Shown here one piece after another: positions 1 to 62,361 of a stretch of 62,361 nucleotides of DNA. This DNA is from Nitrososphaeria archaeon (GTDB lineage: Archaea; Thermoproteota; Nitrososphaeria_A; Caldarchaeales; JAVZCJ01). Below the pieces are notes generated by a model. It was not told the DNA's origin. It was given only the letters and a program-made list of their open reading frames with translations, and did not search any database. The position numbers were made by a program, and so were the translations under genes. The stretch spans positions 1 through 62,361 of the forward strand of contig JBGVSY010000120.1 in assembly GCA_041862235.1 (NCBI GenBank), written 5' to 3'. The number at the start of each line of letters is the position of its first letter. Within the stretch, counting starts at the first letter, position 1.

Positions 1-1109
1 TCTGGTTCCTTCCCAACTACCTCATCGGTCTTGGCAAGGAGGCCACGATCATGGGGATCGTGCTCACGGTTGGGTCCTTCGTCGTGGCCATCCTCTCGCC
101 TTTCGGGGGCTACGCGGGAGACGTGTACGGCCGAAGGAGGATGTTGGTGCTATCCCCCGTCGTTGCCTCCCTGGGATGGTTCGTCCTCGCCATTTCGGGC
201 GACTGGGTGACCGCGGCAATTGGCTTCTCCCTGGTTCAGGCACCCGGCACCGTCGCTGCACCCGCGATGAGCGCCTGCATTGGCGACGTTGTGGTTGATG
301 AGAAGCTGGGCAGAGCCTACGGCATGCTTGGCTCGGTGCTCAACGTCGCTGCTGTGGCCGGCCCCGTCCTCGTGGGCGTCCTTATTGATGCGTACGGCTT
401 CCAAGTTGCATTGCTGGCCGTCGCAGTCGTGACACTTCTTAGTGCGGCTCTGAGGCTCCTGCTCAGGGAGGCCGTGCCGTCCGAGGCTCCACTTCGATGG
501 AGATCCATACCGAAGAGAATGGGAGCATCCCTACGCTCCCCTGTGATCAGGTATTCGGTCGCTCTGCAGACCGCGTATTTCGCCGTACTGAGCATCTCCT
601 ACCCCCTAGTCCCGATTGTTATGGAAAAAGTCTACCACTACGACTTCTTCCTCGTGGGTTTGATCCGGTCATTTGGAAACCTAGTCTTTGCAGCGGTCAG
701 CGCTATCGGAGGAAGGATGACCGAGACCGGGAATCGACGAGCCATGCTGGCTGTGAACGTAGCGGGTAGGGCAGCCTTCTTTGTCCTGTTCGCGTTCTAC
801 AGTTCGCTGCCGGCGCTGCTGGCCATAATTGCCCTAGATTCAATCGCCACGCCCTTTCTAACTCCAATGACAGATTCCTTCATAGCCAAGGACACAAGAA
901 AGGAGGAGCGCGGAACGGTCTTCGGCTTCCTAAGGACCTGGATTGCACTGGGGCAGACTCCCGCGACACCCGCTGGTGGATACATATTCGACTACCTCGG
1001 ATATCGCGCGCCCTTTCTTGTTTCAGCGTCGCTTATGATACCCGTCGCTGCATATGCCCTCAGAGCCCTGCCGCCAAAGGAGCGAACAGACAGGGGACCC
1101 GGAGGCTGA
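1..1109 (+). CDS. MFS-type transporter, 5' end cut by window edge
   Basis: ORF 51..1109 stays open in the same frame back to base 3. It is very hydrophobic with many TM segments. The loop GGYAGDVYGRRRM resembles the MFS TM2-TM3 G-x3-D-x2-GRR motif. Confidence 0.75.
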   Translation, partial: WFLPNYLIGLGKEATIMGIVLTVGSFVVAILSPFGGYAGDVYGRRRMLVLSPVVASLGWFVLAISGDWVTAAIGFSLVQAPGTVAAPAMSACIGDVVVDEKLGRAYGMLGSVLNVAAVAGPVLVGVLIDAYGFQVALLAVAVVTLLSAALRLLLREAVPSEAPLRWRSIPKRMGASLRSPVIRYSVALQTAYFAVLSISYPLVPIVMEKVYHYDFFLVGLIRSFGNLVFAAVSAIGGRMTETGNRRAMLAVNVAGRAAFFVLFAFYSSLPALLAIIALDSIATPFLTPMTDSFIAKDTRKEERGTVFGFLRTWIALGQTPATPAGGYIFDYLGYRAPFLVSASLMIPVAAYALRALPPKERTDRGPGG

Positions 1110-1263
1110 GTGAGATCAGTCGAGATCGATCCAAGTCAATGTGTGCGGTTTGAGCAACGCAGGGTCAGACTTAATTACCCAATGGCGGCCAGCACGAATC
1201 CGGTGTAGCCAGTTGGGCTTAAGAACAGTTAGGATAGTTCCTCCGCATGGATGCAACCTAATA

Positions 1264-1695
1264 ATGGGGTCAACCCACTTCATCAAGTCCGCCGAGGATA
1301 TCTACGAGGCTATCGTGACCAGCGTGCCGGGGATCAAGTTTGGCTTGGCCTTCACGGAGGCATCCGGTCCCTGCCTAGTCAGGACAGAAGGAACGGACGA
1401 TGCTCTGAGAGAGCTGGCTGCTCAGTTCGCCCTAAACATCTCGTGCGGTCACACGTTCATCATATTCCTCAGGAACGCGTACCCCATCAACGTCCTAAAT
1501 GCCGTCAAGAGGGTCCCTGAGGTGTGCAACATCCTCTGCGCCACTGCGAACCCAGTGGAGGTGGTTGTCTTCGAAACAGATCAGGGGGCAGCAGTACTGG
1601 GCGTCGTCGACGGCTACTTCTCCAAGGGCATTGAGAAGCCCGAGGATAGGCAGCAAAGGAGGAGCTTCCTAAGAGAAATCGGGTACAAGCTCTAG
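1264..1695 (+). CDS. adenosine-specific kinase family protein (PF04008-like)
   Basis: From the internal ATG the product (MGSTHFIKSAEDIYEAIVTSVPGIKFGLAFTEASGP...PINVLNAVKRVPEVC...LGVVDG...FLREIGYK) matches my memory of the small archaeal adenosine-specific kinase family. The 41 codons upstream in the ORF look non-coding. Confidence 0.55.
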   Translation: MGSTHFIKSAEDIYEAIVTSVPGIKFGLAFTEASGPCLVRTEGTDDALRELAAQFALNISCGHTFIIFLRNAYPINVLNAVKRVPEVCNILCATANPVEVVVFETDQGAAVLGVVDGYFSKGIEKPEDRQQRRSFLREIGYKL

Positions 1696-1754
1696 CGAGG
1701 GCACTATCTGTTCCTCGCCAGGGTACGACGCCACGGTCTTTTGACGGCCGTGGC

Positions 1755-2345
1755 CTATTGATGTTTCACTATGCTTCGAACAAGTTTCGTGGGGTTTCCT
1801 ATGAGGCGGATCTTCTTCTTCTTGAGCAGCTTCGTTATGAACGGATCGAGAGCCGTAACCCTTTCAGCCAGCTGCTCGTGGGTGACCAGAGCGTAGTGGA
1901 TCTGCAGCGAGAGGTCTCGCTCAGCAGCGGCCAACAAGTCGTAGAGCTTTTCTTCAGGGACCTGCCCCACGAGGAAGATCTCCATCTTCTTCGGCATCCT
2001 CTCCCGGGAGCGGGTGTAGCTTCCGAAGACGAAAGCAAGCTCAAGGCCGTCAAAGTCTGAGAGGCCCTTCTTCAGGTACTCCAATGCACCTTCTGTCTTG
2101 AGGAAGATCGACCTGAGATCTTGGTAGATCGGCGCTTCCTTGTTGACCGTGTAGTACTTCGCCTTGCCTTTCTTTTCGGTCTTCAGGAGCCCTATCTCCT
2201 CTAGGTTGATGAGTTCCAGTCTCACCGCGTTCATGTTGAGCTTGATCTTTCTGGAAAGCTGTCTTATGTAGAACTCCCTGTTGGGGTTGAGGAGGAAGGT
2301 CGAGAGCAGCCTAACGCGGGTCTTGGACCCGAACAGGGACTCCAT
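1755..2345 (-). CDS. winged-helix transcription regulator with C-terminal degenerate nucleotidyltransferase-like domain
   Basis: The N-terminus is ArsR/wHTH-like (TRVRLLSTFLLNPNREFYIRQLSRKIKLNMNAVRLELINLEEIGLL). The C-terminus has an FGSYTRS...IFLVG NTase-like core without the DxD pair. Confidence 0.55.
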   Translation of the reverse strand: MESLFGSKTRVRLLSTFLLNPNREFYIRQLSRKIKLNMNAVRLELINLEEIGLLKTEKKGKAKYYTVNKEAPIYQDLRSIFLKTEGALEYLKKGLSDFDGLELAFVFGSYTRSRERMPKKMEIFLVGQVPEEKLYDLLAAAERDLSLQIHYALVTHEQLAERVTALDPFITKLLKKKKIRLIGNPTKLVRSIVKHQ

Positions 2346-2403
2346 GTCTGGATCGTATAGTTTTAGTGTTCAGTTGGGATTAAAGTGTTGCGAATAGAGA
2401 CAC

Positions 2404-3513
2404 CTACGCCACAGCAACCGAAGGAACACTGACGCGGCGCATCCGGAGGACGGCAAGAGAGGTGACTGCGACGGCGACTGAGAGAGATGCGATGAAGACC
2501 CAGAGAGGAACATCCCAGGAGGTGGCGGAAGTTGTGGTCCAGACGGTTGAGACCAAGGTACATGTGGTCGTCTCTGTCGCCAGAGACGTCGAGCTGTGTG
2601 CCGTGAGGGTTGTTGTCGTGATGATTTGAGTGGACGTGGTCGTTGTGGCTATGCTGCTGATGACCGTGCGGTTTGATGTCAAGGTGATAGTCGAAGTTTC
2701 GCTGGAGGTTTCAGTGACTGTGAAAGACTCGGTGGTCTCCGCCGTCGAAAGGTAGATGATTGAGGTGGTATGTGTGTACGTGGTGGCCGAGGCGCCTTGT
2801 ATGAGTAGCCTTCCCCATGTGCTCGGCGAGTTCTCGCCGAAAGAGGATGTGGGAGGCCAAGTTCCGGCCGCTGTCTGATTGGAGGTTACCAGGTCGAAGT
2901 ACTGGAACCCGATCCCGAGTGTCTTCGATTGACCAATCATGAATCCTGAGTAGCCCATGGTGACCCCGAGCTGCGACAAGGGTACCCTCACCTCAACGCT
3001 CCAACTCGATGATGAGTCCAGTAACTTGCTCTCCCAAGGCGGCAGCGAAGACGCCCAGCTTTGCCCGTTGCCCTGGATCAGGGAGCTCTGTCCTGCTCTT
3101 CCTAGTTCGAGCCTCCTGTCGTCTGGCCAAGGCGAGGTTGCCGCGTCGTGATCGGTATCTACGAGAAGCACCACTCTGTCCCAGGTATCGGGGGTCGCAT
3201 CCTCTACCAGCCAGGCCAGCCAGAGAGAAATGCCGTCGTGCTTAATCCACACCTGGCACTCACGGGTCTGTAACTTCGACACCAGCTGCACGGGCGTGGC
3301 GTCTGCCCATTCTCCTGAGAAGGAGGCAAGGTTCCCATCGAGTCTGGGCGTCCACCCTCCCGTCACCGTTGCCTGCCAACTAGCAGCCGCTCCGACAGGA
3401 GGGGTAGGGGAGAGGGCGAACATGCAGACGGCGATCAGGAGGCAGGCACGCGTGAGATCACCAGCCAAACTGAGTGTGTCGAGACCGATCCCTCTCAGGC
3501 GGACGCACTTCAC
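2404..3513 (-). CDS. secreted surface protein, Thr/Ser-rich stalk, C-terminal TM anchor (paralogue of next gene)
   Basis: It has an N-terminal signal-like hydrophobic segment, a globular domain with the DGNLASFSGEWADA motif, a roughly 90-aa Thr/Ser-rich low-complexity stalk, and a terminal TM helix plus basic tail. Its GTG start overlaps the upstream stop (GTGA). Confidence 0.7.
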   Translation of the reverse strand: MKCVRLRGIGLDTLSLAGDLTRACLLIAVCMFALSPTPPVGAAASWQATVTGGWTPRLDGNLASFSGEWADATPVQLVSKLQTRECQVWIKHDGISLWLAWLVEDATPDTWDRVVLLVDTDHDAATSPWPDDRRLELGRAGQSSLIQGNGQSWASSLPPWESKLLDSSSSWSVEVRVPLSQLGVTMGYSGFMIGQSKTLGIGFQYFDLVTSNQTAAGTWPPTSSFGENSPSTWGRLLIQGASATTYTHTTSIIYLSTAETTESFTVTETSSETSTITLTSNRTVISSIATTTTSTQIITTTTLTAHSSTSLATETTTCTLVSTVWTTTSATSWDVPLWVFIASLSVAVAVTSLAVLRMRRVSVPSVAVA

Positions 3514-4565
3514 GGTCTTTCACCTCTCAGCAGTGCGTAGAATAGGATCGCGATAGAGACCGCGAGAGCCGCGACGAGAACGGTCCATGACGGAACGCCG
3601 ACCAGCCGCTCCTCGAGAATGAGCGTTGACGTGGAGCCGATCTGCACACTTCTTGTTGTGGTCTGGGTTGATGTCTTTGTTGTGACTATTGTCTTCGTCG
3701 CGGAGGTCAGCGTGGTCCCAGTAAGTGTCTCGCAGAACGTCTCTCGATGCGTCGTTGAATGAACGAGAGTACTCACTGTTGTGAATGCCAAATACAGCGT
3801 TGTTGTAGACGTTTCGGTAGCTGACTTGGTAATCGCAGACGTGGATGTCGTGAGAACCGTCACTGTAACAGCAGTATGAGTCGGGAAGAGAAGGGTTCCC
3901 CAGGTATACGGGCCGAGGGTGTCGAAAGTGGGGCTGCTGGGCCAGAACCCGGTGCCTGATCCGGCGGCTCTGAAAGCTATTCCCATTGGGCGAAGCTCCT
4001 GTCCCACTCCCATCAGGTCTGATAGAGGTATCTCGATCTCCCCTTGCCATCCCCAGGCCCGGTTTCTCTCCGCATGGATCCAAGATGCGCCGACACCGAC
4101 CTCCCATCCGCTTCCCGTTCCACGGTAGACCGTGGCACCTCCCGATCTCTCAATGTGGAGGAGCAAGTGATCGGGAAGTGGAGCTGATGATCGGTCGTAG
4201 TTGAGATCGATGAATATCTCGATCGATCCTTGGATCGGGTCGGACTCCGTCATGTTATAAGCAACGTAAAAGAGATCGGAATAGGTCTTGGTGTAGATCA
4301 TGTAGAGATCCGGCCCCGGTGGCTGCGTGACTCTCTGAGGTGGGTAAGGACTTTGATCAAACTTTATCCAGCTTGCGTCGCTCCATTCGCCAGGGAAAGT
4401 CTGGAGGTTTCCGTCCATCGCGATCACTCTCCCCTGGTTCGCTGGTATGAACCACTGCGAGCTCAGCTGGGCAGCCGCTGACGAAAGAACTGCCAGGAGT
4501 AATAGCACCGCCGCTGCCAGCACATGGCTTGCTTTGGTCGGCGACCCATTGCGTCGAAGAGGCAC
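3510..4565 (-). CDS. secreted surface protein, Thr/Ser-rich stalk, C-terminal TM anchor (paralogue of previous gene)
   Basis: The architecture matches 2404..3513: signal peptide, DGNLQTFPGEWSDA motif, Thr-rich stalk, and a C-terminal TM helix ending in LLRGERP. Confidence 0.7.
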   Translation of the reverse strand: MPLRRNGSPTKASHVLAAAVLLLLAVLSSAAAQLSSQWFIPANQGRVIAMDGNLQTFPGEWSDASWIKFDQSPYPPQRVTQPPGPDLYMIYTKTYSDLFYVAYNMTESDPIQGSIEIFIDLNYDRSSAPLPDHLLLHIERSGGATVYRGTGSGWEVGVGASWIHAERNRAWGWQGEIEIPLSDLMGVGQELRPMGIAFRAAGSGTGFWPSSPTFDTLGPYTWGTLLFPTHTAVTVTVLTTSTSAITKSATETSTTTLYLAFTTVSTLVHSTTHRETFCETLTGTTLTSATKTIVTTKTSTQTTTRSVQIGSTSTLILEERLVGVPSWTVLVAALAVSIAILFYALLRGERP

Positions 4566-4592
4566 TAAGTGGCCACGACCTAGGACGCGGCG

Positions 4593-5237
4593 CTAGGCCT
4601 GGACCCATGACTTACATATCTTGACCCCGTCAATTGCGTCCTTGGCCGCAGCATCTGCGTGTATCTTCTCGGCGTACTGGCTTGTGACAGGAGCTCCACC
4701 GATGATCACCTTCACTCCGTGCTTCAACCCAGCCTCCTCTAGAGCCCTCACCACTTTCTCCATCTCTGGCATGGTGACAGTGATGAGCGCCGACATGCCT
4801 ACTATCTCGGGTTTCTCCTTTTTGACGGCTTCAACGAACTTCTCCGCTGGCGCGTCCACACCAAGGTCCACGATGTCGAAGCCGGCCGCCCCAAGCATAA
4901 CAGAAACCACGTTCTTGCCTATGTCATGGAGGTCGCCGTAAACAGTTCCTATTACAATCTTTCCTATCTTTTTCACCTGGCCACTCTTGAGGTGCGGCTT
5001 CAGCACCTTCATCCCTTCCTTCATAACCTCCCCTGCCACGATCAGTTCCGACAGGAAGTACTCATTGGCTTCGTACTTCTCGCCCACGATTCGCATTCCT
5101 TCGGCCATACCCTCATCGACAATCTTGAACGCCGGAACACCTGCATCCAAGACCTGCTGGCAGGCTTCCTGGACCTGGTCGAACTTCAGTCCAACGATGC
5201 AGTCCACAACTTTCTGCAACGCCTCTTTCTCAGCCAT
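4593..5237 (-). CDS. cobalamin-binding corrinoid protein of the methyltransferase-associated (MtaC/MtbC/MttC-like) type
   Basis: It has a B12-binding helical cap followed by a Rossmann domain with the D-x-H-x2-G signature (GDLHDIGKNVV), plus GMSALITVTM and VKVIIGGAP. Confidence 0.85.
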   Translation of the reverse strand: MAEKEALQKVVDCIVGLKFDQVQEACQQVLDAGVPAFKIVDEGMAEGMRIVGEKYEANEYFLSELIVAGEVMKEGMKVLKPHLKSGQVKKIGKIVIGTVYGDLHDIGKNVVSVMLGAAGFDIVDLGVDAPAEKFVEAVKKEKPEIVGMSALITVTMPEMEKVVRALEEAGLKHGVKVIIGGAPVTSQYAEKIHADAAAKDAIDGVKICKSWVQA

Positions 5238-5371
5238 CTTGCTTTCACCATGAACAGGTTTCGGGAAAACGGTTCCTGGCCGTTGAGATCTGTATTTAGT
5301 TAAGCTTTTCTCTCGAGCCTAGGTCTCCAGGCACCCAAAGACTCAAAAAGAGACAGACGCGGCTCTGCAGC

Positions 5372-7258
5372 ATGCGGACCCGAAACTCTGTTGAGTTTCA
5401 AGAGGAGTCGCTGAAGAAGGCTGTCTCCAAGGGTCAGAGCGTCTTGGACGCAGCCCTTTCTCTGGGCCTGGAGATCAACAGCCTCTGCGGCGGGAAGGGG
5501 CGGTGTGGAAAATGTGTGATAAGGATTCAGGGAGGCTCTGTGTCCCCGCCAACAGATTCGGAGAGACGACTCATTGGCAAGCGGTCGATAGGTGGCGGGT
5601 ATCGGCTCGCGTGTCAGGTCTTTCCAAGAGGGAGCGTCTCCGTCTCGATACCCGGTTCGTCTCGGCCTCAGGCAGCCAAGATTCTCACCTGGGGCTTAGA
5701 GCTGCCGGTGAGGATCCGTCCTCGAACGAGCAAGCTTCATGCGCGTCTCACGCGCCCAACGCTGCACGACCAGGCGTCGGACTTGGAGCGGGTGCTGGCT
5801 GCCGCACGGGCTAGGGTAATAGATCTGGACGTTCTTTCATCCCTTCCCTCAAGGATCAGGGAAGCAGGCTGGAATGTCACTCTCACCTCTCACTCGGGAG
5901 AAATCGTTGACGTGGAACCGGGGGATACGAGAGATGAACTCTACGGCCTGGCTGTGGACCTCGGAACCACTACGGTCGTCGCCTACTTGGTGGGGATGAA
6001 TGATGGTCATATCAAAGGCGTCGAGTCGGCTCTGAACGGTCAGGCTGTTCACGGGGAGGATGTTATCTCCAGGGTCGGGTTCGTGGCTGCAAAAACCCGG
6101 AGACTGCGCATAATGCAGCGCTTGGTGGTGGACACAGTTAACCACCTGATCACCAAACTCTGTCTTCGGTCAGGCGCGAGGGCGGAGAACATCTACGAAG
6201 TTGTCTGTGCCGGCAACACCATAATGACCAGCCTGTTTCTAGGAGTGGATCCGTCGAGCATCGCATCTGCCCCCTTTGCGCCGCCATTCAGAAGCGAAAT
6301 GCGAGCCAAGGCGAAGGACCTTGGCCTCCGGATCAACCCGTCAGCCTATGTCTACACAGTTCCCGTGGTCAGCGGGTACATCGGAGGGGACGTCGTCTGC
6401 GATACACTCGTGTCGGGTGTGCATCGGTCATCTGATCTCTGTCTTCTGGTCGATGTGGGGACAAACGGGGAGGTTGTCCTGGGATCCAAAGGACGGCTAC
6501 ACAGCGCTTCATGCGCCGCGGGCCCCGCCTTTGAGGGAGCCGAGATCACCTTCGGTATGCGCGCGGAGATAGGCGCGATTGAGAGGGTGATGATAGACCC
6601 TCAGAACCACCAGGTCTACTACAGAACGATCGGTGGCGAAAAGGCTAGAGGGCTCTGCGGGTCCGGGCTGGTCGACGCGATTGCTTGGATGCTCTTGTCG
6701 GGAGTGATTGATACAGGAGGCAAATTTGTCAGAGAACTCGAGACCGATCGGCTGAAGTTGAAGTCCGGGCAACCGAGCTTCGTCGTATCTTGGGCGCAAG
6801 AGAACTCGTTGGGAAAAGACATAGTTGTGACCCAAAAAGATGTTCGAAGTCTGCAGCTCGCAAAGGCCGCCATGTTCGCCGGCTGTTCCATGCTGATGAA
6901 GAGACGGAAGGTCTCATCGCGTGACATTCGTCGGGTGTACCTTGCAGGTGCGTTCGGAAACTACTTGGACCCTGCCTCAGCTTTGGTGATTGGCCTAATC
7001 CCGGAGATTCCTCTCGGCAGGATCAAACCGATTGGAAATGGGTCTGGTTTCGGGGCGAAGTTGTACTTGCTCTCGGAGCGACATAGGAAGGAGGCAGCCG
7101 AGATTGCGATCAACTCACGTCACGTCGAGCTAAGCGCTGAGCCCGCGTTTCAGAAGGAGTTTCTCGATGCCACCTATTTGCCTCACCGTGACACCGGCCT
7201 CTTTCCCAGGACGGTCAAAACGATCCGCCAGAGATCCATGGAGCCAAGGATTCCCTAG
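5372..7258 (+). CDS. reductive activator of corrinoid proteins (RACo/RamA-like; 2Fe-2S ferredoxin + ASKHA ATPase domain)
   Basis: The N-terminus has plant-type ferredoxin cysteines (CGGKGRCGKCVIR...C). A long ASKHA-like domain follows (AVDLGTTTVVAYL, LVDVGTNGEVVLG, GLCGSGLVDA). It is divergent from the corrinoid protein gene. Confidence 0.8.
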   Translation: MRTRNSVEFQEESLKKAVSKGQSVLDAALSLGLEINSLCGGKGRCGKCVIRIQGGSVSPPTDSERRLIGKRSIGGGYRLACQVFPRGSVSVSIPGSSRPQAAKILTWGLELPVRIRPRTSKLHARLTRPTLHDQASDLERVLAAARARVIDLDVLSSLPSRIREAGWNVTLTSHSGEIVDVEPGDTRDELYGLAVDLGTTTVVAYLVGMNDGHIKGVESALNGQAVHGEDVISRVGFVAAKTRRLRIMQRLVVDTVNHLITKLCLRSGARAENIYEVVCAGNTIMTSLFLGVDPSSIASAPFAPPFRSEMRAKAKDLGLRINPSAYVYTVPVVSGYIGGDVVCDTLVSGVHRSSDLCLLVDVGTNGEVVLGSKGRLHSASCAAGPAFEGAEITFGMRAEIGAIERVMIDPQNHQVYYRTIGGEKARGLCGSGLVDAIAWMLLSGVIDTGGKFVRELETDRLKLKSGQPSFVVSWAQENSLGKDIVVTQKDVRSLQLAKAAMFAGCSMLMKRRKVSSRDIRRVYLAGAFGNYLDPASALVIGLIPEIPLGRIKPIGNGSGFGAKLYLLSERHRKEAAEIAINSRHVELSAEPAFQKEFLDATYLPHRDTGLFPRTVKTIRQRSMEPRIP

Positions 7259-7314
7259 AACCAATCCCTTCTGATCGATCAAGTTGTCCTTGACCTGCTT
7301 GAAGCGAAGCAGAC

Positions 7315-8133
7315 CTAGAGCAACACATCGAAGAAGAGCAGACCGGCGAGCGGGACAAATGCTGCCCCCCAGATGATGACACTCCACGACATGACCTTTT
7401 GCCCGTCGAGGGGAGGAACCGGCAACAGGTTGAAGACAGCTAGCAGAAGGTTGATACGATAGCCGATGCTGCCCACATTCGCCAGCACGCCGCCGAGTGG
7501 AATTAGCGCACGGAAACCCACTCCGACGGCAACGTTGGCCACTGCTCCCGAGAGAGATATCATCCCGCTCTCCCTTCTGGAGGGTCCCAAGGGTCTCTTG
7601 TGGCTCGGCAGGATGTAGACCGCTCCGGGGGCAGCGAAGAAGAATGTTCCCCCCGTTAGGACCGCTGTGGCAAGAGCTATGATTAGCCCGGACCACCATA
7701 GCTTGAACTGCGCCCACAGTCCATATCTTCGAGCTATAGACCTGTGAGCCAGTTCGTGAAGGAGGAACCCCGAGCCTATCGTGACGAGAGAGATGAGAAA
7801 GTACTCCAAGAAGATTGTGATGTCGTGAAGAAATCTGACCGAGTAGCAGAAAGAGATGCTGATCCAGGCGATCGCAAGATCCCTGAGTTCGCTCTGACGC
7901 CCTAGCACGGAGGCGACTCCTCTGACTCCGCGCTCCGAAGAGGCGCGGGGAACGGATATGGGTCCCTGCTCCCTTCTGCGTCCTCTCCGTTCAGTCTTCG
8001 GTCTTCTCAGCACATCAAGACCCTCGCAGTCATGACCTTCTGGGAGCCGGTGAAACTCGCAGAAAGATCTCCCGCAGTAGGAGCACGTAAAGGGAAGCAC
8101 GACTTCCTTGCCGCATAGACTGCACGTAGCCAA
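7315..8133 (-). CDS. AN1-type zinc finger fused to M50/site-2-protease-like membrane metalloprotease
   Basis: The N-terminal CSLCGKEVVLPFTCSYCGRSFCEFHRLPEGHDC follows the AN1 Cys/His pattern. The membrane part carries HELAH (HExxH) and a later LLPVPPLDG motif. The start is apparently TTG. Confidence 0.7.
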   Translation of the reverse strand: MATCSLCGKEVVLPFTCSYCGRSFCEFHRLPEGHDCEGLDVLRRPKTERRGRRREQGPISVPRASSERGVRGVASVLGRQSELRDLAIAWISISFCYSVRFLHDITIFLEYFLISLVTIGSGFLLHELAHRSIARRYGLWAQFKLWWSGLIIALATAVLTGGTFFFAAPGAVYILPSHKRPLGPSRRESGMISLSGAVANVAVGVGFRALIPLGGVLANVGSIGYRINLLLAVFNLLPVPPLDGQKVMSWSVIIWGAAFVPLAGLLFFDVLL

Positions 8134-8321
8134 TCTTGTGCGCAGCCTCCAACCTATTCTGTCAAGCCACTCCCTACTTGGCCGTTGTCAAAGTGAGCAG
8201 TGCGTGGGAATCCACTCATTTGATGGACCGATCGAGGGTGTTGATCGATAGTCGATAAGGTTCATAGCCTCTCTGCCTCTCGGTTACGCTCTTTCTAGAG
8301 GCTTCTGGATCTCTAAAAGGA

Positions 8322-8531
8322 TTAGACCTTTCCCTTGAATTCTTCGACAAATCTCTTGGCCTGGTACTCGAACTCCCTGCTTTCCACGACAACTTCGGAC
8401 TTCTCATCTTCTTGTGAAAGCGTTACCCTCACGTAGTTGTTTGGGTAGTCTCCAAAAAACACGCAGCAGCGGGTTCGTTCAGCTGTCTTCAAACCGACGT
8501 TCTTAGCAAAGTATTCAACAGCCTCATTCAA
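8322..8531 (-). CDS. hypothetical small protein (69 aa)
   Basis: The ORF has protein-like composition and a TTG start. An in-frame stop lies 29 codons upstream with no other start codon in between. I recognise no family. Confidence 0.35.
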   Translation of the reverse strand: MNEAVEYFAKNVGLKTAERTRCCVFFGDYPNNYVRVTLSQEDEKSEVVVESREFEYQAKRFVEEFKGKV

Positions 8532-8668
8532 TATCGATTCTTGATCCTTCTTAGTTTTGAAAGAAATGGCTATTACGGTCGCACACCCGCTCGAACACCG
8601 TATTCCTCACTCTATTATTCTTTCTCAAGTCACCCAATAAGACGATCGATCTTGCTGTTTTTCAGATT

Positions 8669-10282
8669 CTAGGTCGGTTTCTTTTTGGATTCCAGAAATC
8701 TCTCCAAGACTGACCTGACTTCCTTCTCTCCGACCGTCTTGATGTATGGACCTATCCTTGGACCGTGGTCGTCTCCCAGGAGGATCTGATAAAGAAGTCT
8801 GAACAGCGAACCGGGGCGGATCCCTCTGCCGCGGGCTGTAGAAAACACCGCCGCTTGAATCTCATCCTCTGTCGTCTCCGTGTGTAGAAAAACAACGAGG
8901 TCTTGGAGGGCCTGAACTTCTTGTTCAGTGGCCTCTACTCCTTCCTCCTGGACAGCGCCGAAGTCGTGAACCCAGTTCGCAACGTATTCAAGACATCTGT
9001 CTATGTTGGGGTGCAGTTCTTCATCGATGTAACCGTACTCCCTGAGCTTGTCTCGGACGTAGTCCCTCGACTGAGCAGTTGGAGCGACCTTCATCAGATG
9101 AGCGAGCAGCCTGTAGGGGATGTAGATGGGAGGCTCCTCCGGGGGATGGAGCAAGTGGCTATATTCGTAAAGTCCTCTGAGTTTCGCTCTTTCCTTCTCA
9201 TCCTTCACGACACTTCTTCCGGAATAGATCTGGCCGAGACGGTTCAATTCATCCATGTACTTCGGCACGTCGACTATGGAGATCTCTCGCGTTCCCTCAT
9301 ACCTTTTGAACATCAAGAGAAGCAGGGATTGCGCTGAGCCGTATCTGTACCAGAGCTGAGGCGTAAGCACGTTTCCAATCGACTTGGAGATCTTCCGGCC
9401 GCCCTTGTCCAGGAATATCTCGTATCTGATGTGATAGGGAGCGGGGGTTTGGAGTATCTCCTCGCAGACGCGGTCGTTTGCTCTGACAGAGTCTGCGATG
9501 TCTTTGCCGTATGCTTCGAAGTTTATCCCTAGCGCAGCCCACCTCACGGCGAACTCCGCTTTCCAAGCTACTTTTCCCTGTCCCTGGGTGAAGTCAGCTT
9601 CCCCTTTGTAACCGCATCCACGGAGCACTCTGCCTCTTACTGTGTCTCCCTCGCATTCGTAGAGGATCTTTCCCTCTCTTGGAATGTATCGCTTCGCTCT
9701 TGCCGTGTATATCCTCCCGCAGTTGGAGCAAACCGGCAGGTACGGAAGCTGAAGGAGGTACTTCTCTTGTCCGGTTTCCTCCTTGAAGATCTCTCCCGCC
9801 CTGTCTGCCTTCTCGAGTATCTTTCTGATGTAGGGAGTGAATGTTCCAGAGCGATACATCTCGGTTGCCGAAAGATGTGTGTACTCTATCCCCGCCTGGT
9901 CGAGGGCCTCAAGCAGGAGAGAGTTCATGTGTGAGGCGTAGCTTTCGTGGCAGGACCATGGATCTGCTATTGAGCTCACCGGGAAACCCAGGTACTCCTT
10001 GAGAGAGGGGGGAAGACCAGCTGGAACCCTGCGCAACCCGTCCATGTCGTCTGAATAAGCTATGAACTCAGACTTGTGTCCCTGATCTTGAAGCGAGAGC
10101 GCAACTCCGTGGGCTCGAGCTGCATCGCCGAAGCTTCCTATGTGGGGTACACCGGAAGAGCCAAAGCCGCTCTCGGTTCTTAGCACGGGGCTCCTTCTGT
10201 GAATTTTCATTTCTCTCTCAACGATGTCGCGTGCTAGCTTGTCCAGCCAAGTGCCTCTTCCTATTATCTCGGGTTTGGGCAT
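8669..10282 (-). CDS. lysK: lysine--tRNA ligase, class I
   Basis: It has a class I HIGH-type motif (PHIGSFGD) and a KMSKS-type motif (KISKSIGN). Length and layout fit archaeal class I LysRS. Confidence 0.9.
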   Translation of the reverse strand: MPKPEIIGRGTWLDKLARDIVEREMKIHRRSPVLRTESGFGSSGVPHIGSFGDAARAHGVALSLQDQGHKSEFIAYSDDMDGLRRVPAGLPPSLKEYLGFPVSSIADPWSCHESYASHMNSLLLEALDQAGIEYTHLSATEMYRSGTFTPYIRKILEKADRAGEIFKEETGQEKYLLQLPYLPVCSNCGRIYTARAKRYIPREGKILYECEGDTVRGRVLRGCGYKGEADFTQGQGKVAWKAEFAVRWAALGINFEAYGKDIADSVRANDRVCEEILQTPAPYHIRYEIFLDKGGRKISKSIGNVLTPQLWYRYGSAQSLLLLMFKRYEGTREISIVDVPKYMDELNRLGQIYSGRSVVKDEKERAKLRGLYEYSHLLHPPEEPPIYIPYRLLAHLMKVAPTAQSRDYVRDKLREYGYIDEELHPNIDRCLEYVANWVHDFGAVQEEGVEATEQEVQALQDLVVFLHTETTEDEIQAAVFSTARGRGIRPGSLFRLLYQILLGDDHGPRIGPYIKTVGEKEVRSVLERFLESKKKPT

Positions 10283-10300
10283 CCCGGGCGTTTCCTCTTC

Positions 10301-11803
10301 GTGCCTCTGCTTTCGACATTCGGGACGGGCTCATTTAAGAGTTGCCGGGTTCGAGGGCTCGAAAGGTTTTATTTCTCAGCCGATGGATCGATTCGAGGGG
10401 CTGAGTTTCTGTTGGTGTTCGGGCTCGCCGCCGAAGCGGTGAAGGATAAGCTCTCGACTGGTCAACTGACGGTCGCTGTCTACGGTCTTGGAAGGGTTGG
10501 CTTGCCGTTGGCTGTTTCATGGCTTATGGCAGGGGCTGAGGTGATAGGGGTCAGCAGAACGAGAAAGACCGTCCGCAGTGTCATGTCAATGAAGTGCCGT
10601 TTTGATGAGCCCGGCATACCTGAGGCGTTGAAGAGGTTCGTTCCAAAGGGTAGGCTCACAGCTACAACCGACGGGGTGGCCGCTTCGAAAAGGTCTGAGG
10701 TGAAGCTCATCGCCGTTCCCTCCACGGTTGACTTAGAGAGCCGGACCGTCGACCTTTCATCCCTAGAGGACGTGTACCCAAAGATCGGCAGGGGATTGAA
10801 GAAGGGAGACTTGGTCATCACTGAGACCAGCGTCCCCCCAGGAACGACCAGAAGGGTGGCGAAGCCTCTGCTGGAGGAGGAGAGCGGGCTCAAGGTGGGA
10901 ACCGACTTTGGGCTGGCATACAGCCCCGAGAGAATATACGAAGGTAGGGCTGTCAAAGACATCGTTGAGAACTATCCCAAGGTCGTTGGGGCTGACGATT
11001 CCCTCAGCCTCGATGCGGCAGCCGCGCTCTACGAGTGCATAGCACAGAAGGGAGTCATCAGGCTTTCGTCGAGCGCTGCAGCTGAAGCCGAGAAGCTTTT
11101 CGAAGGGGTCTACCGAGACGTCAACATCGCTCTGGCGAATGAGTTGGCGAAGTTCTGCCAGGCTTTTGGTGTGGATTTCTGGGAGACACGGCGAGCAGCG
11201 AATAGTCAGCCCTTCTGCCATCTTCACTGGCCCGGGCCCGGAGTTGGCGGGTGGTGTATCCCACACTACCCGTATTTCGTGATAAGTGAGGCGAGCAAGG
11301 TGGGTGTCAACCTTCCTTTGACAAAGCTTGCGAGAGAAACAAACGAGACCATGCCTCATTACATTGTGAGACTGTTGTGCAAGGAGGCCGTTGCAAGGAA
11401 GCTGAAGGTCGGTCGTTCCAAGGTCGCTATCCTTGGATTGGCGTTCAGGGGGGATGTCGCTGACACCCGGCTCTCACCGACCTATGATCTTGCGATGGAG
11501 CTGAAGTCTCTCGGCGCAGAAGTCTGGGTCTACGATCCCTGGATTAAGGCCAGGGATGAGGGGCTGAGGGAGAAGGGGGCCAGACAGACATCGAGCCTTC
11601 GAACGGCGCTGAAAAACGCATCCTTCGTCTTGGTTGCAACCGACCACACTGAGTTCAGGAAACTCTCTCTAAAACAGTTGCTCAGGGCTTCCGGACGGGA
11701 TAGCATCCTGGTCGTCGACACCAGAAACGTTCTGGACGCCTCAGAGGTACCCGACGACGTCTCCTATGTGGTCTTGGGCAACGGAGGGGCTCGGGAAAAA
11801 TGA
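10301..11803 (+). CDS. nucleotide-sugar dehydrogenase (UDP-ManNAc / UDP-glucose dehydrogenase family)
   Basis: It has a Rossmann GxGxxG (VYGLGRVGLP), a central helical domain (PERIYEGRA, EAEKLFEGVYRDVNIALANELA) and a C-terminal UDP-binding domain (ILGLAFRGDVADTRLSP). The true start is probably the in-frame GTG at 10439. Confidence 0.8.
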   Translation: MPLLSTFGTGSFKSCRVRGLERFYFSADGSIRGAEFLLVFGLAAEAVKDKLSTGQLTVAVYGLGRVGLPLAVSWLMAGAEVIGVSRTRKTVRSVMSMKCRFDEPGIPEALKRFVPKGRLTATTDGVAASKRSEVKLIAVPSTVDLESRTVDLSSLEDVYPKIGRGLKKGDLVITETSVPPGTTRRVAKPLLEEESGLKVGTDFGLAYSPERIYEGRAVKDIVENYPKVVGADDSLSLDAAAALYECIAQKGVIRLSSSAAAEAEKLFEGVYRDVNIALANELAKFCQAFGVDFWETRRAANSQPFCHLHWPGPGVGGWCIPHYPYFVISEASKVGVNLPLTKLARETNETMPHYIVRLLCKEAVARKLKVGRSKVAILGLAFRGDVADTRLSPTYDLAMELKSLGAEVWVYDPWIKARDEGLREKGARQTSSLRTALKNASFVLVATDHTEFRKLSLKQLLRASGRDSILVVDTRNVLDASEVPDDVSYVVLGNGGAREK

Positions 11804-12699
11804 AAGTGGCTGTGACCACGGGCAGCGTCTCTCCCGCACGCTCTTGGCATGTGAGCCAGCTTAGAAAGGCTTTCCAACGGCGGGGAGACGAGATTGTCAC
11901 CTTCTCACTGAACGGGATCACAGGCCGAATCGGGCTGAACTCTCTTGCGAGCCATAACGGTGTCAGGCTCGACGACCTCGACGCCGTGGTTGTGCGGCCG
12001 GTGGGCAGAGGCTCCGTGGACGAGCTATTCTTCAGGATGGATTTCCTAAGGAGGTTAGAGCGGTCTGGAGTCACAGTCGTCAATCGTCCGCAGGCGATCG
12101 AGAGGGCGGTCAACAAGTACAACGCACTGGCACTGTTGGAGGAGAGCGGACTCCCCGTGCCGAGAACGGTGGTGTCGACCAAGGTGGAAGACGCTCTTCT
12201 GGGGTTCGAGGAACTGGGAGGAGACGTGGTGGTAAAGCCTCTGTTTGGTTCGCGAGGGGAGGGAACGACGCGCGTTGCCGATCCCGAAATAGCTCTCAGG
12301 ATTTTCAGAAACCTCCTTTACTATCGCAAGGTCATCTACCTTCAAGAGTTCGTCGACCACGCGAACCGGGATTACCGCTTGTTTGTGGTAGGAGATGACG
12401 TGGCGGCCTCGATGGTACGCGCCTCGAGCACTTGGAAGACCAACATAGCACAAGGGGCAAGAGCTGAGCCGTTCATTCCGACCAACCGTATGCGTAAAGA
12501 CTGCCTGGACGCGTGCGACGCTCTTGGGTGTGAGGTCGCGGGGGTGGACGTTTTGCCCTCGGGACACGATGAGTACGTGTTTACAGAGGTGAACAGCCAG
12601 CCAGGTTGGCGCGGACTTCAGTCCGTCACGAAGAGAAACATAGCCCGACTTATTGCTGAGCACGTCGCAGAGCTAACCCAGCCCAAAAACTCTTTATAA
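11800..12699 (+). CDS. RimK-family ATP-grasp ligase (alpha-L-glutamate ligase; MptN/CofF-like)
   Basis: The ATP-grasp layout includes VVVKPLFGSRGEG, YLQEFV, DYRLFVVGD and EVNSQPGW. The start overlaps the upstream stop (ATGA). Confidence 0.75.
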   Translation: MKVAVTTGSVSPARSWHVSQLRKAFQRRGDEIVTFSLNGITGRIGLNSLASHNGVRLDDLDAVVVRPVGRGSVDELFFRMDFLRRLERSGVTVVNRPQAIERAVNKYNALALLEESGLPVPRTVVSTKVEDALLGFEELGGDVVVKPLFGSRGEGTTRVADPEIALRIFRNLLYYRKVIYLQEFVDHANRDYRLFVVGDDVAASMVRASSTWKTNIAQGARAEPFIPTNRMRKDCLDACDALGCEVAGVDVLPSGHDEYVFTEVNSQPGWRGLQSVTKRNIARLIAEHVAELTQPKNSL

Positions 12700-12746
12700 C
12701 GAGACCCGGCCGCTGCGTCTCGAAGCAGAATCTGCGTGGACCTAAG

Positions 12747-13436
12747 ATGAAGTGCGCTACCCTCATAGTGGCGACGAGAGGGTCGGGCGGGTTGCCGCGT
12801 TACAAGGGTCTGGCCATGGTAGCGGGGAAAACGATGATCGAGCATGAGATCAACGCAGTACCAGAAGACTCCTCCGAGATCTTCATCTCGACTGATTCAA
12901 GGGAAGAGGCTGACGCGTACAGAGAAGTGGCAGAGAGGGTCGGAGCGACGACCATCTGGGTGCAGTCACCTTCGGGAGGAATGACGGAGAAGCTGATCGC
13001 TGCTTTCAAGAGATCCGACGCAGACGCGTTTCTCGTTCTCCCCTGCGACACTCCCCTGGTCTCCAAAGCGCTCACGTCGTTCCTTCTCGAAGTGGCCCCT
13101 GGCTTCAACGCAGTTATCCCAAGGTGGCCCAACGGAGACGCGGAGCTGCTTCATGCTTCCTACAACCGTAGCAGGTTTATCGAGTGCACCAGCTCGCTGA
13201 AGCCCCGCGAGCTCTACCTTTCGGAATTGGTGAGGAGGTTGGGCAACGTCTTGTACGTCCTGACCGAGACTCTCAAGCAGGTGGACGATAGGCTGGAATC
13301 ATTCTTCGTGGTTGAATCTAAGAGGGACCTAGGTAGAGTTCGGAGCATCCTGGAAAGACGACTCAGGTCCGCTTCGACACGAAGTGGCAAGAAGAGACGA
13401 GAGAACCGTAAGGGACGAAGGCGAGAGAAGGACTGA
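12747..13436 (+). CDS. MobA-like NTP transferase with basic C-terminal tail
   Basis: LIVATRGSGG...GKTMIEH and FLVLPCDTPL resemble the MobA/NTP_transf_3 core. The C-terminus is Arg/Lys-rich (KKRRENRKGRRREKD). Confidence 0.5.
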   Translation: MKCATLIVATRGSGGLPRYKGLAMVAGKTMIEHEINAVPEDSSEIFISTDSREEADAYREVAERVGATTIWVQSPSGGMTEKLIAAFKRSDADAFLVLPCDTPLVSKALTSFLLEVAPGFNAVIPRWPNGDAELLHASYNRSRFIECTSSLKPRELYLSELVRRLGNVLYVLTETLKQVDDRLESFFVVESKRDLGRVRSILERRLRSASTRSGKKRRENRKGRRREKD

Positions 13437-13518
13437 GAGGTACCGGTCGCGACAACCGTGGCAAATCGGCTGCAAGGCTTTTTAGCCGTCCACCTCTCGT
13501 TCAAACTGACAAGGCGAA

Positions 13519-14511
13519 GTGGCTGAGCACATGGCCCATGTTGAAGGAGACTACGTAGAGACAGGCGAGGGCTTGATCTTTGCTGTAAGGGGCCAAGTCC
13601 ACCCCCCTGGAAAGGTCATTGCCTATCCGCGCTACCTGAGGACCAGGGAAAGAGCAGAAGGCCTACATTCATTATCGGACAGCCTTAGGGTGCTCTACTC
13701 ACGTTTCCCCCAATACCTCTTCTTCGATAAACACTTCATGCAGAACCTGTCCATAGTGCCGGTCGACAAGATAGTTCAAGCGTACTCTGCAAGAGGATAC
13801 CACAGGAAACCAGCCCGAACCGGCAGTAACCTCGACAGAAAGGCTAGAGCCCTGGCTCGGGAGTTAGTGAAGAGAATGGACACCGGACTGAAATGCATGG
13901 GAGTGAGCGGATCTCTGCTGCTGGGCTTCGAAGGTCCAGCCTCGGACTTAGATCTGCTAGTGTATGGCCGGGGGAACTCGAGGAAAGCGTACCGTGCTCT
14001 CCGCGATATACGCGCCGAGGGCCAGACCAAAGCCATCTCACGGGCTGAGGCGCTCTCACTGATGAAGCATCGATCGGACTCGGCCCTGAGTGTTGATGAA
14101 TGGATCGACCAAGAGAGTCGCAAGCTACTTGACGGATCATTTCGAGGGACGAGTTACTCAATCAAACTGGTCCGCCTCCATGCGGGCGCCAACAAGCTGT
14201 ATGCGAGCACACACTGCCTCCCAATGGGCATGGCAACGCTAGTCGGCAGAGTTGAAGACGACTCCGAAGCAATCTACACCCCATGCAGCTACGTCGTTTC
14301 CGATGTCAAGGTCCTAGAGGGAACTCATCATGCGCGCCGAGTGCGAGAAGTCCTCTCGTTCAGAAGCAGGTTCTCAGAGCAAGCACAAACTGGCGAACGG
14401 ATCATAGCTGCTGGCAGGGTCGAGAGGGTTGTCAGGGGGAGGGGAAGTGAAACATGGAGGGTTGTTGTTGGAGGCTTCCAGGAGGACTTCTTGAAGCTTG
14501 AAACGAGTTGA
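13519..14511 (+). CDS. polymerase-beta-superfamily nucleotidyltransferase with C-terminal OB-like domain (tandem paralogue 1)
   Basis: GVSGSLLLGFEGPASDLDLLVYG is a minimal NTase G[SG]-x(n)-DhD motif. The N-terminal DYVETGEGLIFAV..HPPGKVIAYPRY block is shared with the next gene. Confidence 0.6.
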   Translation: MAEHMAHVEGDYVETGEGLIFAVRGQVHPPGKVIAYPRYLRTRERAEGLHSLSDSLRVLYSRFPQYLFFDKHFMQNLSIVPVDKIVQAYSARGYHRKPARTGSNLDRKARALARELVKRMDTGLKCMGVSGSLLLGFEGPASDLDLLVYGRGNSRKAYRALRDIRAEGQTKAISRAEALSLMKHRSDSALSVDEWIDQESRKLLDGSFRGTSYSIKLVRLHAGANKLYASTHCLPMGMATLVGRVEDDSEAIYTPCSYVVSDVKVLEGTHHARRVREVLSFRSRFSEQAQTGERIIAAGRVERVVRGRGSETWRVVVGGFQEDFLKLETS

Positions 14512-15544
14512 TGCGGTCCCTGTCTGCCGAGACAGAGACTACGTAGAAACCGAAGACGGATGGTTCTTCTGCGTCGTCGGAGATCTTCATCCTCCAGACC
14601 GTGTAGTAGCGTACCCGAAATACGCTCCAGGAACGGGACCCTGGAAGAGTGGGTCGAGGAGCTACAAGAGACTCATGTCAGACTACTCAATGGAAGAACT
14701 GACTAGGAATCTCATTGAAATGCGAGGAGAGAGGAGCGGGTACACGTACTCTGATCCATATTTCGGAACCGAGATGTCCTGTGTGCCTTGGAGCAAGGTG
14801 AAGAGACACTTGAAGCCCCGAGAAAGGCTGAATCAACTGGATAGAGAGGAGAAGCGATCTCCACTCATCAACAGACTCCTCCACCTTGTCGATCTCTTGT
14901 CGGGCGAGTCTGGTGTCAAGCGAGAAAGCTTTGGCGTCACAGGGTCGATACTGCTCGGCATTCAGCAGGAGTTCTCAGACTTGGACCTAGTGGTGTACGG
15001 TGGTGGCAACTTCAAGTCTTTGCGGCCCTGCGTGGAGAAGCTGCGTGCTGAAGGTTTGCTTGAACGTTTGTCGGCGAAGTCTCAGGCAGAATGGATGGAA
15101 CGGAGGCTTCGGAGCTACCCCTTGACGAAGGGGAACCTTGGACGCCTCCTAGAGAGGACATGGACTAGGGGGATGGCAGATGGCACAACCTTCTCTCTCC
15201 ACGCGGTTCGCCCGGAGGACGAGGTGACGGAGACATATGGTGACTGGCGATACAGAAGTCTCGGTCTCCACAGAGTCCGAGCGACAGTCGTAGACACGGG
15301 TGAGGGATGCTACAATCCTGCATTATACCGTCTCAAGGAAGCTGTCACAGACGATATGGGCCTATCAGTTTCTGAGCTGGCTTCATATGACGGAACCTTT
15401 GCCTCCGTTTTTCAGGAGGGGGATGTGTTGGACCTCTACGGCAAGCTTGAGGTCGGCACGTCGGCTCATGGTGAACCTGATCGAATTAGGTTGCTTCTGG
15501 GAACCTTCGAGGGTGCGGGGAAGGAATTCGCCCGGCTTCTCTAG
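14498..15544 (+). CDS. polymerase-beta-superfamily nucleotidyltransferase with C-terminal OB-like domain (tandem paralogue 2)
   Basis: GVTGSILLGIQQEFSDLDLVVYGG and DYVETEDGWFFCVVGDLHPPDRVVAYPKY are collinear with 13519..14511. The apparent TTG start overlaps the upstream gene by 14 nt. Confidence 0.6.
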   Translation: MKRVDAVPVCRDRDYVETEDGWFFCVVGDLHPPDRVVAYPKYAPGTGPWKSGSRSYKRLMSDYSMEELTRNLIEMRGERSGYTYSDPYFGTEMSCVPWSKVKRHLKPRERLNQLDREEKRSPLINRLLHLVDLLSGESGVKRESFGVTGSILLGIQQEFSDLDLVVYGGGNFKSLRPCVEKLRAEGLLERLSAKSQAEWMERRLRSYPLTKGNLGRLLERTWTRGMADGTTFSLHAVRPEDEVTETYGDWRYRSLGLHRVRATVVDTGEGCYNPALYRLKEAVTDDMGLSVSELASYDGTFASVFQEGDVLDLYGKLEVGTSAHGEPDRIRLLLGTFEGAGKEFARLL

Positions 15545-17220
15545 CTGCGTAGCTTTCGGTCAATCGTCTGTACTATCTTGGACTGTGCCCAAACAGGGGT
15601 CCACGGAAGAAGGGTTCTCATGTACTTTAGCTGCTTCGCCTTAGCCACAACCTCCGGGTCTCCTCTATCAAGGTATCCGTCTAGGAGGCTGGACACATAC
15701 TTGGTTAGCTTCTCCCCCGAGAGGTAGTGCCCTGTGTAGAACAAGATCTCTGCGACATCCCAGGGTTGATCTCCGCCGGTCTCCGCCTGCTCCAAGTCTG
15801 TCAGGAAGACGCCCCGACTTTCTGTTGCGATGAAGTTGTCGGGCTTACAGTCCCCCAGAGCCACGTCTACGCCGTGAACCCTTGCCAGTTCACTTCCGGC
15901 TTTCGTCGCTGATTTCTCGGCCAGCGAAAGTCGATCTCTTCCGATGGTCCTCCAGATGTTCAGTAGATCGCTGCCCTCCACGAACTCTTGGAAGATCATT
16001 CGGCGTTTCCAGTTTACGTGGAGCAAGTCAGCTGTGTTGAAACCTTTTCGTGCAAGGTATCTGATGAAATGGATCTCGTTGGACATCCTCGTCTTGGCGA
16101 GCACGGAGAAGTTCTTCAGACCCACGGTCCAGAGCCAAGCTACCAGCCACTTCATGTCTGTCCAATTCAGATACTTCTTGACGAAGAGTCTGCGGGGCCC
16201 GTCTCCGTGAGATACGGTGACTCTGTAGGTGGAGTTCAGCACAGCTCCTACCTTGTCGACAACAACCTCTTCGGGACCCGCGCCCAGTTGCTTCTCAGCA
16301 TATTCGTAGATGTCCAGCTGCTCGATGGCTGACTGCGGCCCAGAGGGAGTGTCGAAGTACAGGTATTCATCGGGATCTGGGAGCGTCGCTTCTTCTCGCT
16401 TCTTAACCCCTCTACGGATCTTTGAGACTAGCTCTTCGGCAACAAGCCGGGGGTTTATTCTCCCTGCGAATCCGTGTGTTACGTACATCCTGATTGTGCG
16501 CTCAATCTCACCCGTCTGCTTCGCAACATATGCCTCCGCCTTCAAGCAGCTGCTCACGAATTCCTTCGAGACCTTGTAGTAGCCGTCGGATCGAATCAGC
16601 GTGCCGTCCTCCACGAGTGATTCGAGCGAGGGAACGAAGCGCTGCACCATCATCTGGAGGTTTACAGAGCCTTGGGGCGGCCTGAGAATGTTGGCGTAGC
16701 TGAATTTCACGGGCGGGTAGAGGGACGCTCTACGCCTCATCTTGTCGAAGACAAAATACTCGGGTCGAATGAGCATCTCAGCCGCCGCGATTCGTCGTTC
16801 GAGGGAAAGGTTTCGAAGAGTCTCAGTGGCTATTCTCTTCTTTGAGTGGAAGTCTGCGCTGCGGATGAGTTCACCCCCCAGCACCGGGTAATACGGCGTG
16901 AGGAGGCGACCTGAGACGAATTCCCCGAGGGAGGCTTTCTTCATATCTGCCTCGAAGACCTCTTTGTCAACAGCGAGCAGCGCAACGGTGGGGCGCTCCT
17001 CCCTGACGTAGATGTACTTGATAGACGGTTCAAAGTTCTCTGCTACCAGCAGGGCATCCAGATCGCTGTCGGCCGAGGCGTATCCAGATATCTGGGATCC
17101 GTAGAGACAGAGCGCTGACCAAGACTCCGGTGGGACCTTTCTTTCAGCTGCTCGCGTAGCCGTCTTCGAAAGGTCCGTCAACCTCTTGGGGCCGACGGCG
17201 TACTCCATTGTCTCCGGCAC
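15541..17220 (-). CDS. fusion protein: N-terminal nucleotidyltransferase-fold domain + C-terminal atypical (Bud32/RIO/LPS-kinase-like) protein kinase domain
   Basis: The N-terminus has an NTase motif (LYGSQISGYASADSDLDALLV). The C-terminus has a kinase catalytic-loop-like LGDCKPDNFI followed by FLTDLEQA. The start (GTG 17220 or ATG 17208) abuts the ftr stop. Confidence 0.6.
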   Translation of the reverse strand: MPETMEYAVGPKRLTDLSKTATRAAERKVPPESWSALCLYGSQISGYASADSDLDALLVAENFEPSIKYIYVREERPTVALLAVDKEVFEADMKKASLGEFVSGRLLTPYYPVLGGELIRSADFHSKKRIATETLRNLSLERRIAAAEMLIRPEYFVFDKMRRRASLYPPVKFSYANILRPPQGSVNLQMMVQRFVPSLESLVEDGTLIRSDGYYKVSKEFVSSCLKAEAYVAKQTGEIERTIRMYVTHGFAGRINPRLVAEELVSKIRRGVKKREEATLPDPDEYLYFDTPSGPQSAIEQLDIYEYAEKQLGAGPEEVVVDKVGAVLNSTYRVTVSHGDGPRRLFVKKYLNWTDMKWLVAWLWTVGLKNFSVLAKTRMSNEIHFIRYLARKGFNTADLLHVNWKRRMIFQEFVEGSDLLNIWRTIGRDRLSLAEKSATKAGSELARVHGVDVALGDCKPDNFIATESRGVFLTDLEQAETGGDQPWDVAEILFYTGHYLSGEKLTKYVSSLLDGYLDRGDPEVVAKAKQLKYMRTLLPWTPVWAQSKIVQTIDRKLRS

Positions 17221-18116
17221 TACTCGAGGAGCTCCTTAAGAATGACCCTGTATGGGCCAAGCTTCCCACCGTAGTTTGCGGCAGTTATCTCTACGACACC
17301 CGGGGAGCCTGCGGCTGCTTTCAAGCCGGCTTTCATGGCCTCTGCGACAGCCTGGAGCGTCAGCCCGTTGATCACTATCTCGTAGACGTTCCACGCCTCT
17401 GGGGGTAGAAGGGTCTCTACCTTGTCCCTTATCATCGGACAGAACGCATCGTTTGTGGAGGCCCTCAGCTTGTATTTCTTCGAACCTACCTTCGAGCCAG
17501 ACCGGCAGATCCCTCCGGGGAATGTAAGAACAACATCGTTTACCTTGGAAATCGCTTCAACAGCGTTCTCGGTCGCCTTCAACCCCGAGTCCTGATCCCT
17601 AGAGAGAATGAGGAGGTTCCCCCCTGCCACGGCCTCTATGGTGCCAAAGGTGGATTGGATCACGAACTCGCCCTCCATTACGGGAATGATCCAGACCTTT
17701 CTTCCTTTCAGCTCGTCCTTCTTCTGATACCCATCACCGAAGTACCGTAGGCTCGAACCGACTTTCAACCGTCTCTTCGCGTTCTCTAAGCCGTCGTAGG
17801 CGGCTGTAGTGGGGCAAGTAAGCACACACTGGCCTATTCTGGCTATGAGCTGCGCCTTCAGACTTCTCCTGTCTCGGTGATAGAAATGGAGGAGAATCCC
17901 GGGCCTCCCGTCAGGCGTCAGCTCAGGTGGGACTGTGCGTTCAATGCCGGCCTCCGCTGGTGAAGCTATTATCGAAACCCCGAAACCAGTAGCCGCTCTT
18001 CCTGAGATGAGGCACCACTTCTCGTCCTTCGCTGTAACCAACACCCTGCTAGCCCACATTGGAAAGAGCTCAGCGAAGGTGTCCTCTATCTTCACACCGT
18101 TAAGCTCGAGAGCCAT
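17220..18116 (-). CDS. ftr: formylmethanofuran--tetrahydromethanopterin N-formyltransferase
   Basis: It is collinear with methanogen Ftr as I remember it: LNGVKIEDTFAE, RIGQCVLTCPTTAAYDG, FGDGYQKKDELKGRKVWIIPVMEGEF, GSKVGSKKYKLRASTNDAFCP, YEIVINGL. Confidence 0.9.
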   Translation of the reverse strand: MALELNGVKIEDTFAELFPMWASRVLVTAKDEKWCLISGRAATGFGVSIIASPAEAGIERTVPPELTPDGRPGILLHFYHRDRRSLKAQLIARIGQCVLTCPTTAAYDGLENAKRRLKVGSSLRYFGDGYQKKDELKGRKVWIIPVMEGEFVIQSTFGTIEAVAGGNLLILSRDQDSGLKATENAVEAISKVNDVVLTFPGGICRSGSKVGSKKYKLRASTNDAFCPMIRDKVETLLPPEAWNVYEIVINGLTLQAVAEAMKAGLKAAAGSPGVVEITAANYGGKLGPYRVILKELLE

Positions 18117-18259
18117 TCAGCGTCCGCCACAGGTACGCTAGGACAAAACCTGATAACTTTTTCTGAGGTGATGACGGGTCGAAATCGTTTTATATCGGAA
18201 TCCGGAGGGACCGCGAGTTTCGATCGATCGCAGAAAATACTAGTTCAAGGTGTGCCTAG

Positions 18260-20032
18260 GTGAAAGAAGCCCCCGTTCTACTGTTCGTTGTTCTCTTCCT
18301 CCTCTCATTTGGCTTCACTGCAAGGGCGCAGACTGAAACCGCAAGCATCAGGGTTGTCGACCAGGCGGGAAATCCTCAGGTCGCCACCACCGTGATTCTG
18401 AGCACCGCGACTGTTAGGAAGTCGTTCTTCACGAACGGCACAGGTTGGGCGGAGTTCGTAGGTCTCTCCCCTGAGACATACAACGTTTCGGTCCTCTACT
18501 CTGATGTGGTCATAGCGACGGACACCATGACCATCCCTGAAGAGAAGGTCAAGACCGTTTCAGTGTTCTTGAAGGATTTGTCGGTGCGGCTGTTGGACCT
18601 CGGCGGGGATCCCGTATCTGATAGAGAGGTTGTCCTTGCAAGCGAGAGAGGCGGTTTCACCCAGACTAGAGAGACAGGCAAAGACGGAACAGCCGTCTTC
18701 CAATCCCTGCCCTATTCTTCAATCGAGACGATAGGGCCCTACAACCTAAATGTGGAGTATGATGGGATCAAGGTCGTCCAGGCCTCTGTCTCTGTGCCTG
18801 TCAGCGAGGTTACTCTCACCGCCAGGCTCTTGGACCTCAACGTCACCGTGACCGACCTTAGGGGTAACTCTGTCAAGGATGCCTCGGTCCTCATACGGTC
18901 GACAAAAAGCACCGTGGTCTCGCAAATGAAGTCGACGTCGGCCGGGTCAGCTCTCTTCGAGGAGCTGCCGGCGTCCGGTCTACCTGAGGTAGGCGAGTAT
19001 GAGGTCTCGGCGACAGTTCGCCAAGTGGTCGTGTTCAACCAGACGAGAGGCTTCGACGAGAGTCTGAACTTATCAGCCGTGGCGTCATTGGGGGAATTGT
19101 CATTGAAGGTCGTTGACGAATCGGGCGACCCTGTCCCAGAGGTTTTGATCTCTGTTTCGAACGAGGCGAATCCAAGTTATGGAGCCTACGATACGGACAG
19201 TGAAGGCCAAGCTGTCTTGCGAGAGATGCCTCTCTCCACAACGAAGGCGGGTCAATACAATCTCGTGTTCAAAAGAGGCGGCGTCAAGGTGAAAGAGTTC
19301 AACTTCTCCCTATCCTTGTCGCAGCCGTTCGCCGAGGAGACGGTTACCATCGACAGAATTGAGGTCCATATCTCCGTGAAGGACTTTCGAGGCAACCCGG
19401 TGGAAAACGCGGCAATCGAGCTGACGGATCTCTCGCTGCCCGACGGTAAAATCGTCGCGTCCACATCGCGTGGAGGTTTGGCCGACGTTGAAGCCCTGCC
19501 CGGAGCGTACACCGTGACTGTCCAATATAGAGGCCATGAGGTTATGAGCCGGATAGTCGCAGTAAATCAAACCACATTAGAAATAGCTGGAGTCGCCGTT
19601 GATCTCCCCGTCACTATAGTCGTTGTGGATTCAAGTGGTAGCCCACTGTCAGGAGTTGTGGCTCGCGCGATTTTCGGCGGAGAATCGCTCTTTGAAGGAG
19701 AAGTCGGTAGGAACGGCTCCTTCGACGTCACGGTGCCGCATGGTGGACCTCTTACGGTTTCTGTGGAGGTGGGAGGAGTCTTGCAGGCCGTCGAGACAAT
19801 TCTTGTTGACCGGCCTACAACCCAATACGTCACTCTTCGTTCAATCGTGGGGTTCGCCGGTTTTCACGTCTCAGTGGGAACACTCATGGCGGCCGTGACT
19901 GTGCTCGTGATCGTTGTGTTTGTGGGCTTGAACGTGGCTGTGCGGCGGAAGATGTTGACAAAAAGGCTTAAAGGTATCCGCAGAGCGCCCGAGACGTCGT
20001 CAGGAGAAGGTAAGTCCAAGAAGACATCGTGA
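18260..20032 (+). CDS. secreted surface protein built of repeated Ig/carboxypeptidase-regulatory-like beta-sandwich modules, C-terminal TM anchor
   Basis: It has a signal peptide (VLLFVVLFLLSFGFTARAQT). About six units of roughly 85 aa recur with the pattern V.V.D..G.P...A.V.L. A terminal TM helix is followed by a basic tail. The start is GTG. Confidence 0.7.
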   Translation: MKEAPVLLFVVLFLLSFGFTARAQTETASIRVVDQAGNPQVATTVILSTATVRKSFFTNGTGWAEFVGLSPETYNVSVLYSDVVIATDTMTIPEEKVKTVSVFLKDLSVRLLDLGGDPVSDREVVLASERGGFTQTRETGKDGTAVFQSLPYSSIETIGPYNLNVEYDGIKVVQASVSVPVSEVTLTARLLDLNVTVTDLRGNSVKDASVLIRSTKSTVVSQMKSTSAGSALFEELPASGLPEVGEYEVSATVRQVVVFNQTRGFDESLNLSAVASLGELSLKVVDESGDPVPEVLISVSNEANPSYGAYDTDSEGQAVLREMPLSTTKAGQYNLVFKRGGVKVKEFNFSLSLSQPFAEETVTIDRIEVHISVKDFRGNPVENAAIELTDLSLPDGKIVASTSRGGLADVEALPGAYTVTVQYRGHEVMSRIVAVNQTTLEIAGVAVDLPVTIVVVDSSGSPLSGVVARAIFGGESLFEGEVGRNGSFDVTVPHGGPLTVSVEVGGVLQAVETILVDRPTTQYVTLRSIVGFAGFHVSVGTLMAAVTVLVIVVFVGLNVAVRRKMLTKRLKGIRRAPETSSGEGKSKKTS

Positions 20033-20045
20033 CAGGCTGTTCTTC

Positions 20046-20354
20046 GTGTCTCACGGAGATGTGTTCGTTTTGAGCTCAGAGAAGGATTGCGTCCCCTTGT
20101 GTCGTTTCTTTAGGTGCGGGCAGAGGGCTCTGGCAGATCGAGGTCGGCAAGTTTGGTGCAGGTGGGTCAACGACATCTGTACCGGAGGGCGTTGCAAGTA
20201 TGCGGCCTGTGCTCAACGTAGGATGCTTGCCAACAGCAAATGCGGCATGCTCGTAAAGAGAAGAACGGTGGGCGAGTTGACGCCGCAGGGTCCCCTCGCC
20301 AAGGCGGTCTTTGGAGCTAGAGCCAGAAGAAAGCTGGAGGATCTCGGGATCTAG
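20046..20354 (+). CDS. hypothetical Cys-rich small protein (102 aa)
   Basis: It has eight Cys (C15, C19, C24, C38, C45, C50, C55, C66) and a GTG start. Its stop lies 4 nt before the cofE ATG. I recognise no family. Confidence 0.4.
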   Translation: MSHGDVFVLSSEKDCVPLCRFFRCGQRALADRGRQVWCRWVNDICTGGRCKYAACAQRRMLANSKCGMLVKRRTVGELTPQGPLAKAVFGARARRKLEDLGI

Positions 20355-20358
20355 CAGC

Positions 20359-21261
20359 ATGCTGACCGCTGGTTCGGAACGAAAAAATTGCTGGCGTGAC
20401 GAAGGCCTCGATCAATTGGAGCAAGGTTTTATCTCATTGCATGAAGACCTCACTCGACCCGACTTGTCAGCTGAGGATCGGGAGATACGGTGGAGGCGGA
20501 ATTCCCCGCCCATCGTAACCGTTATCGGCATCACGGGCATTCCTTTGGTGCATCCTGGAGACCACCTAGCCTCGATCATAGTTGATGCAGCCAGAAGGCA
20601 GAAGACGCCCATCGCTGAGGGAGATGCTGTGGTCGTCACGCACACAGTGGTCTCCCTGAGCGAGGGATTGATTGTGAATCTAGAGGGCATCGAGCCGTCG
20701 GATTTTGCCAAGAGATTCGGCGTTGAACATGGAAAGGACCCACGCCTGGTGGAGTTGGTCCTGAGGAACTCCAAGCGGATCGTGAGGATGAAGGGCGGAA
20801 TACTCATAGCAGAAACGAAACACGGCTTTGTATGCGCCAACGCCGGAGTCGACATCTCCAACGTTTCAGGCGGGTCGATGGCTGTCACTCTGCCTCAAGA
20901 TCCCGACGCTTCTGCCAATAGGGTCCGCAGAGGGATCAAGGATATCACGGGGCTTGATGTCGCTGTGCTCGTGTCGGACACGCATGGAAGACCCCTCAGG
21001 AGAGGGCAGGTCAATCTCGCCATCGGAGTGAGTGATATCAATCCTCTCTACGACAGGCGGGGGGAATTGGACCTCCACGGTAGAGCCCTGCAGGTGAAGA
21101 CTATCGCTGTAGCAGACGAGATATGTGGCGCCGCGGAACTTGTCATAGGTCAAGCTGCAGAGGGTATCCCAGCCGCAATTGTTCGTGGGTACAGGTATCA
21201 TCGAGGACGATCGTCGGCGAGGCAGCTCATAAGGAAGGAAGAAGAGGATCTCTTCATATAA
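20359..21261 (+). CDS. cofE: coenzyme F420-0:L-glutamate ligase
   Basis: Motifs include GIPLVHPGDHLA, GDAVVVTHTVVS..EG, ETKHGFVCANAGVDISNV, LVSDTHGRPLRRGQVNLAIG and ADEICGAAELV. The exact start is uncertain: ATG 20359, or TTG 20464 closer to the conserved core. Confidence 0.85.
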   Translation: MLTAGSERKNCWRDEGLDQLEQGFISLHEDLTRPDLSAEDREIRWRRNSPPIVTVIGITGIPLVHPGDHLASIIVDAARRQKTPIAEGDAVVVTHTVVSLSEGLIVNLEGIEPSDFAKRFGVEHGKDPRLVELVLRNSKRIVRMKGGILIAETKHGFVCANAGVDISNVSGGSMAVTLPQDPDASANRVRRGIKDITGLDVAVLVSDTHGRPLRRGQVNLAIGVSDINPLYDRRGELDLHGRALQVKTIAVADEICGAAELVIGQAAEGIPAAIVRGYRYHRGRSSARQLIRKEEEDLFI

Positions 21262-21277
21262 AGGCCGAATTCAGTGA

Positions 21278-22027
21278 ATGGCATTGCCGAGTCGGTTCGA
21301 ACCTGATGCCCTGACATGTCTTCTTGAACTAACTGTCAAGTCGGGCCAAGCACACATCAGCGACCTGGCGGCCAAGTGCAGATTCAGCGTGGAGCTGACC
21401 GAGAGGATCATTGCCAGTGCGCCTGAGGTGGCGTTGGAAGAAGCAACGATCCTTGTTTTGGACGAGAAAAGAATTCAACTTGCTTTAAGGGCAGTGAGGA
21501 GCCGGGCAGACCGTGTTAAAGTTGCGCGTCTCCTGAGTTGGAAGGACTTTGAGATCTTCTCTGCCAAGGTGTTCTCGGCATTTGGATATCAGATCGCGAC
21601 CAACGTCAGGCTCAAGTTCCACAGGCGCAGAATGGAGATCGACCTCGTGGCGCAGAGGTACTCAAGCCTTGTTGCTGTGGACTGCAAGCACTGGAAGAAC
21701 GTTCTCTCTGGGCAAAGGATGGCTAGAGTTGCCAACGAGCAGGATCTGAGGGCCGAGTGTTTAGCTCGGTTTCTCAGCGAGCAGTGGGGACCCGGTGAAG
21801 TCTGTGTCAGAGTCCTGCCCGTCGTTGTCTGTCTGTACGAGCCGCGGCAGAGGTTTTTCAACGGTTGCCCTCTCGTCTCTGTCACTAATCTTCCAAGTTT
21901 CGTTGAGCAACTCCCGGCCGAGATCGCTGGTTTGAGAACACACAAGGCAGGACTGTCGAGGCTAACATCTATCGATGAAATCGTGCAAGGCATCAAAGGA
22001 ATGAAGGGTCAGAAAACCCTTGGGTGA
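21278..22027 (+). CDS. PD-(D/E)xK restriction-endonuclease-like (Mrr_cat-type) protein with N-terminal helical/wHTH region
   Basis: The core is WKDFEIFSAKVFSAFGYQI...EIDLVAQ...LVAVDCKHW, that is D/E...D-x-K after a helix, as in the Mrr-type catalytic domain. Confidence 0.55.
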   Translation: MALPSRFEPDALTCLLELTVKSGQAHISDLAAKCRFSVELTERIIASAPEVALEEATILVLDEKRIQLALRAVRSRADRVKVARLLSWKDFEIFSAKVFSAFGYQIATNVRLKFHRRRMEIDLVAQRYSSLVAVDCKHWKNVLSGQRMARVANEQDLRAECLARFLSEQWGPGEVCVRVLPVVVCLYEPRQRFFNGCPLVSVTNLPSFVEQLPAEIAGLRTHKAGLSRLTSIDEIVQGIKGMKGQKTLG

Positions 22028-22135
22028 AGACGAAGTTGACTGTAGGGTCACGAATCGAACATGTCAAAAGGGCGAGACACCCTCTTTGACCCTTATCGGA
22101 AGTCTTTTAAACTCTATCACGGTGCTGGCACAAAC

Positions 22136-22465
22136 ATGAGTGAAATAAGCTACGGCGAGTTCAAGAGGATAGACATGCGAGTCGGCACTGTCCTCACCGC
22201 TGAAAAGGCCGCTGGCTCGGACAAGTTGATGAAGATGAAGGTGGATTTTGGGGGACGGGTCAAGCAGGCGGTAGCCGGGCTTGCGCATCTCTACGAGGCC
22301 GAGCACTTCGTAGGGAAGCAGTACGTCTTCGTATTCAACCTGAAGCCGGCGATGTTTCGGGGTCAGATCTCGGAGTGCATGATCCTGGCAGCAGCCAAGG
22401 ATGACAGCGTCGTAATCCCCGTGGCCCCTGAGCGCAGCGTGGAGAATGGTCTCAGGGTTCTGTAG
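22136..22465 (+). CDS. tRNA-binding domain protein (Trbp111/CsaA/EMAP-like OB fold)
   Basis: Motifs are FKRIDMRVGTVLTAEK..GSDKLMKMKVDFG...VAGL...YVFVFNLKPAMFRGQISECMILAA. A TTTTAAA box lies about 30 nt upstream of this ATG. The ORF is also open from 22061. Confidence 0.75.
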   Translation: MSEISYGEFKRIDMRVGTVLTAEKAAGSDKLMKMKVDFGGRVKQAVAGLAHLYEAEHFVGKQYVFVFNLKPAMFRGQISECMILAAAKDDSVVIPVAPERSVENGLRVL

Positions 22466-22573
22466 CCTAATCGACCCCCTCGTTGACTGAGGTTGTGCTG
22501 CGCCGCACTGGGGGACGATCGATCGGGTCGCATGGTGCTGTTGATTGCCGATCGGGGTGAATCGATCTTCGGC

Positions 22574-23185
22574 CTAGGTCTTGGTTGCTCTCACAACCAC
22601 TAGGCGTTCGAAGAAGAGTCTGGTCTCTCCGACTATTTGGGTCCTGCAGCCCAGTCTCTCCATTTCTCGAAGGGGCTCTTCTATGCCGGAGGACGAGGAG
22701 AGAACCATCCATACCGAACCTCCCGGTTCCAGGTGTTGAACCGCCTGTCGGATAAATCGAAGTAATGTTTCTGTTCCGCGCTCGCCACCTGCCCAAGCCC
22801 GGTCCTCGATCCTCTGGTGAACCCACATCTCCTCTTGAAGGTACGGGGGGTTAGAAACGATCGCCGAGAATCTCTTGCCAGTTCGGATGGGTTCGAGGCC
22901 GTTGGAGCAGACCACGTCGATTTTCCGGCTCAGCAGGTTCAGTTCTGCGTTGCAATGAGCACACCGTGCTGCAGCGGGATTGATGTCCGTCGCCAGCACA
23001 AACCCAGCTGTTCGAGCCACTTCCAAGGCAAGTATCCCCGAACCGGTGCCGATGTCCGCCAGCACAAATCCCAATTGTGCTCTTTCTCGGATGATGCAGT
23101 CCAGGATGAGGTAGGTGTCTTGTCCCGGGGGGTATACGCCGTCGAGGAGCCTCAGCGTTGTCGGTCCCTGACGCCTCACTTTCAA
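22574..23185 (-). CDS. HemK/Mtq2-like SAM-dependent methyltransferase (N5-glutamine type)
   Basis: It has SAM motif I (LADIGTGSGILAL) and the catalytic NPPY tetrapeptide (IVSNPPY). Confidence 0.7.
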   Translation of the reverse strand: MKVRRQGPTTLRLLDGVYPPGQDTYLILDCIIRERAQLGFVLADIGTGSGILALEVARTAGFVLATDINPAAARCAHCNAELNLLSRKIDVVCSNGLEPIRTGKRFSAIVSNPPYLQEEMWVHQRIEDRAWAGGERGTETLLRFIRQAVQHLEPGGSVWMVLSSSSGIEEPLREMERLGCRTQIVGETRLFFERLVVVRATKT

Positions 23186-23225
23186 CAGACAGGCACTGTC
23201 CCTTCGAGGTATTGACTAGACTGGC

Positions 23226-24521
23226 CTAGGGATAGATTCTGGTAGGGGTTCGAGGAAAGAGGCTTGCGTCCCTGATATGTCGCAGACCCAGAAGCCATCT
23301 GACCGTTCGCTCTATCCCCAACCCGAAGCCGCTGTGAGGCACGGAGCCGTACCGCCTAAGGTCGAGGTACCACTCGTAGTCCTCAGGGTTGAGGCCCCAA
23401 GACTCTATGCTCTCAACAAGCTGGTTGTAATCATGAATCCTCTGCCCTCCCCCGATTATCTCTCCATATCCACCGGGGGCAAGGAGGTCCGCACAACGGA
23501 GGACGCGGGGATCTTTGGGATCCCACATGTGGTAGAAGGTGCCCTTGGCCTCCCTGGGGTAGGAGGTCACAAAGAATGGCTTCTCGAATTCCTTGGAGAG
23601 AACGGTCTCTTCATCTGCCCCCAAATCGTCTCCCCACTCCAGTTCCATGCCTCTCCGCCTTATTGTATCAAGAGCCTCTGTGTAGCTTATCCTTGGATAG
23701 GGTGGCTCTACCGCCTCTGTGTCGATCTGTTTTCGCAGAAACCTGAGCTCGGCTTGACAGCGACGGACGACCTCCTTGACGGCAAGGCTCACAAGCTCCT
23801 CCTGCAGACTCATGATATCGTCCAGGTCGGCGAAGGCCACCTCGGCTTCAAGATGAGTGAACTCCGTGAGATGCCTGGGGGTCCTGCTCTTCTCTGCTCT
23901 AAAGCTCGGCTGAAGCGAGTAGACTCTCTCCAAGCCGAAGATCGCTGCCTCTTGGTAGAGCTGAACGCTCTGCGTCAGATACGCTGTTTTGCCGAAGTAA
24001 TCGACGGGGAACAAGGTTGCGCCTCCCTCGACGGCAGCTGTGACAAGAGTGGGACACTGTATCTCGTAGAAGCCTCTCTCGTCCAAGCAATTGAGGACTC
24101 CTTGCACGAAGGCGGACTTCGCCTTCATGAAAGCTGCAACCCTTGGGCTACGCAGGTGCAGGTGACGGTGGTCGAGTTGGAAGCGAACGCTCGCCCCCTT
24201 CCTTATCGGAAATTCCCCGATGGAGCGCCCTATGGGTTCCATGGATAAGCAGTGTATCTCGGATCCCCCGGGCGCCCTCTCATCCTTCTTCACAACCCCA
24301 CGAAGCTTCACAGACGACTCTGTTTTGATCTCTGACGCCAGGCTCATGCTGTCGGGGTCCGATACTCCCTTCTTGAAAGCGACCTGCAGAAGCCCCTTCG
24401 AGTCTCTGATGGTCAGAAACACTACGCCGCCGTGCAGTCTTCTAGTGTAGATCCAGGCCATCAGCTCCACCTCTGAGCCTTCAGGCATGCTGAACACGTC
24501 GGAGGTGAAAGTCTTCTTCAA
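23226..24521 (-). CDS. asnS: asparagine--tRNA ligase
   Basis: It is a class IIb aaRS with an N-terminal OB fold and motifs 2 and 3 (FRAEKSRTPRHLTEFTHLE; GFGLGIERTV). The YEWYLDLRRYGSVPHSGFGLG block is AsnRS-typical rather than AspRS-typical. Confidence 0.85.
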   Translation of the reverse strand: MKKTFTSDVFSMPEGSEVELMAWIYTRRLHGGVVFLTIRDSKGLLQVAFKKGVSDPDSMSLASEIKTESSVKLRGVVKKDERAPGGSEIHCLSMEPIGRSIGEFPIRKGASVRFQLDHRHLHLRSPRVAAFMKAKSAFVQGVLNCLDERGFYEIQCPTLVTAAVEGGATLFPVDYFGKTAYLTQSVQLYQEAAIFGLERVYSLQPSFRAEKSRTPRHLTEFTHLEAEVAFADLDDIMSLQEELVSLAVKEVVRRCQAELRFLRKQIDTEAVEPPYPRISYTEALDTIRRRGMELEWGDDLGADEETVLSKEFEKPFFVTSYPREAKGTFYHMWDPKDPRVLRCADLLAPGGYGEIIGGGQRIHDYNQLVESIESWGLNPEDYEWYLDLRRYGSVPHSGFGLGIERTVRWLLGLRHIRDASLFPRTPTRIYP

Positions 24522-24693
24522 TCCGCTCTACACTCCGATGCGTGGCGTAGGGGAAGCGGCGGACGCTTTATGCTTTTCACAGAAAACCTGCGCTCGATGT
24601 GACTCAACTTTGTGGTCCAGCGAAAGGCGAGTCAAGGTAGGGGGTGAACAACTCGATGATCAGAATTGGGGGGGCGCCATTCGTCCCTCGACG

Positions 24694-25503
24694 CTATCCG
24701 ACCTTTAGCTTCTTCCACACTAGTATGGTTGCGTATTCTCTTCTGATGCCCTCGTTCTGCACAGCGTTGGCGATGTTCGTCTGCAGAATTGTGTCCACTT
24801 TCTCTCCGTAGACACTCCCGTATCTGCTTTTCATCTCTTCGTAAAGTTCATTTGGTATCTGCGTGGAAACTGTGCGCTGATCTATTCGCTGAGGAAGCTC
24901 ATCCAACTCGCGGATTCTGGAGTCCACCTCTTTGATCCTTTCTCTAAGTTCGAACAATCTCTGCCTGAGGACGGGTATCTGAGCCTCAAGCTCTTCTCTC
25001 GCTCCCACCTCTATCGTTTTGCCTCCGCTCTCCTTCTCCTTCATCTGAAGTGTGTTAAGCTCTATCGTCGAAAGGTACAACTCTTCTTCCGTCGTCGCAA
25101 AGCTGCTCTCCAGCTTGCCCTTTGCAGCCTGGAACTTGTTCTTGACTGCAGCTGAGTCCTGCACTATCGCTTCTCGAGACTCGTCCCATCTGGAGATGAT
25201 CTTCTTCGCCACTCCCACACTTATGTCCTGATCTCTGAACATTCTCTGGAAGACTGTGTCCCTGAGCTTGATGTCATTCATGCGAGACAGTAGGGCCTCG
25301 TAGCTGCTTTTCGCCTCTTCCAAGTCCCTTTCAGGTGTGGCCTCTGGCTTGGACACACCTTCCTCAGCCTTTTCCACAACCTGAACGGATTCCTTGCCCT
25401 CTTCCTGAGCCGGTTCCTCCTTGCCCTCACTCTCTACGGAGGGTGCCTCTTCCTCCCGCGAAACCGTCTCGTCCCTTATTACTATCTTCCTAGGCATCTT
25501 CAA
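24694..25503 (-). CDS. coiled-coil protein with acidic N-terminal region, co-transcribed with the JAMM gene
   Basis: The N-terminus is Glu/Lys-rich and low complexity. Long heptad-like helices follow (ELEAQIPVLRQRLFELRERIKEVDSRIRELDE). The start (TTG 25503 or ATG 25497) is 1-7 nt after the JAMM stop. Confidence 0.6.
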   Translation of the reverse strand: MKMPRKIVIRDETVSREEEAPSVESEGKEEPAQEEGKESVQVVEKAEEGVSKPEATPERDLEEAKSSYEALLSRMNDIKLRDTVFQRMFRDQDISVGVAKKIISRWDESREAIVQDSAAVKNKFQAAKGKLESSFATTEEELYLSTIELNTLQMKEKESGGKTIEVGAREELEAQIPVLRQRLFELRERIKEVDSRIRELDELPQRIDQRTVSTQIPNELYEEMKSRYGSVYGEKVDTILQTNIANAVQNEGIRREYATILVWKKLKVG

Positions 25504-25504
25504 G

Positions 25505-26287
25505 CTACCCTATCGCGAATATGAAAGCTACGAGCACCATGATTGCGACCGCTGCCAAGGCCATTGCGATCAAACCCTTGACAGAGCCGATTCTAAGCAA
25601 TAGATACTCCGCAAAGCTCGTAGGAATGCCTGCATTCCCTACAGGGTCAAGTAGGCGGTCGACACCATCTACATTGACCAGCTGCTCCAGGCCGGAACTA
25701 TCATCCCCCAGATCCTTTTCGATCGATCGATCGATCGTCAAACCCTGGTCAGGCTTGAAATCAACGTCAAGAACATGCCTTATGTCAAGCGTACTGAGAC
25801 CATAGAGAGTGCTCTGAAGTACCTTGTTGCGCCCAGCACCCACTGATACCACGTTTTGGAGCACTTGGCCCCTCTTGCCGAGCCTGAACACCCTGAACCT
25901 CAGGTCTGAGATCTGCCTTGTAGTCTTGTATATTATGGGGTCTATCACAAGGGCCACAGCCTTGGGAAAGAGAGCTTGGTACCTTCTCTGAGTCTCTATG
26001 TCTATTCCAGAAAGGAACAGACCCATTCCCGGGTGAGAATGGTACCAACCAACAACGTAGAGGCCGCTGGTCTCCTCCCTCAGCTTCTCAGCGACATCGG
26101 CTTGAACTTCCTCGTGCAGCTCGACATAGCCAGGATTTCCTCGTTGCCTTCCAGTCACGGCGTCCCATACCTCCAAAACTGATCCTTGCATTTTCCCTAC
26201 TAGGAGCCCGATCACTTCTCTTCGAACATTGGTCAAGGAGTGCTTCAAGATCTTTCCGAGGGCCAGCGGATAGATCCGGGTCTTCAT
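25505..26287 (-). CDS. JAB1/MPN/Mov34 (JAMM, Rpn11-like) metalloisopeptidase with C-terminal TM anchor
   Basis: A conserved Glu (REVIGLLVG) precedes the JAMM site, WYHSHPGMGLFLSGIDIETQ (H-x-H-x7-S-x2-D). The last 23 residues (GLIAMALAAVAIMVLVAFIFAIG) form a hydrophobic helix. Confidence 0.85.
   Translation of the reverse strand: MKTRIYPLALGKILKHSLTNVRREVIGLLVGKMQGSVLEVWDAVTGRQRGNPGYVELHEEVQADVAEKLREETSGLYVVGWYHSHPGMGLFLSGIDIETQRRYQALFPKAVALVIDPIIYKTTRQISDLRFRVFRLGKRGQVLQNVVSVGAGRNKVLQSTLYGLSTLDIRHVLDVDFKPDQGLTIDRSIEKDLGDDSSGLEQLVNVDGVDRLLDPVGNAGIPTSFAEYLLLRIGSVKGLIAMALAAVAIMVLVAFIFAIG
25720..25737. repeat. (CGAT)4CG palindromic run inside the JAMM gene
   Basis: It reads cgatcgatcgatcgatcg. 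This is the longest instance of the window-wide GATCGATC motif. Confidence 0.9.
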
Positions 26288-26325
26288 GAATATCTCCTGG
26301 CGAACCGCGAGAACGAAAACGCGAC

Positions 26326-26340
26326 GCCTATATATCTTTG
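26326..26340 (-). promoter_or_regulatory. candidate TATA box for the JAMM operon
   Basis: TATATAT at 26330-26336 lies about 45 nt upstream of the minus-strand ATG at 26287. Confidence 0.35.
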
Positions 26341-26659
26341 TGATGTGTAGAGCTTGTCAGTGACCCCGATTCCAGCGCGTTTTCACCTCCACTTTTCGTC
26401 CCAATTCCTGATTTCAGGCCTGATATCCGCGGTATCGATGATTGGGGCGAAAAATCGGCGATAGACCACTGCCCAATTCAGTCGATCCAAGGAACAGCTC
26501 GAAGATTCTGGACGGGGCGCCTTCCTGGGTAAGACTTCGAGATTTCCTGAATAGTAAGCTGAGAGCCGGTTGCCGAAAACCTTTAGGCGGGCTCCGTAAA
26601 GCTAATAGGGGCGGTTAGGCGGCGAACGGGAAACTGGCGTGTTTCCACAAGATGGCACA

Positions 26660-26700
26660 GTTGCGATAAAGCTTGACTCCCGTGCGATACGCTAATAACC
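26660..26700 (+). promoter_or_regulatory. candidate promoter region of the ubiquitin operon
   Basis: Two A/T-rich boxes, GATAAAG (26665-26671) and TAATAA (26693-26698), lie 40-73 nt upstream of the TTG start at 26738. I cannot say which one is used. Confidence 0.3.
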
Positions 26701-26737
26701 TGGTCGCCGGACCGACTTGCAAGGACTCGGATGAGAA

Positions 26738-26974
26738 TTGAAGATCAAGGTAGTACCTGCGGTGGGCGGCGGAAGCCCTCTGGAACTGGATGTGGCCCCT
26801 ACAGCTACGGTTGGCGCGGTGAAGACGAAAGTCTGTGCGATCAAGAGACTGCCTCCGGACACGACGAGGCTCACATACAAGGGACGGGCACTCAAGGACA
26901 CGGACAATCTGTCGAGCCTCGGTGTGGCTGAAGGAGACAAATTGGTGCTGATAACAAGAACAGTAGGCGGCTAA
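26738..26974 (+). CDS. ubiquitin homologue (78 aa) terminating in Gly-Gly
   Basis: It aligns end to end with eukaryotic ubiquitin: MKIKV/MQIFV, LELDVAPTATVGAVKTKV/LEVEPSDTIENVKAKI, PPDTTRLTYKGRALKD/PPDQQRLIFAGKQLED, and LVLITRTVGG-stop/LHLVLRLRGG. The start is TTG. Confidence 0.85.
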   Translation: MKIKVVPAVGGGSPLELDVAPTATVGAVKTKVCAIKRLPPDTTRLTYKGRALKDTDNLSSLGVAEGDKLVLITRTVGG

Positions 26975-26978
26975 TCCC

Positions 26979-27482
26979 TTGCAGACCGTGGCTGAGCTGC
27001 CTGAAGTGATGTGGGAAAAGAGATTAGCCCTAGAGTACAGGCAGCTCAGGGAGCACGAACCGCTCTTTGACCTAGTAGAGAACGACCTTACTCACTACAT
27101 GGGAGTGATAGCGGGATCCAGTCTCTACGATGATGGCTACTTCAAGGTCGAGATCTTCCTGCCTCGAAGCTTTCCTTTCATACCACCTAACATAATCTGG
27201 CACACTCGAATCTGGCATCCGAACTTCTCTGACGACCTCCCTGCTCGAATATGCGAATCGATTTTCAAGGAAGATTGGTCTCCTTCCGTTCACGTGTACG
27301 CCATAATTGAAGCCCTCCGTAGCCTTGTAACGGACCCTAACCCCGACGACCCGCTGAACGGCATGGCTGCCATGGAGATGAAGTATAGACCAGACATGTT
27401 TCGTGCACATGTGCTCCAGTACGTGGAGTGCTATGCCACTCCAGAGCAGGCGTTCTACGACGTCGGCTGGAGAATATCCTAG
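26979..27482 (+). CDS. ubiquitin-conjugating enzyme (E2, UBC fold)
   Basis: UBC hallmarks are RLALEYRQL, YDDGYFKVEIFLPRSFPFIPPNIIWHTRIWHPNF (HPN motif), ARICESIF (catalytic Cys), WSPS and DPNPDDPLN. The start is 4 nt after the ubiquitin stop; the start codon is uncertain (TTG 26979, GTG 26988 or ATG 27009). Confidence 0.85.
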   Translation: MQTVAELPEVMWEKRLALEYRQLREHEPLFDLVENDLTHYMGVIAGSSLYDDGYFKVEIFLPRSFPFIPPNIIWHTRIWHPNFSDDLPARICESIFKEDWSPSVHVYAIIEALRSLVTDPNPDDPLNGMAAMEMKYRPDMFRAHVLQYVECYATPEQAFYDVGWRIS

Positions 27483-28652
27483 TTGTGCCCCTCGGACATG
27501 GAACGCTACGATAGGCAGCTGCGGGTCAAAGGTTGGGATCAGAGGAAACTCCAGGGATCGATGGCTCTCGTTGTGGGAGTTGGGGCCATAGGCTGCGAGG
27601 TGGCGAAGAATCTCGGCCTCATGGGCATCGGCTCTCTGATCCTGGTTGACAGCGACCGTGTTGAGGTTTCAAACCTGAGTAGGCAGATGCTTTTCGCAGA
27701 GAGAGATGTGGGACGGCCGAAAGCTATCGTCGCCAAGAGAAGGATCAGAGCCATGAACCCAGACGCTAAGATAACTGCCCATCACGTCCGCGTGCAGGAT
27801 ATCGCTCAGGCAAAGCTTGAGAAGGCGGATGTGATCTGTTCATGCGTCGACAATTGGGCGACCCGCCGCTGGCTGAACTCCTCTGCCGTAGAGCTTGGGA
27901 AGCCCATGGTTGACGGCGCCATGGATGGGATGTATGGTAACGTCCAGGTCATCATACCAGGGGAAACCGCTTGCGTCGAGTGTCACGGCGACACGCTGAT
28001 TCCTAGTGATGTGCAGCTCGCTGAGTGCACTCTGAAGAAAAGGACCCCTCAGGATCTGGTGAGGGACCTAGGAGAAGAAGGAACTGAAATCGACCAATCG
28101 TTCGCCGTGAAGTTGTATGCAGCTGGGTTCAAGACGATCTACGACCTCAAGTATGCCACGTCTGAGCACATGGGGAGGCTCGGCGAGGCCGACGCTCAAC
28201 GCGTGACTGCTTTGCAGGAGAAGCTAATGCCTCCCATGCCCGCCTTGCAGACCGTGGCTGCCGTTGTTGCTGGTATCCAATCTCAAGAAGTTGTGAAGCT
28301 CCTAGAGGGAAATGCGATCGGCCGAACCAAGGATGGGCTGATGGTCTACGACGCCGTCAACGAGACTTTCTCTTCCGTTGAGCTGGACAGAAATCGGGAC
28401 TGCTTTGTCTGCGGCGAGTACTACAATACCGGATACCTGACGTTCCAGGTTCAGCTCCGTGAGAAGGTTGAGGACCTCAAGAGGAGGATTGCAGAGTCCT
28501 TCGGCTACCCAGACCCAGACGTGCAGTTCAGGACAAAGATTCTCAGAGACGAGGAGGCGCTTTCGGAAGCAAATATTAAGGACGGCGACCTCATACATGT
28601 CCACACGAGTAGGAGGCTAAGTCCGCTCACCCTCAAGCTCAGTGCTGAATAG
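27483..28652 (+). CDS. ubiquitin-activating enzyme (E1-like, ThiF/MoeB/Uba family) with C-terminal beta-grasp-like extension
   Basis: Motifs are YDRQLR, the nucleotide loop VVGVGAIGCEVAKNLGLMGIG..LVDSD.VEVSNLSRQ, paired CxxC (CVEC, CFVC), and a candidate catalytic Cys in AECTLKK. It directly abuts the E2 stop (TTG 27483 or ATG 27498). Confidence 0.85.
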   Translation: MCPSDMERYDRQLRVKGWDQRKLQGSMALVVGVGAIGCEVAKNLGLMGIGSLILVDSDRVEVSNLSRQMLFAERDVGRPKAIVAKRRIRAMNPDAKITAHHVRVQDIAQAKLEKADVICSCVDNWATRRWLNSSAVELGKPMVDGAMDGMYGNVQVIIPGETACVECHGDTLIPSDVQLAECTLKKRTPQDLVRDLGEEGTEIDQSFAVKLYAAGFKTIYDLKYATSEHMGRLGEADAQRVTALQEKLMPPMPALQTVAAVVAGIQSQEVVKLLEGNAIGRTKDGLMVYDAVNETFSSVELDRNRDCFVCGEYYNTGYLTFQVQLREKVEDLKRRIAESFGYPDPDVQFRTKILRDEEALSEANIKDGDLIHVHTSRRLSPLTLKLSAE

Positions 28653-28655
28653 GAT

Positions 28656-28913
28656 GTGTTTCAAGTGAGGATAGAGGTGAAAGAAGGGAAGAGCCTGGGG
28701 CTATGGGACTGGGGAGAAAAAGCGTCGAGGAAGCAGCGGAAGAGAGGCAGGCTGGTCTGTGCTGTGTGCACGCTGCCGATGAACCGAACAGATGAGAGGT
28801 ACTCTTGCCCTCACTGCCGCGCGGAGGGACACTACCAATGCTTCGTGGAATGGCTTAACGTCAAGGGTACGTGCCCCTACTGCAGACGACCCGTCATAGA
28901 GGTAATAGTATGA
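28656..28913 (+). CDS. small RING-type zinc finger protein (C4HC3; candidate E3)
   Basis: The pattern is C-x2-C-x12-C-x2-C-x4-H-x2-C-x10-C-x2-C (CAVC...CPHC...HYQC FVEW ... CPYC), with the conserved Trp after H-x2-C as in RING-H2 fingers. The GTG start is 3 nt after the E1 stop. Confidence 0.75.
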   Translation: MFQVRIEVKEGKSLGLWDWGEKASRKQRKRGRLVCAVCTLPMNRTDERYSCPHCRAEGHYQCFVEWLNVKGTCPYCRRPVIEVIV

Positions 28914-29257
28914 GTGACGAAGATGTCTTTGAGCTGGAGCTGTCCTATGTAGAAACGCCCAAGGGAAAGGTGTCGGCCCATGAAACCAGCAAAAAGATCG
29001 CCGAGGCAATACTCATGATTCAAGAAGAGAATAGAAAGCTAGAGGAAAGGATTAGGCAGATAGAGCAGAGGGGCGGAACCCTTCAAGGCACCGAGGAACT
29101 CAAGAAGGAGCTCGCCAACATCCACAAGGAGTTAGAGGACGTCATGGCTCAGCTGGATGCCTTGAAGGATGCTTTCCAGGAAATCATAGAAACCATGAGA
29201 GGCGCAAAGGAGGATCAACCCCCAGAGAGCGAGCCGGAGCAAGCTGTTCTTCGCTAG
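28910..29257 (+). CDS. small coiled-coil protein, translationally coupled to the RING gene
   Basis: Its ATG overlaps the RING stop (ATGA). The product is a single long Glu/Lys/Leu-rich helix (EENRKLEERIRQIEQRGG...ELKKELANIHKELEDVMAQLDALKDAF). Confidence 0.6.
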   Translation: MSDEDVFELELSYVETPKGKVSAHETSKKIAEAILMIQEENRKLEERIRQIEQRGGTLQGTEELKKELANIHKELEDVMAQLDALKDAFQEIIETMRGAKEDQPPESEPEQAVLR

Positions 29258-30111
29258 GGCTTAAGAACCGCTTCCCTCATTTCCCTTACTATCTTTTCCA
29301 GTCTGTTTCTTGTCTTCTCCAAATCGGCTATGTCGGATCTGATCGAGTCTCTTCTCTTCTCCAGCTTCACGAGTTCAGCGTTTGCTTCGCTGAGTCTCTC
29401 CTCTGCCTCTTCTGCTTTTTTCTCCCTCTCCTGGAGCCGCACCACAGCGTCAGCTAGCTCCTTTTCTTTGCGCACGAGACGCTCCAGCCTCAGCTCCCTG
29501 AACTTGAATGACCTGTCGAGCCTCCTGATTTGATCGTCAAGCTGGCCTTTGGATTCTTCGAGCTTCTTCAGGTAGCCATTACTCAACTCCTTGATTTCTG
29601 CGTCCAGCTCAGATTTGCGGCTCTCAAGCTTCTCCAAGTTCTCCTTCGCGGAAAGGAACGCCTGCTCCTTCTCCTGGGTCTCCCTCCTCCACGTCGCCAA
29701 CTCATCCCTCAGCTTCTTCAACTCCTCTCTTTCCTGAGCCAACTTGTCCACGTCTTTCCTCACCATCTCGCGTTCCTTTCCGAGGACGTCGATGAGGTTG
29801 TGCAGACCCTCCTGAATGGACATCACTCTCACCTCATAGTCCTGAACAGCGGACAGAGCGGCCGACAAGCTATCTACCCTTTGCAACATGGTCTGAATAC
29901 GGCTGATCGATTCTTGGGAGATCTCGCTCTGCTGAGGCATCTTCTCCATCCTTGTCGAGAGCCCCTTGACACTATCCTCAACTCCCCCTACCTTGTCATC
30001 AAGTTCTGAAATGGATTCACGAATGCTGGAGAGGTAGTTTTCAAGCTCCTTCGGCAGGTCGCTCTTGCCTCCAAAAAGCTTGCTACCCAAGGGGTTCCAC
30101 CAAGCTACCAT
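29254..30111 (-). CDS. long coiled-coil protein (285 aa)
   Basis: It shows heptad-rich Glu/Lys/Leu/Arg composition throughout. It is convergent with the ubiquitin operon, and the 3' ends overlap by 4 nt. Confidence 0.6.
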   Translation of the reverse strand: MVAWWNPLGSKLFGGKSDLPKELENYLSSIRESISELDDKVGGVEDSVKGLSTRMEKMPQQSEISQESISRIQTMLQRVDSLSAALSAVQDYEVRVMSIQEGLHNLIDVLGKEREMVRKDVDKLAQEREELKKLRDELATWRRETQEKEQAFLSAKENLEKLESRKSELDAEIKELSNGYLKKLEESKGQLDDQIRRLDRSFKFRELRLERLVRKEKELADAVVRLQEREKKAEEAEERLSEANAELVKLEKRRDSIRSDIADLEKTRNRLEKIVREMREAVLKP

Positions 30112-30224
30112 TCTCCGATTGGAGGACCATATAAAAACCTGTTGTTTCCCTAGGGTGGAATGTACTCAGGCTGAAAACGTTTATATCAAAACGGCCGAGA
30201 CCTCGGGCGTAAAAGCCCACAGAG

Positions 30225-31013
30225 TTGGTTTCCGTGTATCTTGGCGTACAGGAGGCCGAGAGAAGGCTCTTCAGGATGGCCCTGATCGCGGGGGTAGTTG
30301 GTTTCATCAATATCGCCAGCCTCTTTCTGAGCTGGTATGTCCATACAGCTGAGAACCTCCAGTCGGAACCGATCATGGGATACATGCGGGTTGAGACGCT
30401 GGCCCTCTCGCTGTTTGGGGGAGTTGTCGCAAGCGCGAGTGCTCTCTCATCTTGGTTAGCGAAGAGACTGAAGCAAATCAAGAGGGCAGAGTCAAGCCTG
30501 GCCCTGGTGGGCGGGGTCATGTCGATCCTCTCCCCCATCGTGATGATCACGAGGATTGTTCCCGGGTTGGAGGAGGCAGGAGGAGGCGGCTATTTCGACG
30601 TGGGGTTGTTCGTCTCAGCGATCTCTGCCGCTGCCGTGGTCCTTGTCGGAGTTTTCATATCGCTCATACCAGTGAGTGCTGAGGAGCCTCGATCGATCGT
30701 GTCCGTTGCTGTGCCTTCGCCCTCACGCCGGACTGCAACTTCGACAACTTTTCCGCCGGCGTTGCTGACCGAGGCTCCCCCTATAGAGAGGCGCCGCGAG
30801 GTGAGAACAGTCGTGATGGAATCGGTAGACGAGCTAGTCGAAGGAGCCATGTGCACGATTTGCTACCAGCCTCTGGAATTGGGGTCCACTGTGAAGTGCT
30901 CGGCTTGTGCAGCTCTCTACCACCAAGGATGTGTGGACGTGTGGGTCGACCTGAACGGAATCTGCCCTAACTGCAAGAATCCCGTGGAGACAACGTACCC
31001 CCGGGAAGAGTAA
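30225..31013 (+). CDS. multi-pass membrane protein with C-terminal RING-type (C4HC3) zinc finger
   Basis: It has about four TM helices, a Ser/Pro/Thr linker, and then C-x2-C-x11-C-x2-C-x4-H-x2-C-x10-C-x2-C (CTIC...CSAC...HQGC VDVW...CPNC). The cysteine spacing is nearly identical to 28656..28913. The likely start is ATG 30276, preceded by GGAGG. Confidence 0.7.
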   Translation: MVSVYLGVQEAERRLFRMALIAGVVGFINIASLFLSWYVHTAENLQSEPIMGYMRVETLALSLFGGVVASASALSSWLAKRLKQIKRAESSLALVGGVMSILSPIVMITRIVPGLEEAGGGGYFDVGLFVSAISAAAVVLVGVFISLIPVSAEEPRSIVSVAVPSPSRRTATSTTFPPALLTEAPPIERRREVRTVVMESVDELVEGAMCTICYQPLELGSTVKCSACAALYHQGCVDVWVDLNGICPNCKNPVETTYPREE

Positions 31014-31018
31014 ATAGA

Positions 31019-32482
31019 TTAGCCCGATGGAAACGAGACCTTCTCCCGAATGTGGCCAAGAACCGCGTCGACACCAGTCCTATCCTGCAGCATTGTGTCC
31101 CTGTCCCTAACGGTCACTGTCTTATCTTCCATAGTCTGGTAGTCGACAGTCACGCAGCAAGGAGTTCCCACTTCGTCTTGTCTTCGGTACCTTCTGCCGA
31201 TGCTTCCACTGTCATCATAGAACACGTCGAAGCTCGTGCGCAACATGTTGTGGATTCTCTTCGCCTCATCGGGGAGCCCCTTTCTGTTGACCAGGGGAAA
31301 CACTGCTACCTGAATGGGAGCTAGGTATGGAGGCACCTTGAGAACGACCCTCTCCTTTTCTCTGGTCAAGCTGTGCTCCATGATGGAGTAGACGGTCCTA
31401 TCTATGCCCATGGACAATTCGAAGACGTGAGGAAGAACCTTTCCCTCATCCATGATGGCAAGGTCTCTGCCGCTTTCCCTTGCGTGGCCTCGGAGGTCGT
31501 AGTCAGTACGGTAGTTGCACGCCACCAGCTCCAGCCAACCCAGACTGGTTCTAACCTCCAAGTCCCAGCCCTGCTCAGCGTAGAATGCTCTTTCCTCAGC
31601 ACCCATCTCTCTATACCGCATTTCACTTCCCGGAATACCGGTCTTGTCGTAGAATTGCTGCAGCAGGGCCATGTAGTAGGCGATCAATTCGTTGGCTATC
31701 AGACCCTCCTTGACCGCCTGCTTGCAGCTAAACGGCTTTGTCTCACTGCTGTCGAGCGGCTGGATGGATAACTCATAGTCCTCAACGAGTCTGAACTTGT
31801 GGTAGTCTCCCGCTTTCGCCGGGTTGAAGAAGATCTCAATCTCAGCCTGGATCATTTCTCTCAGTCTTATCAAACCTTGACGCGGCGAGATTTCGTTCCT
31901 GAAGCTTCTTCCAACTTGGGCGAGAGCAGCAGGCAGCTTGCATCTCATTGTCCTGAAGACTCGGGGAAAGTCAAGGAAGATACTCTGGCACGTCTCCGGA
32001 CGGAGATAGGCCGGAGCCGCCTCTCTTGCCCCAACACCCAGCTTGAACATCATGTTGAATCTCCTAGTTTTCGATAGTTGGCCTCCGCACTTGGGGCATC
32101 GGGCCTGGTTCTTCTCCAGAAGTCCGTCAAGCTCCTTCTCTGACAGCTTCTCCGGAACCAATGCGCCGATGATCTGCTCGATCAACTTGTCAGCCCTATG
32201 GACGCTGCCACACCTAAGGCACTCGACAACGGGATCCGCGAAGCCTTTCAGGTGTCCGCTCGCTGCAAAGACGCGTTCAGGCAAGATTACGGAGCCATCC
32301 ACTTCCAGCATGCCATCTCTTCTAACCATTTCCCTTCTCCACAGCTCAACCACCCTGTTCTTCAGAGAAACGCCTAGGGGACCATACTCCCAGAAACCAG
32401 CCAGCGCGTCTCCATAGATCTCAGCGGCAGGAAAGAAGAAGCACCTTTCCAAAGCCAGCTTGGCAACTTCTTCGTAGCCCAC
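31019..32482 (-). CDS. glyS: glycine--tRNA ligase (archaeal/eukaryotic alpha2 type)
   Basis: Motifs are AEIYGDALAGFWEYGPLG, class II motif 2 (FRNEISPRQGLIRLREMIQAEIEIF), ELSMGIDR, and a C-terminal anticodon-binding domain. The start is GTG. Confidence 0.85.
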   Translation of the reverse strand: MGYEEVAKLALERCFFFPAAEIYGDALAGFWEYGPLGVSLKNRVVELWRREMVRRDGMLEVDGSVILPERVFAASGHLKGFADPVVECLRCGSVHRADKLIEQIIGALVPEKLSEKELDGLLEKNQARCPKCGGQLSKTRRFNMMFKLGVGAREAAPAYLRPETCQSIFLDFPRVFRTMRCKLPAALAQVGRSFRNEISPRQGLIRLREMIQAEIEIFFNPAKAGDYHKFRLVEDYELSIQPLDSSETKPFSCKQAVKEGLIANELIAYYMALLQQFYDKTGIPGSEMRYREMGAEERAFYAEQGWDLEVRTSLGWLELVACNYRTDYDLRGHARESGRDLAIMDEGKVLPHVFELSMGIDRTVYSIMEHSLTREKERVVLKVPPYLAPIQVAVFPLVNRKGLPDEAKRIHNMLRTSFDVFYDDSGSIGRRYRRQDEVGTPCCVTVDYQTMEDKTVTVRDRDTMLQDRTGVDAVLGHIREKVSFPSG

Positions 32483-32581
32483 GACAGCTCGCCGTTGAGC
32501 GAAGATGAACGCGGTTTTTAACCCTATGCGTGAGATCTTGTCTTCTTGATCGACTTAGTTGGTCTGAAAAACTTATAGCTC

Positions 32582-33298
32582 GTGTCGGTCTTGTGGACTC
32601 ACAGACAACGACTAGTGCGGTGGCGGGCATTGGTTTTTCCCAGAGATAGAGAAGAGGAGTTTCAAGGCAGGCTGGCCGCCTTAGCCCAACAACAGATTCG
32701 CAAGGTCTTGGACTGCCTTCGTAGCCTTGCTTTGATGATGGAAACACTCCTCGAGGGAAAGGGGGGAACCAAGGCAGTCGAGCAGAGTCAGCGACGAGTA
32801 CTGGAGAGCGAAACTGAGGCGAGGGAGGAAAGGCGGGTCATAGAAAGCGAGATTGCCAAGGTCGGGGCAATCCTGGCCAACAGAGAAGACTTCATGAGAC
32901 TCGTCGACGACATCGACAAGATAGCCGACTTGACCGAGGGAATCTCCTTCAGAATCGTATGGCTGTCAAGGGGCAAGATGAAGCCCAAGAAGAACGTCCT
33001 CAATGAGCTGCGCAGCATGACTGAAGCCGTTTTGGTGGCGGTTACGAGGGTGAGAGAGGCACTCCTAGCCGTCACCTTGAGCGCTGAGACCTTCTCGGCA
33101 AAAATCAAAGAGACAGAAGACGCGGAGCGGAAAGTGGATGAGATGTACCGGCGAACCGACTTGATGATTCTTGAAAGTGACATGAAGATCGCTCCTCTGT
33201 TGCTTACCAGAGAGGTGGCAATGATGCTTGAGGATGTTGCAGACAAGGCGGAGGAGGCTGCAGACACATTGCGCCTCCTTTCGCTTGCACTTCTGTAG
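32582..33298 (+). CDS. DUF47/PhoU-like helical-bundle protein
   Basis: It is all-helical with two repeats. The blocks REDFMRLVDDIDKIADLTEGI and MMLEDVADKAEEAADTL resemble the DUF47 (TIGR00153) family. An in-frame GTG at 32615 is a plausible alternative start. Confidence 0.5.
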   Translation: MSVLWTHRQRLVRWRALVFPRDREEEFQGRLAALAQQQIRKVLDCLRSLALMMETLLEGKGGTKAVEQSQRRVLESETEAREERRVIESEIAKVGAILANREDFMRLVDDIDKIADLTEGISFRIVWLSRGKMKPKKNVLNELRSMTEAVLVAVTRVREALLAVTLSAETFSAKIKETEDAERKVDEMYRRTDLMILESDMKIAPLLLTREVAMMLEDVADKAEEAADTLRLLSLALL

Positions 33299-33869
33299 GT
33301 GGTGTGCTTCGACGAGTCACGAGGAACGCGTCGAGGCTGAGCTCGTGGAAGGGAACATCATAGTCTGGAAACCTGAGGATGGACGAAGGCTGTTCGGGAA
33401 GGGCTACTACGGCAAACCGCTAGGGGTACCGAAGCCGAAGTCAAACGACTTCAATGTTCCCCTCATCCTGGATCTAATCGAAGCCATGTATCTCCTGGAG
33501 AAGGGGCTCATCAAGGTAACGATGAGCGGACAAGAGCTTTCAGCTGACGAGATACTCAGCCGTGGAGCTCAATCCTACGATCGGCTTCATGCAAAATACT
33601 TGGTCTACAGAGATCTGAGAGAGAAAGGATTCATAGTCACGCCGGGAATCAAGTTCGGGAGTGACTTCGCGGTGTATAAGCAGGGGCCTGGGATAGACCA
33701 CGCTCCGTTCATGATCCAAGTGACGTTGAAGAGTGATGAGTTCTCAGCGGCGGAAATTGTGCGATCAGGCAGACTTGCCACCACGGTCAAGAAGGAGTTC
33801 ACAGTCGCCGTTCCAGACCCTGTCAATGAGAAGGTTGAGTACATTACATTCAAGTGGTGGAAGGCGTAG
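33228..33869 (+). CDS. endA: tRNA-splicing endonuclease
   Basis: Motifs are LDLIEAMYLLEKG, YLVYRDLREKGFIVTPGIKFGSDFAVYKQGPGIDHAPFMIQV and VRSGRLATTVKKEF. The start is unclear: the only ATGs (33228, 33234) overlap the upstream gene by about 70 nt, and the next in-frame GTG (33345) would clip the conserved N-terminus. Confidence 0.8.
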   Translation: MRMLQTRRRRLQTHCASFRLHFCRWCASTSHEERVEAELVEGNIIVWKPEDGRRLFGKGYYGKPLGVPKPKSNDFNVPLILDLIEAMYLLEKGLIKVTMSGQELSADEILSRGAQSYDRLHAKYLVYRDLREKGFIVTPGIKFGSDFAVYKQGPGIDHAPFMIQVTLKSDEFSAAEIVRSGRLATTVKKEFTVAVPDPVNEKVEYITFKWWKA

Positions 33870-34114
33870 AGATCTTTCTCGATCCCTCAGGATGAAGCCG
33901 GGGATGGGAGTTGCATGCACCGCTTTTTCCGGCTACATTTTGCACCCATGTAAAGCGGCTTTCCTCAACGGGGTCTGCAGGCCGCCGCCTGACTGCTCGG
34001 CCACCCCGGCGCGAAGCACCAATTCGCGCGGTTCCCAAATAAACCTTTGCGTAGGTCTGTATATGCCGGCTTCTCTTCCGCAACTCTTATCCACACCAAG
34101 CTCCTGCCTTCCTC

Positions 34115-34894
34115 GTGAGTGAGATGTCTAGCAGACGAAGTGCTCTGAACCTGATATATAACAGGAGCACCGTGAGGCGGTTCAAGCCGGCCCCAATATC
34201 GGATGAGATGGTTCAGCTCATGGTGGAGAACGGTCAGAGAGCACCCACGTACTGCTCTTTTCAAGCGTATTCCTTCATATTGGTGAAAGATGAAGAGAAA
34301 AAGAAAGCGATAGCGCAAATGCACGCGGAAGAGGCTGTTCTGGACGCATCGATCTGGGTGGTAATCTGCGCCGACCTCAACAGGCTGGAGAAGACGCTGG
34401 ACATCCTAGGACATGATCACGCGTTGAAACGCAATAGCTTCACGGCGGGCAAAGTACTGAGTATCTTCGATGCGGCACTGGCGGCAGAGAACATGGTTTT
34501 GACCGCCGAGAGCTTGGGCCTGGGATCCGTCTTCCTAAGTATTGTAGAGGAAGCGGCGGAAGTGTCTAGGATTCTCCGACTCCCGCGCGGCGTCCTACCG
34601 ATAGCTCTCCTCTGCATCGGTGAGCCCGACGAGAGGCCGCCCAGAAGGCCGAGGTTACCCCTTGAGGTTGTGCTTCACACCGACGAGTACCGAGAGACCT
34701 CCAAGGAAGAGCTCTTTTCCTACCTCAAGGGAGCGGATGAAACTCTCAAGCTCGAGAATTACTACGTGAAATACACGGGAGGGCAGTACAGTCACGCAAT
34801 GCATCTCAAACTAAAAACACAGCATTCTCGTGAAAGAAACAAATGGAACTCGGCGCTGACGAAGTTCATTAGGAGGGCAGGCTTCGGAATCTAG
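34115..34894 (+). CDS. nitroreductase-family flavoprotein
   Basis: RSTVRRFKPAPISDEMVQLMVENGQRAPTYCSFQAYSFILVKD and AAENMVLTAESLGLGSVFL are typical nitroreductase-fold blocks. Confidence 0.75.
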   Translation: MSEMSSRRSALNLIYNRSTVRRFKPAPISDEMVQLMVENGQRAPTYCSFQAYSFILVKDEEKKKAIAQMHAEEAVLDASIWVVICADLNRLEKTLDILGHDHALKRNSFTAGKVLSIFDAALAAENMVLTAESLGLGSVFLSIVEEAAEVSRILRLPRGVLPIALLCIGEPDERPPRRPRLPLEVVLHTDEYRETSKEELFSYLKGADETLKLENYYVKYTGGQYSHAMHLKLKTQHSRERNKWNSALTKFIRRAGFGI

Positions 34895-35048
34895 CCGCAA
34901 CAGAGCGGAGGTTCTGACGGCAGATTTCAATCGGTCCCCATGGCTCCAACATGTGCTCCTGCAAACGCCCCCAGCGACATAACGTCATCGATCTGCTTCA
35001 GAAAGGGATATTTGCTGCCGGAGAGCGATCGATCGTAGTGTCCAAGCT

Positions 35049-36113
35049 TTGAGGAGGCCACAGTTCGAGGAGATCTTGGGGGACAGCACAGAGCTGATCA
35101 ACCGGCTTATCGAGAAGTACATCCCGAGGGTGTACACAGCGGACAAGGTTGCCTCCATTTGTGGTCCCCCAAGATACGTATATCCGATCAAGGTATTGGA
35201 TAAGTCGATTTCCCAGCCTTTTTGGGACTTGATGGACCGTGGGGGCAAGAGATGGAGACCTGCCCTGTTTCTCACAACGTACAAGGCTTTGGGGGGAGAT
35301 CCACAGCAGGTCTTGGACCTGGCGACAATCCCTGAGATCGTGCACAACGGCACACTCATTGTAGACGATGTGGAGGACCGCAGCGAAACTCGTAGGGGGA
35401 AAGAATGTGTTCATCGTATCTATGGCGAAGACATAGCCATCAACGCCGGAAACACCATGTACTTTGCTGCGCTTCAACCTTTGTTGAAGAGCTCCCTCCC
35501 CCCCGAGAAGAAGCTGGCCATTCTTGAGATGCACGCCGAAGAGATGACTAGGGTGAGTTTCGGTCAGGCGATAGACATAGCTTGGCATAGAGGGCTGGAA
35601 AAGGATGTGGCGGAAGAGGAGTATCTTCAGATGTGCTTGTTGAAAACTGCCTCGCTTTCAAGAATGGCAGTTAGGATGGCAGCGACCTTGGCGGGAGCCG
35701 ACGAAGCGACAACGAAGGCCCTAGCGGAGTTTGCTGAGGCGATAGGGGTTGCTTTCCAGATTCAAGACGACATTCTCAACCTAGAGGGAACACAGGAGAA
35801 GTATGGGAAAGAGATAGGTGGGGACATAACTGAAGGCAAGAGGACTCTCATGGTCATCTACGCAATCTCACATCTCGACCCCGAGCGCAGAGCGAGGCTG
35901 CTCTCAATTCTCGACTCACACACGCGAGATCAGCACCGAATAGAAGATGCTGTGGCCATTCTGAATCAGTCAGGTGCGATAGAGCACGCCAAACGTGTGG
36001 CAGAGAAAATGGTTCGAGACGCGTGGTCAAGGGTTGACAAGCTCCTGCCTGACTCAGAATCGAAAGAAAGACTCAGGATGCTTGCTGAGTTTCTTGTACA
36101 ACGGGATTTCTGA
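35049..36113 (+). CDS. geranylgeranyl diphosphate synthase (trans-polyprenyl synthetase)
   Basis: The first Asp-rich motif is LIVDDVEDRSETRRG, and the second is FQIQDDILN, followed by GKEIGGDITEGKRT. Confidence 0.85.
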   Translation: MRRPQFEEILGDSTELINRLIEKYIPRVYTADKVASICGPPRYVYPIKVLDKSISQPFWDLMDRGGKRWRPALFLTTYKALGGDPQQVLDLATIPEIVHNGTLIVDDVEDRSETRRGKECVHRIYGEDIAINAGNTMYFAALQPLLKSSLPPEKKLAILEMHAEEMTRVSFGQAIDIAWHRGLEKDVAEEEYLQMCLLKTASLSRMAVRMAATLAGADEATTKALAEFAEAIGVAFQIQDDILNLEGTQEKYGKEIGGDITEGKRTLMVIYAISHLDPERRARLLSILDSHTRDQHRIEDAVAILNQSGAIEHAKRVAEKMVRDAWSRVDKLLPDSESKERLRMLAEFLVQRDF

Positions 36114-36119
36114 AGCCTG

Positions 36120-37295
36120 CTATCGTGAAGTTATCTGGGAGATTCTCGCCAATCTCCTCAAGGCTTGGGCCTTGTCCCTTCTCGTGAGCTCTGCCACTAT
36201 CAAGGACTGCCTGAGGAATTCTGTAGCACCATCCATGGCTTCCTTGTCGATGGGGAAGGGTACGCCATCCTTGCCGCCCACAGCAAACGAGAACCTGACG
36301 GGGTCTTGCCAGCTCGGCGCTTCACCATAAACTAGTACACTGATCAGCGCGAGTGCCCGAACCACGCCTGGACCCACGCCATCAACCCCAATCATTTCCT
36401 CATAGCTCTGCGGACTTGTTTCATAGAGCTTTTTTAGCACATTCCAGTTCACCCTTCTCGGCATCTTGAGGTAGCTGAGCCTTCCCAGGTCAAGGGGACT
36501 TTGCGTCCCGCGGTCGATCGATCGATCGTGTATCCATCTGTCGAGGGAGCCCTGCTTGAGCCGGACCTCGTTGACAAAGCGTATGACCCTTCCTGGATCC
36601 TCCTGAGCTACGCTTAGAGATACTTGTCGGGCACCACGGCTCATCCGCGATGTCATGTCCAGAACAACGTCCCTTCTCTCTTCCGCCGCGATCCCCGCAT
36701 GAGGTTCCTCCACGAAGGTTCTAAGGTCCTCTCCGATCCAGTGGTACCTGCGAGCTGTTCCATCCGCCGCGTTTATTCCCTGCTGCACTACCGTCCAATG
36801 TCCCCTTTCGCTCATTACAAATGAATGATGATAGATCTGGTATCCGTCCTGCAGGACAGCGTTATCCACCTTGGCCGAGAGCTTGCTCGCCCGCGTCAAG
36901 GCGTTGATTCTCGACCCAGAGAGACCAGCCAACTCCCCGAGCTCAGTAATCTCACTCGGAGTCCTCCTACTTGCCGATCCCTTTCCGCCGGCAAGCGCGA
37001 TCCCGTGATCCTCCATGCTCAGCACGTCTCTTAGAACACCGGTCACCACAGTTGTGATGCCGCTGGAGTGCCAGTCGAAACCTATCACGCATCCGAAGCT
37101 CTGAAACCAGTAGGGATCAGCAAGCCGCCTAAGCACCTCATCAGTCTCGAACTCGCTTACCATCACTTCGAATATCGCCTTGGAGAGGTTCCGCATCTTG
37201 TGGAGAAGCCATCCAGGCACGTGCCCATAGTGTAGCGGGAGCTCTGCCACTCCTGTCCTTCTCATCCGATGTTTGGAGCCTGCTGCGTCTTTCAT
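36120..37295 (-). CDS. DUF763-family protein
   Basis: ELPLHYGHVPGWLL...LADPYWFQSFGCVIGFDWHSSGITTVVTGVL matches my recollection of the conserved archaeal DUF763 N-terminus. The start is taken at internal ATG 37295 (or 37265), because the upstream part of the ORF looks non-coding. Confidence 0.6.
   Translation of the reverse strand: MKDAAGSKHRMRRTGVAELPLHYGHVPGWLLHKMRNLSKAIFEVMVSEFETDEVLRRLADPYWFQSFGCVIGFDWHSSGITTVVTGVLRDVLSMEDHGIALAGGKGSASRRTPSEITELGELAGLSGSRINALTRASKLSAKVDNAVLQDGYQIYHHSFVMSERGHWTVVQQGINAADGTARRYHWIGEDLRTFVEEPHAGIAAEERRDVVLDMTSRMSRGARQVSLSVAQEDPGRVIRFVNEVRLKQGSLDRWIHDRSIDRGTQSPLDLGRLSYLKMPRRVNWNVLKKLYETSPQSYEEMIGVDGVGPGVVRALALISVLVYGEAPSWQDPVRFSFAVGGKDGVPFPIDKEAMDGATEFLRQSLIVAELTRRDKAQALRRLARISQITSR
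36515..36528. repeat. (CGAT)3CG palindromic run inside the DUF763 gene
   Basis: It reads cgatcgatcgatcg. Confidence 0.9.
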
Positions 37296-37416
37296 AACTA
37301 TTTTGACCCTTCTTCGATTAATCCAAGAATGGCCCCCCTGAAAGACCCCGCATAATACCCGTGTTCTGCAGCGCCTTTCAAGCTGGCGACCGATCGACAA
37401 GACCCTAATTGATGCC

Positions 37417-37710
37417 TCAACGTCTGCTGTGAGAAAGGAACTTCTCTTGGTCTCTGTATTGAGCCTCAAGCCTATCCTTTACATGGTAGAGGAGTACTTT
37501 GGTCAAGTGGTGGTCCTTCTCAAGCCGGATCCGATCCATCGGTTCCAAGGCCCGGTTCCTCAGCATCTCCAACTCGTCAGCCAAGGCGATCAGTGTCTCG
37601 TGCGCCAGCTCAAGCCTGCTGCCGGATGTCGCGGCGGCTTCGCAGAACCTTAGGTCTTCTTCGATTCGGATGAGGGTCTTCAGACACTGCGTCCTTTCGT
37701 AGGAGGACAT
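37417..37710 (-). CDS. hypothetical small helical protein
   Basis: It is an all-helical, charged ORF of about 97 aa lying between the DUF763 gene and 37853..38950. I recognise no family. Confidence 0.35.
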   Translation of the reverse strand: MSSYERTQCLKTLIRIEEDLRFCEAAATSGSRLELAHETLIALADELEMLRNRALEPMDRIRLEKDHHLTKVLLYHVKDRLEAQYRDQEKFLSHSRR

Positions 37711-37852
37711 CGTCTTGACTCCGTCGGGCTTCAACCGTGTCCGTCGTTCTCTTACGAATAAATGTTTCTACGGTTCTACTCAGAAGCCTTGTCTGCCCCG
37801 TTCACACTCTGCTTTCCCCGCGTAAGACAATCAGACTGTTCATTGAACTCCA

Positions 37853-38950
37853 TCAGTTCCGGGCGTGCTTGCTCTCGAGATGCCGCAGCAAATCATCCGT
37901 GGTTTCGAAAACCTCATCAGCGTGGTAGGACATGAAGGGACTGGGCTTTCTGTGGAAGAGCGGGCTAACCACGTAGACCGCTTTTCCGTGAGTGTCTCCG
38001 TAGACCATCTCGCATATCACGCCGACGGACATGACGTTACGGGTCATGAGAATCACAACCATGTCGCTTTGGTCGATCAGCGAGTAGTCCCGGGTAACTA
38101 TCTGTCCCCTAATGTTGGTGAGCGCGTCTTCGATCTCCTGGGCAGGTATCTCTTGGGATCCATCCTCATCTTGTATCAAGACCTTCTCTGGGGTAGGCTT
38201 GCCTTCTCGTTCGGCTTCCAGAACCGCCCTTCTCAGGTCTCCCTCCAGCGACGACTCAGTTATCGTGGAGGGGTCAAAGACAACGAAGTGTTCTCTGAGC
38301 TCCCCGGCGATTTTCTTGACCTCGGCAAATCCTTGAACACTCATGTAGGTCATCGGATAGCTCAGGTAGATCTTCTTCACGTCCCGCTTCAACACTAGAT
38401 CCAGGAGAGTCGACGCCGGATGCTTTCTGGCTATGACGCAGTGCGGCTTCTTGAGCCTCGTAGCCTCATTTTTGGTATAGGCGATCTCTTGGTCCCGCCA
38501 CATGAGAATGTCCTTCAGGGACAACCCTTCCCGACTCCACTGAGGATCAGCGTGCAGTCTCTTGCGTACCGTGTGTGCGTTGTCGACTATCGTAACGAAG
38601 ATGTCCGGGGATAGCCTGTCTACAACCTGAGAGGTAAGGGCGGTGATCAATCTTCCCCTCCAGAGGAAGCTGGAGTGTGTGTTGATCATGTGGTCGATCT
38701 CTGGGTGTTTTTCAATGGCAGACGCTATTCTCTCGTAGGCGGACATCCTCAGTGACATCTGTCTGGAGTCCTCGATATCCAACACTGTTTCCTTTGTTAT
38801 CTCATATCCCACCTCTTCCGAAACTTGGCTCATCACATCACCCACGTGGAGGATGTTGAGTTGCCTACCTTGCTTGAATGCTAGATCAGATACCTCCTCT
38901 AGGTAACGATCCTTATCGCAGCCACTCGTCCCGGTGATCAGAGCTTTCAT
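37853..38950 (-). CDS. hypothetical two-domain protein: archaeal adenylate-kinase (AdkA)-like N-domain with degenerate P-loop + nucleoside 2-deoxyribosyltransferase-like C-domain
   Basis: The N-domain is collinear with AdkA (MKALITGTSGCDK in place of GxPGxGKT; INTHSSFLWRG..L..VVDRLSPDIFVTIV). The C-domain starts KKIYLSYPMT and has DMVVILM...GVICEMVYG, reminiscent of the NDT-like Rossmann fold. Confidence 0.35.
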   Translation of the reverse strand: MKALITGTSGCDKDRYLEEVSDLAFKQGRQLNILHVGDVMSQVSEEVGYEITKETVLDIEDSRQMSLRMSAYERIASAIEKHPEIDHMINTHSSFLWRGRLITALTSQVVDRLSPDIFVTIVDNAHTVRKRLHADPQWSREGLSLKDILMWRDQEIAYTKNEATRLKKPHCVIARKHPASTLLDLVLKRDVKKIYLSYPMTYMSVQGFAEVKKIAGELREHFVVFDPSTITESSLEGDLRRAVLEAEREGKPTPEKVLIQDEDGSQEIPAQEIEDALTNIRGQIVTRDYSLIDQSDMVVILMTRNVMSVGVICEMVYGDTHGKAVYVVSPLFHRKPSPFMSYHADEVFETTDDLLRHLESKHARN

Positions 38951-39021
38951 GTCCCGTTACGCAGGTCAAAGAGACTGCACAATGCTTTTAAGGCTAGCGC
39001 GGCCGCGGGAACTGGTCCAAA

Positions 39022-39264
39022 GTGAAACACCGCGAGGCATATCTTTTCATTCGAAAAGGAGACCGGGAGTGCGAGGAGGCTCGGCGGTTCTTGGAGAAGA
39101 CGGGATTGTCGTTCAAGGCCTTATCGGTGGAAGACAAAGATCGCAGAGCTTTTCTCTGGAAGGATTTGGCTACAGACGACGTGCCAGTGCTAGCGGTGGA
39201 TGATATGATACTTTTTGGCCTGACTCCGATCAAAGACTACCTCTCGCGTGAAATCAAAAGCTAG
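39022..39264 (+). CDS. glutaredoxin/NrdH-like thioredoxin-fold small protein lacking a CxxC pair
   Basis: The beta-alpha-beta layout (YLFIRKGDRECEEARRFLEKTGLSFKALSV...VPVLAVDDMILFG) resembles the glutaredoxin fold, but only one Cys is present. The start is GTG. Confidence 0.4.
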   Translation: MKHREAYLFIRKGDRECEEARRFLEKTGLSFKALSVEDKDRRAFLWKDLATDDVPVLAVDDMILFGLTPIKDYLSREIKS

Positions 39265-39320
39265 GGCTCAGTAGACTGTAGCCACGCAAGGGTGTGCTTC
39301 CACGTCGTGGATCGATGTTT

Positions 39321-39527
39321 CTACTTCTTCAGCGCGTGAATCAACTGAACAAGGGACTTTCCCTTGACGGTGGGCACCAATTCCAGCGACGCGACAACCC
39401 AGGCAAGAAGATAGATCACTTGGAGATGGAGCTGGTTCAGGGAGTACAGAAGGAAAATTGTAAGATCTAGGAGCGCCAGTAGGATAGCGGCTGTCTTAAG
39501 CGTCCTAACCCTATCCAGTGCTCTCAT
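39321..39527 (-). CDS. hypothetical small membrane protein (2 TM)
   Basis: It encodes 68 aa with two hydrophobic helices. Confidence 0.3.
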   Translation of the reverse strand: MRALDRVRTLKTAAILLALLDLTIFLLYSLNQLHLQVIYLLAWVVASLELVPTVKGKSLVQLIHALKK

Positions 39528-39914
39528 GTTTCAGAGCCGACTCAGCATTGGATAAAAGACTTCGCGGACACACCTTCCGCTGTTCATACGGGGGACATCT
39601 CGACGTCACACACTTCTTGATTCTTTCTCTACACTTGCAGCATCCTGCTTCGTCTCTATCTTCATCTCTGGGTCCGCTTCCACCAACATCTCCGCGATCA
39701 GGTTGGACACTCTATCCGCTTCCTCGCAATTCCACTTCACCCTCAATATGTGTGCCTTGTTCCAAGAGGGTTCGAGGAGTACTGTGCATACGAAACCACT
39801 GCGAGCGATCGATCGACGGCATGCATTCTCACTTTCAAGCCATGAGCTTTCATGCGCCTGAGGAGTTTGAATCTAGCTTCTCCGGAGCGCGCAGCTGTGA
39901 GACGCGGTGCTCAG

Positions 39915-40622
39915 TCAACGACCCTGCCTCGCTAGCGTGTTCTCTTCGATCCACCTTGGGAGCTGCGAAAAAGACTGAATTACGTCAATAGCGCCTTCTT
40001 GTCTCAGCTCTTGAGCACTCGCGATGCCTCCTTCGACACCCACGGCGGGCGCTCCCAATTGCACCGCGGGAATTATGTCTATGGTGCTATCGCCGACCAC
40101 AAGAGTCGTCTCAGGTTTCTCCGAAAGATTGTTTGTTAGCACAAGTAGGTGGTCAGGCCGTGGCTTGACGAGATTAAACCCCACATCATCTCTAGTCACT
40201 ATTGCCTGAAACAGGCTCCTCAGACCGTGCGCCTCCAATATCATGTCAACTGCCTTCTTCCCACTCGCCGTGAAGAGGCCCAGCTTGAGGCCCAAACGCC
40301 TCAGAGCAGCGAGTGCCTTCTGGGCACCCGGCACCAGCTGGGCCGCGCGAGCGTTCTCAACCTCATACCTGTCTATTATCTCCCCGGCATCTCTTCCGAG
40401 CGCCGCGAGTTCGATCTCCCTGCCTTCGGAAGTCAGTTCCTTCGTCGCCTTCTCGAGCATGAAAGAGATTCTGTCGCGCATTGAGTACCCCCTTGGGTCT
40501 AGTCCGCGAGCCGCAAAGAGACGAAGGATGTCTCTTCTGATCGAGTCATAGTTGAGGGTAAAGTGAACGACCGTTCCATCGAGATCGACAGCGACAGCAT
40601 TGATGAACTTAGGAGGGTGCAT
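39915..40622 (-). CDS. HAD-superfamily hydrolase (phosphoglycolate phosphatase-like)
   Basis: Motif I is AVAVDLDGTVV, motif II is LFTASG and motif IV is VVGDSTIDI. The start is taken at internal ATG 40622, and the ORF is open to 40766. Confidence 0.7.
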   Translation of the reverse strand: MHPPKFINAVAVDLDGTVVHFTLNYDSIRRDILRLFAARGLDPRGYSMRDRISFMLEKATKELTSEGREIELAALGRDAGEIIDRYEVENARAAQLVPGAQKALAALRRLGLKLGLFTASGKKAVDMILEAHGLRSLFQAIVTRDDVGFNLVKPRPDHLLVLTNNLSEKPETTLVVGDSTIDIIPAVQLGAPAVGVEGGIASAQELRQEGAIDVIQSFSQLPRWIEENTLARQGR

Positions 40623-40769
40623 CGGGACTTGCACCGGGCCCCTGAAGAGGCTTAAAGCTTTAACTGAGGAGAGAAGAGTGCGGTTCGAAGTACCGTTCGG
40701 TGATGGGCCTTGTCGAGAAAGTACGTCAACCATGCTCTCTGGGACATACTCGTCGAAACTGTCCACAGC

Positions 40770-41480
40770 ATGATCATGTATCCTTCACACAAGGCATATG
40801 TAATGGACCGGATACTTCCAGCTGAACCCCTCATCGAGCCCACCGATCTGAGCCACAGGCTGGGAATACCAGTCGGGGAAGCGATGGTGATACTGAGCGA
40901 ACTCAGAATTCATCCCCGTGAGCTCGAGGAGGAGTTATCACGGCCAACGAAGGAGAAGAAGCACGGAAAGGTGTGTCTTGGCGGCACATTCAGCGTTGTC
41001 CATCATGGTCACTTATCCCTCCTTTGGACCGCGTTTTCAGCAGCCCAGAAGGTCATCGTCGGCCTCACGAGCGACAGCTTGGTGGAGAAACTAGGCAAGA
41101 GCTACGAGGTCACTCAATACGAGGTCAGACTAGAGAACCTGAGGAAGGTATTAGCAGAGCACGGGTGGCTCGATTCCGCTGAAATAGTGAAGATTGATGA
41201 TCCCTACGGACCATCCGTCACGGATCAGACAATCGATGCTATCGTCGTTAGTCCCTCCACCGCCGGCCGAGCGGTGGAGATTAACAACATGCGAATGGAC
41301 AAGATGCTCACACAGCTCGAAGTTGTGGTGTGCCCCATGGTTCTAGCTGAAGATGGGCAGCCGATCAACTCAACTCGCATCCGCAGCGGAGAGATCTCTC
41401 CCGAGGGGAAACTTCTGAGCCGAGCCATAGAGAACCATGAGCGCCCGGCCCCTGTTCGTATGTCGAGCTCCGATCCCTAA
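40770..41480 (+). CDS. archaeal-type phosphopantetheine adenylyltransferase (cytidylyltransferase fold) with N-terminal wHTH-like extension
   Basis: Motifs are CLGGTFSVVHHGHLSLL (HxGH), VVGLTSD, VSPSTAGRAVEINNMR and INSTRIR. The start is uncertain (40710, 40770 or 40803). Confidence 0.7.
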   Translation: MIMYPSHKAYVMDRILPAEPLIEPTDLSHRLGIPVGEAMVILSELRIHPRELEEELSRPTKEKKHGKVCLGGTFSVVHHGHLSLLWTAFSAAQKVIVGLTSDSLVEKLGKSYEVTQYEVRLENLRKVLAEHGWLDSAEIVKIDDPYGPSVTDQTIDAIVVSPSTAGRAVEINNMRMDKMLTQLEVVVCPMVLAEDGQPINSTRIRSGEISPEGKLLSRAIENHERPAPVRMSSSDP

Positions 41481-41506
41481 ACGAGTAGCCGACGGGCGGC
41501 TTTCCC

Positions 41507-42646
41507 CTAGTATGGGGAAAAGAGCATGTCCGGGAGAAGCAGCAGCGAAACCAACACGATGACCGCCGGAGCTACAATGAGCTTGAGCAGAGCAGCTGCG
41601 CGTGCGAGCGCGGAGTGGTCGGTCGGCACACCGACGCCGTAGATTCCGTACATTGCGACAGATCCAAGGCCAATGACCCATAGGCGCAGTCCTAACGGAA
41701 TGAACCAAAGGAGAACATCCACAACACCCGGCGCTGGAAGGAGAGGGCTCCAACCGTCCCCCGTCTCTAGAGCTCGGTTTTGATCCCAGGTGTAGTTCTT
41801 TCCATCTCGAATGACCCCAAAGGACGTGAGGGCTGTCGACGCGTTGATAACTGCAAGCCGACCACTCCAGTCCTCCGTCTCTATGCTGGACAGTACGGCC
41901 TTGTCGACGGTGATATTTCCCTTGAGACTTAGGCCTCCAACCGTGACGTTCTCGAGCACAAGCCCTGTGAGTATCGACTCTACCTCGGAGGCTTTGAGAT
42001 GATCAGAGACAAGTCTCGAAACATTGACGCGGGAGTTGTTTAGATCGGAGAGAATAGGGGCCGGCTCTCCGGTCGTGGCGGCATGGAAGAACGTCCCTCT
42101 CAGAGACACTTCTGAGAGAACGGCTCCCTCGTATGTCACCTGCGAAATCTGGGTGTTCTGTTCAGGATATATCAGAGAGAGCGGCGTCACAATTGCTGCT
42201 CCCAAGATCATTACGGCGAAGGCGTAGCCAACCGCGGAAAGCATTGTGGTGAACGTACTTTGCTTTGTCTTGAACACCTGAGCGACCAGCCAAGCTACTC
42301 CTACCACCACCAGGAGGAAAAGAAGGCGAAAAGTGACGTTTTGAGTTGCCATGGCTGCGTAATCAGCCGTAGCAACGCCCGGTGCAACCAATCCGCCGTA
42401 CGCCCCAACAGGATCAGGGGCAGGGAGTTGGAGCGAATTGCTTAGGTGAATCTTATAGGAAAACACATAGAAGGTGATTCCCACGGACAGAGCAAGCGCA
42501 ATTCCGAATATCAGCAAACCCATCAGTGGGACGGGTTTTTGAGCTATTCCCTCGAAAGTCTGCTTCGGCTTTGCTATGACTCCTAGGAAGCGATCGATCG
42601 ATCGCTTCGCGAGAGAGACGGAGTCGTCCTCTTGGCCGGAACCCAA
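41507..42646 (-). CDS. membrane protein with Yip1-like N-terminus and large extracytoplasmic domain
   Basis: FLGVIAKPKQTFEGIAQKPVPLMGLLIFGIALAL resembles the Yip1/DUF1282 entry motif. It has several TM helices and lies downstream of the ABC transporter genes. Confidence 0.5.
   Translation of the reverse strand: MGSGQEDDSVSLAKRSIDRFLGVIAKPKQTFEGIAQKPVPLMGLLIFGIALALSVGITFYVFSYKIHLSNSLQLPAPDPVGAYGGLVAPGVATADYAAMATQNVTFRLLFLLVVVGVAWLVAQVFKTKQSTFTTMLSAVGYAFAVMILGAAIVTPLSLIYPEQNTQISQVTYEGAVLSEVSLRGTFFHAATTGEPAPILSDLNNSRVNVSRLVSDHLKASEVESILTGLVLENVTVGGLSLKGNITVDKAVLSSIETEDWSGRLAVINASTALTSFGVIRDGKNYTWDQNRALETGDGWSPLLPAPGVVDVLLWFIPLGLRLWVIGLGSVAMYGIYGVGVPTDHSALARAAALLKLIVAPAVIVLVSLLLLPDMLFSPY
42587..42608. 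repeat. perfect 22-nt palindrome GAAGCGATCGATCGATCGCTTC inside the 5' end of the Yip1-like gene
   Basis: I read it directly, and it equals its own reverse complement. Confidence 0.9.
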
Positions 42647-42744
42647 ACTCTCTCACGCAGCCACGAACTGCGGCAGGCATATATCTCTTGTGGTGGGCTG
42701 AGAATGCGTACGAACCCTCACTCAGTTTTGATTGGGATCAGCTC

Positions 42745-44271
42745 CTACAGCGATAACCGGTCTAGCCTCGCTGCCAAGAGGCGGTACTCCCCGAAGAAAA
42801 CGGCGACCGCGTAGAAAGGAACTGAAACCAGACCGATAGCAGTGAAGAGAGATCGAGGCATGAGCGAGCACAAGCTCATAGAGACAATCATGGGGAGGAC
42901 GAGCAAGGATGTCAATGCCATGGATGCGAACACTGTGGTGATCTCTGACGGCGAGAAGACGATTTCGGTTGCTGTCGGTTTAAGGGATGCTGCAACCACT
43001 AACGAAGTACCGGACGCCACAGCCAGAACGGAGACTGTCCCTATAACGACCATTAGCGCTCCCCACCCATCTATCCCGTACAGAATGATTGCGAGAGCAG
43101 TGGGAATTGTAGAGACTAAGAGGCACGACAAGAAGATGGAGATGATCAGAGACTTGGCGTAGGTCAAGCGTCTTACAGGCGCCGAGAAGACGATTGCCAT
43201 CTCATCCAAATCCACAAACCAGCCTGTCGAGAAGAGAGCAGTGAGGACCAGCGACGAAACCAAGGGCAGGGACGTCTCTGTGAAAGAATACATTGGGGCG
43301 CCATTCGTCAGTCTGTTCGTCAGCCATGGCGCCAGATCGATGAAGAGGACGAAGAGCGTTAGTGCCATCAGCTGACCTCCTCTGAAGAGTCTACTCAAAG
43401 CTTTGGCCACCAGCGTACCTACTATGGTGTGGTTGAAGGGTTTGAAACGCGGCGCCACAATATATCGGCCAGGAAAGAGCCCTGCGGTCTTGGGTTGGCC
43501 GAAGGCTACGAGGGGAGACGGATTCAGTATTGGAAAGGCATCTTTCCGAGATACAGCGAAAGCCAGGACTAGACAGGCCGCTGACCAAGAGACTAGGCCA
43601 ATGATTTCCATTCCGTCTGTCCTTAGACCCGGCAGAGCGCTCTCAAGGATGATCGTGGCTGTCAGTGACCCAGGGAGAGACGTCCTAGGGAGCCCGAGGG
43701 ATATTATTCCGTGGGCTTCAGCCGCGGACCATGTTGTGAGAACGAAGAGCCCGAGAACCGTCGCCAGCCAGGTCTTCCTCATGCTGATCTTGTACATCAC
43801 AGCCAGGGAGCCAACGAAGAGTGAGACAAAGAAAGCGAAGCATGAAGCCGAGAAGACAGTTGTAAGGGCGTCAAAGATCGACTTCCCCCCCACAATCATT
43901 ACTGCAAGGCTCGCTCCAGAAAAGATCGGTGTCATCATGACGATTATGTTGAGGAAAGTTGCTGCACACGCGCCCAAAAAGAAATCCCTGAAGGTGCAGG
44001 GTGATGCTGCAATGCAGTATTCGTCGGCATAAGTGTAGAAAACCGACGTGGGGCTAAGTGAGGTTACGAGAGCCGCTACCACAACAAGGAGGTCAAGAGC
44101 CAAGGAGAGGTAGAGCGCTAGGGAGGTTGGATCGATCGCCTCCGTGGCGGCAAGGTGGTAGAGGTATGAAGCGGCAAAGAAGGTGCCCGGTAGAGGGAGA
44201 AGGACCACTCCGAGCACAAATACGAGAAGCATCCGGCGCGATCGACGTAGGGCGCCGTACGTCGACTTCAT
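42745..44271 (-). CDS. ABC-transporter permease-like polytopic membrane protein
   Basis: It has at least 10 hydrophobic helices and lies immediately downstream of the ABC ATPase. The start is taken at ATG 44271 to avoid an 86-nt overlap. Confidence 0.55.
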   Translation of the reverse strand: MKSTYGALRRSRRMLLVFVLGVVLLPLPGTFFAASYLYHLAATEAIDPTSLALYLSLALDLLVVVAALVTSLSPTSVFYTYADEYCIAASPCTFRDFFLGACAATFLNIIVMMTPIFSGASLAVMIVGGKSIFDALTTVFSASCFAFFVSLFVGSLAVMYKISMRKTWLATVLGLFVLTTWSAAEAHGIISLGLPRTSLPGSLTATIILESALPGLRTDGMEIIGLVSWSAACLVLAFAVSRKDAFPILNPSPLVAFGQPKTAGLFPGRYIVAPRFKPFNHTIVGTLVAKALSRLFRGGQLMALTLFVLFIDLAPWLTNRLTNGAPMYSFTETSLPLVSSLVLTALFSTGWFVDLDEMAIVFSAPVRRLTYAKSLIISIFLSCLLVSTIPTALAIILYGIDGWGALMVVIGTVSVLAVASGTSLVVAASLKPTATEIVFSPSEITTVFASMALTSLLVLPMIVSMSLCSLMPRSLFTAIGLVSVPFYAVAVFFGEYRLLAARLDRLSL

Positions 44272-44296
44272 CTTGAAGAGGGCGATCGCCAGAGCG

Positions 44297-45088
44297 TTAT
44301 TCACGGACGCCTTCACGCCCACTGGAGATGACCGACCGGTCTGATGTGAGCCCCAAGAAGACCTCCTCAAGCGTGGCTTCACTTCCTATCCCTGCAACGC
44401 TTCGGAGGAGGGGCAATCTGTCATCTGCGATTTTTCGTCCATTGGAGATCACCGCCACTTTGTCGCAGAATTTCTCTGCCGCGTCCAAGAGATGCGTGGA
44501 AAGGAGGGCTCCGACGCCGGAATCCACCTTCTCTCTGACAACCTGTTTGAAGACGTGTTGAGCCTCGGGATCAAGGAAGAGCAAGGGTTCGTCGAGCAAA
44601 AGGAGATGGGGCTCATGTATGAACGCAGAGACAATTGCCACCTTCTGTTTCATGCCTCTAGACAGGGCTCCTATGTACTCGTCTTTTCTGCCAGCTACAT
44701 GGAAAGCCTCGAGGTACTTGTTCGTGACCTCGTCAAAACTGGTTTTCTCAATACCATGAATTCTCGCACTAAAAGCCAGAAACTCCCAAATGGTAAGGTA
44801 TTCGGGGAGGACCATCGCTTCAGGCACATAGCCTATCCAACGCTTGTACTCATAGGGGGCCCGGTCAATGTCTCGACCGAGCACCCATATCTTCCCCGAG
44901 TCTTTCTTCGTCAATCCCAGTATTGCCTTCACGGTCGTGGTCTTCCCAGATCCGTTGGGGCCGAGAAGACCAAGTATCTCCCCCCTCAAGACCTGTAGGT
45001 CTAAGCCTCGAACAGCCTGGACTTTTTCGTAGCTCTTCCAGAGCCCCTCTATCTTGAGGACGGGAAGGCGTTCCGACAACGGCAACAC
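44297..45088 (-). CDS. ABC transporter ATP-binding protein
   Basis: It has Walker A (GLLGPNGSGKTT), the signature motif (LSRGMKQKVAI), Walker B (LLLLDEP) and an H-loop (STHLLD). Confidence 0.9.
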   Translation of the reverse strand: MLPLSERLPVLKIEGLWKSYEKVQAVRGLDLQVLRGEILGLLGPNGSGKTTTVKAILGLTKKDSGKIWVLGRDIDRAPYEYKRWIGYVPEAMVLPEYLTIWEFLAFSARIHGIEKTSFDEVTNKYLEAFHVAGRKDEYIGALSRGMKQKVAIVSAFIHEPHLLLLDEPLLFLDPEAQHVFKQVVREKVDSGVGALLSTHLLDAAEKFCDKVAVISNGRKIADDRLPLLRSVAGIGSEATLEEVFLGLTSDRSVISSGREGVRE

Positions 45089-45256
45089 ACTGAGTTAACC
45101 GGTTCAGCCAGGCCCTAAAAGGAGTTTCCGGGGCTGACAGTTCTAGAAAATCTGAAGGTTGGGTGATGGAAGAACGTTGATATCTGTGTCAGACGCCAGA
45201 TTGAACGACACACGCATGCGGCTCTTACGGAAAAACATAGACCGAAGCCAAGCCGT

Positions 45257-45472
45257 CTATCTCTCACGCGCCAGCAGATAGACAGATACCAAGATTATGG
45301 CTATGTTAGCCACAGCAGCCCAGACTTCCGCAGGGACACCCAGAATCCCTCGGGGCAATTCGCGCGAGACCGTGAGGCTCAAAGGTTGGACAACAAATGA
45401 TGATGCCAACACCGCAAGAGTCAGCGACGCCACTGTCAAAGATAGCAGAGGAATGGCGACCCTTGTCCTCAT
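45257..45472 (-). CDS. hypothetical small membrane protein (2 TM)
   Basis: It encodes 71 aa with two hydrophobic helices. There is no other support. Confidence 0.3.
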   Translation of the reverse strand: MRTRVAIPLLSLTVASLTLAVLASSFVVQPLSLTVSRELPRGILGVPAEVWAAVANIAIILVSVYLLARER

Positions 45473-45621
45473 GTGTGACCTGGGCTGCCGCGAACAACGA
45501 GCCGCATAAAAGCTTTTTCATCTCGCTGCATTGCGATCCGATTCAAGCCAAAAGAGAGGCGTTACAGTCTGTATCTACCCACCTTGGGGAGATTCTCTTG
45601 GAATTGGCCTGGAAACAGAAG

Positions 45622-46074
45622 TTATCGCGTCCTTTTCGTGGAGCTCGCATGACCTGGCTTGCACACTTTGCAGTCACGCAGAGAGATCGAAGGCTCCATC
45701 TCCTTGTGAAGTCGGCAAATCAACCCCCTTTCTCTAGCTGCGCTGCAGGCTACGCAGAAGCTGTTCATCAAGTCGGGTGCGGACCTGTCACCACTCACAA
45801 GCGCCGCCGCTATCTCCTCAACTGCTTGGCGAATCTCCCCAACCCTCTCAATGTTCACGGCCGCGCCGCGCAACTCGCGGGTGTAGTAGCTAACGGCTGC
45901 CTGTGTCACGTTCAGCAACTCAGCTATTCCGCTTTGTTTCATTGCATATCGATCCGCCAGCTCCCTTGCAATAGACGCTCTCATGGCTGGAACGAGAGAC
46001 CTAACAGCAACCTCACACGGGAGTCTCAAACCTTGTGCCCCCTGAGTTTCTCCCCGAGGAAAACCAGAAGACAT
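45622..46074 (-). CDS. HTH transcription regulator with C-terminal Cys cluster (COG2522-like)
   Basis: LPCE...PAMRASIARELADRYAMKQSGIAELLNVTQAAVSYYTRELRG is an XRE-type HTH. The C-terminus has CVAC...C...CKVC. The start is uncertain: a TTTATAT box overlaps ATG 46074, which may favour TTG 46029, and the ORF is open to 46137. Confidence 0.6.
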   Translation of the reverse strand: MSSGFPRGETQGAQGLRLPCEVAVRSLVPAMRASIARELADRYAMKQSGIAELLNVTQAAVSYYTRELRGAAVNIERVGEIRQAVEEIAAALVSGDRSAPDLMNSFCVACSAARERGLICRLHKEMEPSISLRDCKVCKPGHASSTKRTR

Positions 46075-46183
46075 ATAAAGATGACGTATGTTATCGGGTG
46101 CTCCGATCACCCCCAGCCACTCGATCGATGGAACCACCCAAACTGGCTCTTCCTCGTTTGCCCCTCCTTTTCAAGCATCTTAA

Positions 46184-46522
46184 TCACATGATCATGCGTG
46201 TTTCCGCCTTCCAAATCCTGGCGAGACTGTCTTCGGAACTTGGGGCTGAACTTCTACTGGCATCCATGAGCAGATGCTCCGACTCTTCCAGCAAACGAAC
46301 TGAGGGGATGCCTTTGCCGATTTCCTCCTCAACATCCCACCGTTTCTCTTCGTCGGAGATCGAAAGGACGAAGAGGGCGAACTCCGCCTTGCTGTACGCT
46401 CGCCAAAGCTCTAGATCAAGGCCCTCATCTGCCCTCTGGTCCCTTAGATCCGCAAAAACCTTTCCTAGGTGATCTATGGATTCCTCGAAGTATCGCCGTG
46501 CCTTGTCTTCAAGGGCCAGCAA
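46184..46522 (-). CDS. hypothetical helical protein (112 aa)
   Basis: It has protein-like charged helical composition. I recognise no family. Confidence 0.35.
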   Translation of the reverse strand: MLALEDKARRYFEESIDHLGKVFADLRDQRADEGLDLELWRAYSKAEFALFVLSISDEEKRWDVEEEIGKGIPSVRLLEESEHLLMDASRSSAPSSEDSLARIWKAETRMIM

Positions 46523-46665
46523 GTTCGCCTGCTGATAGGTCGACGTCGCAGCTAGGAACCCCCATAAGTGTGCCGTGCTTGCGACATCGAAACCTCAGAA
46601 GCCAGTTTGTCCAGAACGCTTATCTAACCGATCCATGGGGCAGCACTTCGGGGTTCGATGGCTTC

Positions 46666-46917
46666 TTGAGCAGAGCGACAGTTTTCGGAGCCTTCGTCGT
46701 TCTCGGAAGCATAGCCTTTGCGATCTTCTATGTCGCGTGGTTCTTTGGCTTGATACCGGCGCTTTCACCCGATCTCTCCGTGAGGATTCCTATCCTCGTT
46801 ATCGTTCTTGTGCTTTGTTTTATAGCGGCTTGGCTTGGCTGGATAATGCTGACGAGTGGGTTGCAGCCTCCTCTTGGTCCGTCCAATAACACGAAACAGA
46901 GGGCCTCGATCGATTGA
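46666..46917 (+). CDS. hypothetical small membrane protein (2-3 TM)
   Basis: The hydrophobic C-terminal two thirds of ORF 46498..46917 support it. The start is placed at in-frame TTG 46666 because the upstream part is Pro/Ser/Arg-rich and overlaps the divergent gene. Confidence 0.3.
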   Translation: MSRATVFGAFVVLGSIAFAIFYVAWFFGLIPALSPDLSVRIPILVIVLVLCFIAAWLGWIMLTSGLQPPLGPSNNTKQRASID

Positions 46918-46964
46918 TGGGTGACTGCCAAGACCCATTTCTGACACTCGATCGATTGCGTTTG

Positions 46965-48461
46965 CTAAGAGGCTGCAGCAACCATTTCTCTGCGACTGCG
47001 GGCCTTGACGCTTCCACCAGCAAAGAAGAGCCTAGTTTCTCCCATAGTCATGGCGTTCAGCCCGCGCACATTCACTACCAGCGGAAGGTCGCCCACAAGG
47101 TGACCCAGAGCCAGGCAGTGCCTAGGGGGCAGCGCCGTGGCAATCCTCTTCACGCTTTCGGAGTCGGCTCGTGATGCCTTCGAAATTGCCTCCAGATCCA
47201 ATTCGTTGGTGAAGTTGAAGAGTAGTATGTTGTCCGCCTGTCTGTAGACCGTTTGAGGTATCGTGTCCGGCTGGTTGGTGACGAAGATGGGAAAGAGCCC
47301 GAGGTGCCTCATTCTCGTCACTAGATCGTCCCAGTACGTGTTTTTCAGGTAGAGATGAGCTTCTTCTGCCACAAGGAAAAGAGGCGGGACCAGAGACTTT
47401 CCGAGGAAACCTCCTACTTGGCTCAGAACGCATTCGACTACCATCCTCCTTGTCGACGCGAACAGATTTCTCATGTTCAACACCAGGAGTAGGCCGCCCT
47501 TGGAGCAATTGATTACTCGGTCGAGATGAGTGGCTTTGGTGGCTTGTTGAGTGAAGAAACCGGTCGATTCAAGAGCCGAGATCCTGGAGGAGAGTGCTTC
47601 TCTCACCGAGTCGTGAATCCCGGTATTCTCCAAAGCCACCTCGATGGATTCAAAGTTGATGGGAATTCCTGCATGTCTTAGGTGCCTCCAGATTCTGGCA
47701 AACTCTCTGCAGCTCGTTGTCGGGGTATCATAGATATGTGCAAGTATATCCAGCATGACCCCCAGCCCGGCTTCCTCCATCGTTATCCTGAAGCTTACCC
47801 CCGGTTTCAAGACTATCGTTCTACCATAGATGTTGTTCGGAGCTCCTTCCTTGGATCGTCCTAGGTTCGCATACTCGCCGTTCACGTCAAATACCAAGAC
47901 CGCGGCGCCATGTTCGACTAGAGATGTACAGATGAGCTTGGCGGCATGGGATTTCCCAGTTTCCTTCTTTCCGGTTATTATCGTCAGTCTGCCGTCGAGA
48001 GAATCGGCGTCAAAGGAGAAGGCCTCTCCCCCCACTTCGCCCAGACTGATAGGATGGTTGTTCGTCAGGCGGACGAATTCCTTCAGTAGCCCCGCGCCGA
48101 CTTTCCCTATCTTGCCGCGGAACCTAGATGGTAGCCAGGAGCTGCCGTGTGCAACCTTTCCGTTTTCTACTATTGCTCGGATCTTTGCTGAAATGACGCG
48201 GGCATCCTTTATGAGAAGAGTGAAGGAGCTGATATTCAAGGTGTCTGCCCTTGTCTCAACTTCGACCTTCTCAGTGGACATCGTTCTGAGCAAATCTTCG
48301 AGCATGCCAGGAGTGTTCGCGTACCCGACATCGATGACTTGAAGGAGAGCCTTTCTTCCCTGGCCGCCCTCCGCTACGAGATAGTCTCCTTTCCGCATCT
48401 CCACGTCCGATGGAAAGGCGAGAAGCTGAAGGACATCCCCATCCTTCTTCAGGATCTTCAT
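46965..48461 (-). CDS. HerA-like (DUF87/FtsK-HerA superfamily) ATPase
   Basis: It has an N-terminal HAS-barrel-like domain (GDYLVAEGG..ALLQVIDV), Walker A (ITGKKETGKSHAAK) and Walker B (LFLVAEEAHLY). Confidence 0.7.
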   Translation of the reverse strand: MKILKKDGDVLQLLAFPSDVEMRKGDYLVAEGGQGRKALLQVIDVGYANTPGMLEDLLRTMSTEKVEVETRADTLNISSFTLLIKDARVISAKIRAIVENGKVAHGSSWLPSRFRGKIGKVGAGLLKEFVRLTNNHPISLGEVGGEAFSFDADSLDGRLTIITGKKETGKSHAAKLICTSLVEHGAAVLVFDVNGEYANLGRSKEGAPNNIYGRTIVLKPGVSFRITMEEAGLGVMLDILAHIYDTPTTSCREFARIWRHLRHAGIPINFESIEVALENTGIHDSVREALSSRISALESTGFFTQQATKATHLDRVINCSKGGLLLVLNMRNLFASTRRMVVECVLSQVGGFLGKSLVPPLFLVAEEAHLYLKNTYWDDLVTRMRHLGLFPIFVTNQPDTIPQTVYRQADNILLFNFTNELDLEAISKASRADSESVKRIATALPPRHCLALGHLVGDLPLVVNVRGLNAMTMGETRLFFAGGSVKARSRREMVAAAS

Positions 48462-48466
48462 TCGTG

Positions 48467-49510
48467 TCAGCTCCGATCAAAGGGGAGGAAGAGTGACTGT
48501 CTTATGTTGGTGTCCTCTGTGACTGTTATTTCCATCTGCTCAGTCAGAAAACGCTGAAGCCCAATCACGTCGACTTTATTGAAAGTGCATAGGACGTGTG
48601 CGTAGACAAGCGTCTCGGGGTAGCCGTATATCAATGCGTCATTTGAAAGAAGGGATCCGACCGCGTCTGTATCGCTCCTTTCGGGCCCAGAGTTCACGTC
48701 CACCCTGTAGGAGTAGAAGAGCGGTGATAGATGGGCAACATAGATCCGTCCCAGACAACGAAACCTGGCATGCTGCGAAATCAGGCGGCCAACTCTAAGC
48801 AGGTACGGAACAGGGTGACCGTCTCTCAGTTCAGTGATTCTGACACCGAGGATTCTCAGTCGCGTCATCTTTGAGAAGGCTATGATGCTATTCCCGTTTG
48901 TGGCCGATGCGAGGACAATGTGCTCCATGACCCGGGTCGGGCTGTCCACCGTGCCCGCCATCAGCGATCCGTCAAAGAGAAGTATCGAATCCCTCAAGCG
49001 TGTCGCAGCGCTCACTTGCATCCAACGGTCAAAGAGGTTGCAGATCCTCTTTGGCATGCTGTCGAGTTGTGGTGACTCGACGGGCGTCTCCTCGCCGAGA
49101 AGCCTGGATCTAAGGGATGCATACATGAAGTCCTTGTTTTGCTCGGTGACATACAAAAGGAAGGGCCCCAGAACGTCAGCGGAGACACGATCCCCTCTTC
49201 TTCTTACGAGCGATCCTCTAAGGGCGATCACAATGCCTTTGGCATCCTCTGCGATCCTGATCGAAGACACGTCCACGGAGGCCACATCGCGTCCTATTCC
49301 AGTCGGCTCCACCGGTATCGCTGTCAGACAATCGTCACTCAGCCTAACATAGCCAGTATCAGTCTCATCTTGATCATCATATCCGTTGGTTCCACGGAGC
49401 ACATCGTTCAAGAACACCGATCTCTTATCCATCGTGTTGAGGCTGGCCAAGCCGACCTCCGAAAACGCTTTAAGCTCAGTCTCAGCGCCTTCTAGAGGCC
49501 GAGAAGCCAT
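48467..49510 (-). CDS. NurA-like nuclease
   Basis: It has an early acidic motif (VASVDVSSIRI) and the NurA-typical ILLFDGSL motif. Its stop is 5 nt before the HerA-like start. The start is ATG 49510 (GTG 49549 is also possible), and the long N-terminal part of the ORF looks non-coding. Confidence 0.55.
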   Translation of the reverse strand: MASRPLEGAETELKAFSEVGLASLNTMDKRSVFLNDVLRGTNGYDDQDETDTGYVRLSDDCLTAIPVEPTGIGRDVASVDVSSIRIAEDAKGIVIALRGSLVRRRGDRVSADVLGPFLLYVTEQNKDFMYASLRSRLLGEETPVESPQLDSMPKRICNLFDRWMQVSAATRLRDSILLFDGSLMAGTVDSPTRVMEHIVLASATNGNSIIAFSKMTRLRILGVRITELRDGHPVPYLLRVGRLISQHARFRCLGRIYVAHLSPLFYSYRVDVNSGPERSDTDAVGSLLSNDALIYGYPETLVYAHVLCTFNKVDVIGLQRFLTEQMEITVTEDTNIRQSLFLPFDRS

Positions 49511-49584
49511 GAATTCGGCTCCTTCTTCATCGACGAGGGAAAGATGCACCCTGCCTTCGCCCTGTGGGGTGTCCCGAGGTGTGC

Positions 49585-49624
49585 TTATAAATGTTGCGCA
49601 ACTTGAAAAGCAACAACTTGCGCA
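49585..49624 (+). promoter_or_regulatory. TATA box plus imperfect inverted repeat (candidate operator) upstream of wHTH gene A
   Basis: TTATAAAT (49585-49592) is followed by TGCGCAACTTG (49595-49605), 8 nt, and CAACTTGCGCA (49614-49624). The arms are complementary at 10 of 11 positions. A G-rich SD-like run precedes ATG 49643. Confidence 0.4.
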
Positions 49625-49642
49625 GCTAGGGGGGGCGCCGAT

Positions 49643-50113
49643 ATGAGTGGATCTGACAGGGTTAGGGTGAGGGTCAAGGTTGGATCTGCTGAAGTTGAGA
49701 TTGAATGCGACCGATCGGTCGTGGAGCAGACAGTGAAGCAGGTTGTGTCCGCGCTGCAGAGCTCGATGCCGTCCCGCCTGGAACAGCCCAGTACAACCCA
49801 AACCCCCTTAAGGACGTCAAAACGTGGGCTCACTTGCCGAGATGTCGTGGCTGCGCTCTACGACGAAGGCTGGTTCTCGGAATCCCGCTCACTGGGACAG
49901 GTAAGCGCGGAGTTGTCTAGGAGGGGCTACAACTACGACTCAACGGCCGTCGCCCACGTGTTGCTCGACCTTGTGCGGCAGAACATCTTGACACGCACTG
50001 GGACGTCTAGAAGGTACCGCTATGTTCAAAGGACACCTCCAGAGGGGTCCGAGACTCTCGCCAGCCCGCGTCAATCTCTTGATCGATCATCTGCCCAGAT
50101 CGACTTCACTTAG
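49643..50113 (+). CDS. small wHTH protein, type-1 paralogue A
   Basis: The N-terminal strand pair is MSGSDRVRVRVKVGSAEVEIE. The C-terminus is wHTH-like (GWFSESRSLGQVSAELSRRGYNYD...LTRTGTSRRYRYVQR). It is a paralogue of 51146..51592. Confidence 0.6.
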   Translation: MSGSDRVRVRVKVGSAEVEIECDRSVVEQTVKQVVSALQSSMPSRLEQPSTTQTPLRTSKRGLTCRDVVAALYDEGWFSESRSLGQVSAELSRRGYNYDSTAVAHVLLDLVRQNILTRTGTSRRYRYVQRTPPEGSETLASPRQSLDRSSAQIDFT

Positions 50114-50603
50114 TCTCGGGTTGCATTCGTTCGGAGATCTTTCTCACTCCGACCAAAGTGGCCACATAGCTACCCCTACCTACCCTTCTCACCCACCCGC
50201 GTTTGATAAGCTCCGTGAGACGACTTGAGATAGACTTCTCGGGATGGGTCAGAGTGTTCTTGATATCTGCAACGGCCACGGAGGGCGACTCGCGCATGCC
50301 AAGGGAATGTTCGAGATAACACTTCAGAAGGTACAGCATTACAACGTCGGACATCGGGAAGGATGAGATTGTGTTTATGAAGATCATGCCTTGGTCTGGG
50401 ACGTAGGCTAGCACGTTCTTCACGTCGGACAGGATCTTCTGGAGGTCAAGGGAATAGGACACCTTGGACGCGAGCGAGAAGGCGGGGATTGCTTTCTCGA
50501 GATATGATATCACGGCTCGATAAACCTGGTCAGGACGTCCCTTGAAGCTGGTTTCAACTCCCTTGTATATGATGTTCACGTGAAGCGCGTCATCTTCCGC
50601 CAT
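50106..50603 (-). CDS. small wHTH protein, type-2 paralogue B
   Basis: The N-terminus is HVNIIYKGVETSFKG and the C-terminus is SISSRLTELIKRGWVRRVGRGSYV. The ATG is preceded by GGAGGGAGGGTG. It is a paralogue of 50641..51156. Confidence 0.6.
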   Translation of the reverse strand: MAEDDALHVNIIYKGVETSFKGRPDQVYRAVISYLEKAIPAFSLASKVSYSLDLQKILSDVKNVLAYVPDQGMIFINTISSFPMSDVVMLYLLKCYLEHSLGMRESPSVAVADIKNTLTHPEKSISSRLTELIKRGWVRRVGRGSYVATLVGVRKISERMQPETK

Positions 50604-50640
50604 CCTTAAGCACCCTCCCTCCAAGGACTACGTGGTGGAT

Positions 50641-51156
50641 CTAGGTTCCGGAATGATTCTTGGAAGGCGGTCGTTGCTTCCTGACCAGGGCCTCTCCTAA
50701 GGGTGAGAATCTGTATCTGCCTTCAGATAACCTCACCACCAGTCCAGCTCTCTTCATCTCGCTTAGCCGCGCACGAGCAACCCTTTCGGCGATTCCGGCG
50801 GATTGGGCTATCTGCTGAGGCGTAGCCGTGTCGCTGGGAACTTTACCCATTATCTTCCCAACGTACAGGCCTGCAAGAGCTAACAGGATCTTGGTCTTGG
50901 CGTCTGTTTTCTCGAGAACCAGTACTTGATTCTCGGCTACCTGGACCCTGTCGGCGATGCTCTCGGATAGCTCCGCCACATCGATTGTCTTAGACAGCTT
51001 CTGAGCCGCTGGAAGGGCAGGGAAGATCTTTGAGAGGTATCTGTTCAAGCTGGACCAAACCTCGAGGTATCTGCCCTTGAACTCGATGCGCGTTCCGTTG
51101 TGCTCAACCAATATGGTCAGCTCAGGTTCCTCTCGGGTCACGGGTTCACCTCTCAA
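50641..51156 (-). CDS. small wHTH protein, type-2 paralogue C
   Basis: The N-terminus is LTILVEHNGTRIEFKG and the C-terminus is VARARLSEMKRAGLVVRLSEGRYRF. The start (TTG 51156 or GTG 51141) overlaps or abuts the upstream stop. Confidence 0.6.
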   Translation of the reverse strand: MRGEPVTREEPELTILVEHNGTRIEFKGRYLEVWSSLNRYLSKIFPALPAAQKLSKTIDVAELSESIADRVQVAENQVLVLEKTDAKTKILLALAGLYVGKIMGKVPSDTATPQQIAQSAGIAERVARARLSEMKRAGLVVRLSEGRYRFSPLGEALVRKQRPPSKNHSGT

Positions 51157-51592
51157 CGTATCTGTAGTGACGGCGTGTACCGACTCGGCGCATATCCCCT
51201 TTTCTTATGAGCATGCGCAGTGCCTTGTCCACCGGCTTCGTGTTGTATGGGAATCCTTCTCTGGCCAGCGCTTCCACGGTCTCATTGAGGCTTCTCTCCT
51301 TGGAGAAGAACCCTGTGCTGAGGAGGTACCTGACTCTTCCGGTGGCGGTTTTGGGGAATTCTTCGATCGATGAAGGTTTCGCAGGAAACCCAATCTGTGG
51401 TGATCTGGGCTGTACCAACAGGGAACCTGGACCACTTGGCGCCGCGTTGACTTCGGGCACGTTCTCAGCCACCTTGTTTGCAAAGTCCAGAAGCTTGTTC
51501 ATCAACTCGAAGGCCTCTTTCGGACTCGGCGCCGACGCCTCTAGCTCGACGCTTCCCTTTTTCACCTTGAGGCGATACGGGACGCCTGACAT
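51146..51592 (-). CDS. small wHTH protein, type-1 paralogue D
   Basis: The N-terminus is MSGVPYRLKVKKGSVELEAS and the C-terminus is GFFSKERSLNETVEALAREGFPYN...MRRVGTRRHYRYVER. Confidence 0.6.
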   Translation of the reverse strand: MSGVPYRLKVKKGSVELEASAPSPKEAFELMNKLLDFANKVAENVPEVNAAPSGPGSLLVQPRSPQIGFPAKPSSIEEFPKTATGRVRYLLSTGFFSKERSLNETVEALAREGFPYNTKPVDKALRMLIRKGDMRRVGTRRHYRYVER

Positions 51593-51615
51593 GGGTGAAA
51601 AGGGTGAAAAGAAGT

Positions 51616-53586
51616 CTAATAAGCTTTTTTGTGCTGTCCAGGGGCTTTCGACGTCTTCAATTCTTTCATTTTCTCCTGTATCTTTCTCCTCAGGGTTTCA
51701 TGAACGATCTTGCCGTCGATTTTGCCTCTGAATTGCTTCATCAGTTCCCCCATCAACCTGCCCTCGATCCGCTCTGGTTGTGAAGCCAGTTCCTCTACGT
51801 GAGACTCGACGAGCACGCGCGCCTGCTCATCGAGCTCGTCAATGGGAGGAGGAGCAAGCCCGAGTTCTCTCACTCCTTCCACCGGCTCCTTTCCGAGGTG
51901 TTGAGCCATCCACCGAATCAGCTCCGGAGCTGCTTCCTTCGCCATCTTGCCTTCAGCGATGAGCTGAAACATCTTTTCCAATTGCGAATCAGGAACGGCC
52001 GAGGTGTCTACTCCCTCCCGGTCCACCGTTACCATATGTTCTGTAAGAGCAGAAGCTACGAACCCCCTGGGTAGACGAGTTCGAGCCACAATGCGTTCAA
52101 AAATCTCTAGCCGCTCAAGATCCACAAGCTGCTCGGCAAGTTGAGGGCTCAAGCCATAGGTCTCCACCATCCGCTTTGTTCTTTCTTCGAGGGACTCAGG
52201 AATGCCGGCTCGAATCTGGTCCAGGAGTTCACTTGAAACCGGGACTGGAGGTATGTCCGTTTCGGGGTACATCCTGGCAGAGCCGGGCCGGGGTCGAGAG
52301 TACAAGGTGCTACCGTCGGCTCTGGGAGCCCTGGTCTCCTCAGGAACACCTTCCAGCGCCTCCTTCGCTCTAGCCAAGACAACTTCCAATGCATCCCTCG
52401 CTTTTTCATACTCCTCCGCCACAAAGACCGCGCAATCCTCGACGCGTGCGTCCAACCTTTTTTTCATCTCCTCGACCTCGGCTTCCGTGATACCATACGC
52501 AGGCATCTCGTCCGTATGGAAGATGCCGGCGACCTCCGACCAGGCTTGAGCCCTACGGTTGAGCTCCGCACCTAACCTTATGTTCTGGGCGGGACTCAGC
52601 CCGACGAGCCCACCGAAACCCCTGAGCTTCACTGCTAGAAGCCTCGCCCCGGCCTCGAGAGCCCGCCTTACGACTTTGCAGCGCGTCTCGTTGAAGATGT
52701 CCGTCGCATCGATGAAATCCGGCTTCAGATCCTGCTTGCTGACCCCCCGGAATTGAAGTTCATCTCTAACCCGTAGGAGATGCAGCTGCCTCTTCACTTC
52801 ATTCTCTACCACGGAGGAAACGCCTTCCAACGTCTGCACACCCTTGATCTCTACGAGGGCCCCTCCTGAGATGGAGATGTTAACGTCCTGCCTTATGGCT
52901 CCCAGCCCACGTTTCACCTTTCCCGTGGCCCTAAGAGTCCTGCCGATGGCCAGCGCGACGCGGGCGGCTTCTTCGGGAGATCTAATAGAGGGCCCCGTTG
53001 CCACCTCGACCAGGGGGATCCCCAGCCGCCCCAGATCGTAGTGAACCTCGCCCCTGCCCGTCTCGATCAGCCTCGCAGCGTCTTCTTCCAAGGACACCGA
53101 CTGGATCGGAACTTTCTTTCCATCGACTACGATGTGTCCGCCGAGTGCGAGAGTACAAGTTCTCTGGAAGCCCGTTGTGTTCGATCCGTCCACCACTATC
53201 TTTCGCATCACATGGATCTCGTCTACAGGCCGAGAGTTGAGCATCAGGGTGGCTGTTAGGCCGACGACGACAGCCTCCCTGTTGAGAGGATGCGGAGGCT
53301 CTTCATCCATCTCCACGAGGCAAACACTGCCGGTATTGGCGCGATAGTGCACCATCCGCTTTCTTCTAGTCTCAAAAGCAGCGGCAGGATCCACCTGCCC
53401 CAGCTCGCTGGGCGTCGCTCTAAGAAGCCTGACAAACTTGAAATCAGTTCCGGACTTCTGCTCAGTCGGACAGGCACAGAACATCTTGGATTCGGTATCG
53501 AGCTGCCTGTGAACCTCGATGCCGACCTTTAGGCCTACCTGGGTATAATCCATTCTCTCGAGCTCTTTCTGGGTCATCGTTCTCAC
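51616..53586 (-). CDS. gatE: glutamyl-tRNA(Gln) amidotransferase subunit E
   Basis: Motifs are VGLKVGIEVHRQLDT...MFCACP, the GatB/E core (LEEDAARL, VNISISGGALVEIKG) and a C-terminal YqeY-like tail. The GTG start overlaps the gatD stop (GTGA). Confidence 0.9.
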   Translation of the reverse strand: MRTMTQKELERMDYTQVGLKVGIEVHRQLDTESKMFCACPTEQKSGTDFKFVRLLRATPSELGQVDPAAAFETRRKRMVHYRANTGSVCLVEMDEEPPHPLNREAVVVGLTATLMLNSRPVDEIHVMRKIVVDGSNTTGFQRTCTLALGGHIVVDGKKVPIQSVSLEEDAARLIETGRGEVHYDLGRLGIPLVEVATGPSIRSPEEAARVALAIGRTLRATGKVKRGLGAIRQDVNISISGGALVEIKGVQTLEGVSSVVENEVKRQLHLLRVRDELQFRGVSKQDLKPDFIDATDIFNETRCKVVRRALEAGARLLAVKLRGFGGLVGLSPAQNIRLGAELNRRAQAWSEVAGIFHTDEMPAYGITEAEVEEMKKRLDARVEDCAVFVAEEYEKARDALEVVLARAKEALEGVPEETRAPRADGSTLYSRPRPGSARMYPETDIPPVPVSSELLDQIRAGIPESLEERTKRMVETYGLSPQLAEQLVDLERLEIFERIVARTRLPRGFVASALTEHMVTVDREGVDTSAVPDSQLEKMFQLIAEGKMAKEAAPELIRWMAQHLGKEPVEGVRELGLAPPPIDELDEQARVLVESHVEELASQPERIEGRLMGELMKQFRGKIDGKIVHETLRRKIQEKMKELKTSKAPGQHKKAY

Positions 53587-54917
53587 TCAGGCTTAGTATC
53601 CAGTGCGGGCACACACCTTGGCGACAGCTCGCCAGCCAGGTTGGACACCATCAGCCTCCGAATTTCCTCCAGCTCAGTTGTTTGTGCGAGGCACCACATG
53701 AGTTTGATGAGAGAGGTCTCCGGGAGCATGTCTCCAAGCGGCGTGACCCCGGCCTGCAAGAGATCCCGGCCAGTCTCGTAAACCCTGAGGTTCACCCGGC
53801 CGAAGAGGCACTGAGAAGCCATCCCTACAAATATGCCGTCGCGCACGAGCTCAGAGGCTGCTTTGACCATCTGGTGGGATACATGGCCGAGTCCCGTTCC
53901 CTCCAGAATGACCCCCCTCGTCCCTTTTTGGAGGAGCCAGGCAAGGATTTCTGGATCCAGGCCCGGATAGAACTTTATCAGCGCGGCGCTGTCATCGAAT
54001 GCGGGCTCCAACACGTAGCTTTCCGAATCGCCTCTTGGATGGAGCGGTTCATCTCCAAGCTCTATGATTCCCCCAACATACCTAGCTATCGGCTTGCCAT
54101 TCACGGATTGGAAAGCGCTCCTCGAGCTAGTGTGCATCTTCCTGGCCCTGGTTCCTTTGTGAACCGCGATTCGATCGTCTGAGTATCCTTCGTGCATGAC
54201 GAGGACCACCTCGCCGAAGGGAGCGCCAGCTGCCACAGTCACTGCTGCCAAGAGATTCGTTATGGCGTCGCTGCTGGGTCTGTCGGAAGAACGTTGCGAC
54301 CCGACCAACGCGACTGGCACCGGTGGGTTACGCAAGGCGAAGCTCAGGGCGGCAGAGGTCATAGCCATGGTGTCTGTTCCATGGGCGATCACAACGCCGT
54401 CCTCACCTGATCTAATCATACGATCGACCGCATTCGCTATCTGGGTCCAGTGGACGGTTGTGATGTTCTCGCTGAAGATGTTGTACAACGTGTGAGCTGA
54501 TATGTTGGCGATTTCAGCTAGCTCGGGCACCAAGACGTACAGGTCCTGCGCGGTCAAAGCAGGAGTCACCGCACCTGTTCTGTAGTCGACCCTGCTCGCT
54601 ATAGTGCCTCCTGTACTCACCACAGAGACATCGGGCAGATCTTTTCTCTTCGTCTTTGGAGGAGCGGATTGGGGCGCCGGTGGTGGAGCCGCCGAGACCC
54701 TCGCTATCGATTTGATCGTGTCTACTCTGAGCCCTATGTTGTACCCGGTGTCTAGCTTTATCACAACATGTCTATTGTCGGCTAGCTCGTATCGAGGCAT
54801 CAACACACCTCGAAACGTCCCGACGTCGGTAGCGATTTGTACCTTGTCAAAAACCCCCGCCCCAGCTTTCATTAAGATCTGTTTGGGTTTACCCTCGTAC
54901 CCTGGAAGCTGACTCAT
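53583..54917 (-). CDS. gatD: glutamyl-tRNA(Gln) amidotransferase subunit D
   Basis: It has an N-terminal GatD-specific domain followed by an asparaginase core (VSTGGTIASRVDYRTGAV, HGTDTMAMTSAALSF). Confidence 0.9.
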   Translation of the reverse strand: MSQLPGYEGKPKQILMKAGAGVFDKVQIATDVGTFRGVLMPRYELADNRHVVIKLDTGYNIGLRVDTIKSIARVSAAPPPAPQSAPPKTKRKDLPDVSVVSTGGTIASRVDYRTGAVTPALTAQDLYVLVPELAEIANISAHTLYNIFSENITTVHWTQIANAVDRMIRSGEDGVVIAHGTDTMAMTSAALSFALRNPPVPVALVGSQRSSDRPSSDAITNLLAAVTVAAGAPFGEVVLVMHEGYSDDRIAVHKGTRARKMHTSSRSAFQSVNGKPIARYVGGIIELGDEPLHPRGDSESYVLEPAFDDSAALIKFYPGLDPEILAWLLQKGTRGVILEGTGLGHVSHQMVKAASELVRDGIFVGMASQCLFGRVNLRVYETGRDLLQAGVTPLGDMLPETSLIKLMWCLAQTTELEEIRRLMVSNLAGELSPRCVPALDTKPE

Positions 54918-55056
54918 GATCGGGCTTCTCCTTTCCTCGTTGACGCCTTTCTTGGTACATATTGCTTTCCTGTGTGCTAGATTGATGACAGTGTGCCTTA
55001 CCTAAAGGCAACAAGTGCCTCGGAAGATCAGAGGGCAATGTCGTCGGTCTAGCAAG

Positions 55057-56841
55057 CTACGCTTCGAGACCCAGCCTAGCCAACAGCTCTGTCCCGGGAT
55101 TTCCCTTCTCGTCCCACTCCCTGACGCGGTAGTAGCTCTGCAGCATCTCTGAGAGGTGAACCTTCATGCCCCTGGATCCTCCCTCTTGGAGGGGATGCTC
55201 GAGGAATTTCGTGGGTAGTGCGTCGTCCGTGTGATCGAACCCTTCCCTGGCGTTGAACAGTCTTTCCAGTGTCCAGATTCTCTCGCCTAGTTGCAGGAAG
55301 CGCTGCGTGTCGAATGAGATGCCAACCACGGCGGAGAGCAGGCGTGCGTAGTGTTCAACTGCAATCGCGAAGCTCGAGAACCTGCACATTATCATTGTGT
55401 CCATGGCAGCCGAGAAGTCTTGGAAGAGCCTTACCAGCTTCGGCTTGGCTTGCCACTCGAAGCGATCGACTAGGGTGGGCGCACCCAGCACTTCCGGACC
55501 TATCATGTACGCCCGCAGATGGCAGCCTCCCCTGTTCGACGTGGCGTACGCCAACGCCTGGCCCTGAGCGCCTCGCGGGTCATATGCGGGCAGCTCCAAA
55601 CCTTTGACCTGCATCGCCAGTTCCGGTGCACCGTGCTTCTGAGCCAGAGCTCTGGAACCTTCAGCCAGGTCTTCTCCGAGACCTCTCTTGTACGCGGTCT
55701 CCTCCACCAGGGAGACCATCTTCTTTGAGTCCCCCCACTTCATCTTTTCATCGATCAGGCCTCTTGCGCTGAGATCCATTGCACATCCGATGGCGTTACC
55801 CATGCTAATCGTGTCGAGGCCTAGCGTGTTGCAGAAATGGTTCACAAGCGCGACGTCCTCAAGATTGTTCACGCCGCACTGAGCTCCTAGTGCCCAGAGC
55901 GTCTCATACTCGGGGCCCCCTATCTCCTGCCCCTCAACGGAGGTTATTCTTCCGCACGCAACTGGACATGAACGACAGGCGTACGGCTTTAGGAATATTC
56001 TTTCCTTGAGCTTTTCTCCGCTTATGGCCTCTGCGTCGTTGAAGACTCCTTCCGTGAAGTTTCGTGTTGGGAACATGCCGTGCTCGTTGATTAGGTTCAC
56101 GAGGACAGAGGTTCCGAATGTGGGCAAAGAGTCCTTCGTCAGTGGGTGCTTCTTCAGGAGGAACGCGATTCTCTTCGTCACCTCGGTGAAAGCAAGTTCA
56201 TTGGCAACGTGAGTCTTCGTATCTCCCTCAACCACGAGCGCCTTGACGTTCTTCGAACCCAGGACCGCTCCTAAGCCTCCGCGCCCCGCCGCTCGATGGT
56301 AATCATTTACTATGCATGCGATTTTCACCAGGTTCTCGCCGGCCGGCCCGATGCATGCAACCCTCGCCTTGGGCGAGGCATCTTCCAGAAGCCACCGCGT
56401 CGTCTCCTGCGTATCCTTGCCCCACGCTGCGGAGGCGTCTCTGATCTCCACTCCACCATTCGACACATAGACGTAGATGGGGCTCGACGCCCTTCCCTCC
56501 ATCACCACGGCGTCGAAACCAGTGGACTTCAGTTCAACACCGAAGAAGCCGCCCGAGTTGCTGTCGAAGATCCCGCCGGTTAGGGGGCTCTTAGACACGA
56601 CTGCGTGCCTCCCGCTCATGGGCGCCCCTGTACCGGTGACTGGGCCCACCGCGAAGACCAGTTTGTTCTCCGGGGAGAGGGGGTCAACCCCGGGTTGTAG
56701 CTCATCGTAGAGCATCTTGACCCCCAAGCCGCGTCCCCCCACAAACCCATTCAGTATCTCATACTCGATCTCCTCGGACGCGGTCTTCTCTGATGAAAGG
56801 TTGACCCGCAGCACATTGCCGTGCCAGCCAAATATCTTCAA
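55057..56841 (-). CDS. aor: tungsten-type aldehyde:ferredoxin oxidoreductase
   Basis: Motifs are GWHGNVLRVNLS...GGRGLGVKMLYDEL, the 4Fe-4S Cys motif (CRSCPVACGR) and GLELPAYDPRG. The start is taken at TTG 56841, which lies 8 nt after the deoC stop and is preceded by GGAGGTGA. Confidence 0.85.
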   Translation of the reverse strand: MKIFGWHGNVLRVNLSSEKTASEEIEYEILNGFVGGRGLGVKMLYDELQPGVDPLSPENKLVFAVGPVTGTGAPMSGRHAVVSKSPLTGGIFDSNSGGFFGVELKSTGFDAVVMEGRASSPIYVYVSNGGVEIRDASAAWGKDTQETTRWLLEDASPKARVACIGPAGENLVKIACIVNDYHRAAGRGGLGAVLGSKNVKALVVEGDTKTHVANELAFTEVTKRIAFLLKKHPLTKDSLPTFGTSVLVNLINEHGMFPTRNFTEGVFNDAEAISGEKLKERIFLKPYACRSCPVACGRITSVEGQEIGGPEYETLWALGAQCGVNNLEDVALVNHFCNTLGLDTISMGNAIGCAMDLSARGLIDEKMKWGDSKKMVSLVEETAYKRGLGEDLAEGSRALAQKHGAPELAMQVKGLELPAYDPRGAQGQALAYATSNRGGCHLRAYMIGPEVLGAPTLVDRFEWQAKPKLVRLFQDFSAAMDTMIMCRFSSFAIAVEHYARLLSAVVGISFDTQRFLQLGERIWTLERLFNAREGFDHTDDALPTKFLEHPLQEGGSRGMKVHLSEMLQSYYRVREWDEKGNPGTELLARLGLEA

Positions 56842-56849
56842 GGTCGTCG

Positions 56850-57728
56850 TCACCTCCAGTAAAACCTGTTGTACGTGTCTCTGTGCGGACAGTCGCGGCA
56901 CCTGCTCTTGTAGTAGCTGTAGACGTCTTTCGGCATCTTCGCCGCGTTCGCTGCTCTAACCGGGCAGAGCTTGCAGGGGATCTCCTCGATGTCAACCCAC
57001 GCCTCTGAGAGATCGGCCCACCTGTAGCCCTCCATGATCTCGACTCCAGCGCTTGTGCCGATTCGGCTGGCGCCGGCTGCTATCATTCTTAAGGCATCCT
57101 TGAAGTTCCTGATTCCGCCGGCAGCCTTGACGCCGATCCGTTTTCCGACGGCTTCTCTCATTATCCTGACGTGATGTACCGTTGCGCCCATGGGGCCGAA
57201 CCCCGTAGCAGTCTTGACGAAGTCCGCTCCCGCGGCTTCAGCGATCCCACACGCTCGAATCACCTGCTCGTCCGTCAGATAGCCCACCTCCAAGATGACC
57301 TTGACCAGACCTTCTTTCTGTCGAGCCACATCCACAACTCCTCTGATGTCTTTCTCAACCAATTCGTTGTTTCCGCTCCGCATGGCTCCTATGTTCATGA
57401 CCATGTCGAGCTCTGAGGCGCCTGCCTCCATCGCCAGTCTGGCCTCCTTCACCTTTGCCTCGGGCAGAGTCGATCCAAGCGGAAAGGAGATGACTGTGCA
57501 GATCTTAACGTTGCTTCCTTGGAGTCTCTCACTCACCAAGGGAACCCAGTATGGGTTTACGCAGACCGAGGCGAATCCATACTCTTTTGCTTCGTCGCAG
57601 AGTGTCTCTATCGAGCTTGAAGTCTTGTCCGGTGAAAGCTTGGTGTGATCTATCATTGACGCCAATTTCTCAGGAGTCACGCGCACTTCCTTGAGCCGTC
57701 TCTCGACGCTTGCAGGATCCGTGATCAA
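56850..57728 (-). CDS. deoC: deoxyribose-phosphate aldolase with C-terminal 4-Cys extension
   Basis: DeoC blocks are [36 protein letters not shown] (Schiff-base Lys) and VKAAGGIR. An extra roughly 60 aa follows (CKLC...CRDC). Confidence 0.8.
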
Positions 57729-57855
57729 AAGACATCGACCGATGGATCGGTCAATCCGACTCGAACCGAGATTCCTTATAAGGTTTGGATCCCGTCCATG
57801 ATTCTCGCAAACGCTATATGTATTGAGGTGGCTGTGTGTTCGAGATGATGTCTAT

Positions 57856-59049
57856 ATGAAGCATCAAGTGGCGTCACGTATTGGTGTCCTGGGAGCTGAG
57901 GCAGCGTTCGTCATCCTAGGCAGGGCCAAGCAGCTTGAGGCTGAGGGAAGGAGCATCGTTCACCTTGAAATCGGGGAACCTGACTTCGACACCCCAGAAC
58001 ACATCAAGCAAGCCGCGGTTAAGGCCCTTGAAGAGGGCTACACTCACTACACTCCGACACCTGGGATACCGGAGCTTAGAGAGGCTGTTGCCGAGTCAGC
58101 GAAGAAGGAACTGGGGATCGATGTTGAGTGGGCGAACAATGTAGTGATCACGGTAGGTGGCAAAGAAGCTGTTTTCGCTGTTTTGATGACCTTGCTGAAC
58201 CCTGGCGACGAGGTACTGTACCCGAATCCAGGGTACCCCGCCTATGAATCGGTCGCCCGTCTAGCTGGAGCAAAGACCGTTCCAATCAGGCTCAGGGAGG
58301 AGAATGAGTTCAGAGTAGATCCCGACGAGTTGAACCAGATGGTTTCCCGCAGAACCAAGATGATTATTCTGAACTCTCCCGAGAACCCTTGTGGATCGGT
58401 CTTGACCCACGATGACGTAAAGGGAATAGCGGAGATAGCTGTTGACAAGGACATCTACATGGTTTCGGACGAGATATACAAGCACATAATCTACGGTGGC
58501 TCCAGACATTTTTCTCCGGCGGCTGAGCCCGGGGCACTGGACAACACCGTCATAGTAGACGGGTTCTCCAAGAGTTTCGCAATGACTGGGTGGAGGTTAG
58601 GATATCTCATCGCGCCGAAGCAATTGGTGCCATCTGCAGTGAAGCTTCTGAACAACATGACCTCCTGTCCAGTTGCGTTCGCCCAGAAGGCCGCTGTGGC
58701 CGCCCTTCGCGGTCCCATGGAGCCGGTCAGAAAGATGGTGCAGAAATACGAAGAGAGGAGTAAAGCGGTTGTGTCGGAGGTCAACAAGATTGAGCACCTC
58801 CACGTCTTGGAGCCTCCGGGCACATTCTATGCGTTCGTCAACGCTCAAGAAGTTCTGTCCAAGGCAGGGATGAATTCAGAGGACTTCTGCAGGGGGACAC
58901 TTGAGAAGCAAGGAGTTGCCCTGCTACATGGTTCAGCCATGGGAAGCTTTGGAGAAGGGTATGTCAGAATCAGCTTCGCCAATTCCATTGAGAACATAAG
59001 AGAGGGCGTAAGGCGCCTGGCCTCCGCCGTCGAGAACATCTACAAGTAG
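57856..59049 (+). CDS. class I pyridoxal-phosphate aminotransferase (aspartate aminotransferase-like)
   Basis: Motifs are GEPDFDTP, YPNPGYPAY, SPENPCG and the PLP-lysine block FSKSFAMTGWRLGY. Confidence 0.85.
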   Translation: MKHQVASRIGVLGAEAAFVILGRAKQLEAEGRSIVHLEIGEPDFDTPEHIKQAAVKALEEGYTHYTPTPGIPELREAVAESAKKELGIDVEWANNVVITVGGKEAVFAVLMTLLNPGDEVLYPNPGYPAYESVARLAGAKTVPIRLREENEFRVDPDELNQMVSRRTKMIILNSPENPCGSVLTHDDVKGIAEIAVDKDIYMVSDEIYKHIIYGGSRHFSPAAEPGALDNTVIVDGFSKSFAMTGWRLGYLIAPKQLVPSAVKLLNNMTSCPVAFAQKAAVAALRGPMEPVRKMVQKYEERSKAVVSEVNKIEHLHVLEPPGTFYAFVNAQEVLSKAGMNSEDFCRGTLEKQGVALLHGSAMGSFGEGYVRISFANSIENIREGVRRLASAVENIYK

Positions 59050-59101
59050 ATCAAAGCAAGATTCGGCCGCCACACACGATTGACAGCGAGCAAAGTACCG
59101 A

Positions 59102-59794
59102 TCAGCGTGTCTTCGTGGCAGCCTCTTTTCTCGCTTCGAACACAGACACTGAGTAATGTGGTCTACCTTTCTTGTAGATTACTTCAGAATGGGGCAGACT
59201 TGAGATGTGGAGCAGCAGCTTGGTCATGAGGAAACTGAATTCATAGGTTTCCTCGCACAGAATTCGATACCGCAGGCCTAGAGCCTCGAAGGCTGAGGCC
59301 GTCTCCTGGATTCCACACACAGAGATCGTGGGAATCACCAGCCTGCCTCCCAACGCCAAGTGAGCAGGAGCTCCACGAAGCACCTCGTCCAAGACCGATC
59401 TACCGTCATATCCTCCCCAAGTGCTGACTTTCACTCTCATTGGTGATGGTGTCATCGGGGGGTTGCAGACGATGAGGTCAAAGGATTTCCCTCTGATCGG
59501 TTGACACACATCTCCCAAAATGAGCTCTACGTTTCGCATACGATTCAGCTGAGCATTCGCTCTAGCCACGCGTAAAGCCCGAGGTGATATGTCCGTGCCC
59601 AAAACCCTTCGGGCGCCCAACATCGAAGCAGTCAAAGCCAGGAATCCAGTTCCTGTGCCAATATCAAGAACATCGTCACCCTCCTTGACCATCACATGCG
59701 TCGCCATGAGGAGGGATACTCTAGATGGTGGGTAAACGTATCTGTCTCTGATCAGCCTCACCTCCGAGCCTTGGACGACATAGGACACTGACAT
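59102..59794 (-). CDS. HemK/Mtq2-like SAM-dependent methyltransferase (NPPM variant)
   Basis: It has SAM motif I (VLDIGTGTGFLAL) and LIVCNPPMTP in place of NPPY. It is a distant paralogue of 22574..23185. Confidence 0.65.
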   Translation of the reverse strand: MSVSYVVQGSEVRLIRDRYVYPPSRVSLLMATHVMVKEGDDVLDIGTGTGFLALTASMLGARRVLGTDISPRALRVARANAQLNRMRNVELILGDVCQPIRGKSFDLIVCNPPMTPSPMRVKVSTWGGYDGRSVLDEVLRGAPAHLALGGRLVIPTISVCGIQETASAFEALGLRYRILCEETYEFSFLMTKLLLHISSLPHSEVIYKKGRPHYSVSVFEARKEAATKTR

Positions 59795-59931
59795 ACGGCT
59801 GCCGCATCATTTGGATGCACTCAAAAACCTTCTGGCCACGGACAAGCAAGGGCATCAGCTCACTTCGAAGATTCTTGAACAACTTTCTTAAATCCGGCGA
59901 GCCCTAGGTGGCTCCAACCCGTGCAAGCAAG

Positions 59932-62361
59932 ATGATTGCTGAAAGGCTAGCGCCATGGTTACCTCTTGCTGCAATCATGCTCCTAGCGCTGAGCCTTGCG
60001 AACGAAGCAGTTGCTCAAAGTATGGCTCCCTTCGTTTCTGCCTGGCCCATGGATCGCGGCGGGCCGCAGAGGACAGGCAGAAGCATGTTCCTAGGTCCTA
60101 GGAACAACAACACAAAATGGGTAATGCACCTGCAGAGCCGCGTTTCTTCCTCTCCGATAATAGGGCCAGATGGGCATGTCTACTTCCTAACGGAAGACGG
60201 ATACCTCTTCGCAGTGGACGTGGAGGGAAATGAGCAGTGGCACAGGAAGATCACGACCTATGCCCCCTTCAACACGCCGGCAGTAGATGCTAACGGCACG
60301 GTTTACGTCACCACGCTCGAGGGAGTGGTCCACGCGCTCTTCTCGAACGGAACCGAGAGGTGGACCCTCGCGGTGCCTTGGCGGGTGCCGATCGGAGCCG
60401 CGCCGACAGTCTTCAACAACTCCGTCTACATCACCACGGAGAACGGTGTTCTATACAGCATCAGTTGCAAGGATGAGCTGGGGCTCGAGCCCGTGTTCCT
60501 CTGGAACTTCACAGCGCAGTACAGAATCGCCACCTCGCCTGCGATCTCCCCCTCCGGAGTCGTGTACGTGGCCTCGGACGATGGGAATGTATATGCCGTC
60601 GCGCCAGGTGGCAGCATTGATTGGAAGTTTCGAACCAGCCGCTACATGAGGTCAGGTCTGGCCGTGAGTGACGACGGAACTGTGTACGTCGGCGACAACG
60701 CGGGCTACATATATGCGCTGTACCCTGACGGATCTCTGAAATGGTTCTTCAGAACCGAAGGGAAGCTGGATTCAAGCCCCGCTGTTGACTCAGAGGGAAA
60801 CGTCTACGTGGGATCGCAGGACAGCTACCTGTACGCCTTTGACTACGAAGGCTACCTGAAGTGGAAATTCAAGACTGGGGGCCCTATCACCTCCTCTCCT
60901 TGCGTAGATCCACGAGGCGTCATATACTTCGGCTCGGAAGATGGCTATCTATACGCCCTTCTTCCAAGCGGGGAACTATCTTGGCGCTACAAGACTGGGG
61001 CTCCAATTCGCTCGTCGCCAGCGATCGGGTCGGATTCAACCCTTTACTTCGGGTCGGACGACTATGCGTTCAGGGCCCTTCTGTCCAAGTATTCTTTGAA
61101 CGTTCGGCTGGAGGGCCTGCCAGCCGGGCTGCAAGTGGACCTCAGATTGAACGAGGCGCAAGCCGGGCAACTTGAACCCGGAAAAAACCTGACGTTCGAA
61201 TTGTTCGGTGAAGAGCCCGTTCACCTACAAGTCGTCCAAGACGCTATCGATATCGGGTCAGGATCGCACTACGCTTGCAGCAACGCATCCCTGCTGGTGA
61301 ACCCCGATGTGGACGCCGTGGTCTTTCGGTACCGAGCAGAACACTTCGTCACCGCAGAGTGTGATTACTGCAACGCGACGGGAGGAGGATGGTATGATGA
61401 AGGCTCACTAGCTCACATCTACACGCCGGAGACGATCTACTATTCAAACCGGAGCAGAATCCGTTTCGAGCACTGGTCCGGTGACAGTCAAAGCGGCAAC
61501 TCAAGCGTGTCACTCTTGGTCAACGGCCCGAAGAAGCTCCGTGCGAACTACGTGGAGGAGCACATAGTTGACCTCGACTCGCACGACATTCTAAACCCGA
61601 ACGCAACCCTGCCAGTGATCATCCACATGGAGAACGAGGAAGGTCAGAGAACGGTCATAAGCAATCGTTCAATTTGGCTTGAGACCGGCAGATATTTGAT
61701 TTGGGTGGACAATGTCATTGACCTAGGCAACCAAACCCAGATGAAGTTCGTCAAGTGGGTCGGAAACGTCAGCTCCCCTGGCTCAGGAATCCAGCTCGAG
61801 TTGACCGGGCCCGCAAACTTCGAGCTCCTCTGGACCAAGCTGTATCTGGTAACTTTCGGTTTCGTGGACTCTGAGGCTCGGCTGTCCACAAATCCGTCCA
61901 GCGTCATAATTGAAGGAGCAGATGGAGAGCGTATTGAACTGATGGGCAGACAGGCTTGGCTGCTATCGGGAACATGGAAGTTCGTCCAGATCCTGTATGG
62001 TGGTGTAGACGTAAAGGAGTACCCACCCACATTCAATGTCGAATCCCCGCGAGTCGTGACCGTAGTCTGCCGTGTACACCACGTCTTGCTGTCGGTGGTC
62101 GATTTTGCCGGTCTCCCTGCTCTGGGCAACACCGTTACCGTGACCTTGACAAATGGTACCGAGTTGACAAGGCTCGTGGGTCAGGATGGAAAGATAGACC
62201 TCGGTCAAGTTCCGGAGATAGAGATCTTCGTTAAGACATCTTTTCTTTTCTTCACTAGTGAATCGGATACATTCGTCGAAAGCTCAGAGGTTGTAGTGAA
62301 TGCTCCTCTATCTATCTACAGTCTGGCCCTGATACTGAGCATCCCTTCAGCCATAATCCTC
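59932..62361 (+). CDS. secreted PQQ-like beta-propeller repeat protein with C-terminal beta-rich region, 3' end at window edge
   Basis: It is absent from the ORF track because there is no stop. My hand translation is open from ATG 59932 to the window end. It has a signal peptide (LPLAAIMLLALSLANEAVAQS) and at least 7 repeats of the type SSPA.D..G.VYVGS.DGYLYA...G.LKW.F. Many N-x-S/T sequons follow, and the last residues (LSIYSLALILSIPSAIIL) look like the start of a TM anchor. Confidence 0.8.
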   Translation, partial: MIAERLAPWLPLAAIMLLALSLANEAVAQSMAPFVSAWPMDRGGPQRTGRSMFLGPRNNNTKWVMHLQSRVSSSPIIGPDGHVYFLTEDGYLFAVDVEGNEQWHRKITTYAPFNTPAVDANGTVYVTTLEGVVHALFSNGTERWTLAVPWRVPIGAAPTVFNNSVYITTENGVLYSISCKDELGLEPVFLWNFTAQYRIATSPAISPSGVVYVASDDGNVYAVAPGGSIDWKFRTSRYMRSGLAVSDDGTVYVGDNAGYIYALYPDGSLKWFFRTEGKLDSSPAVDSEGNVYVGSQDSYLYAFDYEGYLKWKFKTGGPITSSPCVDPRGVIYFGSEDGYLYALLPSGELSWRYKTGAPIRSSPAIGSDSTLYFGSDDYAFRALLSKYSLNVRLEGLPAGLQVDLRLNEAQAGQLEPGKNLTFELFGEEPVHLQVVQDAIDIGSGSHYACSNASLLVNPDVDAVVFRYRAEHFVTAECDYCNATGGGWYDEGSLAHIYTPETIYYSNRSRIRFEHWSGDSQSGNSSVSLLVNGPKKLRANYVEEHIVDLDSHDILNPNATLPVIIHMENEEGQRTVISNRSIWLETGRYLIWVDNVIDLGNQTQMKFVKWVGNVSSPGSGIQLELTGPANFELLWTKLYLVTFGFVDSEARLSTNPSSVIIEGADGERIELMGRQAWLLSGTWKFVQILYGGVDVKEYPPTFNVESPRVVTVVCRVHHVLLSVVDFAGLPALGNTVTVTLTNGTELTRLVGQDGKIDLGQVPEIEIFVKTSFLFFTSESDTFVESSEVVVNAPLSIYSLALILSIPSAIIL

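Follow-up and report, generated by a model that had tools for sequence, protein, structure and literature searches.

An uncultured Caldarchaeales archaeon encodes a ubiquitin-E2-E1-RING operon and, divergently, an Rpn11-type deubiquitinase

The stretch of 62,361 nt analysed here (the window), from an uncultured Caldarchaeales ("Aigarchaeota") archaeon, carries a genuine and complete ubiquitin-E2-E1-RING operon with a divergent Rpn11-type deubiquitinase. With a probability of about 0.9, the locus is the eukaryote-type ubiquitylation system of the Caldarchaeales (Aigarchaeota), orthologous to the reconstituted cascade of Candidatus Caldiarchaeum subterraneum. That cascade was described in 2011 (Nunoura; PMC3082918), reconstituted in vitro in 2017 (Hennell James; PMC5654768) and crystallised in 2018 (Fuchs; PMC6043591), and the ubiquitin system was reported as universal among Aigarchaeota bins (PMC6053391). 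The system is thus already known, and its significance was overstated in an earlier note on this DNA.

Gene layout of the locus

The features of the conserved block are as follows.

24694..25503, minus strand: 'CCup', conserved helical protein, 269 aa; starts 1 nt after the JAMM stop and is co-operonic with the JAMM gene
25505..26287, minus strand: Rpn11-like JAMM/MPN+ isopeptidase, 260 aa; PF01398; predicted C-terminal TM helix, residues 239-257
26288..26737, no strand: divergent intergenic (promoter) region, 450 nt, from the JAMM operon to the Ub operon
26738..26974, plus strand: ubiquitin (Ub), 78 aa; PF00240; encoded in the mature form, ending in TVGG-stop
26979..27482, plus strand: UBC-fold E2 conjugating enzyme, 167 aa; PF00179; catalytic Cys92
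27483..28652, plus strand: E1 activating enzyme, 389 aa; PF00899 ThiF adenylation domain and C-terminal ubiquitin-like domain
28656..28913, plus strand: small RING finger protein (srfp), 85 aa, E3-like component; zf-RING_2
28910..29257, plus strand: 'CC115', small coiled-coil protein; start overlaps the RING stop (ATGA), fifth plus-strand operon gene
29254..30111, minus strand: 'CC285', conserved coiled-coil protein, 285 aa; convergent with the operon
30225..31013, plus strand: polytopic membrane protein with 3-4 TM helices and a C-terminal C4HC3 RING; zf-RING_2, 35 bits

All five ORFs of the core lie where the earlier note had placed them, and the junction sequences bear out its spacing of 4, 0 and 3 nt for Ub/E2, E2/E1 and E1/RING, respectively. 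The four plus-strand genes of the core all start with TTG or GTG, in agreement with the starts of their orthologues. In the profile searches proposed in the note, all five products (JAMM, Ub, E2, E1 and RING) scored above the Pfam curated cut-offs. The 450-nt spacer between the JAMM and Ub genes is dissimilar to other loci, carries no sign of RNA structure (z 0.09 and 1.24) and had no match in an Rfam search; elsewhere the corresponding spacers measure 65-437 nt.

The conserved block exceeds five genes. JAMM and the helical protein share one strand; on the other, Ub-E2-E1-RING is followed by the small coiled-coil protein, and beyond these lie the 285-aa coiled-coil protein and the polytopic membrane RING protein. 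The extra conserved genes and the membrane anchor of the JAMM protein were overlooked in the earlier note. The cluster had been placed there between asnS and glyS; the two synthetase genes do not adjoin the five-gene core, however, and four more conserved genes intervene.

Ubiquitin and the conjugating components

The 78-aa protein gave 51.3 bits against PF00240 (Pfam cut-off 25.4), and its top single-domain match in the PDB was CsUb, 6fj7 (E 1e-40). Its alignment with human ubiquitin (34% identity) spans residues 12-78 only, and the claim of a whole-length alignment with eukaryotic ubiquitin therefore does not hold. Termination exactly at Gly-Gly was observed at 34 of the 73 loci in the order and is hence common.

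In the case of E2, the PF00179 (UQ_con) score was 95.2 bits (cut-off 27), and of the motifs claimed for it, HPN was located at residues 80-82, the catalytic Cys at 92 and WSP at 100-102. The match to UBE2K (E 1.6e-22) has HPN in register and aligns the catalytic Cys of UBE2K with Cys92. The AF2 model adopts the UBC fold with a pLDDT of 89 and superposes on UbcH5a with a TM of 0.8-0.89 and an rmsd of 1.6-2.0 Å; together with the UBE2K alignment, this answers the doubt as to whether this protein folds as a UBC domain with its Cys in the canonical position.

The E1 scored 211.8 bits against PF00899 (ThiF; cut-off 28.1) and carries a C-terminal ubiquitin-family domain at residues 319-377 (PF00240, 33.5 bits, cut-off 25.4). 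The loop, NLSRQ and two CxxC pairs claimed for the 389-aa protein were all located: GVGAIG at 32-37, NLSRQ at 64-68, and the zinc pairs CVEC at 164-167 and CFVC at 307-310, in addition to Cys182 within a catalytic-Cys insert. In the PDB, the best match was to yeast Uba1, in its active adenylation domain (E 1.3e-39), and the segment AECTLKK, with Cys182, aligns to the Uba1 motif LCTLRS.

The srfp narrowly passed the zf-RING_2 cut-off (29.9 against 27.3 bits), and the claimed C4HC3 RING-type finger has its eight ligands in place (C35, C38, C51, C54, H59, C62, C73 and C76) in the pattern C-X2-C-X12-C-X2-C-X4-H-X2-C-X10-C-X2-C. Its PDB matches are RING-H2 ligases, namely RNF24 (E 2e-8), EL5 and RLIM.

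These data also bear on a SAMP/Urm1/ThiS-MoaD-type reading, in which an E1-like adenylyltransferase would serve a beta-grasp sulfur carrier or modifier without the help of E2 or E3, and the ORFs resembling E2 and RING would be incidental. We regard this as very improbable. The E1 does match MoeB, ThiF and SAMP-activating E1 models, all far below cut-offs (UbaA, 123 against 450 bits), and the JAMM protein is a weak match to the desampylase model of haloarchaea (24.7 bits, cut-off 130). Nevertheless, the modifier scores as ubiquitin, matching none of the Pfam profiles of ThiS, MoaD and Urm1 at E<=1; Uba1 and UBA7 rank above ThiF and MoeB among the PDB matches of the E1, whose Cys insert and C-terminal Ubl domain are absent from MoeB and ThiF; and E2 and RING belong to the same tightly coupled operon and are kept across most of the order. 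A SAMP/Urm1-type identity is contradicted by the Ub profile, the E1 relatives and the operonic E2 and RING, and the separation from such systems drawn in the earlier note stands.

The Rpn11-like deubiquitinase and its predicted membrane anchor

The JAMM protein gave 67 bits against PF01398 (JAB; cut-off 22.5), and its top PDB match was CsRpn11, 6fju (E 1.5e-64), with eukaryotic Rpn11 next (E about 1e-20). Its site is intact, as claimed (E24 and H83-x-H85-x7-S93-x2-D96). With this, the assignments of all five components have survived profile, sequence-to-structure and fold tests.

Residues 239-257 are strongly hydrophobic (Kyte-Doolittle hydrophobicity of 3.04 in a 19-residue window), and on hydropathy the protein is predicted to be tail-anchored in the membrane. 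Besides the window protein, a C-terminal TM helix was predicted in only 15 of the 120 homologue clusters, all 15 with HxHx7Sx2D intact. L079, the relative with the highest identity in the JAMM core (67%), is without the TM helix; the anchor is therefore evolutionarily labile and may be non-essential. The predicted membrane-tethered deubiquitinase is lineage-specific and is the one unusual feature of the system in the window.

Conserved neighbours

'CCup' has a disordered, acidic N-terminus as well as a three-helix bundle, and its C-terminus carries the conserved motif IPREYAxIxxWK; its orthologues adjoin the JAMM gene at about 35 Caldarchaeales loci, and searches of Pfam, PDB and Foldseek returned no family, only coiled-coil noise. 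Orthologues of 'CC115', the start of which is also called in sister contigs, lie downstream of the RING gene at about 36 loci, including that of C. subterraneum, and those of 'CC285', for which Pfam gave generic coiled-coil matches only, occupy the equivalent position at about 38 loci. These three proteins of the conserved block are candidate partners or substrates of the ubiquitylation system.

The polytopic protein has its RING motif at residues 210-250, in the same pattern as srfp, to which it is paralogous (E 4e-9). At 33 loci an orthologue with the RING and 3-5 predicted TM helices (mostly 4) occupies the equivalent position. The protein is a candidate for a second E3, bound to the membrane.

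Distribution and authenticity

The cluster was found in 69 species-level Caldarchaeales genomes, with orthologous clusters of 50-85% identity throughout the order. A horizontally acquired, bacterial-style anti-phage module in a defence island (a Bil or CBASS Cap2/Cap3-like E1-E2-JAB set) is highly unlikely in the light of this distribution. PADLOC does connect the E1 with the ThiF part of Cap2-type 'E1-E2' models (best E 2e-24) and, weakly, the JAMM protein with JAB models (E about 2e-5), but the E1 matches are confined to the generic adenylation domain and none was obtained for Ub, E2 or RING. Moreover, E1 and E2 are of eukaryotic type and not fused to each other, synteny with housekeeping genes is conserved over the 69 genomes, the GC content of the cluster agrees with that of the window, and mobile-element genes were not seen in the window, just as the earlier note had it. 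Distribution and synteny together contradict an anti-phage identity.

That the cassette is a eukaryotic contaminant, a product of chimeric assembly or a gene set only just acquired from a eukaryote has a negligible probability. One could cite in favour of this the eukaryotic proteins that are the closest solved structures to E2, E1 and RING, but it is contradicted by intron-less, overlapping or abutting genes with TTG/GTG starts, by archaeal flanks (class I LysRS, GatE, tRNA-intron endonuclease, Ftr and CofE), by recurrence of the layout, at 99.3-100% nucleotide identity, in contigs from separate assemblies of three further sequencing runs, by the Caldarchaeales orthologues, and by an identity to eukaryotic proteins of only about 30-34%. 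The Ftr, CofE and corrinoid genes mentioned in the earlier note are indeed in the window, the last as a RACo corrinoid activase.

Proposed mechanism

By orthology to the cascade with demonstrated biochemistry, we infer every enzymatic step in the organism of the window. E1 would adenylate the C-terminal Gly78 of ubiquitin, hold the latter as a thioester on Cys182 and transfer it to the UBC-fold E2, at Cys92; the srfp RING would bind E2~Ub and stimulate discharge to substrate lysines. In C. subterraneum, substrate ubiquitylation needs E1, E2 and srfp together, GG-terminated Ub is active (PMC5654768), and Rpn11 cuts pro-Ub and conjugates alike (PMC5654768, PMC6043591). In the window, ubiquitin would be taken off again by the Rpn11-like JAMM metalloprotease, which would be needed for deconjugation only, as ubiquitin is encoded already mature. 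The tail anchor would keep deubiquitylation at the membrane, on its cytoplasmic face. The polytopic RING protein conserved nearby is probably a membrane-bound E3.

Comparison with known systems

The SAMP/UbaA/JAMM1 systems (HvJAMM1 desampylase) likewise combine a beta-grasp modifier ending in GG with a ThiF-family E1 and a JAMM isopeptidase, but their modifier is of ThiS/MoaD type, their E1 is without Cys and Ubl domains, and E2 and E3 are absent. Bil and CBASS Cap2/Cap3 also encode prokaryotic E1, E2 and JAB activities jointly (PMC10557695); these are, however, defence-island systems, often with fused E1-E2 and without RING.

The eukaryotic counterparts (Uba1, UbcH5/UBE2K, RING-H2 E3s and proteasomal Rpn11) share folds and catalytic motifs throughout. 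Unlike the eukaryotic ubiquitin system, that of the window is a single compact operon; its E1 is a 389-aa single-domain-set protein, whereas eukaryotic E1 is pseudo-dimeric and of about 1000 aa, and its Rpn11 is free-standing and predicted to be membrane-anchored rather than a proteasome-lid subunit. Asgard clusters (Spang 2015; Zaremba-Niedzwiedzka 2017, via PMC5654768, PMC11188069) also hold eukaryotic-type Ub, E1, E2, RING E3 and MPN/JAB deubiquitinase, but are more diversified and tied to ESCRT-I/II and UEV components (PMC11188069). In similarity comparisons, the window proteins group with Caldarchaeales sequences only.

C. subterraneum, rightly named as the comparator in the earlier note, differs in details. 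CsUb is a pro-protein whose post-GG tail is removed by Rpn11, while the window Ub stops at GG; CsRpn11 is of about 200 aa and described as soluble, in contrast to the 260-aa JAMM with a predicted TM helix; the first RING spacer is X11 in CSUB_C1477 and X12 in the window, the remaining ligand pattern being as published (PMC3082918); and the JAMM-Ub spacer of 450 nt compares with typically 100-250 nt. Identities are 77% for Ub, 61% for E2, about 53% for the JAMM core, a moderate 49% for E1 and a low 33% for RING. All five components of CSUB_C1473-C1477, their order and the divergent orientation of JAMM are nevertheless as in the window, together with the E1 C-terminal Ubl domain and the downstream coiled-coil genes.

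The ubiquitin operon and its components

The cluster in the window is a known, experimentally characterised ubiquitin system, correctly identified in the earlier note and found here in a new lineage; this follows from prior work on Candidatus Caldiarchaeum subterraneum together with the identities to a C. subterraneum-like contig (see below). Five adjacent genes, four of them in a tight plus-strand operon, had been read as a full ubiquitin cascade, and the ORF list for 23000–31500 holds exactly those described:

Core genes of the cluster (from the ORF list)
25505–26287, minus strand, JAMM/Rpn11-like isopeptidase, 260 aa
26738–26974, plus strand, ubiquitin (Ub), 78 aa
26979–27482, plus strand, E2, 167 aa
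27483–28652, plus strand, E1, 389 aa
28656–28913, plus strand, small RING protein (srfp), 85 aa

On the plus strand, successive genes are separated by 4, 0 and 3 nt, as expected for such an operon, and the interpretation as a full cascade is borne out by profiles, motifs, structure matches and orthology, all five products scoring above the Pfam curated cut-offs. The order Ub-E2-E1-RING was also found in C. subterraneum and about 45 other loci. The JAMM gene is divergent from the Ub gene, as in about 55 loci, and a reverse-strand JAMM/Rpn11 adjoining the Ub operon is the published arrangement (PMC3082918, PMC5654768). The start codons of Ub, E2, E1 and RING (26738, 26979, 27483 and 28656) are TTG, TTG, TTG and GTG, all non-ATG, and are in register with the N-termini of the orthologues. 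Coding in the window is dense and prokaryote-style, with a GC content of 0.53–0.54 for the cluster compared to 0.548 for the whole window. Searches of the window for tRNA and Rfam families gave no match, and a promoter/terminator scan with bacterial models, the host being an archaeon, gave no enrichment. The public gene caller overlooked the RING gene entirely in the two sister contigs (L076 and L077). In two Terraquivivens genomes E2 and E1 do not abut, the extra stretch being about 2 kb (L040, about 7500–9519) and about 0.9 kb (L045, about 7500–8364).

The 78-aa modifier matches PF00240 with 51.3 bits (cut-off 25.4), while no ThiS, MoaD or Urm1 match was obtained at E ≤ 1 in Pfam; it is ubiquitin, as the earlier note had it, rather than ThiS/MoaD/SAMP. 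It shares 34% identity with human ubiquitin over residues 12–78 (67 residues), and its top single-domain PDB match is CsUb, the C. subterraneum ubiquitin (6fj7, E 1e-40). The C-terminus reads ...LITRTVGG followed directly by the stop codon, with G77-G78 as terminal residues. Ub ends at GG in 34 of 73 loci, the others carrying tails of 2–20 residues, and the GG end was accordingly rejected as a special feature of the window. With a Ub that is already mature when made, as in the window, Rpn11 would be needed only for deconjugation.

For E1, PF00899 (ThiF) gave 211.8 bits. The adenylation residues GVGAIG (32–37), VDSD (55–58), NLSRQ (64–68) and DNWATR (123–128) are present along with two CxxC pairs, and the nearest PDB match, at E 1.3e-39, is yeast Uba1 in its active adenylation domain, ThiF and MoeB ranking lower. 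Cys182 (AECTLKK) sits in an insert that follows the adenylation core and aligns with LCTLRS of yeast Uba1, the motif that presumably contains the catalytic Cys of Uba1. Matches to the NCBIfam models of MoeB, ThiF, SAMP-activating E1 and desampylase lie far below their cut-offs. A C-terminal ubiquitin-family domain (PF00240, 33.5 bits, residues 319–377) was detected; the C. subterraneum E1 has likewise been reported with a C-terminal ubiquitin-fold domain (PMC5654768). In canonical E1s such a domain serves to recruit E2.

E2 matches PF00179 (UQ_con) with 95.2 bits and carries HPN (80–82), Cys92 and WSP (100–102); in the comparison with UBE2K (E 1.6e-22), HPN and the catalytic Cys are in register. 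The AlphaFold2 model, built from an alignment of 18 homologues (pLDDT 89.2, pTM 0.82), superposes on UbcH5-type E2s with TM 0.80–0.89 and rmsd 1.6–2.0 Å, confirming the proposed UBC fold with the Cys in its canonical position.

The small RING protein scores 29.9 bits with zf-RING_2 (PF13639; cut-off 27.3). Its ligands, C35, C38, C51, C54, H59, C62, C73 and C76, follow the spacing C-X2-C-X12-C-X2-C-X4-H-X2-C-X10-C-X2-C, and the nearest PDB relatives are the RING-H2 ligases RNF24, EL5 and RLIM. Residues V37 (between the first and second ligands), W66 and R77 (after the eighth) are typical of an E2 interface. The published srfp/E2 mutant positions (I30, W58, R69 and P67/Y68) could not be mapped unambiguously, by their numbering, onto the C. 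subterraneum-like sequence.

Host, distribution and alternative origins

All E2 homologues with 52–73% identity come from Candidatus Caldiarchaeum/Caldarchaeum or Nitrososphaerota MAGs. In a scan with one genome per species E2 was found in 69 loci, all Caldarchaeales ("Aigarchaeota"), from the genera Caldarchaeum, Wolframiiraptor, Terraquivivens, Geocrenenecus, Pelearchaeum, Benthortus and Calditenuis; the best identity was 71%, which means that the window's organism is not among the species representatives.

Two other kinds of system contain related enzymes. For bacterial anti-phage Ubl conjugation (Cap2/Cap3, Bil), E1 matches the ThiF part of the PADLOC models and only that part; PADLOC returned no match for Ub, E2 or RING, the cluster is syntenic with housekeeping genes, and this reading was rejected. 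An E1-only system of the SAMP/Urm1 type was rejected as well, the modifier being a PF00240 ubiquitin and both E2 and RING being encoded in the operon.

A eukaryotic or chimeric contig is ruled out by separate assemblies of the same sequence, near-identical contigs (99.3–100% at the nucleotide level) having been assembled from three other sequencing runs, and by the archaeal flanks: class II aminoacyl-tRNA synthetases of D/K/N type and GlyRS-like type, class I LysRS, GatE and tRNA-intron endonuclease. The flanks also hold Ftr, CofE and RACo, the C1 genes that had been attributed to this genome, and are free of mobile-element genes, in keeping with the absence of mobile-element signs noted earlier. 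Taken together, the Caldarchaeales distribution, the separate assemblies and the archaeal flanks exclude contamination, chimerism and a defence-island origin.

The Rpn11 homologue and its predicted membrane anchor

The JAMM protein (JAB, 67 bits in Pfam) has an intact zinc site, E24 and H83/H85/S93/D96, which is invariant across all 120 homologue clusters. In the PDB ranking CsRpn11 of C. subterraneum (6fju, E 1.5e-64) comes before eukaryotic Rpn11 (about 1e-20) and CSN5 (about 1e-14), and the desampylase model gave 24.7 bits only against a cut-off of 130. By this ranking and this score, the protein is nearer to Rpn11/CSN5 than to prokaryotic JAMMs of the JAMM1/JAMM2 type.

Mean Kyte-Doolittle hydropathy reaches 3.04 over residues 239–257 (LIAMALAAVAIMVLVAFIF), and the window's Rpn11 homologue is thus predicted to be tail-anchored. 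A TM helix was found in 15 of the 120 clusters (P0030–P0044, 255–266 aa); the remaining 105 are about 200–245 aa long and have none. The anchored proteins form two groups, one GC-rich, to which the window belongs, and one AT-rich (loci of 27–28% GC); the two have in common the motif SFxEY(L/I)LLxI directly before the helix. Between the AT-rich loci L004–L007 (27–28% GC) and the window (55% GC), gene order and this pre-helix motif are kept despite the gap in base composition. In the JAMM core, the protein of locus L079, the closest relative without an anchor, is 67% identical to that of the window, compared to about 52% for the AT-rich anchored group; since L079 is the nearer, the history of the anchor would include either a single loss or repeated gains or losses.

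The non-anchored Rpn11s often end in a short basic, amphipathic-looking tail (LLGKAKKLFG, VIKKFKEKL, LIEKAKRIMRGKK). A simple basic-tail pattern was matched by 61 of the 105 non-anchored JAMMs (P0045–P0149), and such tails were also seen across loci L010–L074. They look similar to the amphipathic membrane-targeting sequences of MinD type, and a role in binding the membrane or a partner is conceivable.

The larger conserved block

The conserved block exceeds the five core genes. Four neighbours belong to it:

Conserved neighbours of the core genes
24694–25503, minus strand, CCup, helical protein, 269 aa; start 1 nt from the JAMM stop and translationally coupled; beside JAMM in about 35 loci
28910–29257, plus strand, CC115, coiled-coil protein, 115 aa; its ATG overlaps the RING stop (ATGA, 28910–28913)
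29254–30111, minus strand, CC285, coiled-coil protein, 285 aa; convergent with the operon
30225–31013, plus strand, TM-RING, 262 aa; 3–4 TM helices predicted, with a C4HC3 RING at the C-terminus (C210...C250); two genes downstream of the operon

By BLAST against the ORFs of all fetched loci, most loci of Caldarchaeaceae and Wolframiiraptoraceae type keep these neighbours and their order, with orthologues of CC115 and CC285 at matching positions from C. subterraneum to Wolframiiraptor. In 33 Caldarchaeales loci a TM-RING gene stands at this same place; between 3 and 5 TM helices, most often 4, are predicted for the products, and their RING ligand pattern does not vary. The protein is paralogous to the srfp RING (E 4e-9) and is a candidate membrane-bound E3. 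A GlyRS-like gene follows the TM-RING gene (31019–32482), on the minus strand in the window and on the operon strand in about 30 other loci, indicating a local inversion in the window's lineage.

The helical proteins are genuine conserved families (alignments A2 and A3). Per-member Pfam and PDB profile searches of the helical and coiled-coil families for ESCRT-III/Snf7, PspA, CdvA and others returned generic coiled-coil noise only. CCup begins with a PKKIVIR motif, followed by a disordered acidic linker and a bundle of three helices, and has IPREYAxIxxWK at its C-terminus. Its AlphaFold2 model, a three-helix bundle of moderate confidence, gave nothing significant in Foldseek (best E 0.09, TM ≤0.45), a weak negative because the alignment is shallow (5 close sequences, pLDDT 68).

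Calditenuaceae-type loci (L054–L071) keep CCup, JAMM, Ub, E2 and E1, but within 3.5 kb downstream of their E1 neither a RING or TM-RING gene nor a small coiled-coil or CC285 gene was found; their E3, if any, must lie elsewhere.

The spacer between the JAMM and Ub genes (26288–26737) measures 450 nt, at the long end compared to 65–437 nt in other loci, and looks like a long divergent promoter region. A structured RNA was rejected with no Rfam match and folding z-scores of 0.09 and 1.24, and a hidden gene or repeat because the spacer resembles neither the remainder of the window nor any of the loci fetched. In locus L079, whose E2 is 72% identical, the JAB and Ub genes are parted by three inserted genes (4623–6405): one for a 230-aa protein resembling LAGLIDADG_3 homing endonucleases, an ORF of 37 aa, and one for a 194-aa PNPOx-like protein. 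The divergent spacer thus tolerates insertions.

Proposed mechanism and a possible link to the membrane

With the components established in their presence, order, motifs, fold and orthology, we infer the enzymatic steps in the window's organism by orthology to demonstrated biochemistry. E1 would adenylate Gly78 of Ub, form a thioester on Cys182 and hand Ub over to Cys92 of E2; the srfp RING would stimulate discharge onto substrate lysines, and the JAMM enzyme would reverse the modification.

The predicted tail anchor and TM-RING, by their hydropathy and conserved synteny, which are the basis here, suggest that at least part of the ubiquitin cycle is membrane-associated in this lineage. A fuller proposal is a ubiquitin cycle at the cytoplasmic membrane, in which the tail-anchored Rpn11, the four-helix TM-RING E3 and the three helical/coiled-coil proteins act on membrane or membrane-proximal substrates; it is tentative, and on balance we consider it doubtful. 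If true, prokaryotes would have a counterpart to the ubiquitylation of membrane proteins in eukaryotes, in the style of ERAD or endosomal sorting. The short basic tails of other Caldarchaeales Rpn11s, including the 'soluble' CsRpn11 (e.g., LLGKAKKLFG), may form an amphipathic membrane-targeting helix, in which case the system would have been associated with the membrane from its ancestral state onward.

The papers searched, PMC5654768 in its main text, mention neither an archaeal Rpn11 with a membrane anchor nor the TM-RING and coiled-coil neighbours. Since the literature states that it is not known what archaeal ubiquitylation does in the cell or which native substrates it has, the co-conserved genes are concrete candidates for partners or substrates, and trying them in the established in vitro system would cost little. 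The lineage-specific, predicted membrane-tethered deubiquitinase and the extended conserved neighbourhood are worth a modest follow-up.

Comparison with known systems

The C. subterraneum operon, including the reverse-strand Rpn11, was described by Nunoura et al. in 2011 (PMC3082918). Compared to the C. subterraneum-like contig, the identities are 77% for Ub, 61% for E2, 49% for E1, 33% for RING and about 53% for the JAMM core, and the RING ligand pattern is essentially the same as that of C. subterraneum (PMC3082918). Hennell James et al. (2017) reported that the pro-peptide is removed by Rpn11, that the GG-terminated Ub is activated by E1 and passed to E2, and that E1, E2 and srfp are all required for substrate ubiquitylation (PMC5654768). 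ATP-dependent formation of the E1~Ub and E2~Ub thioesters and RING-dependent ubiquitylation of substrates have been demonstrated only for the C. subterraneum proteins; in that reconstitution the surrogate substrate was Rad50, and the modified lysines lie in its coiled-coil regions (PMC5654768). Fuchs et al. (2018) solved the structures of CsUb and CsRpn11 and showed deconjugation (PMC6043591), and in the work of Hua et al. (2018) each of the six Aigarchaeota bins analysed contained the full set (PMC6053391).

The archaeal ubiquitin operon is important evidence for the archaeal roots of eukaryotic ubiquitin signalling, a point already made with the Caldiarchaeum and Asgard systems. What is added here is threefold: the cluster is essentially order-wide in Caldarchaeales, with or without a Ub pro-peptide and with or without an adjacent RING gene; one clade has a natural variant in which the deubiquitinase is predicted to be membrane-tethered; and the operon stands in a larger block that also encodes three helical proteins and a RING protein of the membrane, not discussed in the literature found.
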